Source: Acidobacteriota bacterium | Lineage (GTDB): Bacteria; Acidobacteriota; Vicinamibacteria; Marinacidobacterales; Marinacidobacteraceae | Direction of reading: 5' to 3' | DNA: 64,000 bases | NCBI GenBank assembly: GCA_022822745.1 | Contig: JAJEAO010000005.1 | Location: forward strand, 17,831-81,830 | Translations under genes and position numbers: made by a program | Notes under the pieces: generated by a model | What the model was told of the DNA's origin: nothing | Seen by the model: the letters and a program-made list of their open reading frames with translations, nothing else | Databases searched by the model: none | Shown: one piece after another, positions 1 to 64,000 of the stretch | Layout: the number at the start of each line of letters is the position of its first letter | Position numbering within the stretch: position 1 is the stretch's first letter

Positions 1-5
1 GGAAT

Positions 6-1928
6 GTGATCGCCGGCAACTCGCTCTTCGGCGTGGCTGACCGAGACTTGGTGATCTCGCCGGGGACCTTCGAGGCCGCCGGGCTCCGCCAGTGGCTTGA
101 TCTCGCGAGCGACGCCGCGGCCGAAGTTGCTGAAGGGCTTGATCGTACGAGGCAGGAGTATTCCCGAAGTGAGGCAGCCGACAAGAGCGCCAAGAGGGCT
201 CTGTCGGGGCTTGCCCGCGTGTACGACTTGTGGGCGGCGGAGTCGTTCGGCCACTTCGGCGGACGCCACCTGATCGAGCGCTACGGTGCAAGGATTGCTA
301 CGGAGACGTTGCACCCGGACCGGGAGGCGGAGATCGCGGCGGCGCAGGCCACCGCGGAGAAACACCGGTTCCTCCACTGGCCGCTGGCTTTCCCGCTCCA
401 GTTCCACCGGGACCGACCCGGATTCGACGCCGTGGTCGGGAATCCGCCATGGGAGGAGGTCACGATTGAGGAACTCGGGTTCTATGTGCTCTACCAGCCG
501 GGGCTGAACTCGATGCCGGAGGCGGAACGGGAACAGGCGATCACCGAACTTCTCCAGCGGCGGCCGGAACTAACGGAGCGCTTCGAAGACGAACAGGAGC
601 GCGTCGCAGCGGCGCGCGCCGCGCTCGCGGCTAGCGGCTATGCCTCGACCGTGGGCGACCCGGATCTCTACAAGTCCTTCTGCCAGCGCTACCGGGCGCT
701 CCTGCGGCAGGGCGGACGCCTGGGCGTGGTGCTGCCTCGGTCGGCATTCAACGCGAAGGGATCAAGGGCTTTCCGGAAGTGGCTCCATCGTGAGACCACG
801 GTCGAGCGCGTGGACTTCCTGCTGAACAAGGGGCGTTGGGCTTTCGACGCGGAGCCGCGCTATTCGGTGGGCCTCCTTGCCGCCCGAAACCAGGTGCCCG
901 CCTCGAAGCACCGCATCGAGATCGCGGGCGTGGCGGACTCTCCGGAGGCCTGGGAGGAGCAAGGGACGCTCCCGGGGGTCCGCATCCCCGACTCGGGGCT
1001 CGGGCCGGACCTCCAGATCCCGCTGCTCGAATCCCAGGCGGAAGCCGATCTTCTCGCCAAGCTGCGTCGGGGGACGCCGTTCCCGCTCGGCGGCGGCCGC
1101 TGGCGCTGCTTCGCCGTCCGGGAACTCGACGAGACGAACGACAAGCGGCTCTGGAACGCCGTCGTCCGGTCCGACGCGACGCTTCTGCCCCTGTGGAAGG
1201 GTGAGAGCTTCGATCAGTACGACCCGCACGGGGCCGGGGAGCGGCGCTGCCCGGACAGCGAGGCGCTCCAACGGAAGATCCGGAAGCCGCGTCCGGGCAG
1301 CGGCCAGCTTGTCGGCAAGAAGATAAGCCTTGCAGTGCGGCGGCGGGCGGTGCTTCGAGAACTCCAACGGGCGCGGGTGGCATTCCGGGATGTGACGAAC
1401 CGCACGAACTCACGAACGGTCCTTGCTTGCTTGGTCCCACCGCGAACGCTCCTGACGAACACGGCTCCCTATGTTGCTTTCGTGGGCGAGGAGGAGATCG
1501 CTCAGTCTGCTGCACTGGGTGTGATGAACAGTCTGACATTCGACTGGCAGGCGCGGCGATACGTCGAAATCCACATGAGCTTCTTCCTGCTGAACTCACT
1601 CACGATCCCCAACCTTGATCACGAGGACTTCGCAGCCATCGCGGAATCCGCAGCACGGCTCTCCGCGCCAGACGAGCGCTTTGCCGACTTTGCCGCTACC
1701 ACCGGGGTCGAGGTCCGCGACCTGTCCGAGGAGGAGCGACAGCGCCTCCGGGTTGACATCGACGCCCGGGTGGCGCGCGCCTGGAATCTGAACCTGGACG
1801 ACCTCGAAGTCATGCTCGACGACTTCACGGAGCGGGCCGTTCCGCCTGCCTACCGCACTGCCCTTCGCCGCAGGCTGCGAGAGCTTCGCGACGGGGCCGA
1901 TTCGGGCGCCGCCGGGAGGACTCCCTGA
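6..1928 (+). CDS. N6-adenine DNA methyltransferase, C-terminal ~640 aa (5-prime end cut by the window edge); DrmMI / PglX / type IIG-like
   Basis: ORF is open to the window start. Motif IV DAVVGNPPW (gamma-class amino-MTase) lies ~140 aa in, followed by a long C-terminal region. Its TGA stop overlaps the next ATG (TGATG). GC3 bias is weaker than in neighbouring native genes. Confidence 0.7.
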   Translation: MIAGNSLFGVADRDLVISPGTFEAAGLRQWLDLASDAAAEVAEGLDRTRQEYSRSEAADKSAKRALSGLARVYDLWAAESFGHFGGRHLIERYGARIATETLHPDREAEIAAAQATAEKHRFLHWPLAFPLQFHRDRPGFDAVVGNPPWEEVTIEELGFYVLYQPGLNSMPEAEREQAITELLQRRPELTERFEDEQERVAAARAALAASGYASTVGDPDLYKSFCQRYRALLRQGGRLGVVLPRSAFNAKGSRAFRKWLHRETTVERVDFLLNKGRWAFDAEPRYSVGLLAARNQVPASKHRIEIAGVADSPEAWEEQGTLPGVRIPDSGLGPDLQIPLLESQAEADLLAKLRRGTPFPLGGGRWRCFAVRELDETNDKRLWNAVVRSDATLLPLWKGESFDQYDPHGAGERRCPDSEALQRKIRKPRPGSGQLVGKKISLAVRRRAVLRELQRARVAFRDVTNRTNSRTVLACLVPPRTLLTNTAPYVAFVGEEEIAQSAALGVMNSLTFDWQARRYVEIHMSFFLLNSLTIPNLDHEDFAAIAESAARLSAPDERFADFAATTGVEVRDLSEEERQRLRVDIDARVARAWNLNLDDLEVMLDDFTERAVPPAYRTALRRRLRELRDGADSGAAGRTP

Positions 1929-4900
1929 TGGCTCGGCCCGAGCTCGTGGACAACCGCGGGGCGAACACTCACGCCCACGCCCTCCACGCGCTCGCGGACG
2001 ACCACGATTCACGCCACCCGCTGGCCGCGGCCACCGCGTACTTCAACCTCATCGGGCTCCACCACCTCGCGCAGGCTACGCGGGATGGGCGATCCGGGCG
2101 GCTCCTCCTCGGCACTTCCCGCCCCACTGGAGGGAAGTCCAGCACCCTCGACGTCTTCGGCGCCTGCATGGAGGAGTTTCGTCGGGATCGAGACCACGCC
2201 TCGTTCCCGCCCAGCCGCGCCTCGAAGACTCTGAGCGACGTGCTGGCCTGGCTTCAGCGCGACGACATCGAGGTCCGCCGCTATCTGAAGCAGTTCCTTC
2301 ACGGCAAGGCTTATCTTCTTGGCGAGATCGCTGACGCCCGCGCGGCGCTGGTCACCTCGGCGAACCTGACCGCCGCCGGACTCGCCCGGAACCTCGAGCT
2401 GGGCGTCGCCGACTACCAGCCCCACGTCGCCCGCAGCGCCATCGAGTGGTTCGACCGTCTGTGGGAGGAGGCGCCCGATTTCAAGGGAGACCTCATCGAA
2501 ATTCTCGGCAGCGCCCGTCTGAATCTGGAGGATCCGTGGACGGTCTTCCTCCGGGCGCTGCTCGAACTCTTCGGGGACGACGAGGAGGAGATCGCCAAGC
2601 CCGGGAAGGTGAACCTCGCGCCGTTCCAGTGGGACGGCTATCGCCGCGCTCTCAAGATCCTCCGCCGCCACCACGGCGTGGTCTTCGCCGACGGCGTGGG
2701 CACCGGCAAGACCATGATCGGCCTCGCCTTCCTCGAGGAGTACGCACTGCGCCGGGGCCAGCTCGCGATCGTCATCGCCCCCGCCCAGCTCCGCGAGCGC
2801 TGGCAGGACGACATTGCCCAGCGTGGACTGCCAGCCAAGGTGCTGAGCTACCACGAGCTGGCCTCCGACATCCAGCTCGCCCCGAAGGATGTCGCGAACC
2901 GCAAGCGCCACCTCTCCGCCGACAAGGACGCCTACCGCCTCGTCCTCGCCGACGAGGGCCACGCGTTCCGCAACCCGGGCACGACCTGGCACCGGGCGCT
3001 CTCCCGCCTGCTCGGCGGCGAGCCGAAGGATCTGGTGCTCCTCACCGCGACGCCGATCAACAACGGTCTCTGGGACCTCTACCACCTGGTCATGGCGTTC
3101 GCCCGCCACGATCGGGCCTTCGCCAACTGGCGTATCCCCTCGCTCCGGGAGCTGTTCGAGCGCGCCGGAGCGAGTGCGCGGAAGGCCGCGGATCTCGACC
3201 CCGATGTTCTCTTCGCGCTCGCGGATCTGGTGAGCGTCCGCCGTGATCGGCGTTTCCTCGTCGAGCGCTACAAGGGCGAGACTTTCCCCGATGGCACGGT
3301 CGTCCGCTTCCCCGAGCCGGAGCTGCATACCGCCCGCTACGACCTCGATTCGGCGGATCCCGGTCTCGTCCCCACGATCACCGAGGCGATCGAGGGGCTC
3401 ACCATGGCCCGTTACGTCCCGAGCCGCTATCTCGTCGCCGGGAACGAGTCGAAGCGGGAGGGGCAGCTTTCCGGGCTGCTCCGCTCCGGCATCCTGAAGC
3501 GCTTCGAGTCCTGCTGGCATGCCTGCCGGCTCACCGTGAAGAGGATGATGCGGGCGCACGAGGCCTTTCTCGTGGCCTGGGACGAGGGTTGGGTGCTCGG
3601 AGGGCAGGCGCTCAAGGAGGCGGCGGAAGGAGAGGAAGAGGTTTCGGGCCTGGCCGAGACGCTGGCCGAGGACAGCTTCGGCGACGATCGGATCCCCTCG
3701 TCCGAGTTCGATCCCTCCTACCGGAAGGACGTCGAGCGCGATCTGGCCGCGCTCCGGAAGATCGAGGCGCGGCTCGACCGGCTGACCCCGGAGGACGACC
3801 CGAAGCTGGCCTGCCTCACCGACCTGATCGAGAAATCGCCATCGCAGAAAGTCATCGTCTTTTCCACCTTCGCCGACACGATCCGATATCTCGACGAACA
3901 GCTCCCGGAGAAGATCAGGGGCCGCGAGCGCATCACCGTGATCGGCGACGAGGCGGACCCGGACCAGCGCACCGAAATGCTCTCCCGGTTCGCTCCGAAG
4001 TCCGTGATCGGTCCGGACCATCTGCCCGAGGACGGCGAGGTGGATCTGCTCCTCAGCAACGATGTCCTCTCCGAAGGTCAGAACCTCCAGCAGGCCGCCG
4101 CGGTCATCAGCTACGACATGCCGTGGAACCCGCAGCGCGTCGTTCAGCGCTACGGGCGGGTCATCCGGCTGAAGAGCGAGCACAGGCGCGTCTTCCTGAC
4201 CACCATGCTTCCCGCGCCGGGAGAACTCGAACCCATCCTGAAGCTGGAAGTCGCCATCCGACGCAAGATGGCGGCGGCGGGCGTTTACGGGATGGAGGTG
4301 GAGGTCGTCGAGGATGCGCCGGCGTCGGAAGTCCGCGCCTTCGCCGATCGCCTCCAGGCGGGAGACGCTTCGCTCCTCGACGAGGCCGCGGATGGCGACG
4401 AGGGCCAGTTGTTCAGCGGCGAGGGACTTCGCGCCGAGCTGGCCCGCTGGATCCACGAAATGGGGATCGAGAAGTTGAAGAAGCTGCCGTGGGGGACGGG
4501 AGCGGTGTTCCAACGCCAGTCCGACGACCCGCGCCGCGAGGAGGGGGGCTGGTTCTTCGCCTGCCGCACGCGAAGGGACGAGCGCTACTGGCGCTGGGTG
4601 GAGCGCGATCGTTCCACCCGACCCGAGCCCGACGCCGCCATCCTGCGCCGCATCCACCCGCGCGGTGCGGAGGGCCTGATGGACGGCGACTACCAGCCCG
4701 ACGAAGCGCTCGAAGCGGCCTGGAGCGCAGCGGCGGCCTCCATCGTCTCCGAACACAACGGACTGGTGGAGGCGGCGGAAGACGGTGATTCCATCGGTCC
4801 GCTCCAGACCTGGGCGATCCGGGACATCCTCGAGGATCCGGATGTGCGCCTGCCCGACGGGGCGAACGCTGCCGCCGAAGCGCTCGCAGTCGGACGCGGC

Positions 4901-5107
4901 ACGATCGTCCGCCGCGCGCTGGGCGCGATCCGGAAGCGCGTGGAGAGCCGGGAGATCACGAGAGACCGCGCGGCCATCGAGATCGTGGAGCTGGTGCGAA
5001 CCGAAGGGCTGCGGCCGGTGGAGGAGCTCGCGCGACTCGAACCGATCACCGAGGAGGATCTGGGCGTCGTCTGCTGGATGGAGATCCGCCCCACCGACCC
5101 GACCTGA
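1928..5107 (+). CDS. PLD/HKD-type nuclease domain fused to an SNF2-family (DEGH-box) helicase
   Basis: N-terminus has FLHGKAYLL...ALVTSANLTAAGL, which parallels the HxK...GSxN PLD/Nuc motif. Helicase motifs: GVGTGKT (I), LVLADEGHAFRN (II), LLTATPINNGLWDLYHL (III), VIVFSTF (IV), LLSNDVLSEGQNLQ and QRYGRVIRL (V/VI). Confidence 0.85.
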   Translation: MARPELVDNRGANTHAHALHALADDHDSRHPLAAATAYFNLIGLHHLAQATRDGRSGRLLLGTSRPTGGKSSTLDVFGACMEEFRRDRDHASFPPSRASKTLSDVLAWLQRDDIEVRRYLKQFLHGKAYLLGEIADARAALVTSANLTAAGLARNLELGVADYQPHVARSAIEWFDRLWEEAPDFKGDLIEILGSARLNLEDPWTVFLRALLELFGDDEEEIAKPGKVNLAPFQWDGYRRALKILRRHHGVVFADGVGTGKTMIGLAFLEEYALRRGQLAIVIAPAQLRERWQDDIAQRGLPAKVLSYHELASDIQLAPKDVANRKRHLSADKDAYRLVLADEGHAFRNPGTTWHRALSRLLGGEPKDLVLLTATPINNGLWDLYHLVMAFARHDRAFANWRIPSLRELFERAGASARKAADLDPDVLFALADLVSVRRDRRFLVERYKGETFPDGTVVRFPEPELHTARYDLDSADPGLVPTITEAIEGLTMARYVPSRYLVAGNESKREGQLSGLLRSGILKRFESCWHACRLTVKRMMRAHEAFLVAWDEGWVLGGQALKEAAEGEEEVSGLAETLAEDSFGDDRIPSSEFDPSYRKDVERDLAALRKIEARLDRLTPEDDPKLACLTDLIEKSPSQKVIVFSTFADTIRYLDEQLPEKIRGRERITVIGDEADPDQRTEMLSRFAPKSVIGPDHLPEDGEVDLLLSNDVLSEGQNLQQAAAVISYDMPWNPQRVVQRYGRVIRLKSEHRRVFLTTMLPAPGELEPILKLEVAIRRKMAAAGVYGMEVEVVEDAPASEVRAFADRLQAGDASLLDEAADGDEGQLFSGEGLRAELARWIHEMGIEKLKKLPWGTGAVFQRQSDDPRREEGGWFFACRTRRDERYWRWVERDRSTRPEPDAAILRRIHPRGAEGLMDGDYQPDEALEAAWSAAAASIVSEHNGLVEAAEDGDSIGPLQTWAIRDILEDPDVRLPDGANAAAEALAVGRGTIVRRALGAIRKRVESREITRDRAAIEIVELVRTEGLRPVEELARLEPITEEDLGVVCWMEIRPTDPT

Positions 5108-5183
5108 CCCGGTCGAGCCGGCGTCGGCGGCCTGCAAGGGTTGCCGCGGGGCTATCCTCACGCTTCCCGTCGGAAGTTCCGCG

Positions 5184-6389
5184 ATGAAGGTCCAGGTGAA
5201 TCCCGAGCTCCTTGTGTGGGCCCGGCGCACGGCGGGACTGGGGGTCGAGGAGGCGGCTCACCTGCTCCGGTTCGAGGACACCCGACGCCGAACAGCGGCG
5301 GAGCGGCTGGCCAGTCTCGAACGAGGGGCCGAGGCGCCGTCCCTTTCGGTGCTCGATCGGATGGCGCATCGCTACCACCGGCCTGTCCTCGCGTTCTACC
5401 TCGAGCACGCTCCCGAAGAAGAGGAGAGCGCCGCGCGGCTTCGTTCCGCCCCCGGAGACCTGACTCGCCGGGAGGCCGGCTTGCTGGATGCCTTTGTCCG
5501 ACGAATGCGCGAGCGCCAGCGTCTGCTGCGTGAGGCGCTCGAGGACGGTGAAGAGGGTGAGGTCGTCCCGTGGGTGGGGTCGGCGGATGTCCGCGACGGC
5601 GCGACGGCGCTCGCGGCTCGCATCCGTCGCCTTCTCGATCTGAATCTCACCGAGTTCCGCTCCCGGCGCGATGCGAGAGCAGGGTTCGAGTGGCTCCGGG
5701 GGAAGGTCGAGACCACCAGAGCGGTTGTTCTGCTCGAAGGCGACCTGGGCTCCCACCAGACGGCGCTAGAGCTCCACGTATTCCGCGGCCTCTCGCTTGC
5801 CGATCCGGTGGCGCCATTCATCGTCATCAATCCGGGGGACGCGGACGCTGCCTGGTCGTTCACGCTGCTCCACGAGCTGACGCACCTCGTTCTGGGACAG
5901 AGCGAGTTCGCGAGTCTGACGAGCGACGACCGCATCGAACGTCTTTGCAACGACGTGGCTGGGGAGCTGCTCGTGCCAGCGCGGGACCTTCAGGGACTCG
6001 GGCCGATGCGCGCACGCGATCTGGATCAGCTCCGCGACAGCATCTCGGATCTGGCCCAAGCCTGGCGCGTCAGCCGTTCGATGGTCGCCTACCGCATGTT
6101 CCGCACCGGGCTCATTCACCGCGATGAATTCCTATCGCTCCTGAGCACCTTCGAGCGGCGCTGGCAGAAAGCCAAGGAAGCTCGAAGAGCCGCGAATCGT
6201 ACGCGCCCGAGTGGTCCGGATTTCTATGCGGTGCGGCGCTATCGCTTGGGAAAGGCGATGATCCGACGGACGAAACGGTTGTGGCGGAGCGGGTCGTTGT
6301 CCACGACAGAGGCCGGGCGGATCCTCGGTGTGCGTGGCGGCAGCGTTCACGCTCTACTGGATGTCGCGAGCGAGCGAGCACGACGTTGA
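5184..6389 (+). CDS. HTH (XRE-like) + ImmA/IrrE-family zinc metallopeptidase regulator
   Basis: ATG at 5184 lies inside the longer track ORF 4785..6389, whose upstream part overlaps the helicase 3-prime end and looks non-coding. HEXXH motif in LLHELTHLVLGQSEF; helix-turn-helix-like N-terminal segment. Confidence 0.75.
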   Translation: MKVQVNPELLVWARRTAGLGVEEAAHLLRFEDTRRRTAAERLASLERGAEAPSLSVLDRMAHRYHRPVLAFYLEHAPEEEESAARLRSAPGDLTRREAGLLDAFVRRMRERQRLLREALEDGEEGEVVPWVGSADVRDGATALAARIRRLLDLNLTEFRSRRDARAGFEWLRGKVETTRAVVLLEGDLGSHQTALELHVFRGLSLADPVAPFIVINPGDADAAWSFTLLHELTHLVLGQSEFASLTSDDRIERLCNDVAGELLVPARDLQGLGPMRARDLDQLRDSISDLAQAWRVSRSMVAYRMFRTGLIHRDEFLSLLSTFERRWQKAKEARRAANRTRPSGPDFYAVRRYRLGKAMIRRTKRLWRSGSLSTTEAGRILGVRGGSVHALLDVASERARR

Positions 6390-6593
6390 TCTATCTTCTG
6401 GACGAGAACTTCGGACTGGAGGAATCCGTGACGCATGAATGGGAAGGGCTCCGCGATGACAAAGCTGATTCTGCTGTGGCGCGTCAATCAGGGTGAGACG
6501 AGCGCGACAAACAGGATAGGACGGAGTCGGACGGTCGGCGGAGTCGTGAGCCGTCGTTGAGGGGGCTCGCGACAAGGACGACCGGACGGCGCT

Positions 6594-6614
6594 GAGCCCC
6601 GGCTCGCCGGGGCT
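6594..6614 (+). terminator. GC-rich hairpin (agccccggc-tcg-ccggggct) downstream of the ImmA/IrrE gene; possible intrinsic terminator without a U-tract
   Basis: Perfect 9-bp stem seen in the sequence; no T-run follows. Confidence 0.25.
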
Positions 6615-6632
6615 TCTCCGCCGGGGTCGGGG

Positions 6633-9600
6633 GTGTGTGGCGCGCCGGGATGGGCGTGTTGGCGGGAGGGTGAAGCCGGGTTGGAGGCGGGGCGCATACC
6701 ATCGCGCCATGTCGTGGCGGCGCGGGGGGAAGCGCAGGGCGCGGATCCGCGAGAGGGCGGCTCCGTGACGCAACTCGGTGTGCGTCCGGACTCGGGCCGC
6801 AGCCGGTCCGAGCCGGCGTCATCCACCCCCGGCGTTCTGGTCCAGGAGCTGGATCGCATCGCGCGGGAAACCGGGAGAGCCCGCAAGATCCTGATCGGTC
6901 GCACGCGTGGCGAGGGGAAGGAGCTGCTGCGGCAAGTGGCGCTGCGTGGCCGCTCGTGGACGGGGTTCGAGGTCGAGACGTTACGACCCTTCGCTTCCCG
7001 AATCGCTGCGCCCCGCCTCGCCCGGGATGGCCTCGCGGTGATGGATTCGGTCGACGAGCACGCTCTCGTCGAGCGCGCCCTGGACTGCGTGATCCCGCGC
7101 TTCCCCGACTTCTCGGAACTCGCGGAGAAGACCGGGTTCCGGGAGGCGGTGCGCCACTCGGTGGCGGCGCTGCGAAACGCCGGCGTCCGGCCGGACGCCG
7201 TGGAGCCCCGTGGCGGAGATTCGCAGGGGTTCGACAAGACCTCGCTGGTGACGCAGGTTCTGGCGGCGTACGAGTCTCTGATGCGGGAGGCGAACCGAAC
7301 GGACACGGCGGGGATCCTCCGGAGGGCGACCCGGAGTCTCGACGGCGGCGAGCGCCCTCGCTGGCTCGCGGATGCCCGGATCTTCCTGCTCCCCGGGCTT
7401 CCCGACCGGGGACTCGAGAGAGGCTTTCTGGCTGCACTGCAGGGCCTCGGGGCGGAAGTTCTCCGGACCGACGCTGTGGAGGGCCTGAATGTCCCGGATG
7501 GAGTCCTCTGGGAGGCGGCGCCGCCGGAATCCTGGGGCAGTTGGCTCCACGCCGTGGATCGGTGCGAGGCGGGCGCTCGGTCCGACCGCATCGAGCTGTT
7601 CCGCGCGGCTTCGGTTTCCGACGAGTTGCGAGGTGTGCTGCGAAGGGCGCTGGACATGGGAGCCCGCTGGGATCAGGTCGAGATCGTCGCCGCCGACCCC
7701 TGGTCGTACGGGTCGGCGCTCCACGCGGTGGCTGAGGCGAAGGAGATCCCGGTCAACTTCGCGGTCGGCCTGCCGGTCGAGCGAACCCGTCCCGGAAGGG
7801 TCGTCTCGACCTGGTTCCGCTGGATCGAGAGCGGTTTCCAGGAGTCGCTCTTCCGGGCGCTCGTCGAGGCCGGCGATGTGACGCCGCCGGGGAAGACGCG
7901 ATCCAGGGGGTTGTATGGCCCGTCTCTTGCCCGGGCGCTGCGGCGGCTCCGGATCGGGTGGGGCAGGGAACGAACGCTCGAGAGGATCGAGCAGGGGCTC
8001 GAGGGCGTCAGCGCGCTTCGGCCCAAGCCCACCGAGAGCGAGGCGAAGTTCGAGGAACGCAGGAAGTGGGAGCGCAGGAAGTGGGAGCGCAGGAAGTTGA
8101 TGGCGCTGCGGGACCTTCTCCGTCCCGTGCTCGAGGCGACGCCGGCGACCGACGGTCAGGCCTCGCCGTCCGAGGTTGCGAGCGGCGTGAAGAGTCTGCT
8201 GAAGCGAGCGACAAGCGGCACCGCCACCGACGGCATGGCGAGGCAGCGGCTCCTGGGTCAACTCGATCGCATCGAGGCCACGTTGACGCGTCCCACCGAC
8301 TTCGCTTCGGCCTGCGCGATCGTCCAGGCCCGCCTCCAGATCCGCATCCCGGCGCCGGGAACGAAGGGGCTGGCGCGGTGGAGCACTGCGCCCGGCGCCA
8401 TCTACCTGACGGATCGGCGGCATGGAGGCGCCACCGGCCGCCGCTTCACCTTCATCGTCGGTCTCCATGCGCGGTCCGTGGTCGGCTCGCTCCACGAAGA
8501 TCCGCTGCTCGGCGACGAGGAACGGCGTCGCATCGGCGAGGGTGAACTGCCGCTCGCGTCTGACCGGGCGGATGAGGCCCGCTTCGACTTCGCCCAGCTC
8601 TTCGCTCGATTGCGGGGCACGGTCGTCGTCAGCTACCCGTGCTGGGATCCCGTCCAGAGCAGGAAACTGGCGCCGGCTCCCGAAATGCTTCAGGCGCTTC
8701 GGCTTCGCGAGTGCGATGCGGCCCTCGGCTTCGAGAAGCTGGAGAAGGCAATCGGCGTGGCCGAGTCGCGTGCGCCGCGTCAAGAAATCACCGCCGACCT
8801 CGACCGCAGCGATGCGTGGCTACGCGCTCTCACGAGGGAGCCAGGCCGATTCCGCGACGGACTGGCTGCCGTTTCGCGATCGTTTCCCCAGCTTGGCGCG
8901 GGCCTCGCCGTCGCTCGGGCCCTCGAGCGCGACGAGCCGTCGGTGCATACCGGTTTTCTCGGTGTCCATTCTCCGCCTCTCCCCTACCAGGATGTCTCGG
9001 GCTGGAAGTTCTCGGCGAGCGGTCTCGAGACCCTGGGTACCTGTCCCCGACGCTTTCTCTTCAAGTACATCATCAAGGCGTATCCGCCCGACGACCCCGA
9101 GTTCGATCCCGGCCGGTGGCTGAATGCGCTAAAGAAGGGAGGACTGCTTCATCGGGTGTTCGAGAAGACACTCAAAAAGGCTCGGTGCCGCGGGATCGAA
9201 CCTCTCGACTCCCAGTTTGAGATTCTTGCTCAAAAGGTGCTGGCGCTCGAGGGTCAGAAGGAGCTCCGGAACACACCTTCCCCGAGCCAGGCGGTGCACC
9301 GCTGGCAGATGGAGGAACTCCAGGAGGACGCTCGCTCCTTCGTCGAGATGATTCGCAAGCGGGAGCCGCAGTGGCTGAAGCTCGAATGGCCGTTCGGGCG
9401 GGACACGGATCTGAAGATCCAGGCCGGGCGTCGGTCCGTTCTAGTGCGCGGTTCCGTGGACCGGGTTGACGACCATGGCAGTCACCTGCTCGTGGTGGAC
9501 TACAAGACCGGCAGCGATTACAAGTACCAAGGTGAAACCAAGACCCACGACGGTGGACGGCGCCTGCAGCACTTCCTGTACGCCCGCGTGGTGGCCGACG

Positions 9601-9932
9601 AAATGGATCCTGTGGACGCCATGGAGTACCACTTTCCCACCGTCAAGGGCGAGAATCGGATCCGGCGCTACGAGGCCTCGCAACTCCACACAGGTGGCGA
9701 CCTCGTCGAAACTCTCCTGGAGGGCGTGGAGGAGGGATCGTTTCCCGCCACGGATGCCCATGAGGACTGCAGGTTCTGCGACTACAAGGAGAGCTGCGGC
9801 GTTCAGACCGACAAGCGGGGTAATGCGGTTGGCGGCATCCCCGATTGGACGAAACGCAACAAGACATCCGTCGCCGCGCTGGAGCGGTTGCGGAACGTGC
9901 GCGACTGGGACAAGAAGAAGACAGCTTCGTGA
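6633..9932 (+). CDS. addB: AddB-like helicase-nuclease subunit (RecB-type PD-(D/E)xK nuclease with C-terminal Cys cluster)
   Basis: 1099 aa. Degenerate P-loop-like GRTRGEGKE near the N-terminus. C-terminus has VDRVDDHG...LLVVDYKTGSDYKY...EDCRFCDYKESCG. Exact start uncertain: GTG at 6633, or GTG near 6765. Confidence 0.7.
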   Translation: MCGAPGWACWREGEAGLEAGRIPSRHVVAARGEAQGADPREGGSVTQLGVRPDSGRSRSEPASSTPGVLVQELDRIARETGRARKILIGRTRGEGKELLRQVALRGRSWTGFEVETLRPFASRIAAPRLARDGLAVMDSVDEHALVERALDCVIPRFPDFSELAEKTGFREAVRHSVAALRNAGVRPDAVEPRGGDSQGFDKTSLVTQVLAAYESLMREANRTDTAGILRRATRSLDGGERPRWLADARIFLLPGLPDRGLERGFLAALQGLGAEVLRTDAVEGLNVPDGVLWEAAPPESWGSWLHAVDRCEAGARSDRIELFRAASVSDELRGVLRRALDMGARWDQVEIVAADPWSYGSALHAVAEAKEIPVNFAVGLPVERTRPGRVVSTWFRWIESGFQESLFRALVEAGDVTPPGKTRSRGLYGPSLARALRRLRIGWGRERTLERIEQGLEGVSALRPKPTESEAKFEERRKWERRKWERRKLMALRDLLRPVLEATPATDGQASPSEVASGVKSLLKRATSGTATDGMARQRLLGQLDRIEATLTRPTDFASACAIVQARLQIRIPAPGTKGLARWSTAPGAIYLTDRRHGGATGRRFTFIVGLHARSVVGSLHEDPLLGDEERRRIGEGELPLASDRADEARFDFAQLFARLRGTVVVSYPCWDPVQSRKLAPAPEMLQALRLRECDAALGFEKLEKAIGVAESRAPRQEITADLDRSDAWLRALTREPGRFRDGLAAVSRSFPQLGAGLAVARALERDEPSVHTGFLGVHSPPLPYQDVSGWKFSASGLETLGTCPRRFLFKYIIKAYPPDDPEFDPGRWLNALKKGGLLHRVFEKTLKKARCRGIEPLDSQFEILAQKVLALEGQKELRNTPSPSQAVHRWQMEELQEDARSFVEMIRKREPQWLKLEWPFGRDTDLKIQAGRRSVLVRGSVDRVDDHGSHLLVVDYKTGSDYKYQGETKTHDGGRRLQHFLYARVVADEMDPVDAMEYHFPTVKGENRIRRYEASQLHTGGDLVETLLEGVEEGSFPATDAHEDCRFCDYKESCGVQTDKRGNAVGGIPDWTKRNKTSVAALERLRNVRDWDKKKTAS
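8058..8102 (+). repeat. In-frame tandem 15-bp repeat (cgcaggaagtgggag, 2 full copies + 1 partial) encoding ERRKWERRKWERRKL inside the addB-like gene
   Basis: Direct tandem copies read from the sequence. Confidence 0.6.
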
Positions 9933-12900
9933 GCGACGAGCGATCCGGACTCCGGTCGGTGACTGAGCGGTCCGTCACGCCTCGACGCCCAACGGCCCGG
10001 TACAGCGAACCCGGTGAGTCTCGCACCGACGTAGTCCCGGATGGGGAGGCGCGACGGCGCATCCGCAAGAACCTGGAGCGCAACTTCCTCGTGGAGGCGG
10101 GGGCGGGCTCAGGCAAGACGAAGTCGCTGGTGGACCGCATGGTGGCTCTGGTGAGCAGCGGCGCCTGTCAGGTGGAGGACATCGCAGCGGTTACCTTCAC
10201 GCGCATGGCTGCAGCGGAACTCCGCCAGCGCTTCCAGGAGGAACTGGAGAAGAAAATCGAGTGCGCGCACAAGCGCTCCCAAGCGGATGATCGGAAGCGC
10301 CTCGAACGAGCGCTCCGGAACATCCACCAGGCGTTTCTCGGAACCATCCACGCCTTCTGCGCCAGGCTGCTGCGCGAGCGACTGGTGGAGGCAGGGCTGG
10401 CTCCGGATTTCCGGGAACTGGAGGAGACCGAAGCGGAGCGCTCGAAGCAGGTGTTCTGGAACGACTTCCTGGAGAAGCTGGCGGTGAATGAGGATCCCGT
10501 TCTGCTCAAGCTCAAGCGCTTGGGGATCCGCCCCAGCACGCTTCAGGGAGCCTTCGGCAGCTTGGTCGAGAATCCGGACGTGGATTTCGTCGCCGAGAGG
10601 GTCGAGCGGCCGGATCCGGATGATGTCGCGGCGCTACGGGCCGAATTCGATGCTCTCCTCTACCGGGCAGAGGTGATGATGGAGGGCCTGCAGCCCAAGG
10701 AAGGGTGGAAGTCCCTTGGACAGGGATTCCGCACGGCGCTGTATTGGCACCGGTCGCCGAACTGGAAGGATCCGGCGGTCTTCTTTGAGGTCGTTGCCAA
10801 GTTTCACAGGATCAGAGAGAAGGAGACTGGGAAAATCCTGACGCTGAAACGGTGGGCCCGCACTCGCTCCGGCCAAAAAGAGGCGAAGAAGCTGGCCGAG
10901 GATTCCCAGGCCTTCGGGTGTAAGGCGGACAAACTGCTACGACAGTGGTGGGCTTACCGATATCCGGTGGCGGTGGATCTGGCCGGCAGGGCGGCGGAAG
11001 AGTACGCGTACGAGCGGAAGGCTCGGGGCGAGGTCACGTTCGACGATTTGCTCGTTTTCTCCACCGAGCTGCTTCGCAAGAACGACGAGGCGCGCCGCGA
11101 TCTGGGGCGCCGCTACCCGCGGATCCTCGTGGACGAGTTCCAGGACACCGATCCGCTGCAGGCCGAGATCCTGCTTCTCCTGTCCAGCGACCCCGAGTCG
11201 GGTGACGACTGGAGGAGAGTCACTCCCCGGCCCGGTTCGCTCTTCGTCGTCGGTGATCCCAAGCAGAGCATCTACCGATTCCGCCGCGCCGACATCTCGC
11301 TCTACGAGATGGTGAAGCGCCGCTTCAAGAAGTTCGGCGAGGTCCTGCGCCTCGAAGCGAACTTCCGCTCGCTGCCGGACTTCGAGAAACTGGTGGAGGG
11401 CGTCTTCAACGATGGGCAGCACTTCCCGAGCGCGAGTTCAGACCGCCAGGCCTCGTTTGCGCCGCTGCGGGCCCAGATGCAAGGGCGCGGTCTGCTGGCC
11501 GCCTACCGGGTTCAGGGCGCGAACCAGGACGATGTCGCCGAGGACGATGCCGCCCGCATCGCCTCTGAGATTTCGCGGCGGGTTCGATCGGGAGAGCGTC
11601 GGCCCGGCGCGTTCATGATCCTGACCGGGCGACGCAAGTTCCTGTCGGTTTATGTTCGAGCGCTCGAGAGGCGCAACCTCCCGGTCGAGGTGTCGGGCGC
11701 GGGCGTGGGTTTCGAGGACGAGTCGCGGGCGTTTCTGACGCTCTTCCGGTGTCTGGCGGACCCCCAGCACGAAGTGCACGTTCTTTCGGTGTTGACTGGG
11801 CCCTTCTTTGGCATGACCCTCGACCGCATCGTGCGGTACAGGGACAGCGGTGGCTCGCTTGTCGCCGATTGCCGGCCGGAGGGCGACTGCGAGGTCGCAG
11901 AGGCGATCGGGAGTCTCCACCGGTGGTGGTGTCTTGCGCGCCGCGAGCCCGCGGACATCACGGCCGAGAGGCTCGTGGAGAAGATCGGCCTCTTCCCCCT
12001 CGCGGCGGCGGCGCCCTTGGGAGGGATGCGTGCCGGGACTCTGGCGTACCTGCTGGACGCCGTGCGGGACCGGGCGCGAGCGGGCGATTCCTCGCTCGCG
12101 GGCGCCGTGGACGCCATGGAGACAGCGCTCGAAAACAAGGAAGCCGAACCGTCGTTGATCCCGACGCAGCCCGATTGCGTGCGCGTCCTGAATCTGCACC
12201 GCGCCAAGGGTCTCGAAGCTGACGTGGTCTTCCTGGCCGCGCCGTTTGGCGCCTCCGATCCCGATCCGCGGATGCACGTGTCGCGCCGTGAAAAGGGCAG
12301 CCCCGAAGGCCATCTGGCCGTCGGACTCAAGGTCCGATTTTCGTGGGAGACCATCGCGCAGCCCCTCGACTGGGAGGAGAAGAAGCGCAAGGAGGTGGAG
12401 TTCGCGAAGGCGGAACAGATCCGGCTGCTCTATGTCGCGGCGACGCGCGCAAGGCACGAACTCTGGATCGCGTGCCGCCCCGCCGAGATGTCCTGGCAGT
12501 CGAGGCCGTCACCGTGGGCGGATGTGGAGGAATGGGTGGTGGAGAGGGCCGGCAAGGACCGAGAGGCGGACTCGTCGTGCCACTGCGTTGTCCTGGACGA
12601 ACTGCCGAAGGACTGCGTGCCCAAGCCGGCCCGCCTGGAACCCGGGGAGGGTCTCACCGGGAGGATCAGGGCTGCCAAGGCGGGGGTGCGTCGGAGCCGC
12701 AAGGCGACCTACGCCGTGGAGAAGGTCACGGACCTGGCGAAACAGAACCGGCCGGAGGGAGAGGTCAACGTCTCCACGGAGCCGAGGGAGGCCGATACGG
12801 ACGACAAGGCTCACGCGCCGCTCGATCCCGGAACCAGGGGACGCGAATGGGGCACCGTAGTGCACGAGGTGCTTGCCGAGGCGGGCGAGGGGGTCGAAAG

Positions 12901-13333
12901 GGAAGCGCTGGAAGCGTTCGCCCGCGCCCGCCTCGTCGAGCGCGAGCGCCCGCTGGATCGGACCGGAGCGCCGACCGAGCTGGCCGCCCTCCTGGATCTG
13001 GTGGAGCGGGTGCGCGAGATGGACATTTGGAAGCGCGCCATGGCCAGCAAGGAACGCCACACCGAAATGCCCTTCGCCGTGCACCGGCCGCGCCCCGATG
13101 GCGGCCCCGGGGTTCTCGAAGGCGTGATCGACCTCGTCTTCCGGGAAGGGGACCACTGGGTGGTGGCCGACTACAAGACCGACCGTGGCGACGACCCCGG
13201 TTTTCTCGCCAGGACGGGCAGGCACCGCGCGCAGGTGGACCTCTACGCGGAATGCTGGGAACAACTCACCGGCGAAGTCGTCGGCGAGCGGGCGCTGGTT
13301 TACACCTCGCAGGGAAGGACCAGCACCTGGTGA
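9929..13333 (+). CDS. addA: AddA-like UvrD-family helicase with C-terminal RecB-type nuclease domain
   Basis: Walker A GAGSGKT, motif II ILVDEFQDTDPLQ, C-terminal VIDLVFREGDHWVVADYKTD (PD-(D/E)xK). Proposed GTG start overlaps the addB-like stop (GTGA). The track ORF opens at 9845, but that would overlap addB by 88 nt. Confidence 0.75.
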   Translation: MSDERSGLRSVTERSVTPRRPTARYSEPGESRTDVVPDGEARRRIRKNLERNFLVEAGAGSGKTKSLVDRMVALVSSGACQVEDIAAVTFTRMAAAELRQRFQEELEKKIECAHKRSQADDRKRLERALRNIHQAFLGTIHAFCARLLRERLVEAGLAPDFRELEETEAERSKQVFWNDFLEKLAVNEDPVLLKLKRLGIRPSTLQGAFGSLVENPDVDFVAERVERPDPDDVAALRAEFDALLYRAEVMMEGLQPKEGWKSLGQGFRTALYWHRSPNWKDPAVFFEVVAKFHRIREKETGKILTLKRWARTRSGQKEAKKLAEDSQAFGCKADKLLRQWWAYRYPVAVDLAGRAAEEYAYERKARGEVTFDDLLVFSTELLRKNDEARRDLGRRYPRILVDEFQDTDPLQAEILLLLSSDPESGDDWRRVTPRPGSLFVVGDPKQSIYRFRRADISLYEMVKRRFKKFGEVLRLEANFRSLPDFEKLVEGVFNDGQHFPSASSDRQASFAPLRAQMQGRGLLAAYRVQGANQDDVAEDDAARIASEISRRVRSGERRPGAFMILTGRRKFLSVYVRALERRNLPVEVSGAGVGFEDESRAFLTLFRCLADPQHEVHVLSVLTGPFFGMTLDRIVRYRDSGGSLVADCRPEGDCEVAEAIGSLHRWWCLARREPADITAERLVEKIGLFPLAAAAPLGGMRAGTLAYLLDAVRDRARAGDSSLAGAVDAMETALENKEAEPSLIPTQPDCVRVLNLHRAKGLEADVVFLAAPFGASDPDPRMHVSRREKGSPEGHLAVGLKVRFSWETIAQPLDWEEKKRKEVEFAKAEQIRLLYVAATRARHELWIACRPAEMSWQSRPSPWADVEEWVVERAGKDREADSSCHCVVLDELPKDCVPKPARLEPGEGLTGRIRAAKAGVRRSRKATYAVEKVTDLAKQNRPEGEVNVSTEPREADTDDKAHAPLDPGTRGREWGTVVHEVLAEAGEGVEREALEAFARARLVERERPLDRTGAPTELAALLDLVERVREMDIWKRAMASKERHTEMPFAVHRPRPDGGPGVLEGVIDLVFREGDHWVVADYKTDRGDDPGFLARTGRHRAQVDLYAECWEQLTGEVVGERALVYTSQGRTSTW

Positions 13334-13421
13334 AGCGAAGGCGTACGCGCCCGATCCTCCGACGCTCCTCGCCTCTCGCCGCTCGCCACCGATCCGGGCG
13401 GCGCCCCGGGAGGAGGCCGGA

Positions 13422-13943
13422 ATGAGGCGCTGTCTCGAAGCCTGCGGCGGAACACCGGTGCTTGGCGCGACCGGAGTCGCGACCCTGATCCTTCTCGTGG
13501 TCGGGTTTCCGGCCCTGCCGATCGGCGGAGAGATGCTCGATGTCCGGGGGGCCTACACCCATTCGGAGGCGCTCGCTGCGCTCGAAGGCTACGGCGAGGC
13601 CGGTCGGCGCGTCTATTTCTGGGCGAGCGTGACCCTGGACACGCTGCTCCCGGTCCTCTACGCCAGCTTCCTGGCCGGACTCCTCTACCGGTTCCGGCCC
13701 GTGGAACGGCTGTGGGGCCTCGCCTTCCTTCCGGTCGCGGCGGGACTGGTTGACCTGGGCGAGAACATCCAGATCCTCCTCATGCTTGCCCGGTATCCCG
13801 ACATCTCGGCGGGACAGGTGGCCGTCGCATCGCTCTTCACCTCGGCCAAGGGGGCCGCGGTGCTGGTCTGCCTGGGGCTCGCGCTCGCGTTCGCGCTCGT
13901 CGCAGGCGTTCGCCGGCTGCGGGCCGGAAGCCGGGGTTCGTAA
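13422..13943 (+). CDS. small integral membrane protein, unknown function
   Basis: ATG preceded by AGGAGG at the right spacing; ~4 hydrophobic segments. The in-frame upstream extension from 13185 is judged non-coding. Confidence 0.5.
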   Translation: MRRCLEACGGTPVLGATGVATLILLVVGFPALPIGGEMLDVRGAYTHSEALAALEGYGEAGRRVYFWASVTLDTLLPVLYASFLAGLLYRFRPVERLWGLAFLPVAAGLVDLGENIQILLMLARYPDISAGQVAVASLFTSAKGAAVLVCLGLALAFALVAGVRRLRAGSRGS

Positions 13944-14081
13944 CCGTGGTCGCGTGCCGGGCAGGGCCGCTACCGGGAGAACCGGCCCGGCGCGCCGGCA
14001 GGGGCCGCGCTGGCGGCGGCGGGAGGAACGCGATGCCGGGTGGGGGGCCCGCGGGTGGACCGACCAGAGCCGCACCGGCGG

Positions 14082-14510
14082 CTACCCCTCCCCGACGACC
14101 GCTTCCGCTTCGATTTCGACCAGATACTCCTCGCCGATGAGATGGGCGAAGACGAGGGTGCACGCGGGACGGGTCGCCGCGAAGGCCTCGCCGTGGACCC
14201 GGGCGACAGCTTCCCAGTCGGCGCCCGGCTTGACGTAGATCCGGGTGCGGACGACATCCTCGAGCGTGCCGCCGAGGGCTTCGATCGCGGCCCGAACCTT
14301 CCCGAGGGCGTAGCGGGCCTGGGCGCCGGCGTCGCCGAGGTGAACCGGGCCATCGGGGCCGGTGGCCGTCGTGCCGGAAACGAGGATGCGGTTTCCGGCG
14401 CGCACGGCGCGGGAGTAGGCGAAGTCGTCCTCCCAGGACACGCCGCTTCCCACCCGACGGCGCTCGGCATGGCGCTCTGTCATCGCTTCCTCCTGGAGGA
14501 TCTGCTTCAT
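14082..14510 (-). CDS. RidA/YjgF-family reactive-intermediate deaminase
   Basis: 142 aa with Rid-family blocks (ILVSGTTA, RTRIYV). ATGA overlap with the stop of the upstream gene. Confidence 0.8.
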   Translation of the reverse strand: MKQILQEEAMTERHAERRRVGSGVSWEDDFAYSRAVRAGNRILVSGTTATGPDGPVHLGDAGAQARYALGKVRAAIEALGGTLEDVVRTRIYVKPGADWEAVARVHGEAFAATRPACTLVFAHLIGEEYLVEIEAEAVVGEG

Positions 14511-15541
14511 CGGCGCTCCGCTCCCGGGTGCTGGCTCAGGTCCCCGGTCGCGGTCAGGTAGGGCGGCCGCCGGTACTCGTCGCCGCAGTCCCCCGGGATC
14601 GGGTCGAGTTCAGAGGCGGCGTCCTCGAGTTCGGCGAGCGCTCTCCTGTCGAGCCGCAGCGACGCGAGCCGCCGGTTGTCGTGGAGGTGATCGGATCTGC
14701 CCGGCCGCGCTCCCAAGATGACGCCGGCGACGCCGGGCTGTTCGAGCGGGAAGCGCGCCGCCACGTTCGCGATCGACAGGCCGCGCCGGTCGGCCACCTG
14801 CCGGGCGACGCGGAGCACTCCCTGAAACCGCTCCCAGCCGCCGGCGACGGCGATGAACCGCCGGTACTTCGCCTGCGACCAGGTGAGCCCGTACGTCAGA
14901 CGCGGGTCGAAGGCGCACAGCCACCGGTCGGTGAGCAGGCCACCGGCGAGCGAACCGTAGGCGAGGAGCCGGACGCCGTGGGTCTCGCAGACCAGACGCA
15001 TCGCTCCGGCCGCGCGACGGTCGAGCAGCGAGAACGAGACCTGGTTCGAGACCAGCGGAAATCCGGACCGGAGCGCGAGGTCGAAGTGGGCGGCGTCGAA
15101 GTTCGTGACCCCGAGCTGGCCGATCAGCCCGTCGTCCCGCAGGCGCGTCAGGTGTTCGAGGCACTTGCGCCACGCCGGATCCTCGTAGCGCCAGGCGTGG
15201 AATTGCAGGAGGTCCAGCCGGTCGGTCCCGATCCGCTCGCGGGACCGATCCACTGCCGCTCGCACCGCGTCCATCGAGGAAACGCCGGGGTCCGCGACCC
15301 ACTTGGTCAGGATCCGCGCCTCGGGATGGCGACGGAGCACTCTCCCCGCGATGATCTCGGCGCTCCCGTAGTGGTCGGCGACATCGAAGGTCGTGAATCC
15401 CGCCTCCACCATCGGTTCGAGGGCATCGGCAGCCCGCTCCGGATCCAGCAGAGCGCCGTCCTTTTCCTGATCGGCGACCTGCCAGAGCCCAGTCAGGATC
15501 CGCGAGATCCGCAGCTCCGGCGCCAGTTCGATCGTCTCCAC
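14507..15541 (-). CDS. aldo/keto reductase family oxidoreductase
   Basis: TTFDVADHYGSAEIIAGRVL and the overall AKR pattern. GTG at 15541 is preferred over ATG at 15586, which would overlap the permease gene by 37 nt. Confidence 0.8.
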   Translation of the reverse strand: METIELAPELRISRILTGLWQVADQEKDGALLDPERAADALEPMVEAGFTTFDVADHYGSAEIIAGRVLRRHPEARILTKWVADPGVSSMDAVRAAVDRSRERIGTDRLDLLQFHAWRYEDPAWRKCLEHLTRLRDDGLIGQLGVTNFDAAHFDLALRSGFPLVSNQVSFSLLDRRAAGAMRLVCETHGVRLLAYGSLAGGLLTDRWLCAFDPRLTYGLTWSQAKYRRFIAVAGGWERFQGVLRVARQVADRRGLSIANVAARFPLEQPGVAGVILGARPGRSDHLHDNRRLASLRLDRRALAELEDAASELDPIPGDCGDEYRRPPYLTATGDLSQHPGAERR

Positions 15542-15548
15542 CGGCGCG

Positions 15549-17039
15549 TCACCCCGGGGGCAGGGTGGAGAACAACTTCTCGGCATCCACGCGCTGCCGA
15601 AGCCGGCGGTAGCGGGTGAAGAAGATGGACGAGGCCACCCCCATGACCAGCAGCCAGACCCAGGTGGAGTGGAAGTACCAGGCGGGAACCTCGGAGTTCA
15701 GGTCGCGCACGGTGTGAAGCACGAGGAAGAGTCCGAGGAGAGCGGCCCCGGCCCCGGCCACGAGCCGCTGGACCGGGGGTGACAGGAGCGTCATCCGCTG
15801 GGCGAGCGCCGGGTTGCGGCGGGGCAGCCAGAGCACGGAGAGGCACATCAGGCCGAAGTTGACCAGCATCGAGGTCACGAGGATGTCGATGCCGAGGAAG
15901 AAGTCGCCGGCGAGATGGCTCCCGAGGATCCCCACCGTGGCCATCCCGCCGCTCGCGAGGATGGCGACCCAGGGCGTCGCGAAGCGGGGGTGGATCGCGG
16001 CGGCGCTACGGGGGAACACGCCGTCCTCGGCCCAGGCGAACATGAGCCGCGAGACGGCGAGCAGCATCGCCGGGAGGTCGTTGATGAGCGCGACCGCCGC
16101 CGCGAGCACGATGGCCGCGGTCCCCACCGGAGGAAGGAGCACGCCGAGCAGCCCGGGGGCGGTCACGTCGCGGACCTGCGCCTCCGCCGCGACGTACTGC
16201 CAGGGGACGGCGTGGAAGACGGCCGCGGTGAACAGCATGTAGAAGCCGCCCACCGAGACGATGGCGATCCCGATGGCGAGCGGAATGTTGCGGCGCGGGT
16301 TCTTTGCCTCGCCGCCGGCCTGTGCGATGGAATCGAACCCGATGAATGTGGCGAACAGCAGCACCGAGGCGGCGAGCAGGGGGACGAGCCCCAGCGGTGT
16401 CTCGGGCGTCGCGGGAACGGCGCCGCCGCCGGTGGAACCCAGCGCGGCAGCGAAGTCGGCGTGATCGAACGCGAACCCGGCGACGATCACGACCCCGCCC
16501 AGCAGGAACATCAGCGCCATCATCGGGAGGAGCGTCCGCTCGTAGAGCTTCAGTCCCCGGATGTTCACGAGGACGAAGGTCCAGAGGAAGGCGAGCGAGA
16601 TCGTGAGGCGCACCGCCCCGGTCTCGAGCAGCGCGGCCAGTCCGTCCATGCCGAGCGTCAGGACGAAGTCGCGAAGGAACGGGACGATGAGATACGAGAC
16701 GACTCCGATGGCGATGGAGAGGCCGAACCACTGCGAGAAGCTGGCCGCGAAACCCCAGAACGGGCTCAGTGCCCGGCTCGCGTACACGTAGCTGCCGCCC
16801 GCGCGGGGCATCGCCGCGCCGAGGGAGGCGTAGGCGAGCGCGGCGAGGAGCGCCGGGACCGCCGCGAGCGCGTAGGCGCCGAGGACATGGGGGCCGATCC
16901 CGGGAACGCTGCGACTGAGCGTGAACGGCATCACGTTGATCGCGGCCCCGAGCATGGAACAGATGCCGGTGGCCGCCAGCCCGGCGAGGCCGAGCGTCCG
17001 GGTGAGGCCGGATCGGTTCGCGGGATCGGAGGTCATCAA
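15549..17039 (-). CDS. APC-superfamily amino acid permease
   Basis: 496 aa, ~12 predicted TM segments, N-terminal GLAGLAATGICSMLGAAINVMPF block. Confidence 0.85.
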   Translation of the reverse strand: MMTSDPANRSGLTRTLGLAGLAATGICSMLGAAINVMPFTLSRSVPGIGPHVLGAYALAAVPALLAALAYASLGAAMPRAGGSYVYASRALSPFWGFAASFSQWFGLSIAIGVVSYLIVPFLRDFVLTLGMDGLAALLETGAVRLTISLAFLWTFVLVNIRGLKLYERTLLPMMALMFLLGGVVIVAGFAFDHADFAAALGSTGGGAVPATPETPLGLVPLLAASVLLFATFIGFDSIAQAGGEAKNPRRNIPLAIGIAIVSVGGFYMLFTAAVFHAVPWQYVAAEAQVRDVTAPGLLGVLLPPVGTAAIVLAAAVALINDLPAMLLAVSRLMFAWAEDGVFPRSAAAIHPRFATPWVAILASGGMATVGILGSHLAGDFFLGIDILVTSMLVNFGLMCLSVLWLPRRNPALAQRMTLLSPPVQRLVAGAGAALLGLFLVLHTVRDLNSEVPAWYFHSTWVWLLVMGVASSIFFTRYRRLRQRVDAEKLFSTLPPG

Positions 17040-17282
17040 AGGAGGGGGGGAGGCTGTGGCAGGGCTCGACTCGGGCGAGTGCCCGGGCGATTATCCCCGT
17101 CCTCGGATCTCCGCGTCGGGGGCCGCATCCGCTTCGGCGACGGCGGCACCGGGTCAGATGGATCGAGTGAGGATGATCGTTGAGCGCCAGGATCCGGGCG
17201 CGGCGCGTAAGCCAGAAGAGGCTCGATCCGCTTGGAGGATCCACGGCTCCGCAAACTGGCGTGAGCCTGCTCCGCGGGAGCT

Positions 17283-17324
17283 TGAGGTTGCAGGGACATA
17301 GCGGATACGCTATAAATCGTCGGT
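17283..17324 (+). promoter_or_regulatory. Candidate sigma-70-type promoter (TTGCAG-N17-TATAAA) with an embedded palindrome TAGCG-GATA-CGCTA (17299..17312) just upstream of the higB-like GTG. Probable autoregulatory operator and possibly a leaderless transcript.
   Basis: Hexamers and the perfect 5+4+5 palindrome read directly from the sequence; it is an AT-rich island in GC-rich context. Confidence 0.4.
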
Positions 17325-17646
17325 GAGCTGGACTGTCGAGACCGTGCCTGCCGTCGTTTCCGAACTCGAGGCCTTGCCAACTGCGTTGCGCGCCAAGATG
17401 GTTCGGCTGTTCGAAGTGGTGGAGAATGTCGGAATCGAGGGCCTGCGCGCACCGCATGCCCGGCACCTCGAAGGCAGGCTGTGGGAAGTTCGGGTGCGGG
17501 CCGACCGGGCCATCGCACGAGGAATCTACGTGACGGCAGCAGGCCGACGGTTGGTCGTGCTGCACGTCTTCGCGAAGAAATCGCGCAAGACGCCGCTCCG
17601 TGCGCTTGTAACCGCCCGGCAGCGAATGAGGCAGGTGACGACATGA
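17323..17646 (+). CDS. higB: type II toxin, RelE/ParE superfamily, Gp49-like HigB
   Basis: 107 aa with conserved W-x-V...ELEALP...RAK...LHVFAKKSRKTP. Stop overlaps the antitoxin start (ATGA). Confidence 0.7.
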   Translation: MSWTVETVPAVVSELEALPTALRAKMVRLFEVVENVGIEGLRAPHARHLEGRLWEVRVRADRAIARGIYVTAAGRRLVVLHVFAKKSRKTPLRALVTARQRMRQVTT

Positions 17647-17927
17647 CGAAACTGAGAGATCTGAAGGAGCGCTTCATGCGGGACCCTGAGTTCCGCGAGG
17701 AGTATGCGCGCGCCGACGAGGACTACACGCTCGTCGAGGCCCTCGTCCGGGCTCGCCAGGCGGCGAACCTGACGCAGGCAGCTCTGGCTCGACGCCTGGG
17801 CACGACCCAGTCGGCGGTCGCGCGACTCGAGGGGGGCAGGGTATCGCCTTCCGTTGCCACGCTTCGCCGCTACGCCGAGGCAACGGACACTCGGCTGATT
17901 GTGGATTTCGTGTCGCGCGGCGGCTGA
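17643..17927 (+). CDS. higA: HTH XRE-family antitoxin (HigA-like)
   Basis: 94 aa; HTH LTQAALARRLGTTQSAVARLEGG; 4-nt overlap with the toxin gene. Confidence 0.75.
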   Translation: MTKLRDLKERFMRDPEFREEYARADEDYTLVEALVRARQAANLTQAALARRLGTTQSAVARLEGGRVSPSVATLRRYAEATDTRLIVDFVSRGG

Positions 17928-17997
17928 TTCTCGCCGGGGGGCGCCGGCAAGTGGCGCGCCGGCCGGGGGGAGCGCCGGCAAGTGGCGCGCCCGGAGG

Positions 17998-18309
17998 TCA
18001 GACGGTGGCGGTGGCCTTGGCGAGTCTCCGGGCGAGGTGTTCCTCGACCGCCGCGCAGGGGACGAACATCGGCTTATGATCGAGCTCGATGCGAATGGAG
18101 CAGCCCCCGCTCCCGGTCTCCGCGATCTCCCAGATCCCGGCGAACTCGCCGAGCGGCGTCGGCAACGAGAACTCCCCGAATCCGGGCCCCGCGCCGGGAC
18201 CAACGTCCCCGGTGATCGTGCCCCCGAATCGTGCGAAGTCGGCGCGGAGCGCGGGAAGGAGTCGGTCCGGCGTCACCGAGAGCCGGAAGTCGAATTCGCA
18301 CGCAGCCAT
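17998..18309 (-). CDS. hypothetical protein
   Basis: 103-aa ORF with strong GC3 bias, 18 bp downstream of the M20 peptidase gene on the same strand. No recognisable motif. Confidence 0.4.
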   Translation of the reverse strand: MAACEFDFRLSVTPDRLLPALRADFARFGGTITGDVGPGAGPGFGEFSLPTPLGEFAGIWEIAETGSGGCSIRIELDHKPMFVPCAAVEEHLARRLAKATATV

Positions 18310-18327
18310 GGAACGGGAACCGGTGCG

Positions 18328-19629
18328 CTACGGGGCCTGCGGCTCGAAGCCGGCTTCGGCGAGGATCAGGAGCATCGCCTTCTGGATTCCGAGATGCCCG
18401 TCCCGGTTCGCCCACCACTCGTGGAGCGAGTGGGCGCCGAACCCCTCGCCGCCGCTCCCGATCGTGGTGGCGGGAATGCCGAGCGAGATCGCCACGTTGG
18501 AGTCGGTGGAGCCCATGCTCAGCTCGGGCTGGGCGCCGACCGCCCGGGTCGCGGCGAATGCCCGCTGGATGAGCGGAGTGTCCACCGGGACGATGCCCGA
18601 CGGGCGGTTTCCGATCATCTCGATATCCACGGTCAGCTCCTGGCCGTCGCGACGGAGCTCGTTCTGCTCGGCGAGGGCGTCGCGCATCGCCGTCTGGAAG
18701 ATGGCGTCTATCTCGTCGAGGCGGCCCGGCTCCATGGAGCGCATGTCCACCTCCATCCAGTTCTCGGCAGGGATCGAGTTGATCGAGGTGCCGCCTCCGA
18801 TGCGGCCGATGTTGTAGGTCGTCTTCGCCCCGGAGGTCACGTACTCGCCGGCGCGGTCATCGAAGAGCTTGATCGCCCGGGCCATCGCGTGGGCCGGGTT
18901 GCCGAGCCCGAACGCGCCCCAGGAATGTCCGCCGGGCCCGCGGAAGCTCACCCGGTAGCGGTGCGAGCCGATCGCGTGGTTCAGGACCCGGGTGTTGCTC
19001 GTGCCGTCTATGGCGATGAAGGCGTGGATCTCGGGCGCCCCTTCCCGGAACAGGTGCTTCACGCCGCGGAGATCGCCGAGCCCTTCTTCGCCGACCGACC
19101 CGACGAACAGCACATCGTCGCTGGTCTCGAGACCGTGGCGGTCCATCAGCTCCATGATCGTGAGCATCGTGACCAGGCCGCGCGTGTCGTCGGCGATCCC
19201 CGGAGCCATGAGCTTGTCGCCCTCGCGGCGGACGGTCACATCGGTCCCCTTCGGGAACACCGTGTCGAGGTGAGCCACCACTGCCACGGTGCGGGCGCCA
19301 CCGGAACCGGCGCGCCGCGCGATCACGTTGCCGACGCCGTCGAGATCGGCTTCGAGCCCCAGACCGCGGATCATGCCGCGGTAGTGCGCGGCCCGTTCCT
19401 CCTCCATGAACGGCGGCGCCTCGATCTCGGTGAGCTCGATCAGCCGCCGCTCGTTCTCCGGGTCCATGGCGAGGACATCGTCGAGCGCGGCGCCCACCCT
19501 CGGGTCGGCGCGGATCGCATCCAGCTCCGCCTGGTACTGCGGCAGGATCTCGATGCCCTGCGCCGAGGCGTCCATCGGGATCACGGCGCAGGCGAAGAGG
19601 AGAATCGGGAGGACGCGGCGCTTGGGCAT
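18328..19629 (-). CDS. M20-family metallopeptidase (ArgE/DapE/peptidase T-like), secreted
   Basis: Signal peptide LLFACAVIPMDASAQG. HLDTV, GIADDTRG and VGSVGEEGLGDLRG metal-binding blocks. Confidence 0.85.
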   Translation of the reverse strand: MPKRRVLPILLFACAVIPMDASAQGIEILPQYQAELDAIRADPRVGAALDDVLAMDPENERRLIELTEIEAPPFMEEERAAHYRGMIRGLGLEADLDGVGNVIARRAGSGGARTVAVVAHLDTVFPKGTDVTVRREGDKLMAPGIADDTRGLVTMLTIMELMDRHGLETSDDVLFVGSVGEEGLGDLRGVKHLFREGAPEIHAFIAIDGTSNTRVLNHAIGSHRYRVSFRGPGGHSWGAFGLGNPAHAMARAIKLFDDRAGEYVTSGAKTTYNIGRIGGGTSINSIPAENWMEVDMRSMEPGRLDEIDAIFQTAMRDALAEQNELRRDGQELTVDIEMIGNRPSGIVPVDTPLIQRAFAATRAVGAQPELSMGSTDSNVAISLGIPATTIGSGGEGFGAHSLHEWWANRDGHLGIQKAMLLILAEAGFEPQAP

Positions 19630-19775
19630 GGGCGCCGAATGCTATCCGAGGGTCCGTTCGCTTCCGCGCTTCGAACGGTCCTCTCCGCGGGGCCCCGGCG
19701 AGGGCGTGGGGCCGTCACGCGCGGCCCGAAGGCCTCCGAGGCTGACGCGCGGTTCACCGGCCGCAGAATAGGGAC

Positions 19776-22700
19776 ATGAATGGATCGTCCCGCCCCCGGA
19801 TCCCGAAGCCCGTCCGGCCGCGCCGGAAGTCGGAGGGTCTGTCGCTGCCCGCGCTCCTCGCCGCCACCGGACTGATCGCCGGCTCCGCCTTCGCCGGCGC
19901 CCGGGAACCGCTCGCGCTGCTGCCGCCCCTGGAGTGGCGCTCGATCGGGCCGGATCGCGGGGGCCGTTCGATCGCGGTCGCCGGCCATGCCGACCGGCCC
20001 TTCGAGTACTACTTCGGGGCGACCGGCGGCGGGTTGTTCAAGACCACGGACGGGGGGATCACCTGGGCGCCGGTCACCGACGGACAGATCGGGAGCGCCT
20101 CGGTGGGGGCCGTCGCCATGGCGCCCTCCGACCCCGACATCGTGTACATCGGCATGGGCGAGGTCCAGCTTCGGGCGAACGTCCTCCAGGGAGACGGCGT
20201 GTACCGCTCGGACGATGGCGGCGGAACCTGGCGGCATCTCGGTCTCGCCGAGACCCAGGCGATCGGGCGCATCCGCATCCATCCGACGGACCCGGACCGG
20301 GTGTGGGTGGCGGCGCTCGGCCACCCGTTCGGATCGAATCCGGAGCGGGGCGTCTTCCGGACCGGAGACGGCGGAGCCACCTGGGAGCGGGTGCTCTTCC
20401 GCGACGAGCGCACCGGCGCCGCGGATCTGATCCTGAGTCCGACCGATCCGGAGATCCTCTACGCGACGCTGTGGGAGGTTCATCGGCGGCCGTGGCATCT
20501 CTCGAGCGGAGGCGTGGGATCCGGGATCTTCAAGTCGAACGACGGCGGCGACACCTGGCGGGAGATCACGCGCAACCCGGGCCTTCCCGGGGGCCTGCTC
20601 GGCAAGATCACGGTGGCTGTCTCGGGCGCCGATCCGGACCGGGTCTGGGCCAATCTTGAGGCCGAGCGGGGCGGGCTCTACCGATCCGACGACGGGGGCG
20701 CGTCGTGGGAGTTCGTGAACGGCCACCGGGACATCTGGCAGCGCGCCTTCTACTTCCAGCGCCTCGTGGCCGATCCGGTGGAGCGCGACACCCTCTACAT
20801 CCTGAACTTCCGCCTGATGCGCTCCACGGACGGCGGCAGGACGCTCGAAAGCGTGCCCGAGACCCACGCCGACCACCACGACCTCTGGATCGATCCGACG
20901 AACCCGCGACGCATGATCAACGGCAACGACGGGGGAGGGGTGGTCACGGTGAACGGGGGCCGCACCTGGACCTCGATGCGCTATCCGACGGCGCAGATCT
21001 ACCGGCTTTCCACGACCCCTGACTTCCCGTACCACGTCTGCGGGGCACAGCAGGACAACACGACCGTGTGCGTCTCTTCCGAGGCCTCCCCGATGCGGAA
21101 TCCCCGCAGCCCGCCCACGGAATGGATGTACGCGGTGGGCGGCGGCGAGAGCGGTTACGTCACCCCGCACCCGTCGCAGCCGGGGATCTTCTACGCGGGC
21201 GCGACGAACACGCTCACGCGCTACGACCGGGCGACCGGCCGGATCGCCGACATCCAGCCGTGGCCGCGCATCGTCATGGGCGAGCCCGCCCGCGGGATGC
21301 CCGAGCGGTGGAACTGGACCTACCCGATCGCGGTCGCGCCGGACCCGCCGCACGCGCTCTACGTCGGGTCCCAGCACCTGTGGCGGTCCGCCGACGAGGG
21401 CGCCTCGTGGGTCCGGATCAGCCCGGATCTGACCCGCGCCGAACCCGAGACGCTCGACGACTCCGGCGGACCCATCGTGAAGGACCAGGACGGGCCGGAG
21501 ATCTACGGCACGCTCTACTCGATCGGGCTCTCTCCCCACGACCCGCAGACGATCTGGACCGGATCGGATGACGGCCTCGTCCACCTCTCCCGCGACGGCG
21601 GCGGGGTCTGGCGGGATGTCACGCCTCCCGACCTGCCGCCCCACACCCGCGTCATGAGCGTGGAGGCGTCCCCGCACGATCCGGCCGGGGCGCTGGTGGC
21701 CGGGATCCGCTACGAGATGGACGACCGCTCGCCGTACGCATGGAAGACCGAGGACTACGGCGCGACCTGGACGCGGATCGGGGACGCCATCCCGGATGGC
21801 GCCTTCGTGCGCGTCCTCCGGGAGGACCCGGCCCGCGCCGGGCTCCTCTACGCCGGAACCGAGCGCGGCGTGTTCGTCTCCTTCGACGCGGGTTCGCACT
21901 GGAGCGACCTCTCCCTCCGGCTGCCCGACACGCCGGTCACCGGGATCGTCGTGGAGGAGCGCGACCTGGTCATCAGCACCCACGGGCGCTCGTTCTGGGT
22001 GCTCGACGACATCGAGACGCTGCGCCAGCTCGACGAGGGAGTCGCCGCCGCCGAGGCGCACCTCTTCCGGCCCGCCGCCGCCGTCCGGCGATCGGTTCCC
22101 GCGGTGCTGGATTTCCACCTGGGCGGCTCCGGGGGTCCGGCGCGGCTCGAGATCCTCACCGAGGACGGCGAGCCGGTGCGAACGCTGGTGGACGAACGGC
22201 TCGAGGGGGGCGTCCATCGGGCCCGCTGGAATCTCCGCTATCCGGGCGCCGTGACCTTCGACGGGATCGTGCTGGAGGGCGGCAATCCGGCGGTGGGGCC
22301 GTGGGCGCCGCCGGGGCGCTACCGGGCGCGGCTTACCGCGGCCGGGGTCACCCGGGAGCAGGTCTTCGAGGTTCGACGCGACCCCGCTCTCGCGGATCTG
22401 CCGGAGGCCGCGTTCACCGATCAGTTCCGACTCGCGATTGCGATCCGGGACGCCGAAAGCCGGGCGAACGAGGCCGTCGTTCTGGCGCGGGACCTGAGCT
22501 GGCAGATCGAGCGGGTTCTCGCCCGGACCGGGCGGGAGGAGCTCGGGGCGGAGGCGTCCCGCTTCGCCGCCGAGGTCGAGGCGGTCGCGGGGGAGCTCTA
22601 CCAGCTCCGGAACCAGAGCCCCAAGGACAAGATCGCGTTCCCGATCCAGCTCAACGACCGGCTCACCGGCCTCCGCAGCCACCTGGAGCGGGGCGACGGA

Positions 22701-22877
22701 ACCCCGCTCGCTGCCTACCGCGCGGTCTTCGAGGAGCTCTCGGTCGAGCTGGACGCCCACCTCGGCCGCATGGGTCGCCTGCTCGGGGAGGATCTGCCGC
22801 GTCTGAACCGTCGGCTTGCCGCGGCGGGGCTCCCTTCCGTCCGGATCGAGCGCCTGTCTCCGGACCCCGGTGGGTAA
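19776..22877 (+). CDS. secreted BNR/Asp-box repeat protein (sortilin/VPS10-like, GH74-like fold)
   Basis: 1033 aa; signal peptide. Many S/T-x-D-G-G-x-T-W Asp-boxes (TTDGGITW, SDDGGGTW, TGDGGATW, SNDGGDTW, SDDGGASW, STDGGRTW). Confidence 0.8.
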   Translation: MNGSSRPRIPKPVRPRRKSEGLSLPALLAATGLIAGSAFAGAREPLALLPPLEWRSIGPDRGGRSIAVAGHADRPFEYYFGATGGGLFKTTDGGITWAPVTDGQIGSASVGAVAMAPSDPDIVYIGMGEVQLRANVLQGDGVYRSDDGGGTWRHLGLAETQAIGRIRIHPTDPDRVWVAALGHPFGSNPERGVFRTGDGGATWERVLFRDERTGAADLILSPTDPEILYATLWEVHRRPWHLSSGGVGSGIFKSNDGGDTWREITRNPGLPGGLLGKITVAVSGADPDRVWANLEAERGGLYRSDDGGASWEFVNGHRDIWQRAFYFQRLVADPVERDTLYILNFRLMRSTDGGRTLESVPETHADHHDLWIDPTNPRRMINGNDGGGVVTVNGGRTWTSMRYPTAQIYRLSTTPDFPYHVCGAQQDNTTVCVSSEASPMRNPRSPPTEWMYAVGGGESGYVTPHPSQPGIFYAGATNTLTRYDRATGRIADIQPWPRIVMGEPARGMPERWNWTYPIAVAPDPPHALYVGSQHLWRSADEGASWVRISPDLTRAEPETLDDSGGPIVKDQDGPEIYGTLYSIGLSPHDPQTIWTGSDDGLVHLSRDGGGVWRDVTPPDLPPHTRVMSVEASPHDPAGALVAGIRYEMDDRSPYAWKTEDYGATWTRIGDAIPDGAFVRVLREDPARAGLLYAGTERGVFVSFDAGSHWSDLSLRLPDTPVTGIVVEERDLVISTHGRSFWVLDDIETLRQLDEGVAAAEAHLFRPAAAVRRSVPAVLDFHLGGSGGPARLEILTEDGEPVRTLVDERLEGGVHRARWNLRYPGAVTFDGIVLEGGNPAVGPWAPPGRYRARLTAAGVTREQVFEVRRDPALADLPEAAFTDQFRLAIAIRDAESRANEAVVLARDLSWQIERVLARTGREELGAEASRFAAEVEAVAGELYQLRNQSPKDKIAFPIQLNDRLTGLRSHLERGDGTPLAAYRAVFEELSVELDAHLGRMGRLLGEDLPRLNRRLAAAGLPSVRIERLSPDPGG

Positions 22878-22887
22878 TCTCGCCGCC

Positions 22888-25023
22888 ATGCGCCTTCCGG
22901 GTTCCGTTCCTCTTCTCCTCCCGCTCTTTCTCGCGCTCGCTCCGCCGACCGTCCTGGCGGGGCAGGGGAGGGCGCCCGGCCCGGAGCGGGTCATGGTGCT
23001 CGGGTTCGACGGCGCCGACCCGGACACGATCGCGGCCATGATCGCCGACGGAGAGCTGCCTCACCTCGCCGCCCTCGGCGCGCAGGGGACGCTGGCGCCG
23101 CTCGAGACGACGAGGCCCTCGGAGTCCCCGGTGGCCTGGGCCACCTTCGCCACCGGCATGAACCCGGGGCGCACCCGGATCTTCGACTTCCTCGAGCGGG
23201 GAGAGGGGGGGTACGCGCCGCGGATCGCGCTCGTGCGGCAGGGGACGCTGCGTCTTCCGGGAATGCTCACGCGCGTCGCGCTGCTCGGGCTCCTTGCAGC
23301 GCTCGCCGCGGTGGTCGGGGGTCGGCTCGCGGGGAACCGCTTCGGTGCGGCTCGGGTGCGGGCCGTCGCCGGCCTCCTCGTCCTCGGGATCCTCGGTCCG
23401 GTCGCGATCTTCCTGCCCGACGCGGCGCCGCAGGCGGTCCGGGCCCGGCAGGGGCCGGCGTTCTGGGCGGTCGCCGGCGCTGCCGGCGTGCCTGCCGTCG
23501 CGCTCATGGCGCCCATGGAGTTTCCGGTGACCGAATCGCCCGGCGCCCGGATCCTCGCGGGGTTCGGGACTCCCGACGTCCGCAAGTCGTTCGGCCTCTG
23601 GTCCGTGTACACGACCGACCTGCTCGATGAGGAGTCCACCGAGACCGGAGGGACGCGTTTTCCGATCCGGTTCGAGGATGGAGTCGCCCGCAGCATCGTC
23701 CGCGGCCCGCGGGATTTCACGGAGTCCCCCGACGAGCGGGAGCAGTCCGAGGTCGAGATCCCCGTCGTCTTTCGCCGGAGCGGGGAAACGCTCTCGATCG
23801 AGGTGAGCGGGACCACGGTCGGGCTGGCGGTCGGGGAGTGGTCCGACTTCGTTCCGGTCTCCTTCGCCCTGAACCCGATGGTCCGGGTGTACGGGCTGAC
23901 CCGCTTCCGGTTGCTCGCGCTGGAACCGAACACGACGGTTTACATGGAGCCGATCAACTTCGACCCCGAGCGACTGCCGCCGATCGTGGATCTGTCGTGG
24001 CCTCCGGGGTTCGCCGGAGACCTCGCGGAGCGCTCCGGACGCTACGAGACGATCGGCTGGAAGATCGTGACGAATCCACTTCGCGACGGAGATCTCGACT
24101 TCGAGGCCTTCCTCGAGGACACCCGTTTCGCCCGGGAGACGAACGAGCGGCTGCTCCTGGATGCGATCCGGGAGGAGGACTGGAAGCTGCTGGTCTCGGT
24201 GTTCCTGTTCCCCGACCGGGTCCAGCACATGATGTTCCGGTTCGCCGACGAGGAGCATCCGAACCACGACCACGAGCTCGCCGAGCTCTACGGCGGCGAG
24301 ATCGCAGAGGCCTACCGGGACATGGACCGCATCGTGGGCGAAGCCGTCGCCGCGGCGCCGCCGGGAACCCGCTTCCTCGTCGTCTCGGACCACGGCTTCC
24401 ACTCGTTTCGCAAGCAGTTCAACGTGAACACCTGGCTGGCGCAGAACGGCTATCTCCGGCCGCCCGCCGAGTCGGAGGAGAGGAGACTCGAGGACCTGTT
24501 CGACCCGGATGCGCTGTTCTTCCCCGGAGTCGAATGGAGCCGGAGCGAGGCGTTCGCGCTGGGGTTGTCGGGGATCTACTTCAACCAGCGGGGGCGCGAG
24601 CCGCAGGGCGTCGTCGAGCCGGGGGCGGGCCGGGATGATCTTGCCGAGCGGCTGATCCGGGACCTCCTCGCCTTCCGTGATCCCGAGACCGGAGAGCCGG
24701 TGGTGCGCGTCGTCCACCGGCGGGAGGACATCTACGAAGGAGAGTTCGTCGAGGAGGCGCCCGATCTGATCCTCGGGCTGGAGCCGGGTTACCGCATCGG
24801 CTGGCAGAGCACGCTTGGGGGTTTCCCGGAGGCGGCGATCACGCCGAACCTGGACGACTGGAGCGGCGACCACTGTTCCATGGAGGACACCGCGGGCGTG
24901 CTGGTGTCGGACCTGCCTCTCGCCGCCCCCGCCGCGCTCCGGGACATCGCCCCCACGGTGCTGGATCTGCTCGGCGTCCCGCCGCCGCCGGACACCGACG
25001 GCCGGTCCCTGTTCGGTCCATGA
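22888..25023 (+). CDS. alkaline-phosphatase-superfamily type I phosphodiesterase / nucleotide pyrophosphatase-like protein
   Basis: ATG at 22888 (the track ORF opens at 22816). LGFDGADPD and SESPVAWATFATGMNPG metal-site blocks; N-terminal signal peptide. Confidence 0.7.
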   Translation: MRLPGSVPLLLPLFLALAPPTVLAGQGRAPGPERVMVLGFDGADPDTIAAMIADGELPHLAALGAQGTLAPLETTRPSESPVAWATFATGMNPGRTRIFDFLERGEGGYAPRIALVRQGTLRLPGMLTRVALLGLLAALAAVVGGRLAGNRFGAARVRAVAGLLVLGILGPVAIFLPDAAPQAVRARQGPAFWAVAGAAGVPAVALMAPMEFPVTESPGARILAGFGTPDVRKSFGLWSVYTTDLLDEESTETGGTRFPIRFEDGVARSIVRGPRDFTESPDEREQSEVEIPVVFRRSGETLSIEVSGTTVGLAVGEWSDFVPVSFALNPMVRVYGLTRFRLLALEPNTTVYMEPINFDPERLPPIVDLSWPPGFAGDLAERSGRYETIGWKIVTNPLRDGDLDFEAFLEDTRFARETNERLLLDAIREEDWKLLVSVFLFPDRVQHMMFRFADEEHPNHDHELAELYGGEIAEAYRDMDRIVGEAVAAAPPGTRFLVVSDHGFHSFRKQFNVNTWLAQNGYLRPPAESEERRLEDLFDPDALFFPGVEWSRSEAFALGLSGIYFNQRGREPQGVVEPGAGRDDLAERLIRDLLAFRDPETGEPVVRVVHRREDIYEGEFVEEAPDLILGLEPGYRIGWQSTLGGFPEAAITPNLDDWSGDHCSMEDTAGVLVSDLPLAAPAALRDIAPTVLDLLGVPPPPDTDGRSLFGP

Positions 25024-25070
25024 AGCCGGCGCCTTCGGGGCGCTACACTGACAGGGAGGAACCACAACTC

Positions 25071-25379
25071 ATGGAAGTTGCGAAGCAGGCGACCGGCGCG
25101 GCGGCCGCTGACCCACTCGCCCGGGAGAGGGCCTTCCTCCAGGCGAACGTGGAGGATCTTGCGGCCCGATATCCGGGCCGCTATCTCCTGATCCAGGGTG
25201 AGCGAGTGTACGGAGCGTTCGAGACATTCAACGCCGGAGTGGACGCGGGACTCGATCGTTTTCCCACGAGCGATTTTCTCGTGCGCTCTGTGCTGGAGCC
25301 CGACGATCCGCCACCCTTGAACATCCCGGCTCTGTCGCTCGGGTTTCCTCTCGTTGCCGATCCTCAACAGTCGCGTTGA
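25071..25379 (+). CDS. small hypothetical protein
   Basis: ATG with AGGGAGGA 12 nt upstream; 102 aa. 3-prime end overlaps the next gene by ~26 nt. Confidence 0.45.
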   Translation: MEVAKQATGAAAADPLARERAFLQANVEDLAARYPGRYLLIQGERVYGAFETFNAGVDAGLDRFPTSDFLVRSVLEPDDPPPLNIPALSLGFPLVADPQQSR

Positions 25380-25812
25380 GGCAGAAGGCGGCGGGCGCGC
25401 CGCCGCCCTGACTCACGTCGGTCCCCGTTGCCAGATTGCGCTGCGGCCCGCGGAAGCGCAGGTTCGATCCCTGACGAAGCGCGGCCTGCCCGTACCGGCT
25501 CCGGTGACCGGATGGGCCATGATCGACACGGGGGCCGCCTTCACCTGCGTTGACGTGGAGGCGGCGGAGTGGGCGGGTCTTCGCACGGTCGATACCGGCC
25601 GGATCACGTCGGCAACGCATGAGGGTGAGCCGACCCCCATCTATGCCTGTCGTCTCGAATTCGTCGGCTGGGACATCAGCCTGACGAAACACCGCGCCTA
25701 CGGGGCGAGACTGGCTCCCCAGGATCTGGTCGCTCTGATCGGGCGAGATGTGCTCTCCCAGTGCGTCCTGATTTATAACGGCGCGGACGGCGCGTTCTCC
25801 CTGGCGCTCTGA
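25354..25812 (+). CDS. retropepsin-like (clan AA) aspartic protease
   Basis: AMIDTGAAFTCVD (D-T-G-A catalytic loop) and C-terminal LIGRDVL...LIYNG..GAFSL region typical of retropepsin dimers. Confidence 0.65.
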   Translation: MPILNSRVEAEGGGRAAALTHVGPRCQIALRPAEAQVRSLTKRGLPVPAPVTGWAMIDTGAAFTCVDVEAAEWAGLRTVDTGRITSATHEGEPTPIYACRLEFVGWDISLTKHRAYGARLAPQDLVALIGRDVLSQCVLIYNGADGAFSLAL

Positions 25813-25938
25813 TCGGATCCGAGCCTCCGCTGGCCGGCCGACCAGCGCCCCTGCCGTCGCGGGTCGGCGTCCGCCGCCGACGAAGACTGTGGCGCCGACG
25901 AGGGTTGCGGTCTCGACGGTGATCCGGTCTCGACCGGA

Positions 25939-27117
25939 TCAGGGGCGCGGCGTCCCGCCGGCGGCGATTCGTCGCACGTACGAGATGAAGCTCGGGATCC
26001 CGGGCTCCCAGCCGGCCGCGCTTCGCCACAGGACGCCGAGGTCGGAGAGGGTCTCCAGGAGCCGCGACGGGTCGCCGGGGGGTGTGGTTTCGGCAGCGAG
26101 TTCGCGCATGAGCGGTCCGACTTCCAGCGCCGACAGAGGGCGGCCGCCGCGACGGTGGAATCGCGCGGCCAGTGACGGCAGAACGGACTCGACCGCTCGG
26201 GAGCGAGCCTCGTCGAGCCGCTCCTCGTAGAGCTCCCCGATTTCCGGCGCGACGGCCGCGATGCCCGCTTCCGCGTGTTCGGGCGCGATCCGTCCCGTTC
26301 CCGATCGGGCGGCGGTGTCCCACGCGGCGCGGCCCAGGAGCTGAACGAAGAACGGGTAGTCCCGGGATTCGGCCGCCAGTCGCCCGGCGGCGCGGTCTTC
26401 GAGGGGGCGCCCGCTGTTCCGGGCCGGTTCGACGAGAGCGCGAAGGGTCTCCGGCCTGGCGAGACGACCGATGCCCACGCGCTGGAGCATCCGCTCGGTG
26501 AACGCGCCGCAGGCGCGGATTCGGCGGGGCGCATCGGGAGTGCCGGCGGCAATCAGGAGGAACGGCAGCTCGCGGGCCGTCGCGCGCTGGACGGCGCGGA
26601 AGAAGGCGCCGCCCGCCTCCGGATGGATGACGTGCGCCTCGTCCAGCAGGAGAACCAGAGGAGAGCTATCGAGTTCGATCCAGCGCAGCAGCATCTCGGG
26701 GATGTCCGGGGTCGGCTCGGAAAGCGCCGTGGAGATGCCGAAGCCTGCGACCTGTGCTCCTGTGATGCGCTCCTCCGCCAACCCGGCGCGTTCGCGCAGG
26801 CATCGAACGAGTTCTCCCTTCGACTCGATGCATTCCGCGGGAAGTTCCTCGGCTCTCATGCCCCGCCGACGGGCCTGATGGGCGATGTGGACCAGCAGAG
26901 TCGTCTTTCCGTTCCCCCGGGGACCGAACAGGAGGAGGCCGCGGGGCGGGCGGCGTCCGGTGGCGAGGAGATCGAGGGCCTCCCGGGCCAGCGCCAGTTC
27001 CCGGTCGCGACCGGCGAGGACCGGCGGGAGCGCTCCGGCGCCGGGCTGGAACGGATTCGCCGAGGGCGCCAGGGAGTCTGGTCGCGGGATCCCGCGACCG
27101 CGGGGGGGACCGGGCAG
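25939..27117 (-). CDS. AAA+ ATPase (archaeal-ATPase / DUF234-like)
   Basis: Walker A LLLFGPRGNGKTTLL, Walker B LVLLLDEAH. There is no ATG/GTG/TTG in frame between the upstream permease stop (27120) and Walker A. Start is uncertain; the only candidate is CTG at 27117. Confidence 0.6.
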   Translation of the reverse strand: MPGPPRGRGIPRPDSLAPSANPFQPGAGALPPVLAGRDRELALAREALDLLATGRRPPRGLLLFGPRGNGKTTLLVHIAHQARRRGMRAEELPAECIESKGELVRCLRERAGLAEERITGAQVAGFGISTALSEPTPDIPEMLLRWIELDSSPLVLLLDEAHVIHPEAGGAFFRAVQRATARELPFLLIAAGTPDAPRRIRACGAFTERMLQRVGIGRLARPETLRALVEPARNSGRPLEDRAAGRLAAESRDYPFFVQLLGRAAWDTAARSGTGRIAPEHAEAGIAAVAPEIGELYEERLDEARSRAVESVLPSLAARFHRRGGRPLSALEVGPLMRELAAETTPPGDPSRLLETLSDLGVLWRSAAGWEPGIPSFISYVRRIAAGGTPRP

Positions 27118-27119
27118 AG

Positions 27120-28895
27120 TTACCGGTTCGGCCGCTGGTGGCGGGCGATCCAGATCGCGGCGCCGACGAAGATGGCGACGACGACGACGGTCCCGGCGTT
27201 GATCAGGCCGCGGGTCGCGGACCAGAGGATCGAGTAGCCGAGCGCGCCGGGCAGCAGCGCGTAGTAAACGAACGGAACCAGCGTGCGGCGGATCACCGCG
27301 CCTTCCCGCCCGATCAGCCCGACGACGGCGGAGGCGGCGACCACGTTGTGGACGCAGATCATGTTGCCCGCCGCGCCCCCGACCGCCTGGAGCGCGACCA
27401 CCCAGCCCGGGTCCACGCCGAGCCGCTCGCCGACCCCGAACTGGAACAGCGAGAACATCATGTTGCTCACCGTGTTGCTGCCCGCGACGAAGGCGCCGAG
27501 GCCTCCGATGAACGTGGAGAAGAAGGGCCACGCCGACCCGGCGATCTGCGCCGCGCCCTCGGCCAGCGCGATGGGCATGGAGGCGAAGCCCGCCGTTCCG
27601 TTCCCGGTGTTCAGGAAGACCTGGACCATGGGCACGGTGAAGACGAGCGCCACCGAGGCGAGCCCGGTGCTGGAGAGCGAGTGCGAGAGGGCGCTTCCGA
27701 ACTGCGCGCCGCGCATCCGATGGAAGACGACGGCGAACAGCGAGGCGACGACGAAGGTCGTTCCCGGGAGGAAGAACGGGGCGGCGCTGGCGCTGATCCC
27801 GCTGCCGAGAATGTCGGGCCAGCCGACCACGATCCCGGAGAGCCAGCTTCGGAGCGGCAGGGCCGGGAGCCGCGTGATGACGAGGAGCAGCCCGACGACG
27901 GCGTAGGGCATCCAGGCCGCGACCGGCGAGATGGGACGGCTCGGAACACCATCGGCCATCGTGGTCTCCCGGTCGGCGGTCCAGTCAGCCTCCCACGCGT
28001 TGCGGGGCGGGAACTCGAAGTGGTCCTCCGGAGGCGGCATGAAAAGACCCCGCCGGGCCCCGGTCACCACGATGCCGAGACCGATCAGGCCGCCGAGCAG
28101 GGAGGGGAACTCCGGACCGAGTACGACCGCCAGGATCAGGTAGGGGACCGTCATCGCGAGGGCGGCGAACAGCGCGAACCGCCAGACCCGCAGACCTTCG
28201 GTGAAGCTGCGGCGCTCCCCGAAGAACCGGGTCATCGTGGCCACCACGATCAGCGGGACGAGTGTGCCGGCGACGGCATGCAGAATGCCGATGCGGATGC
28301 CGATGAAGTGGAGGAACGCGGTCCAGTCGCTGTAGCCGAGGCTCTCCGCGTAGGCCATCACCGCCTCCGAGCCGCTCAGACCGGTCGAGACGCCGATCAG
28401 GATCGGGGTCCCCGCGGCGCCGAAGGAGACGGAGGTGGACTGGATCAGCATCCCGGCCACGACCGCGGAGAGCGGAGGGAAGCCGAGGCCCACGAGCAGC
28501 GGCACGCAGACGGCGGCCGGGGTGCCGAACCCGGCGGAGCCCTCGATGAAGGCGCCGAAGAGCCACGCGATCAGGAGAACCTGGATCCGGCGGTCCGGGG
28601 TGATGCCGATGAAGCCCTGCCGGATCACCGCGAGAGCGCCGCTCTCCCGCAGGGTGTGGAGGAGCAGAAGCGCTCCGAAGATGATGTAGAGGAGCGTCGC
28701 CGCGACCCAGAGGCCGTTGATCGAGGCGGCGGCGATCCGGGTGCCGGTGACGCCCCAGACCCCCCACGCCAGCACGACGGCGGCGAGCCAGCTCAGCGGC
28801 ATGGCCCGCGAGGCGGGCCACCTCAGGCCCACGAGGAAGACGGCGACGACCAGGATCGGAGTCAGCGCTACGGCTGCGAGTCCCAGGGTGCCCAT
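27120..28895 (-). CDS. lctP: L-lactate permease (LctP family)
   Basis: 591 aa, multi-TM, LctP-like N-terminal blocks. Confidence 0.8.
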
Positions 28896-28933
28896 GGCGG
28901 CTCTCCTTCCCCGCGCTGACTAGACTCCCGCGG

Positions 28934-30235
28934 ATGCCGCGAGCCTCTTTCACCTCGCTGGGTTGTCGTCTCAACCACACCGAAGCCGCCGTGTGGGCGG
29001 GCCAATTTTCCGCGAAAGGCTACACGATCGCCCGGTGGGGCGAACCCACCGATGTCGCGGTCATCAACACCTGTTCCGTGACCCACCGGGCCGAGGCGAG
29101 CTGCCGGAACATGGTCCGGCGCACGCTGCGGCGCTCGCCGGAAGCCTTCGTCGTGGTGGCGGGTTGCTACGCCCAGTCGGGACTCGATGCGATCCGCGAG
29201 ATCCCCGGCGTGGACATGATCGTCGGGACCGAGTTCAAGGACACGTTCGCGGACTACCTGCTGCGGCCGCGGAAGCTGCCCGAGCCGGTCGTCCTCCACT
29301 CGGCCCGGATCTCCCGCCACGAGTTCGAAGTGCCTTCCACCGGGCGCTACGACGCCACCCGCGCGAACCTGAAGGTCCAGGACGGCTGCGACTTCTTCTG
29401 CTCGTTCTGCATCATCCCCTACACCCGGGGGCGCGAGCGGAGCCGCCGGTTCGAGGACATCCACCGCGAGGCCGACGAGCTGGCGGCGGGGGGCTACCGG
29501 GAACTGGTCCTGACCGGAGTGAACATCGGCCGCTACCGGAGCGGAGGGCGCACTCTCGCGGACGTGGCCGACGATCTCGAGACCATCGCGGGCGTCGAGC
29601 GGATCCGGATCACCTCGATCGAACCGACGACGGTCGAGGATCGGCTCTTGGAAGGCATGGCGGCCGGGCGCGCGCTCTGCCCGTACCTCCACCTGCCGAT
29701 CCAGTCGGGGGACGACGAGGTTCTCGAGCGCATGGGTCGGCGCTACACCACGAAGGACTACCGCGATTTCGTGGAGCGCGCCGCGGCCGGGATCCCCGGA
29801 CTCGGGCTCGGAACCGACGTGATCGTGGGTTATCCGGGCGAGACCGACGAGGCGTTCGACCGGACCTGCCGGTTCCTCGACGAGCTGCCGTTCGCCTACT
29901 ACCACGTGTTCAGCTACTCGAAGCGCGCGGGGACGCGGGCGGTCGGCCTGCCGGGACACCTTCCGCCCCAGGTCATCGCCGAGCGGAGCCGCGAGCTGCG
30001 GGCGCGTTCGGACCGGAGGCGCCGGGAGTTCGCGCGCCGGCACCGGGGTCAGACTGTGGATGTCCTGTTCGAGCAGCAGGACGCCACCGGGCGGTGGACC
30101 GGGCTGACGCCGAACTACCTGCGGGTCGCCGCCGTCTCGGAGGCGCCGCTCGCGAACCGGATCCGCCCGGTGCGGGTCACCGGCGCCGACCCCGGGGTTC
30201 CCGGACTCGCGACCGGAGCGCTCCTCCCCGAATAG
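28934..30235 (+). CDS. radical-SAM methylthiotransferase, MtaB-like (MiaB/RimO family)
   Basis: MTTase N-domain (SLGCRLNHTE, INTCSVT), radical-SAM CDFFCSFC, C-terminal TRAM-like segment. Confidence 0.85.
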   Translation: MPRASFTSLGCRLNHTEAAVWAGQFSAKGYTIARWGEPTDVAVINTCSVTHRAEASCRNMVRRTLRRSPEAFVVVAGCYAQSGLDAIREIPGVDMIVGTEFKDTFADYLLRPRKLPEPVVLHSARISRHEFEVPSTGRYDATRANLKVQDGCDFFCSFCIIPYTRGRERSRRFEDIHREADELAAGGYRELVLTGVNIGRYRSGGRTLADVADDLETIAGVERIRITSIEPTTVEDRLLEGMAAGRALCPYLHLPIQSGDDEVLERMGRRYTTKDYRDFVERAAAGIPGLGLGTDVIVGYPGETDEAFDRTCRFLDELPFAYYHVFSYSKRAGTRAVGLPGHLPPQVIAERSRELRARSDRRRREFARRHRGQTVDVLFEQQDATGRWTGLTPNYLRVAAVSEAPLANRIRPVRVTGADPGVPGLATGALLPE

Positions 30236-30276
30236 TCCGCTTGCGGACTGGAATCCGGCATACGGAGGCTCTCCTC

Positions 30277-30561
30277 ATGGCCACTTTCGATGTGCGTGAA
30301 GCCCGGACGCACCTCTCCCGTCTCCTGCTGGACGCCGAGAGGGGAAGGGAAGTCGTGATCGCCCGGAACGGCAGACCCATCGCCCGGCTCGTTCCGCTCC
30401 GGCCCCGGGGGAGGCGGCAGTTCGGCGCCCTCCGCGGTCAGGTCCGGGTTCCGGACCGCTTCTTCGATCCGCTTCCCGAGAGCGAGCTGGAGCGGTGGGA
30501 GGAAGAGGTCGGCGCGGCTCCTGCCGGACACTCCCGCGTGGCTGGAGTGGCTGACGAGTAG
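30277..30561 (+). CDS. Phd/YefM-type antitoxin (VapB-like), apparently orphan
   Basis: MATFDVREARTHLSRLL...VVIARNGRPIARLVPL; C-terminus FFDPLPESELERWEE. No PIN-domain ORF is adjacent. Confidence 0.65.
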   Translation: MATFDVREARTHLSRLLLDAERGREVVIARNGRPIARLVPLRPRGRRQFGALRGQVRVPDRFFDPLPESELERWEEEVGAAPAGHSRVAGVADE

Positions 30562-30651
30562 CCGCAATCTCTCCCCGGAGGCCGCGCCGCGATCCCGGAC
30601 TGGTCCAGCGGGGGGCGTCCAGCGGGGGAGCCCGGCGTGCGCCCGCGGGAG

Positions 30652-31563
30652 TCAGTCGCTGAAGCGGAGGGCCGGGAGCGGCGAACCGGTGAGGCGCTCG
30701 TAGATCGAGAGGTACCGCTCGGTCGTGCCGCGGACCACCCGGTCGGGCAGGTGCGGCGGGGGCGGCTCCTTGTTCCAGTCGAGCGTGTCGAGGTAGTCCC
30801 GCACGTACTGCTTGTCGAAGCTGGCCTGAAGTCGCCCGGGGGCGTAGTCGTCGGCGGGCCAGAACCGCGAGGAATCCGGCGTGAGCACCTCGTCGATGAG
30901 ATGGAGCTCGCCGTCCTCGTCGAGGCCGAACTCGAACTTCGTGTCCGCGATGATGATGCCCCGCTCGGCGGCCCATTCCACCCCGCTCTCGTAGATGTCC
31001 CGCGAGACCCGGTGGAGGCGCTCGGTCAGCTCGCGACCGAGTTCGTTCGCCATGTACTCCTCGCTGACGTTGATGTCGTGCCCTTCGGTGGCCTTGGTGG
31101 CGGGCGTGAACAGCGACTCGGGGAACCGTTCGGCGAGCTGCATCCCCTTCGGGAGCTCGATGCCGCACACGCCGCCCTCCCGCTGGTACTCCCTCCATCC
31201 GGAGCCGTAGAGGAACCCCCGCATCACGCACTCGAACGGCACCGGGCTGAGCTTCCGGACCAGCATGGAGCGACCCTCGAGCACCGCCTTCCCCGGCGCC
31301 AGCGCATCGGGGTATTCCCCGACGTCGTCCGAGATCAGGTGGTTGCTGACGATTCCGGCGGTCTTGCGCAGCCAGAACCCGCTGATGCTGTTCAGCACCC
31401 GGCCCTTGTCCGGGATGCCCTCGGGGAGCACGACATCGAAGGCCGAGACCCGGTCGGTCGTGACGAGCAGGAGGTTGCCTTCCACCTCGTAGATGTCGCG
31501 GACCTTGCCGCGATTGAGGAGGGTGGCGCCCTCGAGGTCGGTGTGGCGAATGGCTTGGGACAT
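30652..31563 (-). CDS. purC: phosphoribosylaminoimidazole-succinocarboxamide synthase
   Basis: Starts MSQAIRHTDLEG...GKVRDIYEV; SAICAR synthetase blocks throughout. The track ORF extends upstream to 31647 as low-complexity read-through. Confidence 0.9.
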   Translation of the reverse strand: MSQAIRHTDLEGATLLNRGKVRDIYEVEGNLLLVTTDRVSAFDVVLPEGIPDKGRVLNSISGFWLRKTAGIVSNHLISDDVGEYPDALAPGKAVLEGRSMLVRKLSPVPFECVMRGFLYGSGWREYQREGGVCGIELPKGMQLAERFPESLFTPATKATEGHDINVSEEYMANELGRELTERLHRVSRDIYESGVEWAAERGIIIADTKFEFGLDEDGELHLIDEVLTPDSSRFWPADDYAPGRLQASFDKQYVRDYLDTLDWNKEPPPPHLPDRVVRGTTERYLSIYERLTGSPLPALRFSD

Positions 31564-31573
31564 CAACCGAATT

Positions 31574-32518
31574 CTACGGTCTGCGGCGGCCGGCGCCGCG
31601 CCGCGCCTCCCCGTCCTCGCCGCTGCGGCGATCCAGACGGGCTTCATGGCCCGACCCGGGCCGGAGCAGCACGCGGGCGGCGGGGCCCTCGCCGAATTCG
31701 GCGAACCGGACCGCAGCGCGCTCTTCCCAGTCGTCTCCGTTCCCCGTCTCCTCGTCCTCGTCGGGCTCGCCCGCGGCCGAGACCAGGGCGGCGGCCTCGG
31801 CGGGAAGCGTCAGGCGCACCGAGCCGTCCGCCGATCGGAGTTCCCAGACGCCCCGGGGAGCGGGCGCCGCGGCGGACCGAGCCGTCACCGTGACCCGGCC
31901 GTCGCCCGAGACCGCCCGAACCTGCTGGAGCCGACCGGCGAGGCCGATTCTTCCGTCCGCCGTCTCCGCGACGAAGCGACCCTCGAGATCCTTCCCGTCG
32001 ATCCGTCCGTCTCCGGTTCGGAGTTGCGCCGGGGAGGCCCCGGCGCGAAGCGACTCGGCTTCGATCGGCCCGCTCGCCGTCACCGCCTCCACCGGGCCGG
32101 TCAGCCCGGACAGCTCGATGCGTCCATCCCCGGTCCACGCCTTGATTGCCGTTCCCGGGGCGGTGCGGATCGTGAGCCGCAGCCCGACGGACTCCCCGAG
32201 CCGGAAGGCGCCGCCGAGCAGGTTCCGGCCGCGGATCCGGAGCGTTTCCGCATCCTCCCCGTCGGTCTGGACGACGATCGCCGGAAGGGCGGAGGCTGCC
32301 GCCTCGCGCGAAAGCGCCCTCGACCACCGCTCGACTTCGATCTCCACTTCGGGGAGCGCGTGCTCCCGGATCTCGAGATCCCCCTGATCGAGTCGGATCT
32401 CGATCGAGGGAGCGGCGGGAAGCCGCCGGATCTCCACCGATGTCTCGACGACTGGTTCGACGCACCCCGCGGTCAGCGAGAGCGCCACGGCGGGCGTCGT
32501 GAGCCAGCGACAGCTCAT
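31574..32518 (-). CDS. DUF4097-like beta-strand-repeat lipoprotein
   Basis: Lipobox LSLTAGC; repeated short G-D-G-R/S-I/V beta-strand units. ATGA overlap with the upstream stop. Confidence 0.6.
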   Translation of the reverse strand: MSCRWLTTPAVALSLTAGCVEPVVETSVEIRRLPAAPSIEIRLDQGDLEIREHALPEVEIEVERWSRALSREAAASALPAIVVQTDGEDAETLRIRGRNLLGGAFRLGESVGLRLTIRTAPGTAIKAWTGDGRIELSGLTGPVEAVTASGPIEAESLRAGASPAQLRTGDGRIDGKDLEGRFVAETADGRIGLAGRLQQVRAVSGDGRVTVTARSAAAPAPRGVWELRSADGSVRLTLPAEAAALVSAAGEPDEDEETGNGDDWEERAAVRFAEFGEGPAARVLLRPGSGHEARLDRRSGEDGEARRGAGRRRP

Positions 32519-34347
32519 GGCTTCTCCTGCGGGTCTTCGGGAGTCGTGATCCGGCCAGACGAGGCGCCCCGGGGGGGCTCTCCTCCCGAAATCCCCACGA
32601 CCAGGATCTCGCCCCCCTCGGTGGTCGCGAGAACCGGAGGGCCCCCGCCGCCGACCGAGGCGACGAGCCTGGAGTCATCCGCGGACGATTCGAGCTCGAA
32701 GTGGCTCGTCACGTCCTCCGGCTCGGCGCGCACTGCGAGCTGGAAGGACCCCGCCGTCGGCAGTTCGAGGTGGATGTCTCCGCCGCGGCTCGAAACCGAG
32801 ATGCTCCCTCCGACTCCCGAAGTCGAGACCCGCAGGTCTCCATCGCCGCCGGAGAGGCGCAGCGCGCGAGCGAAGGTCTCGACCGACGCCATCCCGTCAC
32901 CGACCGAGAGGACTGCGGCGCCGCCGAGCCCGCGGGCGAAGAGGTCGCCCCCGCCGGTCACGACGGTGAGCGCGCCGGCTACCTGCTCGACGATCACATC
33001 CCCCGATCCCGCATCGAGGTCCACCGCTCCTTCGGCGTCTCGCACCTCGATCAGGGCGCGTTCGCTTCGGATCTCCACCGGCCCGAGGACGCGTTCCACG
33101 ACCACCGGGCCGAAACTGGCGGCCACCTTCGCCGCCCCGCCGATCCGCCGCAGCGTCACGGGGAGGAACCGGCTGTTGACCTGGACCGCCTTCGCCGCGT
33201 CCTCGATCGCGATCACGCCGGTCGGGCCGACAGCCTCGACGGCGACGACCCCGGCCGCTCCGGCGATCCGCACCGGGCCTCCATGGGAATCCACCGAGAC
33301 CGCGTCGCCGGCGGCGGCCACATCCACGACCGCCCGGTGCGCCCGCACCGTGACCGCGCCCGCGATGTCGTCGGCGACGATGGCCCCGTCCCGGCCGGCG
33401 AGATGGGCGGCGCCGGCGGCGCCCCGAACCTCGACCGGGCCGTGCGAGCCCTCGGCGGTCACCGCGGCGAAGGCGCCCTCGACGCGGACCGGCCCCCGGC
33501 CGGTGACCGCCGAGACGCTCACGTCGGGCGGAACCTCGAGGACGAGGTCGAAAGCGGCGTCCGACTCGCCCTCGTCCACGACGGTGACGCGGAGCCGGCG
33601 GCCTTCCCGTGAGTCTTCCGTCCGATCTCCCCCGGGGGAGACGACCAGGCGCGCCTCGTCGGCGCGCCGCTCGGCGAGCGCCGGCGTCGCCGCCCAGATC
33701 CGCTTTCTCAGCGTGATCCGTGCGACTCGCGGCGCCTCTTCGACCTCGCGCGTCTCGAGGTTGGTCGCCGAAGCGTCCGCGCCCCCAGCCTCGGTCTCCG
33801 AGGCCTCCGCCCGGGGCGGCGAAGAGGCCTCGACCACGATGCCTCCGGCATCCAGCTCCACGACGAGATCCGTGATTTCCGGGGGCAGGGGCGCCTCGAG
33901 CTCCGTCGCGAAGGCGTGCTGCGGAACCGGGTTGACCTGCTCGCGCACCCAGCGATGGACCTCGTGGACCCGGTCCGCGACGCCCCAGCGCTCCACGATC
34001 TGGCGGCCGAGGCTGAGCCCCAGTCCGACGAACAGGACGAAGAGCAGCAGCAGGATCTCGAAGAACCCGAAACGCGCCCTGCCGGTCACGAATCGCTGAA
34101 CGATCTTGCCGAGCCCCCACGCGATCAGGACGACCGGCCACCAGACCGAGGCCACCGGGATCAGGTCCACCAGGACGACGAGGAGACGGGCGCCGTGGAC
34201 ATTGACGGCCAGGGCGAGCGCGCCGACGAGGATCAGGACGATGCCGAGCGCGGTGGCGCATCCGGAGCCCCGCCGCGGCTTCTCTTCCGGCGCCGGATCG
34301 GACGCCGCTTCGGTCGGACGCGCTGCTGGCGTCGTCGTATCGCTCAT
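32515..34347 (-). CDS. membrane protein: LiaF-like N-terminal TM region + DUF4097-like beta-helical repeats (YvlB-like)
   Basis: N-terminus ALGIVLILVGALALAVN...WWPVVLIAWGLG; long Gly/Val/Asp repeat region (GPVEV, GDVIV, GPVRI...). Confidence 0.6.
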   Translation of the reverse strand: MSDTTTPAARPTEAASDPAPEEKPRRGSGCATALGIVLILVGALALAVNVHGARLLVVLVDLIPVASVWWPVVLIAWGLGKIVQRFVTGRARFGFFEILLLLFVLFVGLGLSLGRQIVERWGVADRVHEVHRWVREQVNPVPQHAFATELEAPLPPEITDLVVELDAGGIVVEASSPPRAEASETEAGGADASATNLETREVEEAPRVARITLRKRIWAATPALAERRADEARLVVSPGGDRTEDSREGRRLRVTVVDEGESDAAFDLVLEVPPDVSVSAVTGRGPVRVEGAFAAVTAEGSHGPVEVRGAAGAAHLAGRDGAIVADDIAGAVTVRAHRAVVDVAAAGDAVSVDSHGGPVRIAGAAGVVAVEAVGPTGVIAIEDAAKAVQVNSRFLPVTLRRIGGAAKVAASFGPVVVERVLGPVEIRSERALIEVRDAEGAVDLDAGSGDVIVEQVAGALTVVTGGGDLFARGLGGAAVLSVGDGMASVETFARALRLSGGDGDLRVSTSGVGGSISVSSRGGDIHLELPTAGSFQLAVRAEPEDVTSHFELESSADDSRLVASVGGGGPPVLATTEGGEILVVGISGGEPPRGASSGRITTPEDPQEKP

Positions 34348-34372
34348 GGGCTCGGTGGGCGGGTGGCGCGGC

Positions 34373-34603
34373 TCAGGTGGAGGGTGGCGGCTCGGGCGGT
34401 TGCGGCGCCCGGGGGCGAGGCCGGCGGCTGTCGCTCACCATCTTCACGCCGATGGCAATGAGGATCAGCGGCCACCAGTCCCGCAGGGAACGGAGGATGT
34501 CGCGGATGTCGAAGAGGTCCAGGCTGTTCGCGAGAAACACGGCGCCGATGACGATCAGCACGATGCCGGGCGTCGCGGCGCTGCGACGGGACCGATGGCT
34601 CAT
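34373..34603 (-). CDS. small membrane protein with LiaF/LiaI-like TM hairpin
   Basis: PGIVLIVIGAVFLANSL...WWPLILIAIGV; ATGA overlap with the upstream gene. Confidence 0.5.
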   Translation of the reverse strand: MSHRSRRSAATPGIVLIVIGAVFLANSLDLFDIRDILRSLRDWWPLILIAIGVKMVSDSRRPRPRAPQPPEPPPST

Positions 34604-35157
34604 GAGGTCCTTTCTCCTTCCGCGGTCGAGCCGCGATCCGGGTCGGCGCCGTTCGCCTCGATTTCGATGTCTTCATCCGGCGCCGGCGGGGGAGGGGGGG
34701 CTTCCGGCGCCGGTCGTCGGTTCACCAGCCCGGCGAACGCGGAGCCGTCGGGCACGATGGGCTGGCCGCGCAGCATCTGCACCCCGGCCCACACGAGGGC
34801 CAGCGGCCACAGGTGGATCACCCACGCGAACTCCTCCACCAGCGACAGCACGCCGACGGTTCCGGCGAACACGAGCCCCAGCGCCCACCGCCGGTCGAAC
34901 CCGATGTCCGGCTCCTCGCCGGCGGCCCGGGCGCGGACGCTCGCCTCGGTGACCCGGATCGCGTCCACGATCCCGAACAGCCAGACGAGCAGGAGGGCGG
35001 GCGCGGCGATGTTGGTGGCGTGGTGCACCGCTCCCTGCAGGAAGGCGAGGAAGCCCCCGGCGAGGGCGAAGCCGCGAGCCGTGGCCCCGGCGTAGAAGTG
35101 CCCCAGTCCGGGAAAGACAACCGAGAGGATCCCGGCGATGCCCGGAGAACGGTTCAT
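34600..35157 (-). CDS. integral membrane protein, unknown function
   Basis: 185 aa, 3-4 TM segments, Pro-rich acidic C-terminal tail. ATGA overlap with the anti-sigma stop. Confidence 0.5.
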   Translation of the reverse strand: MNRSPGIAGILSVVFPGLGHFYAGATARGFALAGGFLAFLQGAVHHATNIAAPALLLVWLFGIVDAIRVTEASVRARAAGEEPDIGFDRRWALGLVFAGTVGVLSLVEEFAWVIHLWPLALVWAGVQMLRGQPIVPDGSAFAGLVNRRPAPEAPPPPPAPDEDIEIEANGADPDRGSTAEGERTS

Positions 35158-35744
35158 GGCGCCACTCCTTCCACCGGAGGATTCGCAGGGTCGGGAGGAG
35201 TCTGCCGGGGGTCGTCCGGTGACGCCGGCCCCCGGGTCGCGCGCTCGAAGTCGCGAACGCGATCCTCGAACTCGACGATGCCTCCCTCGATGGCGACTCC
35301 CAGCGAGGCGCGAAGCAGCTCGAAGTCGTAGCGCGCCCGGTCGCTCTGCTGCGCCGCGATCTGACGCAGCCCGGCGATCGCGGCGGAGGCCTGCGGGAAC
35401 GCGGCGGCGAGATCCTTCACCGGGCCCGGCTGGAGGATCCCCACGACGAGCATCGCGGCGGCCGCCGCCGCCCAGGTCGGCCAGTAGGCGGTCCGCCGCC
35501 CGTAGAGCCTGCGGAATCGGGGCAGCGTGGCCGCGAGGATCCGCGCATCGAGGCCCGGCGCCGGCCGGGGGGCGGTGTCCCCGAAGTCGGCGAGCGCGCG
35601 ATGGATCCCCCGCATCTCTCCGTAGAGGCGGGCGAGGCGGGGGTTCGACGCCAGCTCCCCTCGCAGCGCCGCGGCGTCCTCGCTGCTCAGCTCCCCCGCG
35701 GCGAGAGCCGTCACCCGCGCTTCGGTGAACGGGTCGGTGGTCAT
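35154..35744 (-). CDS. anti-sigma factor (single TM)
   Basis: N-terminus MTTDPFTEARVTALAAGELSSEDAAALRGELASNP; one TM (AAAAAAMLVVGIL). ATGA overlap with the sigma-factor stop. Confidence 0.6.
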   Translation of the reverse strand: MTTDPFTEARVTALAAGELSSEDAAALRGELASNPRLARLYGEMRGIHRALADFGDTAPRPAPGLDARILAATLPRFRRLYGRRTAYWPTWAAAAAAMLVVGILQPGPVKDLAAAFPQASAAIAGLRQIAAQQSDRARYDFELLRASLGVAIEGGIVEFEDRVRDFERATRGPASPDDPRQTPPDPANPPVEGVAP

Positions 35745-36342
35745 CGGATCGCCCTCCGGCGGCGCGACGCGGCGCGGCCCGGTTTCGGGTGTTTCCCGGC
35801 GGCGACGGCCCGGCGCGCCCGGACCAGGGCGCGGCGCCCCCGGTGGATGCGGGACTTCACCGTCCCGAGGGGGATGCCCAGGCGCTCGGCGATCTCCGGG
35901 TAGCTGAAGTCCATCATGTCCCGGAGCAGGACCGGCTCGGCGAGCTCGGGCTGGATCTGGTCGAGGAGCCCCCGGACCAGCGCGGCTTCCTCGCGTCGCT
36001 CCGCGATGGACTCCGGACTCCACCACACCGGAACGCGGGTCTCGGGCGCGTCCTCCTCGGGGATCGTCAGTGGAGTCCGCGCCCGCTTGCGGTAGTGATC
36101 GATCCCGGCGTTCGTCGCCACCCGGCGGATCCACGCGCCCAGGGCGCCTCCGGAGGGCCGGTACGCCGGAAGGACAGTCAGGAGGCGCATGAAGATGTCC
36201 TGGGTGAGTTCGTCGGCGTCGTCGGGCGTGGCGGTGAAGCGATAGGCGATATGCCAGATGGGTTGTCGAAAGCGGCCCACGAACTCGCGCCAGGCCTCGG
36301 CGTTCCCGGCGAGACACTGGCTGGCGAGTTCGGCATCGGAGA
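35741..36342 (-). CDS. ECF-type (sigma-70 family) RNA polymerase sigma factor
   Basis: Region 2 (DADELTQDIFMRL; AWIRRVATNAGIDHYRKR) and region 4 HTH (DFSYPEIAERLGIPLGTVKSRIHRGRRAL). N-terminal boundary uncertain: there is no canonical in-frame start between the nrdR stop (36437) and region 2.1. Confidence 0.8.
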
Positions 36343-36436
36343 GTCCTCCGGTCGGGAAGTGTGGTGGCGCTTTCTGGTTCCCCCGGTGGCGCTTTCCCTT
36401 ACGCGACTTGCGCCGCAGCGGTTCTCGGTGGGGGGC

Positions 36437-36922
36437 TCAGCCGTCGTCCGGAGGCCCGGCGCCCGCCGGCGCGCGGCGGTGGAGCAGGGAGCGGATCTCG
36501 GTGACGAAGTCGTCCGTGTCCTGGAAGTCCCGGTACACCGAGGCGAACCGGACGTAGGACACGTGGTCCTCACGCTTGAGCGCTTCCATCACGAGCTCGC
36601 CGATCTCGGCCGTCGAGAGCTCGCGCTCCGGGCTCCGGCTCACCCTGCGCCGGATCGAGGCGGCGATCGCCTCGATCGTGGCCTCCGCGATTCGGGTTCC
36701 GCAGGCGCGGCGGATGCCGGTGAGCACCTTCTCCCGGTCGAAGGGCTCGCGGGCGCCGTCCTTCTTCACGACGACGAGCGGCACTTCCTCGACCGTCTCG
36801 TAGCTGGTGAAGCGGCGCGAGCAGCGGGCGCACTGCCGGCGGCGGCGAATCACCGCCCCTTCGCGGCTCTCGCGCGAATCCACGACCCGATTCTCGCCGC
36901 TGCCGCACCACGGACACCTCAC
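36437..36922 (-). CDS. nrdR: transcriptional repressor NrdR
   Basis: Zinc ribbon (CPWCG...CARC) plus ATP-cone. GTG at 36922 gives a GTGA overlap with the upstream stop. The track ORF opens at 36961. Confidence 0.9.
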   Translation of the reverse strand: MRCPWCGSGENRVVDSRESREGAVIRRRRQCARCSRRFTSYETVEEVPLVVVKKDGAREPFDREKVLTGIRRACGTRIAEATIEAIAASIRRRVSRSPERELSTAEIGELVMEALKREDHVSYVRFASVYRDFQDTDDFVTEIRSLLHRRAPAGAGPPDDG

Positions 36923-37857
36923 GTCGCAGCCCTCACGAGGGCAGGGTACAACGGCGCACAACGGCCTTGCCCGGCGGCGAGAGCCGATTCGACGGTGCGC
37001 GGCGGCCCCGCCAGCCCCAGATCTCGCTCCATTCCCGGCCAGGTCGCCGCGGCCGGGATCAGCCCCACGATCTCCGAGCTCCGGACGCCGGCCCCCCGCC
37101 GCCTCGCCTCGGCCTCGACCCGGTCGAAGGCCTCCTTCACCGAGGTCCGGCGGAAGTCGAGGAGGTTCATGGAGACCTGAACTTCCCCGGGGGCGGCGAG
37201 CCGCACTCCGATGGCGCGGAGCGAGGGGCGGGGGTCGTCCGGGCGGTTCCGGATCCGGGCCGCGATGCGGCGGGCCACCCGCAGCCCGCCACCCTCGAGA
37301 TTCACGTTGAACGCGATCAGGAAGTCCCGCGCTCCGACGACGACCGCTCCGGCGGTGGGGTGGAGGCGACCCGGCCCGTAGTCCGGGGTCATCTCGCCGC
37401 GGGCGACCCGTCGAGCCAGTCCGGCCGGACCGCCGCGCCGGATCCGCGGCAGGGCTTCCCGGGTCGGGGAAGCGTGGCCGTAGAGGAAGACCGGGAGGTC
37501 GCCGGTCGCTGCGAGCTCGGCGCCGATCCGCCGGGCGAGGCGGGCGGCGTCCTCCAGGCTCGCCGTCCCCAGCGGAACGACGGGGAGGACGTCGAGCGCG
37601 CCGACCCTCGGATGTTCGCCGCGATGGCGCCGGAGGTCTATGCGTTCCATGGCGGTCCGGAGGAGCGCGCGGCTGGCGACGGCGAGCTGCCCGCCCCGTC
37701 CGGCGAGGGTCAGGACCGCCCGGTGGTGCGCGGCGTCGTGATGGAGGTCGAGGAGGAGATCCCCGGCCGCCTCCGCGAGAGCGGCGAGGGTCTCGGGAGA
37801 GCGCCCTTCGCTGAAGTTGGGAACGGCTTCGAAGCGAAGGGGCGGGTCCGGGTTCAC
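36919..37857 (-). CDS. glutamate formimidoyltransferase-like protein (FTCD N-terminal domain)
   Basis: N-terminus PPLRFEAVPNFSEGR; ~312 aa; GTG start at 37857. The track ORF 36919..38730 includes an upstream shadow extension. Confidence 0.7.
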   Translation of the reverse strand: MNPDPPLRFEAVPNFSEGRSPETLAALAEAAGDLLLDLHHDAAHHRAVLTLAGRGGQLAVASRALLRTAMERIDLRRHRGEHPRVGALDVLPVVPLGTASLEDAARLARRIGAELAATGDLPVFLYGHASPTREALPRIRRGGPAGLARRVARGEMTPDYGPGRLHPTAGAVVVGARDFLIAFNVNLEGGGLRVARRIAARIRNRPDDPRPSLRAIGVRLAAPGEVQVSMNLLDFRRTSVKEAFDRVEAEARRRGAGVRSSEIVGLIPAAATWPGMERDLGLAGPPRTVESALAAGQGRCAPLYPALVRAAT

Positions 37858-38035
37858 GGGTCCAGGGCTCGTTGATTTGCGACAGGGATCGAGGCGAACA
37901 CCGCCTCCTGGAGAGGGCGCGCCGCCGCGCCGGCCCCGGTTATAGTGTCCCGGTTTCGCCCGTGCCGGTTCCCTCCTCGCGTTTCGCCGCGCCCGCGCTC
38001 GCCTCGCCGGCTCCCCCGGCAGGAGGCTCGCCCCG

Positions 38036-39061
38036 TTGACCGAACCGGAGCGCCGCGATTCCGGCTCGCCGGGCCCGGCCCCGTCGAGACCGGCGCCGGA
38101 GCGATCGAAGGGCGAAGCAGAAGACCCGCGCGCGGCGGCTCGCGCCCGGATCGAACAGGCGCTGAACCGGGCGCGGCCGCGGCCGGTTCCTTCCGATCCG
38201 GGCCCGGGAGGGGCCACGCGCTCCGGTGCGCCGGCGACGCCGCCGGCGCACCACTGGAGCCAGGCGATCCGCCAGCGGGTCTCGGATCCGGCGCCCGGAT
38301 CCGCTTCCGCCTCGACTCCGCCCGAACCCTCCGGGAGCGCGGTCCCGGAGACCCCGCCGGCCGAAGCGGACGGCGAGTCCGGCGAGAGCGCGCGGGACCG
38401 GATCCGCCAGCGCATCGAGGCCCGGCTCACGGAGGCGGACGCCCGCCGCCGGGAGCCTCCCCCGGAGGAGCCGAAACCTGCGGCCGAGGAACGCCGCGCC
38501 TCCCCGGAGGAGGGCGACGGGAGCGGGACGAGCGAGGCCGGGGAGACGGCCGACGAGCCCCCGGATGAGGGCTGGTCGCTTCCGGACAACCCGCCGGCGG
38601 GGCGTCCGCTCCGACGGCGGAGGCGGTCGCGCCTCGCCGAGCTCGTCGCGACCTGCCTGCTCGTCGGGCGCTCGCCCGTCGCTCCGGGGACGATCGGCGC
38701 GCTCCTCGGCCTGTTCGCCTTCGCGGTCACCCGGGGACTGTCCGCTCCGGTTCAGATCGGACTCTTCGTCGCCGTGGCCCTCTTCGGAGGATGGGCCGCC
38801 CATCGCCACGCCCATGACCTGAACGCCCACGATCCGCGCTCCGTCGTCGTGGACGAATTCGTCGGGATGTGGCTGGCGCTCATCGCCCTGGATCCGTCGT
38901 GGATCGGCGTCGTGGGCGCCTTCCTCGCGTTCCGCGCGCTCGACATCCTCAAGCCGCCGCCGGTGAGCTGGGCGGAGCGGCTGCCCAACGGGTTCGGGAT
39001 CATGGGCGACGACCTGGTCGCCGGGGGTCTCGTGCGCCTCGCCTTCTACTTCATCGGCTGA
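38036..39061 (+). CDS. pgpA: phosphatidylglycerophosphatase A, with a ~185-aa Pro/Ala/Glu/Arg-rich N-terminal extension
   Basis: C-terminal 155 aa has PgpA blocks (PGTIGALLG, VVDEFVGMWLAL, FRALDILKP, GFGIMGDDLVAG). No internal start before the domain, so the extension may be real or the true start is non-canonical. Confidence 0.7.
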   Translation: MTEPERRDSGSPGPAPSRPAPERSKGEAEDPRAAARARIEQALNRARPRPVPSDPGPGGATRSGAPATPPAHHWSQAIRQRVSDPAPGSASASTPPEPSGSAVPETPPAEADGESGESARDRIRQRIEARLTEADARRREPPPEEPKPAAEERRASPEEGDGSGTSEAGETADEPPDEGWSLPDNPPAGRPLRRRRRSRLAELVATCLLVGRSPVAPGTIGALLGLFAFAVTRGLSAPVQIGLFVAVALFGGWAAHRHAHDLNAHDPRSVVVDEFVGMWLALIALDPSWIGVVGAFLAFRALDILKPPPVSWAERLPNGFGIMGDDLVAGGLVRLAFYFIG

Positions 39062-39077
39062 GGCGGGCCCCCGGCGC

Positions 39078-40409
39078 TTGCCTCCCGCCCCGCTTCCGAT
39101 CTCGGGGGCGGCTGTCGTCGCGGTCGGCGCCGAGCTGCTGGCGCCGGACCGTGAGGATCGGAACACTCCGGCGCTGAAGCGGCTCCTCGCCGAGCTGGGG
39201 ATTCCGGTCGAGTTCGCCGCCGTCGCTCCCGACGGGGAGACGGCGCTGGTCGAGACGCTGCGCCTCGCGATGCGCCGCGCGCCGCTGGCCTTCGCCGCCG
39301 GCGGGCTCGGGCCCACGACGGACGACCGGACCCGGTTCGCGGCGGCTCGGGCGCTCGGCGTGGAGCTCCGCGAGCACGCGCCGTCGGTCGAGGCGATTCG
39401 CGCGCGTTTCGAGCGCCGCGGTCTGCCCATGCCGGAGGTGAACCGCCTCCAGGCGCTCCTGCCCGAGGGAGCGGAGGCGCTGCCCAACCCGGCCGGGACC
39501 GCCCCCGGCGTGCTGGCGCGCGCCGGCGGGTCGGCTCTCGTGCTGCTCCCCGGTCCGCCGCGGGAACTCGAAGCGATGTTCGCGGCCGAGGTGGCTCCCC
39601 GGCTCCGCGCCTCCGGTGCGGGGGCCGCCGGTCGCGTGACCGAGACGCTGCTCGTCGCCGGGCTCACCGAGTCCTCTCTCCAGGAGCGCATCCTCGATCT
39701 GACGCCGGCCGCCGCGGCGGCCGAGGACCTCGCGATCCTCGCGCACGGGGGCGAGATCGAACTCCGGGTCGTCGGCCCCGCCGCCCGGGCGGGGGCGGTG
39801 CGAGGGCTGGCGGACCGGATCGCGGCCCGGCTGGGGGCCGCGGTCTTCAGCCGCTCCCCCGGAGAGGGCCTCGAACACGCCGTGGGACGGCTGCTGACGG
39901 AGCGCGGGGAGCGGGTCGCGGTCGCCGAATCGCTGACCGGCGGCCGGATCGGGGACCGGATCACCCGGGTGCCCGGCTCGTCGGGCTGGTTCGACGTCGC
40001 CGTCGCGACCTACGCCAACCAGGCGAAGGAAGCGGTGCTCGGCGTCCCGCGCCCTACGCTCGCCTCGGTCGGCGCGGTGAGCCGGGAGACCGCGATCGCG
40101 ATGGCCACCGGGGTCCGGCGGCTCGCCGAGGACCGGGTCGGAAGCCCGGCGGGGCGGACCTGGGGGCTCGCCGTGACCGGCATCGCCGGCCCCACCGGCG
40201 GGAGCGCACAGAAACCGGTGGGCCTCGTCTGGATCGCGGTGTCGGGCCCCCGGGACGCGGCGCGGCGCTTCGTGTTTCCGGGGGACCGGGACCTGATCCG
40301 GCAACTCGCCTCGGCGGCGGCGCTGAACCTGCTGCGGCGCACCGTCGAGAGCCATCGCCAGGGCGCCGGCGGCGTGGAGCCGCTCGGTTTCGAGACTCCG
40401 ACGCGGTGA
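39078..40409 (+). CDS. cinA: competence/damage-inducible protein CinA (MoCF-like domain + CinA C-terminal deamidase domain)
   Basis: VAVAESLTGGRIGDRI C-domain block; N-terminal MoCF-type domain. Confidence 0.85.
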   Translation: MPPAPLPISGAAVVAVGAELLAPDREDRNTPALKRLLAELGIPVEFAAVAPDGETALVETLRLAMRRAPLAFAAGGLGPTTDDRTRFAAARALGVELREHAPSVEAIRARFERRGLPMPEVNRLQALLPEGAEALPNPAGTAPGVLARAGGSALVLLPGPPRELEAMFAAEVAPRLRASGAGAAGRVTETLLVAGLTESSLQERILDLTPAAAAAEDLAILAHGGEIELRVVGPAARAGAVRGLADRIAARLGAAVFSRSPGEGLEHAVGRLLTERGERVAVAESLTGGRIGDRITRVPGSSGWFDVAVATYANQAKEAVLGVPRPTLASVGAVSRETAIAMATGVRRLAEDRVGSPAGRTWGLAVTGIAGPTGGSAQKPVGLVWIAVSGPRDAARRFVFPGDRDLIRQLASAAALNLLRRTVESHRQGAGGVEPLGFETPTR

Positions 40410-40981
40410 CCGAGCCCCGACTCTTCGTCGCCCTGCCGTTCCCGGGCGCCGCGCGTCGGGCGCTGGCGCGGGTGGGGGCGGATCTGGCCGCTCGGTGGAA
40501 GCCCGGGCGCTCCCGCGTCGTCCCCGAGGAACAGATCCACCTGACCCTGCGCTTCTTCGGCCCCGGCCCCGACCCGGAGCGGATGGAGGAGCGTCTCCGG
40601 GCGGCGCTCCCGGTCGGACCCGACCCGATGCGGCTCGCCGTCACCGGGCTGGGGGCGTTCCCGTCACCTCGCCGCGCCCGGGTCGCGTTCGCGGCCGTCG
40701 CGGAAAGGGACGGAGATCGCCTCCCGAACCTCCACGCGGCCTGCGAGCGGGTCGCGAGGGAGGCCGGCCTACCCGCTGCGAGGCGGCGCTTCGCGCCCCA
40801 CGTCACCCTGGTTCGCCTGCGGCGCCCGCTCGCGCTTCGCCGGGCCGTCCGGGAGGAGGCGGCGCGCGGGCTGCCGCGAGAGGAGATCCCGGTTCCGGAG
40901 GCGCGGCTCGTCGCGAGCACGCTCACGCCCGCCGGCGCGATCCATCGGCTGGTGGCCCGCTTCCCGCTCGCAACTCCCTGA
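40406..40981 (+). CDS. thpR: RNA 2-prime,3-prime-cyclic phosphodiesterase (2H phosphoesterase, LigT/ThpR)
   Basis: Two H-x-T/S-x motifs (HLTLRF, HVTLVR); ATGA-type overlap with cinA. Confidence 0.85.
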   Translation: MTEPRLFVALPFPGAARRALARVGADLAARWKPGRSRVVPEEQIHLTLRFFGPGPDPERMEERLRAALPVGPDPMRLAVTGLGAFPSPRRARVAFAAVAERDGDRLPNLHAACERVAREAGLPAARRRFAPHVTLVRLRRPLALRRAVREEAARGLPREEIPVPEARLVASTLTPAGAIHRLVARFPLATP

Positions 40982-40994
40982 CCGGCCGCCGGAC

Positions 40995-41612
40995 TCAGGA
41001 TCCCGGCGGGAGTCGGCCGAGCGAGGCCGCCGCCTGCGCGACGTACTTCGCCAGGATGTCGTACTCGATGTTGATCCGGCCGCCGGAGCGAAGGCTTCCC
41101 AGCGTGGTGACCTCGCGGGTGTGCGGGATGAGCATGACCTCGAAGCGTCGCCGGGCCGGCTGCGCCGCAGCCACGGTGAGGCTCACGCCGTCGAGCGCGA
41201 CCGAACCCTTCTCCACGATCCAGCGGGGTTCGGGATGCGAGACCACGAGGCGGTAGTCCTCGTCGGTCCCCCCGGCGTCGAGGATCTCCCCGACGGCGTC
41301 CACGTGGCCTTGCACGAAGTGCCCCCCCAGTCGGTCGCCGGCGCGAAGCGGCAGCTCGAGATTCACGCCGGCGCCGGGACGGAGCGCCTCGAGCGTCGAG
41401 CGGGCGAGCGTCTCCGCCGCCAGGTCGAAGTGGGCGAGGCGTCCGGCTTCGGCGCGCGAGACCGCGGTCAGGCAGACGCCGGAGACCGCCACGCTGTCCC
41501 CGGGTCGGGTCTCGCTCAGGAGCTCGGCGCGCACGGCGATGCGGCGCACGCCGTTCGCGACCCGCTCGACTTCGGTGATTTCCCCGAGGGCGGCGACGAG
41601 GCCGGTGAACAT
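40995..41612 (-). CDS. ribE: riboflavin synthase
   Basis: Starts MFTGLV...; two lumazine-binding repeats (GDSVAVSGVCLT / GSVALDGVSLT). The track ORF extends to 41915 as read-through. Confidence 0.85.
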   Translation of the reverse strand: MFTGLVAALGEITEVERVANGVRRIAVRAELLSETRPGDSVAVSGVCLTAVSRAEAGRLAHFDLAAETLARSTLEALRPGAGVNLELPLRAGDRLGGHFVQGHVDAVGEILDAGGTDEDYRLVVSHPEPRWIVEKGSVALDGVSLTVAAAQPARRRFEVMLIPHTREVTTLGSLRSGGRINIEYDILAKYVAQAAASLGRLPPGS

Positions 41613-41680
41613 GAGGGAAAGCCTGCCCGCGGGCGCGCCCCGGCGCAACCCCTGGCGCATCCCCCGTAGGATGGCGTTCC

Positions 41681-42874
41681 GTGGACGCACGCTTCCTGCG
41701 CCGCGCGCTCGAGCTCGCCGAGCTCGGCCGCTACACCGCGCCGCCCAATCCGGCTGTCGGCGCGGTTCTGGTGCGGCGGGGCCGGGTGCTCGCCCAGGCC
41801 TTCCATGCCCGCACCGGCGGGCCGCACGCCGAGGCGCAGGTGCTCGCCGCCTCGCCGCCCGAGGACTCGACCCTCTACGTGAACCTCGAGCCGTGCTGCC
41901 ACACCGGCCGGACACCCCCCTGCGTCGAGCGCATCATCGCCTCGGGGGTGCGCCGCGTCGTCGCCGCCCATCCGGACCCCGACCCGCGGGTCCGGGGCGG
42001 GGGATTCCGGCGCCTCGCGGCCGCCGGGGTCGAGGTGCGAACCGGCGTCCTCCGGGAGGAGGCCGAGGCCCTCAACGCGCCGTTCTTCCGGTACCACCGG
42101 ACCGGCCGACCGTGGGTCACCGTGAAGGCGGCCATCTCCGCCGACGGCGTCATGGCGCCGCCCGGCGTCCGCTGGATCACGAGGCCCGAGTCGCGCCGGC
42201 ACGGGCGGGTCCTGCGCCGCGAGAACGACGCTCTGCTGACCGGAATCGCCACGGTCGTCGCCGATGATCCCCGCATGACGGCCCGGCCGCATCGGGAGGC
42301 GCGCCCGCTGCTCCGCGTGGTTCTCGACCCGCGGCTGCGGTTTCCGGCGGCGGCGAGGCTCCTCGAGAACCGGGACCGGGATCCCCTGCTCATTCTCACC
42401 TCGCCGCGGTCGTCTCGCGCTGCGCGCCGACGGCTCGAACGGCGCGGCGTGGAGGTCGTCGTCTCGCCGCTCGCCGGCCCGGCGCCACCGGGAGTCCCGA
42501 GCGCGCTGGCGCTGCCTGCCGCGCTCGCCGAGCTGGGCCGGCGGGGGGTCCACACCCTGCTCGTCGAGGCCGGACCGCGGTTGACGTCGGCGTTTCTCGA
42601 AGAAGGTCTCGCCGACCGCCTGGTGCTCTACATGGCGCCGCGGTTCCTGGGCCGGGGCGACGGCACCGGCCTCTTCGATCCGGCGCGCGCCGCCCGCCCT
42701 CCGGGCGCCGGCCGCGCGGTTCTCCCGGCGTGCCAGCCCGATCGGAGAGCGGCGCGCTACGCCTGCCTCGGGCGCGACCTGCTCGCGGAGTTCCGCCTGC
42801 GGACCCCGGCGGACCGGGCGCGATTCGGACGCTCTCCCCGGTCCGATACGACTCGGACGCGGGGCGGGGCATGA
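41681..42874 (+). CDS. ribD: bifunctional riboflavin biosynthesis protein RibD (deaminase + reductase)
   Basis: CMP/dCMP-type deaminase HAE...PCCHTGRTPPC, then the reductase domain. Confidence 0.9.
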   Translation: MDARFLRRALELAELGRYTAPPNPAVGAVLVRRGRVLAQAFHARTGGPHAEAQVLAASPPEDSTLYVNLEPCCHTGRTPPCVERIIASGVRRVVAAHPDPDPRVRGGGFRRLAAAGVEVRTGVLREEAEALNAPFFRYHRTGRPWVTVKAAISADGVMAPPGVRWITRPESRRHGRVLRRENDALLTGIATVVADDPRMTARPHREARPLLRVVLDPRLRFPAAARLLENRDRDPLLILTSPRSSRAARRRLERRGVEVVVSPLAGPAPPGVPSALALPAALAELGRRGVHTLLVEAGPRLTSAFLEEGLADRLVLYMAPRFLGRGDGTGLFDPARAARPPGAGRAVLPACQPDRRAARYACLGRDLLAEFRLRTPADRARFGRSPRSDTTRTRGGA

Positions 42875-42945
42875 GGACTCCGGGCTAGACTCCGCTGTTC
42901 TCTCCCGGGTCGGACCGCGGAAAACCTCCGGGAGACGGGGACAAC

Positions 42946-44211
42946 TTGCCGGAGACCCGACAGCCGATGGATCGAGACGAAGGTCGGGCAGGAAGCCGTC
43001 CGCCGACCCCGCCGATGCTCGGCGTCGGGCAGGCGGTGGCCGAGATCGCCGCCGGCCGGATGGTGATCGTCGTGGACGACGAGGATCGCGAGAACGAGGG
43101 GGATCTCACGATCGCGGCCGAGAAGGTGACGCCGGAAGCGATCAATTTCATGGCCACGCACGGGCGCGGTCTGATCTGCATGCCGATGACCGGGAATCGG
43201 CTGGACGAGCTCCAGATCCCGCTCATGGTTCAGGAGAACACCTCGAGCCTCGAGACAGCGTTCTGCGTGTCCGTGGAGGCCCGGCGCGGCGTGACCACCG
43301 GGATCTCGGCGGCCGACCGGGCGCGGACGATCCGGGTCGCCATCTCTCCCGAAGCGCGGCCTGCGGATCTGGCGCGGCCGGGCCACGTGTTCCCCCTGCG
43401 GGCCCGTCCCGGCGGCGTGCTGCAGCGGGCCGGACAGACCGAGGCGGGGGTGGACCTCGCTCGCATCGCCGGCCTCTATCCGGCGGCGGTGATCTGCGAA
43501 GTGATGAACGAGGACGGCTCCATGGCCCGTCTGCCCGATCTGGTCGCCTTCGCCGAGACGCACGGAATGGGGATCGTGAGCGTCGCCGACCTGATCAGGC
43601 ATCGGCTCCGCCACGAGTCGCTCGTCCGGCGGCTCGCAGAGACCGTGCTTCCCACGGAGTTCGGCATCTTCCGCACCCTGGCCTACGAGAACACCCTGGA
43701 TGGCTCGAACCACCTGGTTCTTCAGTTGGGGAAGGCCGCGCCGGAGCGTCCGGTGCTGGTCCGGGTCCACAGCCAGTGCCTCACCGGAGAGGTGTTCGGT
43801 TCCATGCGGTGCGACTGCGGGCCCCAGCTTCGGGCGGCGCTCGCGGCCATCGGCGAGGAGGGCAACGGAGTTCTGCTCTACCTGAACCAGGAGGGTCGGG
43901 GCATCGGCCTCGTGAACAAGCTGCGCGCCTACGCCATGCAGGACACCGGGCTCGACACGGTGGACGCCAACACGCATCTCGGTTTCCGGGCCGATCAGCG
44001 CGAGTACGGGGTCGGCGCGCAGATCCTCCGTCACCTCGGGGTCGGGCGGATCCGGCTGCTCACGAACAACCCGCGCAAGTTCGTCGGGCTCGAGGCGCAC
44101 GGCCTCCACATCGAGGAACGGGTTTCCATCGAGGTTCCCGCCAACGAGCATTCCCGCGCCTACCTGCGAACCAAGAAGGAGCGGATGGGGCACTTGCTCA
44201 CGGAGGTATGA
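42946..44211 (+). CDS. ribBA: bifunctional 3,4-dihydroxy-2-butanone-4-phosphate synthase / GTP cyclohydrolase II
   Basis: [17 protein letters not shown] (DHBP synthase) and [16 protein letters not shown] (GTP cyclohydrolase II zinc site). Start is 42946 or ATG ~43015. Confidence 0.9.
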
Positions 44212-44220
44212 CAGCGCCCC

Positions 44221-44720
44221 TCTATGGAGCGCCGGTCTCCAGACCGGCACCGCAATGGAATCCGGCTGGAGTCGAGAATTGCCACTCTGGAGAGTGGCGC
44301 TCCATAGGAACGGCGCTGCGCACTGCCGGCGCGCCGGGCCGGTTCTCGCGGTAGCGGCCCCGCCCGGCAGTGCGTACGATGGCGATGCCGAGAGGTAGCG
44401 CGAATTGCCGCTCTGGAGAACCCCTACCGGGAGAACCGGGGCGCTCCACACGAAAGCACCTGCTGCATGACACGCGGTGCCGCTCTGGAGAACCCCTACC
44501 GGGAGAACCGGGGCGCTCCATAGGAACGGCGCTGCGCACTGCCGGCGCGCCGGGCCGGTTCTCGCGGTAGCGGCCCCGCCCGGCACGCACGAACTGCCGG
44601 CCTCCGCCGGCTCTCCCGGTACCGGCCCTGCCCGGCACGTTGCCGGCGCGCCGGGCTCCCGCCCGGCACGATGACGCCGGCGGCGGGGCGCCACCCTGAC
44701 TGGCCGCGGCCGACTGGTAC
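44221..44720. repeat. Cluster of nested direct and inverted GC-rich repeats / stem-loops in the ribBA-efp intergenic region
   Basis: A ~72-bp unit (cgctccataggaacggcgctgcgcactgccggcgcgccgggccggttctcgcggtagcggccccgcccggca) occurs at ~44298 and ~44514. A 41-bp unit (ccgctctggagaacccctaccgggagaaccggggcgctcca) occurs at ~44408 and ~44479. A shorter variant (gccactctggagagtggcgctcca) is at ~44281, and an inverted copy (tatggagcgccggtctccagaccgg) at ~44222. The palindromic core tgccggcgcgccgggc appears 3 times, and the cccggcac motif is reiterated up to ~44670. Confidence 0.7.
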
Positions 44721-44744
44721 GATCGCCCAACAAGGAGTCTCCGC

Positions 44745-45317
44745 TTGGCCATCACCTACGCGACGAACGAATTCCGGACCGGACTCAAGGTTCTCCTCGA
44801 CGGCGACCCCTGCGTTCTCGTCAAGTGCGAGTTCGTGAAGCCGGGAAAGGGGCAGGCGTTCACCCGCATCCAGTACCGGAACCTGAAGACGGGCCGCGTC
44901 CTGGACAAGACGCTGCGTTCCGGCGACAAGGTGGAGGCCGCCGACGTCGTGGACACCGAGATGCAGTACCTCTACAGCGACGCCTCCGAGTGGCACTTCA
45001 TGGATCCGAACACCTACGAGCAGTACTCCGCCACCCGGGAGGCGTTCGGGGGGTCGGAGAAGTGGCTGCAGCAGGGCGTCAACTGCGGCGTGACCCTCTA
45101 CAACGGCGCCGTCCTCCTCGTCGCCCCGCCCCACTTCGTGGAACTTCGGGTCGTCGAGACCGAGCCGGGGATTCGCGGCGACACCGCGACCGGAGGCTCC
45201 AAGAACGCCACGCTCGAGACCGGCGCAGTGGTCCGGGTGCCGCTCTTCATCGAGGCCGATGAGACGCTCCGGATCGACACCCGGACCGGCGAGTACGTCT
45301 CCCGGGTGAAGAGCTGA
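44745..45317 (+). CDS. efp: elongation factor P
   Basis: 190 aa with a KPGKGQAF loop (the modified Lys); TTG start. Confidence 0.95.
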   Translation: MAITYATNEFRTGLKVLLDGDPCVLVKCEFVKPGKGQAFTRIQYRNLKTGRVLDKTLRSGDKVEAADVVDTEMQYLYSDASEWHFMDPNTYEQYSATREAFGGSEKWLQQGVNCGVTLYNGAVLLVAPPHFVELRVVETEPGIRGDTATGGSKNATLETGAVVRVPLFIEADETLRIDTRTGEYVSRVKS

Positions 45318-46270
45318 GCCGTCCGCCCCGCTCGGGGCCGACCACGGACTGGCGCCCGTCGGCGCCCCTCGCGAACCTGCGGGAGCGCGCCCGCATCGTC
45401 GCCCGGCTCCGACGTTTCCTCGCCGCCCGCGGCTATCTCGAGGTCGAGACTCCCCTTCTCGGCCCCTTCCCGACGCCCGACCGCCACCTCGAGTCGGTTC
45501 CGGCGGGGGGCGGCTTTCTCCACACCTCGCCCGAGTTCGCGCTCAAGCGGCTGCTGGCGGCGGGCAGCGGTCCGGTGTTCTCCATCGTCAAGGCCTTTCG
45601 CGGCGGCGAAATCGGACCGCGTCACGGCGTCGAGTTCACGATCGCGGAGTGGTACCGGCTCGGGCCGCTCGCCGGACTGCTCCGGGAGATGGATCTCCTG
45701 CTCGGCGACCTGGCGGCCGCTCCCCGCGCCCGGGTGCGTCCCTACGCCGAGCTGTTCCGCGAAGCGGTGGGGGCGGATCCGCTCGCCGCGCCCGACGACC
45801 TCCTCTTCCGGCTCGCGGAAGCGCACGGGCATCCGGGCCCTCCGGACGACCGGGCGGGCGCTCTCGACTTCCTGTTCACCCGGCTCGTGGAGCCCGGTCT
45901 CGCGCACGGGCCGCCCACGCTCGTGACCCGGTACCCGGCGCCGCTCGCCGCACTCGCCCGGCTGGCGGATGACGATCCCCGGACCGCCGAGAGGTTCGAG
46001 CTCTTCTGGAAGGGACTCGAGCTCGCGAACGGCTACGACGAGCTCCAGGATGCCGCCGAGCACCGCCGCCGGTTCGCCCGCGAGAACGAGGTCCGGGCGC
46101 GTCTCGGACTGCCGCCCGCCACTGCGGACCCGAGGCTTCTCGCCGCGCTCGAAGGCCCGGGACTGCCCCGGTGCTCCGGAGTGGCGCTCGGCGTGGATCG
46201 GCTCGTCATGGCGATCCTCGATGCGGAGACGCTCGACGAGGTCGTCGTCTTCCGCGAGGGCTCGCGCTGA
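45314..46270 (+). CDS. epmA: EF-P--(R)-beta-lysine ligase EpmA (truncated class II LysRS paralog)
   Basis: DWRPSAPLANLRERARIVARLRRFLAARGYLEVETP aligns with the EpmA N-terminus; FTIAEWYR and GVALGVDRL class II motifs. The frame is open from 45263 with no ATG/GTG/TTG upstream of these blocks. The only candidate start is CTG at 45314, overlapping the efp TGA. Confidence 0.8.
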   Translation: MSRPPRSGPTTDWRPSAPLANLRERARIVARLRRFLAARGYLEVETPLLGPFPTPDRHLESVPAGGGFLHTSPEFALKRLLAAGSGPVFSIVKAFRGGEIGPRHGVEFTIAEWYRLGPLAGLLREMDLLLGDLAAAPRARVRPYAELFREAVGADPLAAPDDLLFRLAEAHGHPGPPDDRAGALDFLFTRLVEPGLAHGPPTLVTRYPAPLAALARLADDDPRTAERFELFWKGLELANGYDELQDAAEHRRRFARENEVRARLGLPPATADPRLLAALEGPGLPRCSGVALGVDRLVMAILDAETLDEVVVFREGSR

Positions 46271-46326
46271 CCGGCCCCGGTAAACTTGCCGGTTCGTTTG
46301 CCCCCCAGCATCCGGAGGTCCGCCCA

Positions 46327-49300
46327 ATGAGAACCGTCGCGCCGTTCGCGCTCGTGGTCGCACTGCTTCCCGCATTCGCCCTCGCCCAGGGCAGTCACCG
46401 GGACTACGACGAGCACTTCGATGAGGCCAACGTCACCGTCCCGTCGGAATACACCGAAGGGCTCCGATTCCGCAACGTCGGGTTCACGCGGGGAGGACGC
46501 TCCACCGCTGTGGCTGGAGTCGTGGGGGATCCGCTGACCTACTACTTCGGGGGAACCGGGGGCGGTGTCTTCAAGACGACCGACGCCGGCCATTCGTGGC
46601 ACAACGTGAGCGACGGGTTCTTCGGCGTGGGCTCGGTGGGTTCCATCCGGGTCGCCCGTTCGGACACGAACGTCATCTATGTGGGCACCGGCTCGGCCTC
46701 GCCGCGCGGAAACATCTCGGTCGGTGACGGCATGTACCGCTCCGACGACGCGGGCAGGACCTGGGCGCATGTGGGACTCCGGCACGCCGGACAGATCGGC
46801 GCCCTGGCGATCCATCCGGACGATCCCGACCTCGTCTATGCGGCTGCGCTGGGGTACATCTTCGGCCCCAACGACGAACGGGGCATCTACCGGACGAAGG
46901 ACGGCGGCGAGACCTGGGAGCAGGTGCTCCATGTCTCCGACCGCACCGGCTTCGTGGAGATCCAGATGGATCCGAACAACCCGCGGATTCTCTACGCCGG
47001 AGCGTGGCGCGCCGAGCGGAAGCCGTGGACCATGATCTCCGGCAGTGAGGACGGCGGGATCTTCCGCAGCCGCGACGGTGGGGACACCTGGGAGCGCCTC
47101 GACGAGAACGGGCTGCCCCCCGGCATGATCGGCAAGACGGCGGTCGCCATTTCTCCAGCGAACTCCGACCGCATCTGGGTTCTCCTCGAAGCCGAGGGCG
47201 AGCGCGGGGGGCTGTACCGGTCGGATGACGGCGGAGAATCCTTCACGCGCATCAACGGCGACGCGGCTCTCCGGCAGCGTCCCTGGTACTACATCCACCT
47301 CTACGCTGATCCCCAGGACGAGAACACGGTGTACGTGCTGAACGTGCAGTTCCACAAATCCATAGACGGCGGCCGCACCTTCCCCGAGCGCATCCGGGTG
47401 CCCCACGGCGACAACCACGACCTGTGGATCAATCCCGACAACCGGATGAACATGATCAATTCCAACGACGGCGGCGCCAACGTCAGCTTCGACGGCGGGA
47501 AGAGCTGGACCGATCTGATGGGACAGGAGACCTCCGAGATGTACCGGGTCTATGTGGACGACCAGTGGCCCTATCGCATCTACGGATCCCAACAGGACAA
47601 CAGCACGATCTCGGTGCCCTCCCGCTCCGGATTCGGGGTGGTACCCGACTGGTATCAGGTCGGCGGCTGCGAGAGCGGCCACATCGCCGTGGATCCGCGC
47701 GATCCCGACATCATCTACGCCGGTTGCTACGGCGGCTCGATCACTCGGGTCAACCGCAAGACCGGCGAGGTCCGCCAGATCCTCCACTACCCGCAGCTCC
47801 AGCTCGGGCAGGCGGCCCGCGATCTCGACTACCGGTTCCAGTGGAACGCGCCCATCCGGCTTTCGCCCCACGATCCGGACATCCTCTACCACGCCTCGCA
47901 GGTGGTCCACATGTCGGGGGACGAGGGACAGAGCTGGCGGATCATCAGCCCCGACCTCACCACCAACAACCCGGAGCAACAGGACTACGCGGGCGGCCCG
48001 ATCACCCAGGACGGCACCGGAGTCGAGGTGTACAACACGATCTTCTCCTTCGAGGAGTCGCCGCACACTCCGCGGGAGCTGTGGGCCGGCAGCGACGACG
48101 GCCGGATGCATATCTCCCGCGACCGTGGCGAGACCTGGTCCGAGATCACGCCCGAGGACATGCCCGAGGGCGGCACCGTCAACGCGATCGAGATCTCGTC
48201 GCATGACCCGGCGCGAGTCTTCATCGCGGTGTACCGCTACCGCGAGAACGATTTCCGGCCGTACATCTTCCGCACCAACAACTCCGGGGAGGACTGGGAC
48301 CTGCTCACCGACGGGACCAACGGGATTCCGCCGACCCACCCCACCCGGGCCATCCGCGAGGATCCGGACCGGAAGGGGCTGCTCTACGCGGGCACCGAGT
48401 TCGGCCTCTACGTCTCTTTCGACGACGGCGCCCACTGGCAGCGCTTCCAGAACAACCTCCCCGTGACCCCGATCACCGACCTCCAGGTCCACCGCCAGGA
48501 TCTGGTCATCGCCACCCAGGGCCGTTCCTTCTGGGTGCTCGATGACCTCACGCCGCTGCACCAGATCACCGACGAGGTGATGGCCGCCGATTCGTGGCTC
48601 TACGCTCCGCGCACGGCGTACCGCGGCGGTTTTCTGACCGGCGCCGACATCCGGTATCACCTCAGGGAGGAGCCGGAGTCGGCCATCACGCTGGAGATCC
48701 GGGATTCGGAGGGGAACACCGTGCGGCAGGTCACGGGCCAGCCCGGTGACGCCGCGCCCACCGGTCCGACCTCTCCCTTCGCCTTCTTCTTCGGCGGGGG
48801 CGGAGGCGCCCGGCTGCCGGCGACCGCCGGCCTGAACTCCTTCCGCTGGAACCTCCGGGAGGAGGGCATCCAGCGGCCGGCCGGGGTGGTGCATTGGGGC
48901 GGGACGCCCGGACTCAGTGTCGTCCCGGGAACCTACGAGGTCCGGCTCACCGTGGGGGACGAGACCCGCACCCAGGAGCTCGAGGTGGGCATCCGGCCGA
49001 ACCTCTCGATCGAGGCGGACGACCTCCAGAAGCAGTACGACCTGGGCCAGGAGGTGGCCGGCGAGGTCACGAAGCTCTTCGACGCGCTCAACCGGGTCCG
49101 TGACGTGAAGACCCAGGCGAGCGACATCGTGTCCCGGCTGAACAAGGCGAACCGCGGCGACGAGGATCTGGCTGCGCTCGCGAAGGCGCTCGGCGACCGG
49201 CTGACCGAGATCGAGGAGACGATCACCCAGACCCGGAGCAAGTCGTCGCAGGATCCGATCAACTTCCCGCCTCAGATCGACAATCAGCTCGTGACGCTCT

Positions 49301-49497
49301 ACGGCTACATCGTCCAGGGCAACGACGAGCCCACGGCAGGCGCCTTCGAGCGCTTCAACGACCTGAAGCCCGATCTGGACCAGATCCACAGCGACCTCGA
49401 CGCCGCGATCGCCGAGCATCTGACTCCGTTCAACGCCCGCGTCGCCGAGCTCGACATTCCCGCGATCATCCTCTCGGCGGAAACCTCCGGCTCCTGA
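46327..49497 (+). CDS. secreted BNR/Asp-box repeat protein (sortilin/VPS10-like), paralog of 19776..22877
   Basis: ATG at 46327 with signal peptide (the track ORF opens at 46171). Asp-boxes TTDAGHSW, SDDAGRTW, TKDGGETW, SRDGGDTW, SDDGGESF. ~45-50% identity to the first paralog over the alignable region. Confidence 0.8.
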   Translation: MRTVAPFALVVALLPAFALAQGSHRDYDEHFDEANVTVPSEYTEGLRFRNVGFTRGGRSTAVAGVVGDPLTYYFGGTGGGVFKTTDAGHSWHNVSDGFFGVGSVGSIRVARSDTNVIYVGTGSASPRGNISVGDGMYRSDDAGRTWAHVGLRHAGQIGALAIHPDDPDLVYAAALGYIFGPNDERGIYRTKDGGETWEQVLHVSDRTGFVEIQMDPNNPRILYAGAWRAERKPWTMISGSEDGGIFRSRDGGDTWERLDENGLPPGMIGKTAVAISPANSDRIWVLLEAEGERGGLYRSDDGGESFTRINGDAALRQRPWYYIHLYADPQDENTVYVLNVQFHKSIDGGRTFPERIRVPHGDNHDLWINPDNRMNMINSNDGGANVSFDGGKSWTDLMGQETSEMYRVYVDDQWPYRIYGSQQDNSTISVPSRSGFGVVPDWYQVGGCESGHIAVDPRDPDIIYAGCYGGSITRVNRKTGEVRQILHYPQLQLGQAARDLDYRFQWNAPIRLSPHDPDILYHASQVVHMSGDEGQSWRIISPDLTTNNPEQQDYAGGPITQDGTGVEVYNTIFSFEESPHTPRELWAGSDDGRMHISRDRGETWSEITPEDMPEGGTVNAIEISSHDPARVFIAVYRYRENDFRPYIFRTNNSGEDWDLLTDGTNGIPPTHPTRAIREDPDRKGLLYAGTEFGLYVSFDDGAHWQRFQNNLPVTPITDLQVHRQDLVIATQGRSFWVLDDLTPLHQITDEVMAADSWLYAPRTAYRGGFLTGADIRYHLREEPESAITLEIRDSEGNTVRQVTGQPGDAAPTGPTSPFAFFFGGGGGARLPATAGLNSFRWNLREEGIQRPAGVVHWGGTPGLSVVPGTYEVRLTVGDETRTQELEVGIRPNLSIEADDLQKQYDLGQEVAGEVTKLFDALNRVRDVKTQASDIVSRLNKANRGDEDLAALAKALGDRLTEIEETITQTRSKSSQDPINFPPQIDNQLVTLYGYIVQGNDEPTAGAFERFNDLKPDLDQIHSDLDAAIAEHLTPFNARVAELDIPAIILSAETSGS

Positions 49498-49719
49498 CTT
49501 CCCTCCGGGCGCCCTGGTCCTCGGACCGGCGCGCCCGGCCTCGGTTCCGTCGCGATGGACTCCCGGTGGCTGCGCACCCGGGCGGCGCCGGTCTGCTCTC
49601 CCGCTGTCCCGGACTCGAGGCGACCGCCCGCGCGACTCGACCGCCGCGCGCGTCATGGGATCTCCGGGCTGGACTCCCGTTCCACTGGATTCACTCGGCG
49701 TCGAAGGAGGCTCGGTGTC

Positions 49720-50067
49720 ATGCCGACCGAGCAGCGCGTCGCCCCGGTCCGGGGCGCCCACCGCCTGAGCCCGGAGTTCTGGGCCATCATCGGGATCGGG
49801 GTCACCGTCCTGATCGGCCTGGGGGCCGGGCAGATGGGCATCCGGGACGAGTTTCGGGGCGAGATCAAGGGCGTCCGGGGGGAGATCCAGGGCGTCCGGG
49901 GGGAGGTTCAGAGTCTCCGGGACGATCACCGCGAAGACTTCATGCTGCTCCTTCAGGAGATCAGGGAAGTGAGAGAGTTGGTCGTCGCCAACGGGAAGGT
50001 GCTCGCCCGCATCGAGCAGGCGCTCTTCGGTCCCCCCGCGAAAGTCACGCCCGCTGACCGGGAATAG
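49720..50067 (+). CDS. small membrane-anchored coiled-coil protein
   Basis: AAGGAGG 8 nt upstream of the ATG; one TM (FWAIIGIGVTVLIGLGAG), then heptad repeats GEIKGVR-GEIQGVR-GEVQSLR. Confidence 0.5.
   Translation: MPTEQRVAPVRGAHRLSPEFWAIIGIGVTVLIGLGAGQMGIRDEFRGEIKGVRGEIQGVRGEVQSLRDDHREDFMLLLQEIREVRELVVANGKVLARIEQALFGPPAKVTPADRE
49861..49923 (+). repeat. three tandem 21-bp units (gagatcaagggcgtccggggg and variants) encoding the heptad repeats
   Basis: Direct repeat read from the sequence. Confidence 0.6.
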
Positions 50068-50205
50068 GCCTCGGCGCACCGCGGGCCACGGCGCGGTGTT
50101 TCCGCGCCGGCTCGCGAAGGCCGCAGCTCTCGGCTGAATGCGCCACGGCGCCGTGGCGCGTGGTGGTAGCGTCCCGCCCGGCTTCACGAGGGGGCGGCTG
50201 AATCG

Positions 50206-50940
50206 GTGGACGGGATCCAGGACGGCGACGCGCCGCTGCTCGAACTCGACCGGGTCACGAAGCGGTTCCCGCAGGCGGACGGCTCCCGGCTGACGGTCCT
50301 GCGGGAGGCCTCGCTCACGCTCCGCAGCGGGGCGACCTGCGCGGTGGCCGGTCGCTCCGGCAGCGGCAAGAGCACGCTCCTGCATCTCGCCGCGGGTATC
50401 GAGACCCCGAGCGAGGGCGCGGTGCGGCTCGCGGGACGCGATCTGGGAGCGCTCTCCGATCGGGCCCGCAGCCGCCTGCGCGGCCGGATGGTGGGGCTGG
50501 TCTTCCAGTCCTTCCACCTCCTTCCCTACCTCACCGTGCGGGAGAACGTGCTCCTGCCCGCGCGCATCCACGGCGTGCGCGAAGTCGTCGGGGCGCCGGA
50601 GGGTCGCGCCGACCCCGGCGCCGCCGCCGATCGCCTGCTCCAGGAGGTGGGCCTCCGGGACCGGAGCGGCGAACCGGCCCGAACCCTCTCCGGGGGCGAG
50701 ATGCAGCGGACCGCGATCGCCCGCGCCCTCCTCCTCGGACCGCCGCTGGTCCTCGCCGACGAACCGACGGGCAGCCTCGACGCCGCCTCGGCGCACGCCG
50801 TGACCGACCTCCTGTTCCGGCTCGTCGGCGAGCGTCGCATAGGTCTGATCCTCGCCACGCACGCCCCCGAACTCGCGGCGCGCTGCGCGATCCGGCTCCG
50901 GCTCCTCGCCGGACGCCTCCTGCCCGGACCGGCGGATTGA
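50206..50940 (+). CDS. ABC transporter ATP-binding protein (MacB/LolD-like)
   Basis: Walker A GRSGSGKST, signature LSGGEMQR, Walker B LVLADEPTGSLD. Confidence 0.85.
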   Translation: MDGIQDGDAPLLELDRVTKRFPQADGSRLTVLREASLTLRSGATCAVAGRSGSGKSTLLHLAAGIETPSEGAVRLAGRDLGALSDRARSRLRGRMVGLVFQSFHLLPYLTVRENVLLPARIHGVREVVGAPEGRADPGAAADRLLQEVGLRDRSGEPARTLSGGEMQRTAIARALLLGPPLVLADEPTGSLDAASAHAVTDLLFRLVGERRIGLILATHAPELAARCAIRLRLLAGRLLPGPAD

Positions 50941-53528
50941 TCCGCCTCGCCCTCCGGACGGCGGCGGCCCGGTTCCGCGCCGCCCCGGCGCTGACGGCGC
51001 TCACGGTGGTCGCGATCGCTCTCGGATCGGCGGCGGTGCTCTCGGTCCAGCTCCTGAACCGGGCGTCGCTCGCAGCCCTCGACGCGAGTCTCGAAGCCGT
51101 TTCTCCGGGCGCCGACCTCCGCCTGGAGGCGGTCACGACGGGCGAGGGGATGCTGCCCGACGAGGCCTGGCTCCATGCTCTCGCGCTCCCGGGCGTCGAG
51201 AGCGCGTCGCCGATCGTGCGTCTCCGCCGGGTCGCGGTGAGCGCGGGCGAGGCCTCGCCCGAGGTCCCGCTCGAGATCCCGCTCGAGATCCCTGTCGTCG
51301 GCGTGGATCTGATGTCGGCCGGCTTCGCCTTCGCAGCGGCGCCGGGCGAGGCGGCAACCGCGTTTTCCGCCGACTCCTTCCTCACCGGCGGCGTCACGCT
51401 GCCACGATCCGCGGCGGACCGATTGGGAGTCGTTCCGGGCGAGGAGGTTCGTCTGGACCATCGCGGCCGCATTCGGAGTGTCCCGGTCGCGGGGATCCAC
51501 GGGACGGCGGACGGGGAGGAGACGGCGGGCGAGGCCGCATTCCTGGATCTCGCATGGGCGCAGGCGCTTCGCGGCGCTCCCGGGCTCGACCGGATCGAAA
51601 TCGCGATCCGGGGCGGCGCGGACGCCGCCGCGGTCACGGACGGCCTCGAAACCGCGATCCCGGGGGCGCGGGCCACATCGGGAGCAGCACTCCGGGAAGA
51701 GGGAGCGGATCTCTTCGCCGCGTTCCGACTGACCCTGACGGCGCTCTCGACGGTGAGTCTGCTCGTCGGTTCGTTTCTGGTGTATGCGAGCGTGCGGGCC
51801 GGGCTCGCGGCGCGCCGACGGGAGATCGGCCTCTACCGGTCGCTCGGCGCTCCGGTGCGCTCCGTGGGCGGGCTTCTCGCCGCCGAGGTCGCGCTCACCG
51901 CGCTCGTCGGCGGAGGGATCGGGGTCCCTCTCGGCGCCGCGGCGGCCGGGCTGTCCCTCGGACGGGTCGAGTCCGTGCTCACGAGCTTCTACCTGCTGGA
52001 TCGCATCGGGCAGGTGGGCGTCACGCCGGGCGTCGCGCTGGCATCCGTAGGCCTCGCCCTCGGCGCGGCGCTCCTCGGGGCGCTCCCGGAGATCGTCTCC
52101 GCCGCCCGCCGCCCCCCGGCCGCGCTGCTCGCACCGGGGCGCTCCGTCGCGCTGCGCCTCCGGAAATCGAGTCGGCGGTGGCCGACCTGGGTCGGCGCGG
52201 CGCTCGCGGTCTTCGGCATCTCGGCGCTCGCGCCGGAGTCGTGGCCGTGGCTTCCGGCGTCGCTCGGAGGAGGGTTCGCGGCGGCTGGCGCTGTCCTGCT
52301 GGGGGCCGCCATCCTGTGTCGTCCGGCGCTCGCGCTCCTCTCCCGGCTGTCGGCCCGTCTCGAGGGCCGCTCGCCCTTCGCGCGGGGTCTCCGGGCCGCG
52401 GTGCGGGAGCCCGGCGCCACCGCCCCTCCGGCCACGGCTCTCCTGATCGCAGTGGCCATGCTCGTCGGCGTCTCCTCCATGATCGCGAGTTTCCGCACGA
52501 CGCTGGAGGTGTGGCTCGACGAGACGCTGGTGGCCGACCTCTATGTGGCGCGGCCCGGGCGCTTCGGCGAACCCGGCGGCGTCCCGCTCCCGCTTGCTCC
52601 GGAGAGCGTGGAGATTCTCGCCGGCGATCCGGCGGTGGCCCACCACGACACCCTGCGGGCGCTGCGCGTCCGGCTCGATGGCCGGCTGACCTCGGTCGCG
52701 GGCGTCCGGACGGAGATCCCGGGGGCCGGGGAGCGGTTCTCGTTTCTCGGCGATCGGGACGCGGCTCTCGCCGGTCTGCTCCGCGGGGATGCGCTGGTGT
52801 CCGAACCACTGGCCCGCCGCCTCGAGCTGTCCCCCGGAGCCACGCTCCTCCTGCCGACTCCCGGAGGCGCGAGGCCGGTGCGGGTCGCCGGGGTCTATCG
52901 GGACTACGGCAACGAGGGAGGCGGCGTCATCCTCGATCGGGCCCGGGTGAACGCCCTGTTTCCGACGCCCGGGCCGCCTCCGGTCCACGGCGTGGCGCTG
53001 ACCCTGCGCCCGGAAGCGGAGCCGGCCGCCGTCGCCGCCGGCCTGCGGGAGCGCCTCCCGGTCGCCCTGGACATCGTCGAGAACGATGCGCTGCGAGCTC
53101 GGGCCCTCGTCATCTTCGACGAGACCATGGCGGTCACCGGGCTGCTCCGCCGGTTCGCGCTGTTCATCGCGGCGCTCGGGGTCGCCCTCCTGCTGTGGGC
53201 GCTGGCGCGGGAGCGGGCGGCGGAGACCGCGCTGCTCCGGGCGCTGGGCGCCAGTCGCGCTCAGGCCGCCGGGGAGTTCTTCGGGCGGGGCGCCGTCGTC
53301 TCGCTGGTTGCGCTGGGCCTCGGCGGCGCCGCCGGCGCGGCGCTCTCGGCTCTTCTGGCGCTCGTGGTGAATCCCGCGTGGTTCGGCTGGACGGTGGATC
53401 TCCACTGGCCGATCGGGGCGTTTGCCGGGCAGGCGGCGGTCGTGCTCGTCGCGGGACTTCTCGCCGCCGCCCTGCCGGCTCGCCTCGCCGCGCGGGTCAG
53501 CGCGACCTCCCTGGTGCGCGAACTGTGA
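50937..53528 (+). CDS. ABC transporter permease with duplicated FtsX domains (MacB-like, ~860 aa)
   Basis: TTG start overlapping the ATPase stop (TTGA). Two 4-TM FtsX modules separated by large extracytoplasmic domains. Confidence 0.85.
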   Translation: MIRLALRTAAARFRAAPALTALTVVAIALGSAAVLSVQLLNRASLAALDASLEAVSPGADLRLEAVTTGEGMLPDEAWLHALALPGVESASPIVRLRRVAVSAGEASPEVPLEIPLEIPVVGVDLMSAGFAFAAAPGEAATAFSADSFLTGGVTLPRSAADRLGVVPGEEVRLDHRGRIRSVPVAGIHGTADGEETAGEAAFLDLAWAQALRGAPGLDRIEIAIRGGADAAAVTDGLETAIPGARATSGAALREEGADLFAAFRLTLTALSTVSLLVGSFLVYASVRAGLAARRREIGLYRSLGAPVRSVGGLLAAEVALTALVGGGIGVPLGAAAAGLSLGRVESVLTSFYLLDRIGQVGVTPGVALASVGLALGAALLGALPEIVSAARRPPAALLAPGRSVALRLRKSSRRWPTWVGAALAVFGISALAPESWPWLPASLGGGFAAAGAVLLGAAILCRPALALLSRLSARLEGRSPFARGLRAAVREPGATAPPATALLIAVAMLVGVSSMIASFRTTLEVWLDETLVADLYVARPGRFGEPGGVPLPLAPESVEILAGDPAVAHHDTLRALRVRLDGRLTSVAGVRTEIPGAGERFSFLGDRDAALAGLLRGDALVSEPLARRLELSPGATLLLPTPGGARPVRVAGVYRDYGNEGGGVILDRARVNALFPTPGPPPVHGVALTLRPEAEPAAVAAGLRERLPVALDIVENDALRARALVIFDETMAVTGLLRRFALFIAALGVALLLWALARERAAETALLRALGASRAQAAGEFFGRGAVVSLVALGLGGAAGAALSALLALVVNPAWFGWTVDLHWPIGAFAGQAAVVLVAGLLAAALPARLAARVSATSLVREL

Positions 53529-54712
53529 TGCCGGCTCGGTCACCCGTCGCGCTCGTGCTCGCGACGGCGATCTTCGTCGCGGCTGTCCCGCTCGCCGGCC
53601 AGGAGCCGCAGGAACCCGCGTTCCGGCCCACCGATCCCGGCCACGTGTGGCAGTTTCCGCGCGATCACTGGTTCCACGACGGCTACCGAACCGAGTGGTG
53701 GTACTTCGTCGGATTCCTGTCTGCGGACGACGGAAGCCGCCGCTTCGCCTGGCAGCTCACGCTCTTCCGCAGCGGCCTCCCTCCGGCGGACGGCTCGCCG
53801 GCCCCGTCCCGGTGGGCGGCGAGGAGCACGGCCATGGGGCACCTCGCCCTCGCCGACCTCGATTCGGGAGAGCGCGAGTTCGTCCAGGTGGTGTACCGCG
53901 AGGCGCCGGGGCTCGCCGCCTTCCATCCCTTCCCGGGTGGAGCTGGGGGCGAGATCGCTCGAACCCCGGGTCCGCCGGGCACGGCGTCGCGGTGGGAGCT
54001 GGCCTTCGACCCGGACCGGCGGGCATTCACGATGGCGGCGGCGGACGGTGCCGCCGGAGTCGGTCTGGAGCTGACCGCCCGCATCACCGCTTCGCCGCTC
54101 TTCCACGGTCCCCGCGGCTACCACGAGAAGTCTCCCGGCGGGGGGGCGAGCCTCTACTACAGCCACACCCGGCTCGAGGTCTCGGGCCGGGTTCGCCTCG
54201 GCGGCGCGATGATCGCGGGCTCGGGGACCGGCTGGCTGGACCGCGAATTCGGCTCGTCGTGGCTCGCAGCGGAACAGATCGGCTGGGACTGGTTCGGCCT
54301 CACGCTCGATGACGGCCGGGATCTGATGGTCTATCTCCTCCGCCGCGAGGACGGCTCCGTCTCCTGGGCCAGCGGCACCCTGCGCGACCCGGCGGGAGAC
54401 ACGATCGAGCTGGAGGGCCCGGAAGTCGAGGCTCTCGGGGAGTTCCGTCCGGAGGATCTGGAGGAGGGCGGCCGGCCCTATCCCGCCGGATGGCGCCTCC
54501 GGGTCCGGTCCGAAGAGCTCGACCTGCGCGTGCTGCCGCTCCTCGCCGATCAGGAAAACCGCCTCGGGGCAGGGGAGTCGGGACCCGACATCCCCTACTG
54601 GGAGGGCGCCGCCGAGGTGCTCTCGTGGGACCGGGGGGCCGTTCTCGGTCGGGGCTTCGTCGAGCTCACCGGCTACCGCACACCGATCCCGGCTCTTCTC
54701 GGCGGCCAATAG
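53528..54712 (+). CDS. AttH-like secreted protein (lipocalin-like / CrtC hydroxyneurosporene-synthase-like domain)
   Basis: ATG overlaps the permease stop (TGATG); signal peptide; HWFHDGYRTEWWYFVG block typical of the AttH/CrtC family. The track ORF 51554..54712 is mostly a shadow of the permease. Confidence 0.65.
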   Translation: MPARSPVALVLATAIFVAAVPLAGQEPQEPAFRPTDPGHVWQFPRDHWFHDGYRTEWWYFVGFLSADDGSRRFAWQLTLFRSGLPPADGSPAPSRWAARSTAMGHLALADLDSGEREFVQVVYREAPGLAAFHPFPGGAGGEIARTPGPPGTASRWELAFDPDRRAFTMAAADGAAGVGLELTARITASPLFHGPRGYHEKSPGGGASLYYSHTRLEVSGRVRLGGAMIAGSGTGWLDREFGSSWLAAEQIGWDWFGLTLDDGRDLMVYLLRREDGSVSWASGTLRDPAGDTIELEGPEVEALGEFRPEDLEEGGRPYPAGWRLRVRSEELDLRVLPLLADQENRLGAGESGPDIPYWEGAAEVLSWDRGAVLGRGFVELTGYRTPIPALLGGQ

Positions 54713-54756
54713 AATCGTCGCCGGGCGGCCCCAGCCGACTCCCACCGAGCAGCGCC

Positions 54757-55971
54757 ATGAGGATCGAGAGCATCGAGCTCCGCAACTACCGGGTCTTTCG
54801 TCGGGCGCGGCTCGATCACCTGCCCCGGATGGCGGTCGTCGTCGGGGCCAACGGCTCGGGAAAGAGCACGCTGTTCGATGCCTTCAGCTTCCTGAAGGAT
54901 GCCCTCCAGGACAACGCCCGGGTGGCGGTCGCCCGGCGGGGAGGGTTCCGGGAACTCGTGAGTCGGGGCGAAAGGGGCCCGATCGCCGTGATTCTCAAGT
55001 TTCGGGAGAGCGGAGGTCGGCTGGCCACCTACTCGCTCGAGGTCGGCGAGGCGGGCGGGAGAGTCGTCGTCGAGCGCGAGATCCTGCGCTACCGGCGCGG
55101 CCAGAAGGGCAAGCCGTGGCACTTCGTGGACTTCCGTCGAGGGGAGGGGACCGCCATCACGAACGAGGCTCTCTATGGGCAGACGGGTGTGGAAGAGGAG
55201 CGTGAGGAGTTCTCCCTGGAAGACCCGAGCATCCTCGCGATCAAGGGCCTCGGCCAGTTCCGCAGTTTCCCCGTCGTCGCCGAGTTTCGGAACCTGATCG
55301 AGAACTGGCACATTTCCGACTTCCGGATCGCCGATGCTCGGGTGAGTTCCGAGGCGGGATTCGCGAATCATCTGTCGGCGCGAGGCGACAACGTGGCGCT
55401 TGTAGCCCAGCATCTCCACGAATCGCACCCGGACCGATTCGAGGCGGTCCTTCGAGCGATGCGGCTGCGGGTTCCCGGAGTGCGGGATGTCGAAGTCCGA
55501 TCCACCGAGGATGGCCGGATGGTGCTGCGGTTCCGCGACGGGGAGTTCAAGGACCCGTTCATCGCCCGATACGTCTCCGACGGGACGATCAAGATGTTCG
55601 CGTACCTGGTTCTGCTCCACGATCCCAAGCCGCATCCCTGCCTGGCGGTGGAGGAGCCGGAGAACCACCTGTATCCGGTGTTGCTCCGCGAGCTTTGCGA
55701 GGAGTTCCGCGACTACGCCGGCGGCGGAGGACAGGTGTTCGTGTCAACCCACTCGCCCGAATTCCTGAACGCGGTGGAGCTCGACGAGATCTACTGGATG
55801 GGAAGACGCGGTGGGTTTTCGATGGTGCGTAGAGCCTCCGAAGACGAGATCCTCCGGAACCTGATCGAGGCGGGCGATGTTCCGGGCGACCTCTGGCGAC
55901 GGGGCTGCTTCGACGATGTCCGTGCCTGGCAGGGCGCATCGCCGGTCGTTCCATGGGCCGAGGTGACGTGA
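54757..55971 (+). CDS. AAA_21/OLD-family-like ATPase (SMC/RecF-type ABC ATPase fold), no partner gene
   Basis: Walker A VVVGANGSGKSTLFDAF; D-loop/Walker B LAVEEPENHLYP; H-loop STHSPEFL. Stop overlaps the ldcA ATG (TGATG). Confidence 0.7.
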   Translation: MRIESIELRNYRVFRRARLDHLPRMAVVVGANGSGKSTLFDAFSFLKDALQDNARVAVARRGGFRELVSRGERGPIAVILKFRESGGRLATYSLEVGEAGGRVVVEREILRYRRGQKGKPWHFVDFRRGEGTAITNEALYGQTGVEEEREEFSLEDPSILAIKGLGQFRSFPVVAEFRNLIENWHISDFRIADARVSSEAGFANHLSARGDNVALVAQHLHESHPDRFEAVLRAMRLRVPGVRDVEVRSTEDGRMVLRFRDGEFKDPFIARYVSDGTIKMFAYLVLLHDPKPHPCLAVEEPENHLYPVLLRELCEEFRDYAGGGGQVFVSTHSPEFLNAVELDEIYWMGRRGGFSMVRRASEDEILRNLIEAGDVPGDLWRRGCFDDVRAWQGASPVVPWAEVT

Positions 55972-56990
55972 TGACCCGACGTTCTCTGCTTGCTCTCGTT
56001 GGCTCCATCGGGCTCGGTTGGAGCCGAGGCACAGCAGCTCAGCTTCCCGGCACGCTCACGCGTCCGCCACGGCTTCGCGACGGGGACGTGATCGGGTTGA
56101 CCAGTCCGGCGACGGCGGCCTGGGAGACAGACCCGATGGAGGTGTTCATGGACGCCTTCCGCGAGATCGGCCTCGAACCGCGGCTCGGGCCGAACTTCTA
56201 CGGGAGGCGCGGCTACTTCGCGGGGACCGACGAGCAGCGGGCGTCCGACATCATGGGCTTCTTCGAGGATCCCGGAGTGCGGGGCATCTTCGCCCGCGGC
56301 GGCTGGGGCTCGGCGCGCGTCCTCCCGCTCCTCGACTACGACGTGATCCGGGCGAACCCGAAGGTGCTCCTCGGCTACTCCGACGCCACCGCCCTCATCA
56401 CCGGCGTCCATGCGAAGACGGGCCTGATCACGATGCACGGTCCCGGCCCCGGAAACCGGTTCTCCACCCAGCACTTCCAGAGTGTGCTGATGGAAGGAGA
56501 CGCGGATCTGCTGGTGAACCTGGCCGCCGACCCGGGCGACCACATCGTGAACCGCGAGCACCGCACTCGCACGATCACGCCTGGCGTCGCGCGGGGCCGG
56601 CTCGTCGGCGGCAACCTGACCGTCCTCTCCGCGATCGTGGGCTCGGACTACCTGCCCGACTTCACCGGGGCCATCCTGTTCCTCGAAGATGTGGACGAAG
56701 CGGTGTACCGGGTGGATCGGATGCTCACGACGCTCCGCCTCGCGGGCCTCCTCGACCGAATCGCAGGCTTCGTCTTCGGTCGCTGCACCAACTGCGACCC
56801 GTCTTCGGGCTTCGGCTCGCTGACGCTCGAAGAGGTCCTCGCGGACCACATCGCTTCGCTCGGCATCCCCGCCTTCCGGGGCAGCATGATCGGCCACATC
56901 CCCGAGCAGTTCACCCTCCCCATCGGCGGCCTCGCCGAAGTGGATGCCGACGCCGGAACGATCCGCCTTCTCGAACCCGCCGTCATCTGA
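55971..56990 (+). CDS. ldcA: LD-carboxypeptidase (peptidase S66)
   Basis: Tat/Sec-like signal MTRRSLLALVGS; nucleophile block LLGYSDATALI; catalytic His region near the C-terminus. Confidence 0.8.
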   Translation: MTRRSLLALVGSIGLGWSRGTAAQLPGTLTRPPRLRDGDVIGLTSPATAAWETDPMEVFMDAFREIGLEPRLGPNFYGRRGYFAGTDEQRASDIMGFFEDPGVRGIFARGGWGSARVLPLLDYDVIRANPKVLLGYSDATALITGVHAKTGLITMHGPGPGNRFSTQHFQSVLMEGDADLLVNLAADPGDHIVNREHRTRTITPGVARGRLVGGNLTVLSAIVGSDYLPDFTGAILFLEDVDEAVYRVDRMLTTLRLAGLLDRIAGFVFGRCTNCDPSSGFGSLTLEEVLADHIASLGIPAFRGSMIGHIPEQFTLPIGGLAEVDADAGTIRLLEPAVI

Positions 56991-57020
56991 CCGATCTCTC
57001 CACCCGATGCCGATTGCCAT

Positions 57021-58757
57021 TTGGGCCGAGCGCTTACGATCCCTGCTTCTCGCTCCGAATCCCCCCAGCCGATCGTGACCAGCCCGCAAGGTTCCAATTC
57101 GGCTTCGTCAGGCGACGCCGTGACGGAGGCGGTGCTCGCGGTCCGCGATGGCCTTGAGCGAGAGATCTACCAGCGCAGGTCCGACGTTGCCAGCGCGGTG
57201 GGCCGGCTCCTTACGGCGCTTGGATGGGATGTCTTCGATCCGAGGCAGGTGAGTCGCAACTACCCGACCGGCAACCAGCGGCTCGATTTCGCACTCTTCC
57301 CTACCGCGGATCGGCCCCTCGTGGTCATCGACACCAGGAAGGGCACCGGTCCGCGAGTTGGCGGCGCCACGATCCTGCTCGAGTTCTGTCGCGGCCAGGA
57401 CATTCCGCTTGCTGTGCTCACGAATGCCCGCAGGTGGCTCCTCTACTCCGCGAGTGGCAGCGCCGGGAATGGTGACGGCTGCTTCCTCCAGCTCGATCTT
57501 CTCGACGAGGCACCGCCGGATGTCGCTCAGCACTTGACACGCCATCTCGCACGGAGTCAAGTGGAGTCTGGCCGCGCACAGGCCGCGGCCGAGGCAGCCC
57601 TGGAAGAGATCCGCGGGCAGAGCCGAGCTGCCCGCTCCTTCGAGCCGGTCCTCAGGACGATGGTGGAGGGGCCGGACGACTCTCTAGTCGATCTGTTCTG
57701 TGCGCGCGTGGAAGAGACGAGCGGAGCTCGGCCCGCTCGCGACGCTGCGTCCGTGTTCCTCGCGCGGACACTCGACGTCACAACCTCGTCCTCAAGGTCG
57801 CAAACAGAGACACGCTCTGCGAAGTCCGCTCCGCCGTCATCAGACGGATCGCGAAGTCCGGAGCTGACCATGTTCGGCCGGACGTCTCATCCGTCATCCG
57901 GTAAGGACCTTCTGGTCGATGTGTTCGCCGAGCTGGCGCGGCGCGACGAGGGCTTCTGTCACCGGTTTGCGTCGGCGCACCGGGGTCGGACCCGGCGTTA
58001 CTTGGCGCGCGCCCGAGCTCGGCTCTACCCGGGGAATCCCGAGTTCGCCAGGAAGTTTGCAGAAGAGCTACCGGGCGGCTGGTGGATCGCAACCCAGAAC
58101 AGTAATCGAGGAAAGCGCCAACTCATTCAGAAGGCGTGCGCGGTGGCGGGCGTCGGATTCGGAACCGACGTCATCGTTCGGCTCCCGACGATTCGGCGAA
58201 GCGCGGGGAGCAGAAGTAGTCGGGGATCGAAGGTCGCGACACCGCCGGCGTCTGGAGGAGGAGGCGTCGCCCCCAAGTCTCCGCAGCCTGGTCAGATCAG
58301 ACCGACGGGGACCGGCCGTTTCGTGCTCACTCTCGAAGGAAGTGTCCGACGATTCCCGAGCGGAGTGGCAGCCCTGGTGGCCGCGTTCGAGTGGTTCGCA
58401 TCCCGGGATGCCGGATTCCTGGAGCGGTTCGCCCGTGAAGTCCGAGGGACTTCCGTCCACTACGTGGCGCGCGATCGAATGCGGATGTACCTGAGCCGAC
58501 CGAAGGCAGGGCCGAAGAACTCGGCGGCCCTGTCCCGTGGCTGGTGGATCGCCACGCAGAACAGCAGTGCCCAGAAGAAGAGTCTGATCCGACGCGCCTG
58601 CGAACTGGCGGGCCTGAAGTGGGGACAGGACGTTCTCGTGGATTTCCCGGCCCATCACCGCTATCGCAAGAAAAAGGGCCCTACCGCCAAGCACTCCTCC
58701 AACGAATCCGCCGAGGCGATTCTCGAGGCTCTCCGTTCGCGCCGCAGCGTCCGCTGA
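57021..58757 (+). CDS. HsdR_N-like PD-(D/E)xK nuclease-fold protein with a tandemly duplicated C-terminal domain of unknown function
   Basis: N-terminal block RLDFALF...LVVIDTRKG...LAVLTNARRWLLY matches the type I HsdR N-terminal / Mrr-like PD-(D/E)xK pattern. Two ~105-aa repeats share F.RFA...Y.AR.R.YL...GWWIATQNS..K..LI..AC..AG. Start uncertain (TTG 57021, or GTG 57072 / 57117). GC3 clearly lower than in native genes. Confidence 0.6.
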   Translation: MGRALTIPASRSESPQPIVTSPQGSNSASSGDAVTEAVLAVRDGLEREIYQRRSDVASAVGRLLTALGWDVFDPRQVSRNYPTGNQRLDFALFPTADRPLVVIDTRKGTGPRVGGATILLEFCRGQDIPLAVLTNARRWLLYSASGSAGNGDGCFLQLDLLDEAPPDVAQHLTRHLARSQVESGRAQAAAEAALEEIRGQSRAARSFEPVLRTMVEGPDDSLVDLFCARVEETSGARPARDAASVFLARTLDVTTSSSRSQTETRSAKSAPPSSDGSRSPELTMFGRTSHPSSGKDLLVDVFAELARRDEGFCHRFASAHRGRTRRYLARARARLYPGNPEFARKFAEELPGGWWIATQNSNRGKRQLIQKACAVAGVGFGTDVIVRLPTIRRSAGSRSSRGSKVATPPASGGGGVAPKSPQPGQIRPTGTGRFVLTLEGSVRRFPSGVAALVAAFEWFASRDAGFLERFAREVRGTSVHYVARDRMRMYLSRPKAGPKNSAALSRGWWIATQNSSAQKKSLIRRACELAGLKWGQDVLVDFPAHHRYRKKKGPTAKHSSNESAEAILEALRSRRSVR

Positions 58758-58775
58758 TTGACGCGAGGAGCTCGC

Positions 58776-61238
58776 ATGCAAGCACAGCACATTGACTTTC
58801 TTGAACTCCTGGATGGGAAGGTGCACTATGTCGTGCCCCGATGGCAGCGTCGCTACCGATGGGGCTACACCGACATCGAGCGCCTCGTGGAGGATCTGGT
58901 AACGATCGCTGCCGTGGATCGTCCCCACGCGGCGCACTATGGGGGGACGCTTCTCACGTTCACGGAAACAGGGGCTGCGGGCGTGGTCAAGACCATCAGA
59001 GTCGTGGACGGCCAGCAGCGCCTCACGACGGTGAGCCTGCTTCTGGACTGTATTTCGGATGCGATCGGCCCGGACGGGAGCATTGGCGAGTGGACTGCGG
59101 CAGAGATTCGTGACTGCCTGTTCAACCCCAAGGTCAAGCGCGGTCCCAAGCGTCTCAAGCTGAGGCTGCAGACGGGGGACGCCGAGGAGTATCGACGCTG
59201 CCTCAACGGAGATCGGAATGGGCCCGGGACGGTGGCGGCAGCGTGGAGGATCGCCCGCAGGTTGTTGGTGCGCAAGAGGGGCGCGGCGTCAGTGCTTCGC
59301 GGACTCCAGCGGTTTCGGGTCGTCAGCATCGGGCTCGAATCGCCCGAGGATCCACAACAGATCTTCGAGAGTCTGAATGCCACCGGCCGTCCGCTGACCG
59401 AGACCGAGAAAATCAAGAACTGGATCCTCATGGGCCTGTCGGACGTGGAGCAGGAGGAGGTGCACGATGACTCGTGGTTGGCCTTCGAGCGGCGCCTCGG
59501 GGCCCGGCATACGACGGAGCCCTCTGACCTGTTCTTCCGCGACTTCCTGCGGTGGAAGACCGGGCAGGTTCGCGGGACGAGCCGAGTCTACGAGGACTTC
59601 CGGCGATGGGCGGTCGGCCGGCAGCTCGACCGGAGCAGGCCAGCGCTCTGTCGGAGACTGGCACGGCTCGCCGGACTCTACGGGAAACTCACGGGGGCCA
59701 ACGGGTCGTACGCGGACGATGGCGTGGAGAAGCAGCTCGTTCACCTGCGTGACATGGGGTTGCATGTCCACCGACCGATGACCCTGCGGCTCCTCCACGA
59801 TGCGTCACAGAACGCGGGCCCGGTCTTGACCGGTGACGAGCTGGCTGCCGTGCTCGCCGGGGTCGGCACCTGGCTCACGCGCCTCTGGCTTGCGGATCGG
59901 CCGTTGAATGCCGTAAACCGCGCCGCGACCCACCTCGCCAAGGCGGGGGGGCCGGGAGAGAGTGACGCGCCGGTGGAATACTGGCTGGAGCGGATTCGCC
60001 GCCTGCAAAACACCCGAGCGGAAGTTCCGGATGACGACGCCGTGCGTCAGGGGATCCGTACTCGGAAGGCGTACGGAGGCAGGTCGACTGGCTCTGCGTC
60101 CGCGGTCTTGTGGGCGCTCGTGGACCACGAGCACGGAAAGGAGCGCCTGTCACGGCAAGGCATAACGATCGAGCACGTGATGCCGCAGAGACTCACGGCG
60201 GGCTGGCGGCGCGACCTAGGACCGACCGCCGAGGAGGTTCACGGTCTCTACCGGGATCGGCTGGCGAATCTGACGCTGACGGGCTACAACCCGGAGCTTG
60301 GCGCGCAGCAGTTCGAGTCGAAGCGGGCGCTGTATGAGAAGAGTGCCATCCACATGACGCGGCGCGTGGCGCGCTCCGACCAGTGGGGCAGAAACGAGAT
60401 GGAGCAGCGCGCGGAAGATCTGACCGAGCGAGCCCTGAAACTATGGAGATGGAGTGGGCCGGGGCACGAGCGCTCCCCGGACTCCTCCGCACTGCGCTGG
60501 AGGATCGATCAGGAGCCGTGGAGGACCGAAATGGCCGCCAGTCAGATGGTGCTGAACGTGGTGTCCGCCTTGCTGACCATGGATCCGGCGAACGCGCAGA
60601 AGCTCACTGGACCCGCAGTCACGGTGGACCTGCATTCGGCCGGTGATCTGCCCAAGGGGCATAGCCAGACCCTTCGTTCCGTGCCGGGACATGCGGGCTA
60701 CGTTCTGTATCCCTACGACCAGAACCACCCGCAGAGTGCGAGGCGTTGTGAGGAGTTCGGCCAGCGGTGCGATGTTCGGGTCGAAGTGGAGCATCGCAGA
60801 CAGAGTCATCCGGAGAGCCTCTGGCAATTCATCAAGAGGCGAACCGGCAGACTGCCTGGGCAGAAGGACACCTGGAAGGGCCCCTCCCAGTGGACTGGAC
60901 CTTACGAGCCACTCGGGGACTGGATTCTCGTGTACGTAGGGAACCCCGATTGGATCTGGTTGTTCATCCGCGCCGATGAGGGCGAGGCAACCCCTGAGCG
61001 ATCAGCGAGAATGCTGCGCTATTCGCGAGCGATCCGTTCCGAGATGGGAGACCAGACTCCGGGATGGGAGACGCAGGAAAAGGGGGCAGCGCACGGACGC
61101 TCTCTATCGGTCAGGCGGGCTTGGGATCGGGATGACCGGGATGCCTGGCCTGAAGCCGTGGACTGGCTCGCCGAACAGCTCGGACGCATGCGACAAATCC
61201 TGGAGCGGATTGGGGCGGCGGCGGACCGAGCCGAGTGA
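58776..61238 (+). CDS. GmrSD-family type IV (modification-dependent) restriction endonuclease, DUF262 + DUF1524
   Basis: GAGGAG 6 nt upstream of the ATG. DUF262 motif VVDGQQRLTTV; C-terminal His-Me finger region ITIEHVMPQ (DUF1524). 820 aa; lower GC3. Confidence 0.85.
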   Translation: MQAQHIDFLELLDGKVHYVVPRWQRRYRWGYTDIERLVEDLVTIAAVDRPHAAHYGGTLLTFTETGAAGVVKTIRVVDGQQRLTTVSLLLDCISDAIGPDGSIGEWTAAEIRDCLFNPKVKRGPKRLKLRLQTGDAEEYRRCLNGDRNGPGTVAAAWRIARRLLVRKRGAASVLRGLQRFRVVSIGLESPEDPQQIFESLNATGRPLTETEKIKNWILMGLSDVEQEEVHDDSWLAFERRLGARHTTEPSDLFFRDFLRWKTGQVRGTSRVYEDFRRWAVGRQLDRSRPALCRRLARLAGLYGKLTGANGSYADDGVEKQLVHLRDMGLHVHRPMTLRLLHDASQNAGPVLTGDELAAVLAGVGTWLTRLWLADRPLNAVNRAATHLAKAGGPGESDAPVEYWLERIRRLQNTRAEVPDDDAVRQGIRTRKAYGGRSTGSASAVLWALVDHEHGKERLSRQGITIEHVMPQRLTAGWRRDLGPTAEEVHGLYRDRLANLTLTGYNPELGAQQFESKRALYEKSAIHMTRRVARSDQWGRNEMEQRAEDLTERALKLWRWSGPGHERSPDSSALRWRIDQEPWRTEMAASQMVLNVVSALLTMDPANAQKLTGPAVTVDLHSAGDLPKGHSQTLRSVPGHAGYVLYPYDQNHPQSARRCEEFGQRCDVRVEVEHRRQSHPESLWQFIKRRTGRLPGQKDTWKGPSQWTGPYEPLGDWILVYVGNPDWIWLFIRADEGEATPERSARMLRYSRAIRSEMGDQTPGWETQEKGAAHGRSLSVRRAWDRDDRDAWPEAVDWLAEQLGRMRQILERIGAAADRAE

Positions 61239-61283
61239 ATTGGCCATGCGTGAGGCGGACGCATCGGCGCCGCTTGATACCGG

Positions 61284-61565
61284 TCAGGGCCGAGATGGTG
61301 TTCGGGGGCGGGCCCGGCTCGAGTCGTAGGAGGCCTGCCGTCGGAGCCAGAAGGCCGTGTTGGACCACCCGGCCCTCTCCAGACGCGCCGCCACATCCGG
61401 TGAAATGGCGGCGTGGCCACCCAGGATCCGCGAGAGTGCGTCGCGGGCGACGCCGAGCATCTGCGCCGCTTCGTCCACGCTGAGACCCATGGCGTCCATG
61501 CAGTTCTCGCGGATACTCCGACCGGGGTGGGGTGGGTGGCGCATGGTGATGGCCGGTTGCCTCAC
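61284..61565 (-). CDS. HigA-family HTH antitoxin
   Basis: MRHPPHPGRSIRENCMDAMGLSVDEAAQMLGVARDALSRILGG...FWL matches the HigA (antidote) family. First ATG gives an ATGA overlap with the upstream ORF; an alternative ATG lies 21 nt downstream. Confidence 0.7.
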   Translation of the reverse strand: MRQPAITMRHPPHPGRSIRENCMDAMGLSVDEAAQMLGVARDALSRILGGHAAISPDVAARLERAGWSNTAFWLRRQASYDSSRARPRTPSRP

Positions 61566-61810
61566 TTCTTCCAGACCTTGGCCACATCGGGCTTCACGGT
61601 GACGTATGCCGCCAGCTTGCGTCCGTCGGCGATCTGAGCCGAAGCGTTCGGAGGACCAGCCAGTGCGGCGATGCGAGCAGCGTTCGTGCCTGCTTCCATG
61701 ATGTCCCGATCGAAGAGCGTTCCGTACAACTGCTCGTGCGCCGTCTTGTGGCCGGCCGGTGCGGAGCGTCGCATCGTTTGGAACTTGGTGACGAGGTCTG
61801 ATTCGGTCAT
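61562..61810 (-). CDS. hypothetical 82-aa protein, candidate toxin partner of the HigA-like gene
   Basis: Position and 4-nt overlap only. The sequence does not resemble canonical HigB/RelE. Confidence 0.35.
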   Translation of the reverse strand: MTESDLVTKFQTMRRSAPAGHKTAHEQLYGTLFDRDIMEAGTNAARIAALAGPPNASAQIADGRKLAAYVTVKPDVAKVWKK

Positions 61811-62171
61811 CGGTAGAGTCTCCGGGGTCGCGGCGAGGTGGTCGTGGCCGGAGTTCGCCGACTCTTTCCGGCTGGCGTTCCGCTGTGGCTCTGGTCGTAC
61901 AGCTCCGTACCGGGCGATGTCATCCTCTTCGAACAGAGCTCGTGTCTTGTCGATGTTCCGGCGCGGGCCGGAGCCGACCGGCGGCCCGTCGAGCGGCCCG
62001 TCCCAGTGGGAGCAATGGAGGAAGTGTACTGCGCGCCGTGGCGAATCAGTGCGTCATTCCGGCCGTGACGCGGCTTTCGGGGGCACCTCGCGCCGCCGTC
62101 TGGTTCCCGCTTTCGGGGGCGTCTCAGGGTGAGTGGATGCGGTTGGCCGCTCGATCCCGGAGACGGCTCGT

Positions 62172-62675
62172 TCAGCTCGGGTCCGGGTCGTGCAGCGTGT
62201 GGAGGAAGCGCTCGAACCGCTGCAGGTCGCGCAGGACGAGAGGGTGGACCTGATGGAGCTTGGCGATCAGGAAGTCCATGCGATCCCAGTCGTACTCCAT
62301 CTCGAAGTAGTAGCGCTTGAAGTGCCGGAAACGCAGCAGTTCCAGGAGCAGCGGCAGCGCCTCGTCCGACACCGCCGCCACGCGGACGCCCTCGATCTCG
62401 AGGTTCATTCGCTCGAGAAGATCGCGATGCCAACGCTCAGGCCGAAGCCGGTTCTCGAAGTGCTGCGAGATGCGCACGAAGGCAGTTTCCAGGCAGGTGT
62501 AGTAGTTCTCCAGGAGGCTTGCGGCAATCAGGGCCGAGACCGGTGTCCTTCCGAGGCGCGGAATCTCGTCGGCGAGGGCGCTCTCGAGCGCGTCGCGGAC
62601 CTGGTCGAGCCGTCGCCGGTGGAGCCGGACCTGGGCGAGCAGCTCAGCCGTCGCCGCGTTCATGGACCAGCGCAC
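62172..62675 (-). CDS. HEPN-like nucleotidyltransferase substrate-binding protein (HI0074-like)
   Basis: 167 aa, all-helical. Putative R-x(4-6)-H in ELLRFRHFKRYY. Overlaps the upstream MNT gene by 32 nt. Confidence 0.6.
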   Translation of the reverse strand: MRWSMNAATAELLAQVRLHRRRLDQVRDALESALADEIPRLGRTPVSALIAASLLENYYTCLETAFVRISQHFENRLRPERWHRDLLERMNLEIEGVRVAAVSDEALPLLLELLRFRHFKRYYFEMEYDWDRMDFLIAKLHQVHPLVLRDLQRFERFLHTLHDPDPS

Positions 62676-63033
62676 CTCGGGTGCGGATCTGTTCGGCGAT
62701 TTCCTTCGGCACCTTCTCCATCTCGATCACGTCCACCGGGAGGGTCGTGCCGTCCATCGCGATCCCGAGCACGCGGAAGAACTCGGCGGGGCCAGAGAGT
62801 CCCTCGACGGCGAGATCGATATCCGAGATCTCGCTGAAACGCGACCGATCGAGGAGCGATCCCCACTGGTAGATGCGGCGCGGGTTCACCTCCTCGACGA
62901 TCGCTGCGATGATCTCTTTCGCATCCCGGTTCGCCCGCTCGAAACGGGCCTCGATCCGGGCTTGGCGCCGTTCCTCCTTGCGTGCGAGGAAGGCTCGCGC
63001 CTGATCGAGATCAATGCCGAACTCGCTGTTCAC
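62644..63033 (-). CDS. minimal nucleotidyltransferase (MNT, Pol-beta superfamily)
   Basis: GS...D.D motif in YQWGSLLDRSRFSEISDIDLAVEG. Confidence 0.75.
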   Translation of the reverse strand: MNSEFGIDLDQARAFLARKEERRQARIEARFERANRDAKEIIAAIVEEVNPRRIYQWGSLLDRSRFSEISDIDLAVEGLSGPAEFFRVLGIAMDGTTLPVDVIEMEKVPKEIAEQIRTRGALVHERGDG

Positions 63034-63049
63034 GGCCGGCTCGGCCCGA

Positions 63050-64000
63050 TCAGACGATCCGGCTACGGAGCGCCTTCAGGCCGCCGAGGGCGCGCTGGAT
63101 GTGCTCCTCGGTGTTGTAGATGTGCGGCGACAGCCGGAAGCCGCCGGAAGTGGAGCCGGCGATGCCGTGGTCGTCGTACATCCGCGAGAAGACCTCGCGC
63201 TGGTTGTCCGGGTTCACTTCGATGATGACGACGCCGCCGGAGAGGTCGTCGGCCATCGGGGTGACGAGCGGGATGCCCATGTCCCGGATGCCTTCCTTGA
63301 GGCTGCGGGCGAGCTGGAGGACGCGCTGTTCGACGCGCTTCGGCGTGATCTCGGCGTGGAAGGCCGCGGTCGTCTCCATCGCGGCGAGGCACGGATCGTC
63401 GCGCTGTCCCATGGACTCGAACTTCCTCGCTCCGGTCGGGTCGGGATCGGCGTCACCGCCCCAGCCGGGGGCGACTTCGGCGGGCCAGATCCTCGGGATG
63501 TGCTCGGCTCGGACGGCGAGGACGCCGCACTCCTTGGGCCCGCAGTACCACTTGTGGGAGCTGGACGAATAGGTGTCGGCGCCGAGGGCGGGCAGGTCGA
63601 TCACGATTGCGCCGAGGCTCTGCGCGCCGTCGAGGTGGAGGTGGACGTCGCGCCCGGCGAGTCCGTCGGCGATCCGTCGCACCGGGAGTCGGATGCCGGA
63701 GACGTTCGAGACGTGGGTGATGGCGAGCACTTTGGTCTGCGGCGTGATTGCCTCGAGGAAGGGAGCGGCGAGCGCTTCTTCGCTCTCGGCGCGCTTCGGG
63801 GTCGCGACCTTCTTCACCGAGAACCCGTAGCGGGCGGCGCGAACTTCCCACGCCACGTGGTTCGTGGGGTGGTTCTGGTCCCACAGGACGACCTCGTCGC
63901 CGGGGCCGAGCGGCACGCCCGCGTTCACGATGTTGTTCGCTTCGCTGGTGTTGCGGACGAGGGCGACTTCATCGGGGGTCACGCCGAGCTGGGAGGCGAC
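63050..64000 (-). CDS. class V aminotransferase / cysteine desulfurase-like PLP enzyme (N-terminus lies beyond the window)
   Basis: PLP-lysine region YSSSSHKWYCGPKECG; the ORF continues in frame to the window end. Confidence 0.75.
   Translation of the reverse strand, partial: VASQLGVTPDEVALVRNTSEANNIVNAGVPLGPGDEVVLWDQNHPTNHVAWEVRAARYGFSVKKVATPKRAESEEALAAPFLEAITPQTKVLAITHVSNVSGIRLPVRRIADGLAGRDVHLHLDGAQSLGAIVIDLPALGADTYSSSSHKWYCGPKECGVLAVRAEHIPRIWPAEVAPGWGGDADPDPTGARKFESMGQRDDPCLAAMETTAAFHAEITPKRVEQRVLQLARSLKEGIRDMGIPLVTPMADDLSGGVVIIEVNPDNQREVFSRMYDDHGIAGSTSGGFRLSPHIYNTEEHIQRALGGLKALRSRIV

Follow-up and report, generated by a model that had tools for sequence, protein, structure and literature searches.

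Organization of the cluster

Six ORFs run in the same direction on the minus strand in a marine Vicinamibacteria acidobacterium (Ca. Marinacidobacterium-like), and the locus raises the question of whether they form one signalling unit and whether that unit belongs to an envelope-stress system already described. The features identified in the window (the whole 64-kb stretch of DNA that was analysed) are as follows.

36399 to 36424, minus strand: ECF-type promoter GAACC-N16-CGTAA (motif uniqueness, conservation across loci)
36356 to 36398, minus strand: 5′ leader of the cluster (nucleotide invariance; 3′ boundary approximate)
35741 to 36355, minus strand: g1, ECF sigma factor (stop at 35741; 5′ boundary uncertain)
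35154 to 35744, minus strand: g2, putative single-pass anti-sigma factor (position and remote homology)
34600 to 35157, minus strand: g3, 185-aa multi-TM protein (motifs, Pfam scores of orthologues)
34373 to 34603, minus strand: g4, 76-aa LiaI/LiaF-type two-helix hairpin protein (Pfam)
32515 to 34347, minus strand: g5, 610-aa LiaF-type hairpin and Toastrack (DUF4097) protein (Pfam, AF2, Foldseek)
31574 to 32518, minus strand: g6, 314-aa Toastrack lipoprotein (signal peptide, lipobox)

An earlier note on this DNA had described six minus-strand genes of these protein types flanked by ftcD, nrdR and purC. All six are present in the order claimed and the gene calls bear out the identity of the flanking genes, but the 5′ end given, position 36420, falls in the −35 element of the promoter and has no start codon. 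Neither a sigma-70-like promoter nor a credible terminator was seen in the cluster interior, which speaks for a single unit. The genes are tightly packed, with start/stop overlaps at most junctions.

The promoter (−35 GAAC, −10 CGT) follows the nrdR stop codon at a distance of 12 nt, and GAACC-N16-CGTAA has no second match in the 64-kb window (0.08 expected). In 74/74 acidobacterial loci that include the sigma gene, GAAC-N16-19-CGT precedes the sigma coding region, within about 220 nt and typically at 68–133 nt, against a background rate of 0.09 per 260 nt; an alignment of 15 loci has GAAC and CGT-A invariant. The leader carries a conserved GGGAGAA...GCGCCNCC block that is invariant at the nucleotide level (alignment A6). 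RNAalifold yields a weak consensus hairpin in which one pair has compensatory changes in 4 sequences. Compared with the closest relative (locus L007), the leader has 5 nonsynonymous to 2 synonymous changes, a substitution pattern that looks non-coding.

Overlapping start and stop codons

ATGA overlaps had been claimed for every junction. They are found at four of the five (sigma/anti-sigma, anti-sigma/g3, g3/g4 and g5/g6), the exception being g4/g5, where a gap of 25 nt separates the g4 stop (34373) from the g5 start (34347). The ATGA at the g5 start is the end of an out-of-frame 110-aa ORF (34344–34676), not that of g4. A survey of 24 orthologous locus records, from about 22 distinct genomes, showed an NTGA overlap kept in 24/24 records at the sigma/anti-sigma, anti-sigma/g3 and g5/g6 junctions, while g3/g4 and g4/g5 are variable, mostly with small gaps. 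According to the gene calls of three of these genomes, 4-nt overlaps occur at 12 of 15 junctions within the cluster, as against 5 of 25 for same-strand junctions elsewhere, and the ftcD/nrdR junction has a GTGA in common. The overlaps are therefore enriched in the cluster, yet for operons of this genome, with its 72% G+C, they are nothing out of the ordinary. They do imply translational coupling, as proposed, but not the strict stoichiometry of co-translation that had been read into them.

Proteins encoded by the cluster

By its domain matches, g1 is a group-IV (ECF) sigma factor (Pfam Sigma70_r2, 9.6e-17, and r4_2, 1.8e-15; TIGR02937, 89.1 bits for a cutoff of 42.9). Among solved structures, mycobacterial SigE/SigH and B. 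subtilis SigW come closest to it. At its N-terminus the g2 product carries an anti-sigma domain devoid of zinc ligands (ELASNPRL in place of the HxxxCxxC motif), and further on a TM segment near residues 86–105 and an extracytoplasmic helical domain of roughly 90 aa with a DRxRD motif. Its Pfam search gave no match and the NCBIfam model NF052375 “antisigma” matched under its cutoff (6.3e-7); hhalign paired g2 of the window clade with zf-HC2-bearing orthologues at 94.7% (E 5.9e-8). Position and remote homology thus point to g2 as the anti-sigma factor of the window, and the zinc ligands have been lost at this locus or in its clade.

A LiaI/LiaF-type hairpin is found in each of the three membrane proteins g3, g4 and g5. 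The N-terminus of g3 carries a TM2/DUF6677-like PGxGxxYxG membrane segment and its C-terminus a LiaI-LiaF-type “WP” hairpin, motifs that are invariant in alignment A5. Pfam matches to g3 in the window are weak (LiaF-TM 0.07, TM2 0.09), whereas its orthologues at two distant loci (L029 and L037) match LiaI-LiaF-like_TM1 at 42–46 bits and carry in addition a B-box, which has been lost at this locus or in its clade. In the HMM check proposed for the LiaF-TM and DUF4097 families, g4, whose two termini are both basic, matches LiaI-LiaF-like_TM1 at 1.6e-13 (51 bits, cutoff 27) and LiaF-TM at 2.2e-9, and g5 matches DUF4097 with an E of 1.3e-9. The LiaF-TM score of g5 is 18.7 bits in the window and over the cutoff in orthologues. 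Beyond the hairpin, g5 has one more TM helix (its third), then a juxtamembrane helix and finally a Toastrack beta-helix of ~440 residues. The AF2 model (pLDDT 77.8 overall, >90 for residues 270–560) has three TM helices, this part being of low confidence (pLDDT 55–69); Foldseek gave 4qrk as best match, then 3pet and 4opw. The g6 protein has a signal peptide and a lipobox (LTAGC, Cys19) whose Cys is conserved. It is restricted to the Marinacidobacterium-like clade and is a lineage-specific addition to the cluster core.

Conservation across Acidobacteriota

The g5 profile retrieved 80 GTDB species loci which, with 6 others, gave 86 loci. The sigma gene is included in 74 of them, 2–3 kb upstream of g5 and on the same strand. 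ORFs of anti-sigma size, g3-like and g4-like lie between sigma and g5 in most of these 74 loci, and the flanks vary. At distant loci Pfam recognizes a zf-HC2 anti-sigma factor, a B-box plus LiaI-LiaF_TM1 protein, a LiaI-LiaF_TM1 protein and a LiaF-TM plus DUF4097 protein, and the order of the five genes is fixed across Acidobacteriota classes. As far as gene order and domains tell, a signalling operon that occurs throughout the acidobacterial phylum is represented here in its Vicinamibacteria (Ca. Marinacidobacterium-like) form. This kind of operon had already been catalogued by comparative genomics, which makes the finding a real but largely ordinary one.

The catalogue entry is that of Ravi et al. 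2024 (mSystems, Table S4 and Text S2.4; PMC11237479), who recorded the context in Granulicella mallensis and proposed Lia-like signalling via the linked sigma factor. Gene order and domain content of the listed context are the same as here; the loci L029 and L037, whose genes are homologous to those of the window, have exactly that architecture. The window clade differs from it by the missing zf-HC2 zinc ligands and g3 B-box and by its sixth gene, the Toastrack lipoprotein. The published string does not list the small hairpin gene (g4) separately, and a term search of the main text and supplement found no mention of the GAAC-N16-CGT promoter. In the Emticicia context from the same paper (sigma, anti-sigma-ZF+TM+HEAT, then two TM+Toastrack proteins, with DUF2089) an ECF pair is likewise followed by two Toastrack proteins, comparable to g5 and g6. 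The cluster has instead a short helical periplasmic anti-sigma domain, not HEAT repeats, no DUF2089 gene, and a LiaF hairpin and a lipid as anchors, not single TM helices.

Relationship to the Lia and Yvl systems

The cluster shares both signature domains with B. subtilis liaIH-liaGFSR and S. aureus vraTSR. In the Lia system the LiaI-LiaF-TM hairpin is found in LiaI and LiaF, and Toastrack in LiaF (DUF2154) and LiaG (DUF4097). The domain order of g5, TM region then Toastrack, is LiaF-like and the logic of the two systems is likely alike, with a transcriptional switch under the influence of a membrane protein. However, the switch is here an ECF sigma/anti-sigma pair, with no histidine kinase, response regulator or PspA homologue (LiaH). 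Since g5 has a hairpin and 1 TM helix where LiaF has a 4-TM region, its Toastrack domain is probably on the opposite face of the membrane. The match to the NCBIfam LiaG equivalog reached 37.8 bits, far under the cutoff of 285.

ECF control had been presented as a twist distinguishing the cluster from Bacillus yvlABCD/liaIHGF-type modules. It is none, because B. subtilis yvlABCD itself belongs to the core sigma-W regulon (PMC3498285) and is, like the cluster, a Toastrack (YvlB) operon under ECF sigma control. The differences lie elsewhere: in yvl, YvlC has a PspC domain and YvlB is a soluble protein that combines a SHOCT-like part with Toastrack, whereas the cluster has neither PspC nor SHOCT, and sigW-rsiW is located elsewhere in the genome, unlike the sigma/anti-sigma genes of the cluster. 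Domain profile searches detected no PspA/LiaH, PspC/YvlC, LiaSR or SHOCT among the cluster genes. Membership in the lia or yvl systems was rejected, as the first three are missing.

Proposed mechanism and alternatives

The proposal of an ECF pair driving a LiaF/LiaI-like plus DUF4097 module holds for domains, operon structure and conservation. With PspA and PspC missing, its “envelope stress” label rests on the analogy of two domains, so that such stress is a signal suggested by that analogy only. The reading we consider probable, with some reserve, is that of an acidobacterial sigma operon in which Toastrack and hairpin proteins control the anti-sigma factor and envelope perturbation releases sigma. 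In the resting state sigma would be held at the inner membrane by the anti-sigma factor, which would assemble with the hairpin proteins within the membrane. On the periplasmic side, the beta-helices of the g5 and g6 Toastrack domains would offer a surface for sensing or docking, and through it control the small periplasmic domain of the anti-sigma factor. Once released by an envelope perturbation, sigma would transcribe its own operon from the GAACC-N16-CGTAA promoter (positive autoregulation) and a further regulon. Such a scheme would parallel the control of LiaS by LiaF, with the sigma/anti-sigma pair replacing the two-component system.

A sensor role does not follow from operon membership: as genes of the same autoregulated operon, g3–g6 are sigma outputs by construction. 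It is accordingly conceivable, though on balance unlikely, that sigma and anti-sigma sense alone (regulated proteolysis of the anti-sigma factor would be one way) and that g3–g6 are induced effectors that stabilise or repair the envelope, like LiaI in Bacillus, with no regulation of sigma activity. LiaI-type hairpin proteins of the Lia system are effector anchors, and a regulatory phenotype is lacking for LiaG (PMC9239133); g6 was gained in one clade only, its distant homologues (JGI label “YvlB”) being stand-alone lipoproteins with no sigma nearby. The invariant anti-sigma/g3 overlap and the fixed order of the five genes are, however, seen more typically among subunits of a single complex than among outputs that can be exchanged, and the closest characterised LiaF-TM plus Toastrack proteins, LiaF and VraT, are regulators according to literature cited in PMC11237479.

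Less probable still is that the Toastrack domain of g5 lies beneath the membrane as a platform for a complex with the anti-sigma domain and sigma. This is the model of Ravi et al. 2024, who predict an intracellular location for Toastrack in general (PMC11237479), in contrast with the extracytoplasmic side predicted here; a LiaF-type region made of two hairpins (4 TM) would leave the C-terminus inside, and Pfam LiaF-TM covers much of the TM region of g5 orthologues. Yet one “WP” hairpin and one more helix make an odd number in g5, and its homologues in L026 and L027 have one N-terminal, signal-anchor TM. By the positive-inside rule, applied to 73 homologues together with the low-confidence TM model, the stretch that follows the last TM is placed outside (K+R 2.4/D+E 4.7, versus 2.5/0.3 at the N-terminus and 3.0/0.8 before the last TM), its charge being nearly neutral in the window's own clade (5 K+R vs 4 D+E). 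The paralogous g6, as a lipoprotein with a conserved lipobox, is exported, and Popp et al. 2022 described the DUF4097 domain of LiaG as extracellular. Both Toastrack domains are thus predicted to be periplasmic.

A decaying or rewired remnant, whose sigma has lost its start codon and is no longer properly translated while downstream genes are expressed by ftcD-nrdR read-through or at a basal level, seems quite improbable. From the upstream stop (36439) down to GTG 36280, the sole canonical in-frame start, the sigma frame has no ATG, GTG or TTG. Nor does it have any ATG/GTG/TTG/CTG/ATH between the promoter and that GTG, which is itself absent from L007; no terminator was seen in the nrdR–sigma interval. 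Coding constraint nevertheless starts near 36355–36337. The 20 codons upstream of V21 have, in the sigma frame, 4 synonymous to 2 nonsynonymous changes relative to L007, and the dN/dS of sigma is the lowest of the cluster (0.10, in a range of 0.10–0.37 for g1–g5). The promoter is intact, as are all six ORFs in three independent assemblies. The sigma ORF thus lacks a canonical start codon yet is under strong purifying selection; because of the missing codon, sigma expression is not to be presumed in this genome.

That the six genes are adjacent merely by inheritance of a housekeeping neighbourhood, as the synteny of ribD-...-nrdR-[cluster]-purC throughout the Marinacidobacterium-like clade might suggest, is effectively refuted by Terriglobia and other distant Acidobacteriota, where nrdR is often missing or on the opposite strand and purC mostly missing, and where the sigma-to-g5 block and its promoter are retained despite the differing flanks.

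Organization of the cluster and its junctions

Six consecutive ORFs (g1 to g6) lie on the minus strand of the window, whose G+C content is ~72%, between 31574 and ~36355. They are co-directional, as an earlier note on this DNA had claimed, and are flanked by the genes that it had named, ftcD and nrdR upstream and purC downstream. Their features, together with the candidate promoter in front of them, are:

36399-36424, minus strand: candidate ECF-type promoter GAACC-N16-CGTAA, 12 nt after the nrdR stop codon
stop at 35741, minus strand: g1, predicted sigma factor, 5′ end uncertain
35154-35744, minus strand: g2, predicted anti-sigma factor, 196 aa
34600-35157, minus strand: g3, multi-TM protein, 185 aa
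34373-34603, minus strand: g4, hairpin protein, 76 aa
32515-34347, minus strand: g5, LiaF-TM and Toastrack (DUF4097-type beta-helix) protein, 610 aa
31574-32518, minus strand: g6, predicted Toastrack lipoprotein, 314 aa

The start and stop codons overlap as ATGA at the junctions g1/g2, g2/g3, g3/g4 and g5/g6. The claim that every junction has this form fails at g4/g5, where a 25-nt spacer (34348-34372) separates the genes. An out-of-frame ORF of 110 aa (34344-34676, minus strand) runs from the 3′ end of g3 across g4; together with the start codon of g5 its TGA makes an “ATGA” that imitates a fifth overlap and probably explains the earlier claim. Its Arg/Pro-rich translation has no family match and it is taken to be non-coding. 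Overlaps of 4 nt, the commonest overlap class of prokaryotic operons, are also found close by (ftcD/nrdR, ligT/cinA). Stored gene calls for three related loci show them at 12 of 15 junctions within the cluster and at 5 of 25 same-strand junctions outside it (two GC3-based gene callers, which missed g2, g3 and g6, were dropped from this baseline). Conservation of the overlaps is more telling than this enrichment: NTGA is kept at the sigma/anti-sigma, anti-sigma/g3 and g5/g6 junctions in all 24 orthologous locus records (~22 distinct genomes), while the g3/g4 and g4/g5 junctions vary, mostly between overlaps and gaps of a few nucleotides. The retained overlaps support translational coupling but do not prove a fixed stoichiometry, so that of the “strict stoichiometric co-translation” postulated earlier only the co-translation is backed.

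Neither a sigma-70-like promoter nor a credible terminator was found within the cluster, and no family was matched in an Rfam scan of the window. The purC start codon follows the g6 stop codon at a distance of 10 nt on the same strand (31563-31574, minus strand), no terminator being detected in between, and purC may be co-transcribed with the cluster in this genome. The linkage is not conserved, since purC is on the opposite strand in most Marinacidobacterium-like relatives. Just past purC there is a gene for a PhdYeFM-type antitoxin (PF02604, 94 aa; ~30275-30560, plus strand; 11787-12071 in the related locus L004), with no obvious toxin partner in the gene calls.

Distribution in Acidobacteriota

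The nearest relatives of the window come from marine and KELL22 metagenomes. A contig scan with the single g5 protein found nothing, but scanning GTDB species genomes with a profile returned 127 loci with g5 relatives, of which 80, nearly all labelled Acidobacteriota, were kept. Word-indexed protein searches with g5 gave 6-7 relatives, a number set by the limits of the index for low-complexity, high-GC sequence and not by rarity. When nine window proteins were compared by tblastn with 86 fetched loci, all six genes were found in ~22 Marinacidobacterium-like genomes. A sigma homologue was present in 74 of the 86 loci, on the strand of the g5 homologue and 2-3 kb upstream of it; most of these 74 have three intervening ORFs of the sizes expected. 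Pfam searches on three distant loci identified, in order, a zf-HC2 anti-sigma factor, a B-box + LiaI-LiaF_TM1 protein, a LiaI-LiaF_TM1 protein and a LiaF-TM + DUF4097 protein. The distant loci have other flanking genes. A fixed gene block with differing flanks argues that the five-gene core is a functional unit conserved phylum-wide. No counterpart of g6 was detectable in the distant loci, apart from one weak intragenic match, and its remote homologues are stand-alone lipoproteins without a sigma gene nearby; g6 is a lineage-specific addition.

The sigma factor and its candidate promoter

The g1 product matches Sigma70_r2 (61 bits), r4_2 (56.7 bits) and TIGR02937 sigma70-ECF (89.1 bits, cutoff 42.9). 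With sigma-2 and sigma-4 as its only domains, it is assigned to the ECF (group IV) sigma factors. Its closest relatives of solved structure are SigE, SigH and SigW, and RpoE is also among its PDB relatives. No specific equivalog reached its cutoff (SigE PRK09647, 115.7 against 265), and DUF4097 or LiaF contexts are not mentioned in the main text of the ECF classification paper.

The sequence GAACC-N16-CGTAA occurs once in the whole window (0.08 matches expected). GAAC-N16-19-CGT precedes the sigma coding region in 74/74 loci, typically at 68-133 nt (background 0.09 per 260 nt), and GAAC and CGT-A are invariant in a 15-locus alignment. The fixed five-gene arrangement seen in most of these loci thus always stands behind an ECF-type promoter motif. 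AAC/CGT is the classical architecture of RpoE/SigW/SigE-type ECF promoters, and the cluster combines it, as −35 and −10 elements, with an overlapping anti-sigma gene. From this architecture we infer that g1 would use the promoter in front of its own gene, that is, positive autoregulation.

Initiation of sigma factor translation

An in-frame TTG or GTG is found 7-8 codons upstream of a conserved SDA[EQ]L in 17 of 20 orthologous loci. Upstream of the conserved N-terminal helix, no canonical start exists in the window genome (36280-36398, minus strand), in its closest relative L007 (5936-6070) or in L023 (5385-5660). The sole canonical in-frame start of the window, GTG 36280, would delete the conserved first helix if used, and reads GTC in L007 (codon 21). 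It is the start assigned in public gene calls, which wrongly shorten the sigma protein of this lineage to 179 aa, a point of caution for annotation.

Between the window and L007 the dN/dS of the sigma gene is 0.10, the lowest in the cluster. Read in the sigma frame, the changes in the 20 codons before V21 are 4 synonymous and 2 nonsynonymous; in an overlapping ATG frame the same changes count as 0 and 6, a comparison that rests on a small sample of six substitutions. This purifying selection on the N-terminal codons argues that the sigma ORF is translated despite the missing canonical start, a lead and not yet a result. The out-of-frame ATG (36336-36334) has a GGAGG 8 nt upstream, common to the window and L007, and sits within GAT-GCC (Asp-Ala) codons that are invariant in 15/15 aligned loci.

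A frameshift or assembly error was rejected given this invariance and the agreement of three independent assemblies. A programmed −1 frameshift from the ATG frame has no support, no slippery heptamer being visible by eye. The 5′ coordinate first proposed for the cluster, 36420, was wrong. The nearby CTG 36418 was rejected as a start: it falls between the −35 and −10 elements and is missing in L007, and the codons after it evolve as non-coding sequence. A metagenome scan for further sigma leaders returned 29 matches, all unrelated.

The leader (36340-36398, minus strand) is conserved at the nucleotide level with 14 other loci (GGGAGAA..GCGCCNCC; leader alignments A6 and A7), and the Asp codon of “SDA” is GAT in 15/15 loci despite the 72% G+C. 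RNAalifold predicts that the region of the usual TTG start forms a weak hairpin (CCGGGAG/TCCCCGG), one pair of which shows compensatory change in 4 sequences.

The predicted anti-sigma factor and the loss of zinc modules

No Pfam match was found in g2, zf-HC2 being absent even at E≤10, and its score against NCBIfam NF052375 (29.6 bits) is under the cutoff of 100. Alignment of the window clade (A8) to the zf-HC2-bearing clade (A9) with hhalign gave 94.7% and E 5.9e-8 over residues 1-93. By homology of this N-terminal domain, g2 is predicted to be a class I / ZAS (zf-HC2)-related anti-sigma factor. The zinc-binding motif H-x3-C-x2-C is replaced by E-LAS-N-PR-L in g2; its ligands are missing in 9/9 Marinacidobacterium-like sequences and invariant (H29, C33, C36) in the distant clade. 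The extracytoplasmic domain of ~90 residues has a conserved DRxRD motif and an invariant R162.

Terriglobia carry zinc modules in three proteins: zf-HC2 in the anti-sigma factor, a B-box in g3 and a Cys-rich N-terminus in g4. Only zf-HC2 is retained in soil Vicinamibacteria, and none of the three in the marine Marinacidobacterium-like clade. Comparison of the window with loci L026, L027, L029 and L037 indicates that these cytoplasmic modules were lost stepwise along the phylogeny.

Hairpin and Toastrack proteins

LiaI-LiaF-TM domains (PF18917 / PF22570) were recognized by a two-TM hairpin, a W-P motif and a score over the Pfam cutoff. All three are found in g4 (LiaI-LiaF-like_TM1, 51 bits against 27, E 1.6e-13). 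In the window g3 (14.4 bits) and g5 (18.7 bits, LiaF-TM) score under the cutoff; their orthologues in L029 and L037 reach 31-46 bits and the WP motif is invariant. The g3 protein, whose matches taken alone are weak, is orthologous to B-box + LiaI-LiaF_TM1 proteins of Terriglobia.

The Toastrack domain of g5 is identified with E 1.3e-9 (DUF4097). In its AF2 model (pLDDT 77.8) three TM helices and one juxtamembrane helix precede a beta-helix of ~440 residues with pLDDT >90. Among PDB structures it matches 4QRK, 3PET and 4OPW best, the first and last being Toastrack exemplars of Ravi et al. 2024 (PMC11237479). Although g6 stays under the Pfam cutoff (17.3 against 22.9 bits), its profile-profile match to g5 (98.1%, E 7e-14), the PF13349 carried by its homologues, a Foldseek match to 4qrk (5e-8) and the conserved lipobox Cys identify it as a Toastrack protein, within the DUF4097 / DUF2154 / DUF2807 group. 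The HMM placement suggested by the earlier note holds for DUF4097 in g5 and for the LiaF-type TM region in g4, holds for g6 by routes other than its own Pfam score, and stays under the cutoff for the TM part of g5 in the window. A signal peptide with lipobox (MSCRWLTTPAVALSLTAG-C19), whose Cys is conserved at 90% or more across a set of 35 orthologues and distant homologues, predicts that g6 is a lipoprotein.

The hairpin of g4 is N-in/C-in since the termini on both sides of it are basic. One hairpin and a third TM helix are found in g5, and its homologues in L026 and L027 have a single N-terminal TM.

Mean charged residues around the TM segments of g5 (73 homologues)
N-terminus: K+R 2.5; D+E 0.3
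before the last TM: K+R 3.0; D+E 0.8
after the last TM: K+R 2.4; D+E 4.7

The odd number of TM passes, this charge bias, the single-TM homologues and the export expected of g6 as a predicted lipoprotein together lead us to predict both Toastrack domains outside the cytoplasm. Our confidence is high for g6 and moderate for g5, whose modelled TM segments have low pLDDT and whose charge bias is near neutral in the window clade. The domains are predicted to adjoin the periplasmic ~90 residues of the anti-sigma factor. This topology differs from the generally intracellular Toastrack predicted by Ravi et al. (PMC11237479) and agrees with the extracellular DUF4097 of LiaG in Popp et al. (PMC9239133), sharpening a disagreement in the literature on which side of the cell membrane Toastrack is located.

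Relation to known systems and possible mechanism

Toastrack and LiaI/LiaF-TM are found widely and are associated with envelope stress; in Gram-positive pathogens, LiaF and VraT are important for resistance to daptomycin and cell-wall antibiotics. Both domains were defined by Ravi, Anantharaman, Aravind, Gennaro et al. 2024 (PMC11237479), whose Table S4 gives for Granulicella mallensis AciX8_0610 the context sigma -> anti-sigma+TM -> TM+LiaI-LiaF-TM -> LiaI-LiaF-TM+TM+Toastrack. They also list a B-box + LiaI-LiaF-TM protein of Acidobacterium capsulatum and suggest that, through the linked sigma factor, such systems work in the manner of the lia operon. The Table S4 gene order is reproduced on one strand in the window and in most of the 74 sigma-containing loci. 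The window is assigned to this context on the basis of its architecture and its homology to Acidobacteriaceae loci organized in the same way. This kind of gene context is thus already catalogued by comparative genomics; term searches of that paper found neither the phylum-wide promoter nor the topology argument. Particular to the window locus and its clade are an anti-sigma factor without HxxxCxxC ligands, a g3 without B-box and the added lipoprotein g6.

The earlier comparison with yvl and lia modules under an ECF pair is sound at the domain level, but the cluster is neither system proper. The Lia system (liaIHGFSR) has the PspA effector LiaH and the LiaS/LiaR two-component pair, whereas no PspA_IM30, HisKA/HATPase or response-regulator domain was found in the six proteins. 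In yvlABCD a PspC membrane protein stands beside a SHOCT-like + Toastrack protein; no PspC or SHOCT/DUF1707 was detected in g2-g6 at E≤0.01, nor in g2, g3 and g6 at E≤10. ECF control, presented earlier as the distinguishing feature, is not new for a Toastrack operon because yvlABCD belongs to the core sigma-W regulon (PMC3498285).

Domain content and operon logic back an envelope-stress-like module built on an ECF pair with LiaF/LiaI-like and DUF4097 proteins. The likeliest mechanism, held with moderate confidence, would be an autoregulated ECF switch in which a membrane complex of LiaF-type hairpin proteins gates the anti-sigma factor and periplasmic Toastrack surfaces form part of that complex. 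Its main rival takes g3-g6 as outputs only. A more far-reaching version of the gated switch seems improbable to us: the five-gene core would be a distinct, phylum-wide form of ECF sigma control, with three LiaI/LiaF-hairpin proteins and periplasmic Toastrack co-receptors gating a ZAS-derived anti-sigma factor and, in the marine clade, a sigma factor translated without a canonical start, by non-canonical initiation or by recoding, next to a newly gained Shine-Dalgarno sequence and out-of-frame AUG. If true, start-less translation would add a layer of translational control. The general picture of ECF signalling is unchanged, and the predicted periplasm-facing Toastrack domains with a ready reporter promoter offer a comparative system for what these domains sense.

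Further promoter-like motifs were seen in related loci. The sequence GAACCTSGGGTTCGCTGCCGGCGTTT is conserved ~2 kb past g6, near the purC divergent region (L012 6017, L014 11746, L016 11741, L025 11741, plus strand). This strict match was dropped, with no convincing ORF behind it; it may represent a regulon promoter or an RNA gene, or have arisen by chance. A second strict match, GAACT-N16-CGTA[AC], lies inside the sigma 3′ end at L029 5901 and at the same position (+528 from the sigma start) in ~25 Acidobacteriaceae loci. It encodes ELARLLQR there, and may either arise from the coding sequence by coincidence or mark an internal promoter serving the anti-sigma gene and those that follow it.

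Follow-up and report, generated by a model that had tools for sequence, protein, structure and literature searches.

The question raised by this locus is what fills the unusually long gap between ribBA and efp. The window, i.e., the whole stretch of 64,000 nucleotides analysed here, carries on its plus strand ribBA (42946-44211), upstream of the gap, and efp (44745-45317), downstream of it, the latter beginning with a TTG codon preceded by AAGGAG (44732-44737) and followed downstream by a gene for a tRNA-synt_2 (EpmA-like) protein of 231 aa. From the ribBA stop to the efp start, the spacer measures 533 bp (44212-44744), which bears out the ~530-bp intergenic region of reiterated units described in an earlier note on this DNA. 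Our preferred reading, to which we attach a probability of roughly 0.7, is that non-coding, hairpin-forming interspersed repeats of a REP/REPIN-like family are clustered in the spacer in the manner of a BIME. The array is of an ordinary sort, an interspersed hairpin repeat cluster in a little-studied phylum, and does not amount to a new type of system.

Nearly the whole spacer (44212-44744) consists of reiterated hairpin modules of three types (module A, module C and a composite of the two), while its final 76 nt, ahead of efp, are unique sequence. Module A is the core hairpin unit. One copy, A0, lies at 44222-44249 and reads TGCCGGTCTGGAGACCGGCGCTCCATAG on the minus strand, and the other, A1, lies at 44280-44307 on the plus strand (TGCCACTCTGGAGAGTGGCGCTCCATAG); together they form a 28-nt inverted repeat, 86% complementary, with 30 nt between the arms (44250-44279). 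A0 and A1 are thus the left and right arms of an 86-nt REPIN-like tail-out inverted doublet (44222-44307), which folds as a single strand at -53.8 kcal/mol (z = -7.5), and their stems differ from each other in a compensatory way (AC/GT in A1 vs. GG/CC in A0). On the minus strand, the doublet takes the form GGCA-ATTC...GCGG-TGCC around its spacer, a spacer subfamily that recurs in the genome OZ246946 and at the locus L009, both introduced below. The inverted copy of the unit terminus that had been claimed at the 5' boundary is present as A0, complementary to the right arm, and the shortened third variant of the shorter unit is found at 44280-44304.

Module C is an imperfect hairpin of 46 nt with the consensus TGCCGGCGCGCCGGGCCGGTTCTCsCGGTAsCGGCCCyGCCCGGCA. 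All its copies in the spacer lie on the plus strand: the first at 44324-44369 (TGCCGGCGCGCCGGGCCGGTTCTCGCGGTAGCGGCCCCGCCCGGCA), the second at 44540-44585, a variant at 44595-44637 (TGCCGGCCTCCGCCGGCTCTCCCGGTACCGGCCCTGCCCGGCA) and a truncated copy at 44641-44668 (TGCCGGCGCGCCGGGCTCCCGCCCGGCA), which is the final repeat before the unique sequence. The palindrome reported three times is TGCCGGCGCGCCGGGC, at 44324, 44540 and 44641, and each occurrence is followed by CCCGGCA. Two composite units, likewise on the plus strand, stand between the first two copies of module C. Both start with the 5' half of the core unit and continue with a 20-nt insert, ACCCCTACCGGGAGAACCGG, which is an inverted piece of module C replacing the 3' half of the A stem; composite 1 (44406-44448) then ends in the tail GGCGCTCCA, and composite 2 (44478-44523), otherwise identical to it, in the full tail GCTCCATAG. 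The earlier note was right about the two duplications in this region and slightly off about their lengths. Its ~72-bp unit is an exact plus-strand repeat of 74 nt (44296-44369 and 44512-44585, 216 nt apart) that comprises the unit tail, a 16-nt linker and module C, the second copy of module C lying inside the second 74-nt copy, while its 41-bp unit extends to 43 nt (44406-44448 and 44478-44520), with 90% identity persisting over 58 nt. A short-word BLAST of the window detected one more site, a solo module C on the minus strand at 13952-14001, which is 94-96% identical to the copies around 44.5 kb and starts 8 nt past a TAA stop codon (13942-13944, read from the sequence). None of this resembles a CRISPR array: the spacing is irregular, the units are mixed and inverted, and the would-be spacers are themselves repeats.

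The repetition exceeds chance, a 44-nt probe having 0 expected matches in shuffles and GGCGCTCCATAG occurring four times against 0.39 expected. The region also folds far better than its shuffles (RNA fold z-scores of -4.5 for the plus and -6.3 for the minus strand), and the stem-loop potential first ascribed to the units is present. In four other metagenome contigs, which encode an identical EF-P, the 3' 104-351 nt of the spacer recur without a single difference, and all four terminate within the repeats. The repeat sequence of the spacer is therefore real, and such repeats break short-read assemblies; the array accounts both for the unusual length of the spacer and for the four efp short-read contigs breaking exactly there. 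Positions 44212-44393 and the number of 216-nt periods come from the window alone, and because this period is bordered by exact 74-nt repeats, its copy number may be an assembly error.

The core unit can be written TGCC-NNN-CTGGAG-N'N'N'-GGC-GCTCCA(TA) and spans 25-28 nt, with a 7-bp stem (8 bp where a T-G or C-G pair closes it), a 4-nt loop, TGGA, and an invariant tail; on the strand that carries the tag at its 5' side, it becomes 5'-(TA)TGGAG-C-GCCNNNC-TCCA-GNNNGGC-A. In 104 copies anchored only on loop and tail, 713 of the 728 stem cells are Watson-Crick pairs, and the central pair divides into GC 48, CG 45 and AT 7. In a set of 40 distinct sequences, 95.7% of the stem cells are paired, compared with 29-56% in slid controls, and 30 cells show changes on both sides, compared with 10.4 in shuffles (0 of 500 shuffles reach 30). 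Compensatory changes, seen at three stem pairs, preserve the stem of the core unit, with 96-98% of the stem cells paired overall. The unit is sharply delimited, by T at one end and by GCTCCA(TA) at the other. Across 148 hairpin-anchored copies, the tail is conserved as G146 C139 T120 C139 C139 A106, a conservation partly built in by the choice of one copy per locus with a pattern that includes the tail. The dinucleotide TA follows the solo units as well as each unit of the same-orientation tandem arrays, and the tail GGCGCTCCATA is frequently present two or three times in succession.

Outside the window, the core unit is widely dispersed, in Vicinamibacteria (Acidobacteriota) and in other soil bacteria. 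Scanning species-representative genomes with the pattern TGCCNNTCTGGAGAN{2,24}GGCGCTCCA yielded at least 73 loci, and among those matches at least 48 non-overlapping 8-kb places fall on OZ246946.1, the complete 3.88-Mb chromosome of a Vicinamibacteria MAG, of which these places sample about 10%. They hold at least 111 copies of the hairpin. Window positions 17996-23955 align with this chromosome at 83% identity over 6 kb, and the organism of the window, to judge from its DNA, belongs among the relatives of OZ246946. All the remaining module types of the window's cluster recur there too, the composite being 95-98% identical and present at the OZ246946 loci L026 and L070. Other Vicinamibacteria and Acidobacteria MAGs contribute further copies of the core unit among the matches listed, and a MAG of 46% GC has several, on a contig that carries a type IX (T9SS) secretion sorting domain. 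At a non-syntenic locus of a different MAG (L009, positions 93-181), an 89-nt doublet is 96.6% identical to that of the window, and the same locus also contains module C. A generalised unit was found in metagenomes at 92 places, on contigs of 46-72% GC, where it mostly forms the right arm of an inverted doublet with a left arm of the form GGAGCGCC-stem-CTCCnG-stem-GGC. The earlier suggestion of a REP/BIME-type or MITE-like array gains support from this dispersal over a related complete genome, other Acidobacteria and metagenomes; the same note had reasoned that units confined to this locus would speak for a private duplication, and copies sit in many unrelated intergenic places. Among viral contigs, the search for the core unit gave 0 matches.

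Two aspects of the distribution weigh against a REP-like reading: the window itself shows two sites, its own genome being seen through 64 kb only, and the range of contigs that carry the core unit, 46-72% GC, is wider than one would expect of a REP family. In other Acidobacteria, copies of the unit are few and are joined to a second hairpin that itself covaries. A conserved single-copy RNA gene was considered for these and rejected, the contexts of the single copies being unrelated. Matches with gaps of 3-24 nt in unrelated phyla (L023, L032, L036, L038, L067, L071 and L076) were discarded as chance, a back-of-envelope estimate putting the chance expectation for such matches at roughly 6. The single match in Haloferula (L012), which is located within a gene, could likewise be due to chance.

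The placement of the copies in OZ246946 is that of an extragenic repeat. At least 64 of the 111 copies (at least 58%) are clearly intergenic, against ~18% of non-coding DNA (crude ORF calls cover 82% of the DNA sampled), and most of the others fall in ORFs over-extended through the stop-free repeats. Copies occur in tandem, convergent and divergent gene contexts and, where the flanking genes are co-directional, show no orientation bias (20 same, 19 opposite). Tail-out inverted doublets make up 31 of the 59 neighbouring pairs, with spacers of 26-33 or 51-54 nt that sort into recognisable subfamilies, while solo units of 25-28 nt with sharp ends are as common as doublets. Tandem arrays have periods of 26, 76, 80-97 and 124 nt (L021, L028, L042 and L077), and different modules nest and cluster together.

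REP, REPIN and BIME elements with their RAYT (TnpA-REP) tyrosine transposases are reportedly found in E. coli, Pseudomonas and Stenotrophomonas (Nunvar 2010; Bertels & Rainey 2011; Di Nocera 2013), and REP/RAYT systems have been studied mostly in Proteobacteria. The present family resembles them in being made of GC-rich imperfect palindromes of 25-28 nt with a short conserved tag at one foot, in its extragenic position, in the use of both orientations, in its many copies with several subfamilies in one genome, and in its inverted doublets that fold into long hairpins, its mosaic clusters and its tandem arrays. It differs from them in three respects: the tag is GGAG within (T)GGAGCGCC, not GT[AG]G or CGTC; a cognate RAYT was not found in the ~1.1 Mb sampled; and the sequence of the unit is common to much more distant organisms than is usual for REPs. 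Set against what defines a canonical REP, the palindrome has the expected dimensions (20-40 nt, with a GC-rich basal stem of 7 bp or more and 2-5 nt in the loop), OZ246946.1 has the expected abundance of extragenic copies in both orientations (at least 111 in at least 48 places), and the organisation is that of REPINs and BIMEs (31 of 59 pairs as doublets, z = -7.5 for the window doublet, tandem arrays). The tag that should stand 0-2 nt from the hairpin foot, GT[AG]G or CGTC, is missing, GTAG lying 5' of the unit in just ~4 of 85 copies. Because this defining tag is missing, we file the family as a REP-like variant, not as a canonical REP.

The published rules for REPs ask for a tetranucleotide tag, a GC stem and a short loop (Quentin et al. 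2018, PMC6006769, methods). GTAG repeats have been reported in Proteobacteria, Cyanobacteria, Chloroflexi and the PVC group, and just TIR-flanked Y1 genes in Acidobacteria (Di Nocera 2013, PMC3733652). Very similar sequences have been published for REPs that flank RAYT genes of subclass 2.7 (PMC6006769, table S1): GTAGCGCCGGCCTCCGTGCCGGCG in DtieA01 and, with TCCA as its loop, GTAGGACCGACCTCCAGGTCGGTCC in DcetA01. We take the two codes to stand for Desulfomonile tiedjei and Desulfobacca acetoxidans, respectively. If the strain codes are interpreted in this way, further members of the subclass come from Acidobacteria (SusiA01, Solibacter) and Bacteroidetes/Ignavibacteria (IalbA01 and others) (PMC6006769). 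In an alignment made by eye, the tag-5' strand of our family, GGAGCGCCGGTCTCCAGACCGGCA, matches the DtieA01 REP at 17 of 24 positions, and the TCCA loop is in common with the DcetA01 REPs; the second base of the tag differs, being G instead of T, and the likeness is one of layout and of much of the sequence. GC-rich hairpins can come to resemble each other by convergence. The hairpins of class 3 TnpA-Y1, known from Acidobacteria and Planctomycetes and present in ~600 copies in Solibacter usitatus, have the motif C[n]GAGCCGCGACCGT[n]AGGGAGCG, in which the foot is CnGA and the stem is weak and bulged (PMC6006769). They are, like our units, high-copy hairpin repeats of Acidobacteria with a non-GTAG foot, but the core unit differs from them in sequence and structure, and by the published sequences it has neither the CnGA foot nor the bulged hairpin of the GCCGCGACCGTnAGGGAGCG type. 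In the literature searched, no description of the family was found, for Vicinamibacteria or otherwise, and a search with the sequence strings gave primers only.

The search for a transposase combined tblastn with E. coli RayT and two scans for HUH...Y motifs, E. coli RayT serving as the positive control. It returned the control alone: neither the window nor the genome loci (~0.66 Mb) and metagenome loci (0.48 Mb) that were covered, ~1.1 Mb altogether, yielded an HUH-Y1/RAYT-like ORF. This is a weak negative, because a genome has one to a few RAYT genes and ~10% of OZ246946 was sampled. No gene family recurs beside the motif either, any one family being shared by at most five loci. A 'REPtron' candidate between inverted copies in L028 was set aside, its gene being HD-domain-like as judged by eye from the translation. 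If the family behaves as REPs do, its units would spread as single-stranded DNA hairpins through a RAYT-type HUH tyrosine (Y1) transposase that would be encoded elsewhere in the genome, act in trans and recognise the tag together with the stem. Clusters would then arise by insertion next to or into earlier copies, and the local array would have been further enlarged by one segmental duplication with a period of 216 nt.

A bolder proposal builds on the conservation of the unit across Acidobacteriota and beyond (contigs of 46-72% GC) and on the G, instead of T, at position 2 of the tag. The GGAG-tagged hairpin (GGAGCGCC-stem-TCCn-stem) might represent a distinct, ancient REPIN lineage, mobilised by an unrecognised branch of Y1 transposases with an altered tag specificity or by a different enzyme; we regard this as a tentative idea, with the odds leaning against it. 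If true, the GTAG and CGTC repeats would be joined by a third class of tag, one that would lend itself naturally to testing how the guide tetranucleotide is recognised by RAYTs. More generally, a high-copy family in Acidobacteria, with a tag that differs by one base and a wide conservation, would extend the known range of REPs and help to understand how Y1 transposases recognise a tag. For annotation, the 25-nt signature TGCCNNNCTGGAGNNNGGCGCTCCA is suited to flagging such repeats in MAGs of Vicinamibacteria and other soil Acidobacteria.

Among the explanations outside REP-like elements, a MITE survives best and is nonetheless unlikely. According to this explanation, the 86-nt doublet would be a deletion derivative of an IS630/Tc1-like DDE element, moved by cut-and-paste with duplication of TA, and the solo units would be its decayed halves. 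The doublet does share with MITEs (e.g., the Correia elements of Neisseria) a short non-coding, intergenic body able to form a long hairpin, terminal inverted repeats (here of 28 nt) and TA flanks, which border the window doublet on either side, as they do most OZ246946 doublets; moreover, a longer version of ~130 nt with an outer inverted repeat exists in one metagenome. However, TA is found after solo units too, and after each unit of the head-to-tail arrays, which makes the MITE less likely than the REP-like reading and TA more simply a component of the unit; in copies from outside OZ246946, CTCCA is followed by two variable bases. The basic unit is a single hairpin of 25-28 nt that also stands solo and head-to-tail, and sharp-ended solo units are as common as doublets. 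Often, each arm of a doublet has a stem of its own, self-complementary and different from that of the other arm. Furthermore, the sequence between inverted copies contains no transposase ORF, the neighbourhood has no recurrent transposase family, and no parent insertion sequence was found at the loci examined. An empty-site comparison, between ~19.4-19.9 kb of the window and L073, met ~100 nt of unrelated sequence in both.

We hold it to be quite improbable that the motif is a site for a host factor (a terminator, a stability hairpin, a protein-binding or uptake-type signal) kept by selection in many lineages. Such a role could explain why the TGCC, CTGGAG and GGCGCTCCA blocks are conserved over 46-72% GC in several phyla-level groups and why the unit is low-copy and hairpin-fused in other Acidobacteria, and a position after a stop codon (13952) or after ribBA would suit a 3'-end element. 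Yet the copies are unbiased in orientation relative to genes and also occur in divergent promoter regions, and their number varies strongly, from at least 111 in the sampled part of OZ246946 to none around efp in three relatives. In addition, the nesting, tag duplication and tandem amplification seen here are typical of mobile repeats.

A structured RNA specific to the locus (a leader, riboswitch or sRNA controlling efp or the rib operon), which the earlier note had offered as another option, is very improbable. It would account for a region that folds well below its shuffled controls on both strands, but the units occur in both orientations in dozens of unrelated contexts, and Rfam gave no match at its gathering threshold for the window or for 18 related loci (at E<=10, the region drew just miRNA-type hairpin matches, far below threshold and due to chance). 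A comparison with relatives, which had been proposed as a check, points the same way. In three of them (EF-P 81-88% identical), the spacers upstream of efp measure 290-370 nt and hold other hairpins, module A is missing from them, and no core unit lies within 20 kb around efp; two of these relatives (L080 and L082) keep the ribBA-efp arrangement, with a spacer that lacks the core unit. On this evidence as a whole, such an RNA is already largely refuted. It is just as improbable that the array is an artefact of assembly or a tandem duplication private to this locus: the exact 74-nt duplicate with its 216-nt period, the short-read contigs all breaking in the array and the dependence of 44212-44393 on the window would fit it, but independent assemblies reproduce the 3' 351 nt exactly, each module type occurs in other genomes, and local duplication accounts for the last growth step of the array only. 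Finally, tRNA/tmRNA 3'-end mimicry, a CsrA sponge (GGA loops), integron attC sites, DUS-like signals and omega-RNA ends were dropped by reasoning, because of the occurrence on both strands, the inverted doublets and the missing defining motifs.

With the REP-like cluster as the preferred reading, the consequences for the two neighbouring genes can be considered. Judging from the relatives, the array is not required for efp, because they do without it at this place. E. coli BIMEs block 3' exonucleases and cause partial termination; by analogy, the array may block 3' exonucleases or partly terminate the rib transcripts. The recombination hotspot or transcription attenuator envisaged in the earlier note would likewise be conjectural. 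A scan of 43900-45000 for sigma-70 promoters and intrinsic terminators returned none, and no terminator with a U-tract. Nevertheless unaffected by the array, efp probably has its own promoter, because an extended -10-like element, TGGTACGAT (44715-44723, plus strand), lies upstream of it and downstream of the repeats and is common to the relatives L079 and L082, where it is also upstream of efp. The array would lie between the end of the rib operon and this promoter-like element and probably separates rib-operon transcription from efp, a separation that is relevant to operon prediction at this locus.

The repeat cluster, an array of REP-like hairpins in the 533-bp spacer between ribBA and efp, is followed by a short stretch that is also found in relatives. 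The sequence TGGTACGAT, which resembles an extended -10 element, lies at 44,715–44,723 of the window, at about 9948–9956 of L079 and at about 9956–9964 of L082 (the last two being efp loci of relatives), and is conserved in these three related genomes, where it precedes the efp start by 22–45 nt; the rest of the spacers cannot be aligned. In L080, another efp locus, TGTTACCAT stands in its place. This conservation suggests that efp has its own promoter directly 3' of the repeat cluster.

Four independent metagenome contigs whose EF-P is identical to that of the window (L001–L004) all stop within the cluster, their end points being the TGCCGGCGCGCCGGGC palindrome, CTGCGCAC or GGTAGCG. Short-read assemblies thus break off at the ribBA–efp locus because of the repeats. 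Within the 64-kb window, the sole further member of the family is a solo copy of module C (the second module of the cluster, a 46-nt imperfect hairpin), which is located on the minus strand at 13,952–14,001, 8 nt past a TAA stop codon (13,942–13,944), and is 94–96% identical to the copies at 44.3–44.6 kb.

In other Acidobacteria, the hairpin unit (a TGCC-type stem-loop followed by a GCTCCA(TA) tail) is present at low copy number with a second hairpin fused at its 5' side, i.e., (G)TTTCG-hairpin-CGA-TGCC... (L033, L034, L039, L046, L047, L060, L066 and L072). The sequence of this extra hairpin differs from genome to genome with its pairing retained, and the genomic contexts of the fused units are non-orthologous. 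One fused unit lies in reverse orientation within the ribBA–efp spacer of L082 (9826–9872). In Ca. Marinacidobacterium, a segment of some 350 nt is repeated, and there is an ORF that by eye resembles an IS1634/IS4-type transposase (3426–3812 and 4132–4488 of L060; 1700–3628 of L072). The ORF is present at four loci near motif copies; no consistent spatial relation between this putative transposase and the motif was seen. An orthologous divergent intergenic region could be compared between the window (about 19,640–19,760) and L073 (3640–3760), a locus of the related Vicinamibacteria chromosome OZ246946: the latter holds a doublet (two inverted units, tails outward), and its counterpart in the window is an unrelated sequence similar in length, about 100 nt, which looks like a replacement rather than a clean insertion.

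Longer arrangements also occur. On several contigs, an outer inverted repeat, CACTGCCCCGG...CCGGGGCAGTG, surrounds the doublet and extends the element to about 130 nt; at least five contigs with this longer form (L099, L109, L119, L151 and L157) share one metagenome sample, Ga0335078, and it is also found in L173 and L174, for which the sample is not shown. Elsewhere, a single hairpin is often followed at once by two or three repeats of the tail GGCGCTCCATA, with a period of 10–20 nt (L021 1960–2100, L022 7483–7530, L027, L028 4705–4745, L040 and L069). Since the CTCCA of the tail is complementary to the TGGAG of the loop, an alternative 5-bp hairpin between the two is possible.

In Haloferula sargassicola (L012, 6958–6982), one lone match to the 25-nt pattern falls between domains of a xanthine-dehydrogenase-type gene and may be due to chance or to an in-gene insertion, the number expected by chance being, by our own estimate, about 0.3 across the whole collection. 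Finally, the unit forms head-to-tail arrays with a period of about 32 nt in MAG_12 (L025, 4100–4140, 5780–5920 and 7540–7720), between the genes of a phage-like region (terminase large subunit at 4428–5762). The GC content of this host (46%) is far below that of the Acidobacteria, and one of the contigs of this MAG encodes a T9SS sorting domain.

Follow-up and report, generated by a model that had tools for sequence, protein, structure and literature searches.

A partnerless HEC-01-type ABC ATPase gene upstream of ldcA in an Acidobacteriota genome is probably the remnant of an ATPase-DUF4276 pair

RESULTS

An intact ABC ATPase gene at the edge of a variable island

We analyzed a 64,000-nucleotide stretch of DNA from an Acidobacteriota bacterium (the window) and focused on an ATPase gene whose end meets the start of a gene for an LD-carboxypeptidase (Table 1). 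The ATPase start at ATG 54757 fits the family N terminus MRIESIELRNYR, and residue 1 is where the alignment begins in all homologs. A preliminary description made from the letters of the sequence had read the motifs GANGSGKST, LAVEEPENHLYP, and STHSPEFL in this frame and had placed the protein among the AAA_15/AAA_21 ATPases. The motifs are there, and Pfam confirmed the placement. AAA_21 matched along its entire model (positions 1 to 304 of 304) at 2.9e-34 with 119.9 bits (cutoff, 27), and AAA_15 matched at 5e-20 with 72.9 bits (cutoff, 32.1). With both scores above the gathering thresholds and with Walker A, signature, Walker B, and H-loop motifs in place, the protein is a member of AAA_21/AAA_15. 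In an alignment of 31 sequences including that of the window, residues G30, A31, N32, G33, G35, K36, and T38 of Walker A and T331, H332, S333, and P334 of the H-loop region were invariant. Within the Walker B/D-loop region, the window protein has H304 where at least 95% of the family has a conserved glutamine.

The AlphaFold model of the ATPase (mean pLDDT, 75) has the fold of an ABC head. Searching the PDB with this model via Foldseek returned generic ABC heads only, the best being those of Rad50 and SMC proteins (E of ~1e-11; TM, 0.45 to 0.5) and PtuA (8eea and 8ee4; E of ~1e-10; TM, 0.35 to 0.40). Neither the fold search nor a sequence search of the PDB found a close solved relative; the sole match by sequence was SMC1A, over residues 4 to 87.

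As the preliminary description had proposed, a lower-GC island has its edge at this gene. Its GC content is 0.652, followed by 0.682 for ldcA and ~0.65 for each of the next two genes, compared to 0.72 to 0.75 for the three genes upstream. The order of those upstream genes (ABC_tran, MacB/FtsX, and AttH/CrtC) is conserved in the related loci L001 to L004. Downstream, PADLOC models matched the defense-island cargo from 57120 to 61238 (Orf5, 311 bits; HEC-06, 150 bits). Homology to a 546-amino-acid protein of the related locus L090 suggests that the first gene after ldcA probably starts at GTG 57120 and not at TTG 57021, which would make the gap after ldcA ~129 nucleotides and not 30. At the place of this SeqA-like protein and the GmrSD protein, L001 has Schlafen/AlbA_2 genes. 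The region between the flanks is thus a variable island whose content differs among relatives.

Table 1. Features of the ATPase-ldcA region, in window positions
Feature	Position	Strand	Remarks
EF-P	44745-45317		Flank
Sortilin/BNR	46171-49497		Flank
ABC_tran	50206-50940	+	Pfam; upstream, higher GC
MacB/FtsX permease	50937-53528	+	Pfam; upstream, higher GC
AttH/CrtC lipocalin protein	53528-54712	+	Pfam; upstream, higher GC
HEC-01-type ABC ATPase gene, partnerless, intact	54757-55971	+	404 aa including the 14-residue read-through tail
Walker A/P-loop GANGSGKST	54844-54870	+	Residues 30 to 38; from translation
Walker B/D-loop region LAVEEPENHLYP	55639-55674	+	Residues 295 to 306
H-loop region STHSPEFL	55744-55767	+	Residues 330 to 337; from translation
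Deletion scar	55922-55959	+	38 nt; DNA alignments to L001, L002, L003, and L176
Read-through tail WQGASPVVPWAEVT and new stop	55927-55971	+	C-terminal comparison with L002, L003, and L176
S66 LD-carboxypeptidase (LdcA-like)	55971-56990	+	339 aa; Pfam S66 N- and C-terminal domains
HSDR_N-like protein with two SeqA_C-like repeats	ORF from 57021, probable start 57120, to 58757	+	Pfam SeqA, 1.1e-08
GmrSD-type (DUF262 + DUF1524) protein	58758-61238	+	GmrSD_N, 8e-25; GmrSD_C, 1.6e-21
Aminotran_5	63050-63982	-	Flank

The ATPase belongs to the HEC-01 family

The PADLOC search that the preliminary description had suggested gave a clear family assignment. Model PDLC04144 (HEC-01 ATPase) matched over its full length at 553 bits (8e-167), with residues 1 to 388 of the window protein aligned to model positions 1 to 392 of 395, and a second HEC-01 model, PDLC04182, scored 403 bits. 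HEC-01 ("Hma-embedded candidate 01" in PADLOC-DB v2) was described by Payne et al. as a candidate two-gene system, an ABC ATPase with a Toprim-like protein, that is embedded in Hma systems (bioRxiv 10.1101/2024.01.29.577857). In E. coli assays, the only published test, HEC-01 gave no protection against the phages tried (bioRxiv 10.1101/2024.01.29.577857). For this reason, a defense role of the intact module is one that we infer.

The family is large. A protein database holds more than 8,000 homologs of the ATPase, typically of 391 amino acids and ~72% identical, and the best 120 of these are almost all 390 to 391 amino acids long and 71 to 75% identical to the window protein. Among GTDB species representatives, we collected 80 loci with the ATPase from at least 15 phyla, at 64 to 72% identity. 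The family is of patchy distribution over phyla, at ~70% identity, within defense islands.

The family-wide partner is a DUF4276 gene that the window lacks

Using the partner proteins of L002, L003, and L006, we built a DUF4276 HMM and applied it to all ORFs of the 80 GTDB loci. Two loci were left out as unassessable, one for a contig end and one for an N-masked stretch. In 58 of the remaining 78 loci, a full-length, same-strand DUF4276 gene starts at or overlaps the ATPase stop; the partner is split, truncated, or displaced in 13 and absent in 7. The normal partner of this ATPase is thus a DUF4276 (Toprim) protein of ~190 amino acids. DUF4276 is a Toprim-superfamily domain with a conserved E and DxD (PMC12065111), and pairs of an ABC ATPase with a Toprim protein are a recognized class of defense systems (PMC11464382; bioRxiv 10.1101/2024.01.29.577857) that includes PARIS AriA/AriB, MADS3-4, AbiL, and OLD/Gabija (PMC11464382). 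The partner proteins of the relatives hit Pfam DUF4276 at ~1e-14, above its threshold, match PADLOC PDLC04143 (HEC-01 Toprim) at 204 bits, and have both the Toprim glutamate (LVEE) and the DxD (RDQD). The ATPase/DUF4276 pair is also unusually conserved in sequence, with 66 to 72% identity over at least 15 phyla.

No such gene was found in the window. The HMM from the relatives had no match among ORFs of 50 or more amino acids in all 64 kb, and Pfam, PADLOC, the DUF4276 HMM, and tblastn agreed with the earlier observation that no Toprim, HNH, or DUF4276 gene is next to the ATPase. The preliminary description had also suggested looking for a TOPRIM or HNH fragment in the gap after ldcA or inside the ATPase C terminus. 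At the protein level, tblastn found no partner remnant between 55.8 and 57.2 kb, both of those places included; the only debris is a 38-nucleotide scar, described below. A weak tblastn match to the partner at 24307 to 24630 (E = 0.001) is in frame within a type I phosphodiesterase gene (22816 to 25023), and we discarded it as chance. Of the two genes that define HEC-01, then, the ATPase is present and the adjacent Toprim-like (DUF4276) gene is not. The window gene is, by its sequence, the ATPase half, still intact, of a candidate two-gene module already known, and the locus represents a known candidate family in degenerate form, not a new system.

A deletion scar replaces the partner gene

We compared the window to loci with the same gene order. 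In L003 and L004, whose ATPases are 77% identical to that of the window, the order is ABC_tran, MacB/FtsX, AttH, ATPase, DUF4276 (193 amino acids), S66, and SeqA-like protein, with the DUF4276 stop overlapping the S66 start. L002 (ATPase 86% identical) has the same order. Its partner lies in a 625-nucleotide uncalled gap as an intact, GTG-initiated DUF4276 ORF, which rules out that it is a pseudogene. In L176 (ATPase 88% identical) and in the second of two copies in L090, the order is again ATPase, DUF4276, and S66. The only compared syntenic relative that shares the absence of the partner is L001 (99% identical), which also shares the ATPase-ldcA junction and the extended ATPase C terminus of the window.

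At the DNA level, homology between the window and its relatives reaches ~55921, at the ATPase end, and resumes at ~55960, 11 nucleotides before the ldcA ATG. The relatives have ~620 nucleotides at this site, with the whole DUF4276/Toprim gene, of which ~580 nucleotides are gone in the window and L001. The scar that is left has the same sequence in both, so the loss is older than the divergence of the window from L001 but younger than their split from the 88% relative. When aligned to the partner gene of L176 or of L090 copy 2, the scar gave a z of ~4, a score reached by none of 500 shuffles, and its pieces matched gene positions ~100 to 118, 423 to 440, and 472 to 479 in collinear order. Alignment to the partner genes of the more distant L002 and L003 was not significant. 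From these alignments, the scar looks like collinear debris of the partner gene, and the separate fragments suggest that several deletions followed one another, as opposed to a single clean excision. At the breakpoints, GATGTCCG and ATCGCCGG can be read by eye as microhomology, of which we make no claim.

The deletion also explains the end of the ATPase. L002, L003, and L176 end in GCFDDAHP followed by a TGA stop, at which position the window has TGG (codon 391). With this stop lost, the frame gains 14 residues before it terminates on the ldcA start codon. Disorder is predicted for the tail (pLDDT below 50 for residues 387 to 404 of the AlphaFold model). The overlap of the ATPase stop with the carboxypeptidase start was correctly described before: the TGA at 55969 to 55971 and the ATG at 55971 to 55973 share one base (TGATG). 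Because the partner gene abuts or overlaps the ldcA start in the relatives, it is the deletion that incidentally produced this overlap.

The module region occurs twice in L090, once intact and once in degraded form. In the degraded copy (copy 1), an ATPase remnant of ~77 residues is fused immediately ahead of the S66 gene, which is kept and is followed by a homolog of the SeqA-like protein of the window. Deletions at the ATPase-ldcA junction are thus recurrent, with the ldcA start spared each time.

ldcA is a resident gene and not the partner of the ATPase

The LdcA-like protein is a member of the S66 family, as both Pfam domains matched (Peptidase_S66 PF02016, 5e-33 and 114 bits; PF17676, 5e-37 and 128 bits) and GYSDAT, FLEDV, and IGHIP, the context of the Ser-Glu-His triad, are visible in its translation. 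It is not an equivalog of E. coli LdcA (PRK11253, 145 bits versus a cutoff of 378). Its N terminus, MTRRSLLALVGSIGLG, reads as a twin-arginine signal-like motif that is conserved in orthologs; LdcA is thus probably exported, while the ATPase would be cytoplasmic.

Orthologs of LdcA in L091 and L092 (75 to 76% identity) lie in the same chromosomal region, between Sortilin/BNR on one side and aldo-keto reductase/amino acid permease genes on the other, with no ATPase or DUF4276 gene upstream. The window has the same flanks (EF-P, Sortilin/BNR, and Aminotran_5; Table 1). Within 6 kb of the ATPase, an S66 gene was found in 0 of the 80 GTDB family loci. The ATPase is not a conserved housekeeping neighbor of ldcA, a possibility raised in the preliminary description. 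Taken together, ldcA is a resident gene of the region, the module is cargo, and ldcA is not the partner of the ATPase. It should not be given a defense role in annotation.

The ATPase shows no detectable decay

The ATPase ORF is intact and keeps every motif residue that is invariant in the 31-sequence alignment. Of 177 columns with conservation of 95% or more, it deviates at seven (E204N, A247V, L255M, Q304H, R323G, L348M, and K350R), compared to four in each of the partner-bearing L002 and L003; seven is toward the top of the family range of zero to nine but within it. Its dN/dS relative to L002 is 0.077, and those of the flanking genes are 0.14 to 0.20. Tajima's relative-rate test counted 21 versus 14 unique changes (P = 0.24), and the flanks were no different. 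The intact ORF, the retained motifs, and the low dN/dS mean that the gene could still be under selection. The ATPases of the window and L001 are 5 nucleotides apart (2 synonymous and 3 nonsynonymous changes), too few to judge selection after the deletion. The ATPase is thus an uneroded remnant, and either the loss was recent or the gene is still useful.

In this family, the nuclease seems to be lost more often than the ATPase

Among the 78 assessable loci picked by an intact ATPase, 20 had no intact partner, a class that may be inflated, as many of the "broken" partner loci are long-read MAGs, in which frameshift errors are common. We ran the reverse test on 80 metagenome loci picked by an intact DUF4276 gene, 54 of which were assessable. 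The ATPase was intact in 52 and frameshifted in 2, and no locus lacked it. By Fisher's exact test on these two sets, which come from different collections and are uncorrected for phylogeny, partner and ATPase loss differed for disrupted or absent genes (P = 7e-4) and for absent genes only (P = 0.04). The HEC-01 pair therefore seems to lose its nuclease gene much more often than its ATPase gene, which fits a costly effector. Partnerless ATPases also deviate slightly more at conserved columns (mean of 3.4 versus 2.0; one-sided P = 0.014, uncorrected for phylogeny).

There is a small chance that HEC-01 modules systematically shed the Toprim effector while the ATPase is kept (20/78 versus 2/54). 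If true, this would point to an effector that is costly or self-toxic or to a second role of the ATPase.

DISCUSSION

The most probable history of the locus

We believe that the ATPase is very probably the remnant of a HEC-01 pair whose partner was deleted, i.e., a case of ordinary gene decay as opposed to a new pairing. The preliminary description had offered a decayed defense system or a new ATPase-effector pairing. The former is borne out by the HEC-01 match, the partner in relatives, and the scar, while the latter fails on the residence of ldcA and the lack of S66 genes among the 80 family loci. The two genes of the HEC-01 module, for an AAA_15/21-type ABC ATPase and a Toprim-fold DUF4276 protein, are normally translationally coupled. 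In our model, the module was acquired horizontally into the variable island between the Sortilin/BNR and aminotransferase genes, at a site that directly precedes the resident ldcA. The lineage that led to the window and L001 then lost the DUF4276 gene by deletion, probably in several steps, with the scar left as debris and the ATPase frame extended to the ldcA start codon. A need for the immediately upstream sequence in ldcA translation is probably the sole reason why the overlap with ldcA has persisted. The opposite order of events, an ancestral ATPase-ldcA junction with a later insertion of DUF4276, is unlikely because the ATPase-DUF4276 pair is the family-wide state.

By analogy with PARIS AriA/AriB, MADS Mad3/Mad4, AbiL, and OLD/Gabija, the ATPase of an intact module may detect infection while holding or regulating the Toprim nuclease, the presumed effector. 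With the effector gone, the window ATPase most likely gives no defense and would be a recent remnant that is not yet eroded. On this analogy, we are confident that the locus would not function as a defense system. It shows clearly how apparent translational coupling of unrelated genes can be created by a deletion in a defense island.

Other readings of the locus

The orphan ATPase might be functional, through a Toprim/DUF4276 partner or a second HEC-01 copy in trans or through recruitment by the HSDR_N/SeqA-like and GmrSD genes, and we consider this unlikely. The ORF and catalytic motifs are intact, purifying selection is strong along the branch to L002 (omega, 0.077), and the rate is not significantly accelerated; most of this omega signal is older than the deletion, however, and the branch after the deletion holds only five substitutions. 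Complementation in trans is conceivable, as L090 has one degraded and one intact copy of the region and the 64 kb visible here leave room in the genome for a partner, but there is no DUF4276 gene within the window. Orphan ATPases with an intact ORF do recur (7 of 78 assessable genomes), yet the greater deviation of partnerless ATPases at conserved columns, a comparison uncorrected for phylogeny, is consistent with relaxation. Between the window and L001, its 99% identical twin, the downstream genes are not the same, so there is no stable new partnership. The related proposal that selection has kept the ATPase after loss of the nuclease, be it as a stand-alone sensor or decoy, with a nuclease in trans, or with the SeqA-like and GmrSD genes, likewise has only a small chance of being right.

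It is very improbable that the ATPase and LdcA form a new pair, in which an S66 effector would cleave peptidoglycan precursors or, like MccF, an aminoacyl-nucleotide under control of the ATPase. The genes are co-oriented with a stop/start overlap that is kept in both the window and L001, but that overlap stems from the scar, and in the relatives DUF4276 sits between the two genes and abuts ldcA. We found no co-occurrence outside the clade, with no S66 gene near the ATPase in the 80 family loci; LdcA orthologs occur without the ATPase, and L090 copy 1 kept ldcA next to an ATPase of ~77 residues. The probable export of LdcA away from a cytoplasmic ATPase also counts against the pair.

A housekeeping DNA repair ATPase of the RecF, SbcC, or SMC type, a placement that the preliminary description had also raised, is hardly credible. 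The fold resembles Rad50 and SMC heads, and there are weak N-terminal matches to SMC_N and RecF (TIGR00611). All of the repair models nonetheless stay below their cutoffs (SMC_N, 38.5 bits versus 40; RecF, 30 versus 172; SbcC, 18 versus 478; Rad50, ~23 versus 1,000), and the matches are confined to the first 45 to 87 residues (the profile matches to residues 1 to 86, most of them to 1 to 46) or to the generic ABC head. The protein, at 404 amino acids, is without a coiled-coil insertion. The patchy distribution over phyla in defense islands and a GC content below that of the neighboring genes also do not fit a repair gene.

Comparison with known systems

Several defense systems share parts of this architecture. 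Septu PtuA has a similar ABC ATPase fold (8eea and 8ee4 in the Foldseek search), but the NCBIfam model NF041760 scored 36 bits versus a cutoff of 500, over the N-terminal 42 residues only, and no HNH PtuB is adjacent. OLD and Gabija GajA have in common with the window protein an AAA_15/21 ABC head with EEPExxL and STHSP motifs. In those proteins the Toprim domain is fused to the ATPase, whereas Pfam found no Toprim or Toprim_Old domain in the window protein, and GajA models matched only its two ends (1e-16).

PARIS follows the same logic, with an ABC ATPase as sensor and scaffold and, as a separate protein, a small Toprim nuclease as effector (PMC11464382). AriA models matched the window ATPase at 1e-19 to 7e-33, the level of the generic AAA_21 profile. 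AriB is a DUF4435 protein, whereas the partner in the relatives is DUF4276. The mechanism of PARIS is nuclease release and tRNA cleavage. In MADS, Mad3-Mad4 are arranged like the genes of the relatives, with a DUF4276 Toprim protein after an AAA_15/21 ABC ATPase (PMC12065111, PMC11464382). The window ATPase scored 81 bits with PADLOC mad3 and 124.3 bits with NCBIfam MAD3 (NF047739), versus an equivalog cutoff of 420. The best-scoring stretch of the MAD3 match covers only residues 147 to 349, and neither a MADS methylase nor any other MADS gene lies nearby.

HEC-01 is the system to which the locus belongs. The window differs from it in having no Toprim/DUF4276 gene, which makes the system incomplete, and in the 14-residue tail that is foreign to the family. 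The relatives L006 to L009 lie inside a DUF1156-methylase/helicase system, matching the published account of Hma. We therefore propose that the gene be annotated as an orphan HEC-01-type ABC ATPase, the probable remnant of an ATPase and DUF4276/Toprim pair.

Decay and conservation of the HEC-01 pair

Decay of HEC-01, the PADLOC candidate pair of an ABC ATPase and a DUF4276/Toprim protein, looks asymmetric, with the Toprim partner hit more often than the ATPase. The partner was broken or absent in 20 of the 78 ATPase-selected GTDB loci, whereas the ATPase was broken in only 2 of the 54 partner-selected metagenome loci (p = 7e-4), although the "broken" class may be inflated by long-read MAG errors. 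Several orphan loci (L039, L043, L055, and L087) resembled the window in having a read-through tail or a deletion within the partner.

We also observed that conservation of the ATPase/DUF4276 pair is unusually high. The GTDB ATPases are 64 to 72% identical to the window protein across at least 15 phyla, and the taxa with the pair include Latescibacterota, Dehalococcoidia, Planctomycetota, Spirochaetota, Acidobacteriota, Proteobacteria, and Cyanobacteria. ATPase size is almost constant at 390 to 391 aa, both in these loci and among the best 120 of more than 8000 database homologues of the window ATPase.

Viral and duplicated relatives

In IMG/VR, only three viral contigs were found to carry an ATPase relative (52 to 54% identity). 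Of the three, L095 also encodes the DUF4276 partner. L093 and L094 gave no DUF4276 match, and immediately upstream of the ATPase both have another AAA_21-like ORF, a distant relative. In L090, from a related 3.8-Mb genome, the ATPase-S66 region occurs twice, approximately 8 kb apart, with toxin-antitoxin genes in between. In copy 1, the ATPase is reduced to approximately 77 residues and fused ahead of S66, while copy 2 shows an intact arrangement of AttH fragment, ATPase, DUF4276, and S66.

Other features of the variable island and its surroundings

Coordinates of window features and related loci
Feature	Location	Size	Description
Sortilin/Vps10-BNR repeat protein (large)	window 19776-22877	1033 aa	
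Sortilin/Vps10-BNR repeat protein (large)	window 46171-49497	1108 aa	
AttH/CrtC-lipocalin gene	window 53528-54712; L001 6160-7344		
SeqA-like gene	window 57021/57120-58757	~545-578 aa	HSDR_N-like N-terminus
GmrSD-type gene	window 58758-61238	826 aa	DUF262 + DUF1524; PADLOC Orf5 311 bits, HEC-06 150 bits
Stretch between GmrSD and aminotransferase genes	window 61238-63050	~1.8 kb	
ATPase relatives (IMG/VR)	L093/L094:3949-6188; L095:1202-2976		
Double ATPase-S66 region	L090:1-9023		

The second Sortilin gene marks the island's left flank, which is conserved in every relative examined. Between the window and its 99% twin, L001, the AttH/CrtC-lipocalin gene has a dS of 0.148, compared to 0.012 and 0.007 for the adjacent MacB and ATPase genes and 0.062 for ldcA; this contrast suggests a local recombination mosaic between two strains that are otherwise almost the same.

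The SeqA-like protein has two C-terminal repeats similar to the SeqA C-terminal domain, which binds hemimethylated GATC. Its homologues also follow ldcA in L090 and in L003, a syntenic relative. In the window, the GmrSD-type gene starts at zero gap behind the SeqA-like gene, and the two may form a modification-sensing restriction module. In the stretch between the GmrSD and aminotransferase genes, the ORFs (61671-62132, 62133-62837, 62662-63225, and 61807-62433 [minus strand]) had no Pfam match; this DNA may be further island cargo.

HEC-01 model names

Among the PADLOC models of the seed pair, the 190-position PDLC04143 ("HEC-01A") corresponds to the DUF4276/Toprim partner and the 395-position PDLC04144 ("HEC-01B") to the ATPase. 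Other HEC-01 models are named the opposite way, with PDLC04174-84 ("A") being the ATPase and PDLC04191-210 ("B") the Toprim protein. The A/B naming of the seed pair thus looks swapped relative to the remaining HEC-01 models.
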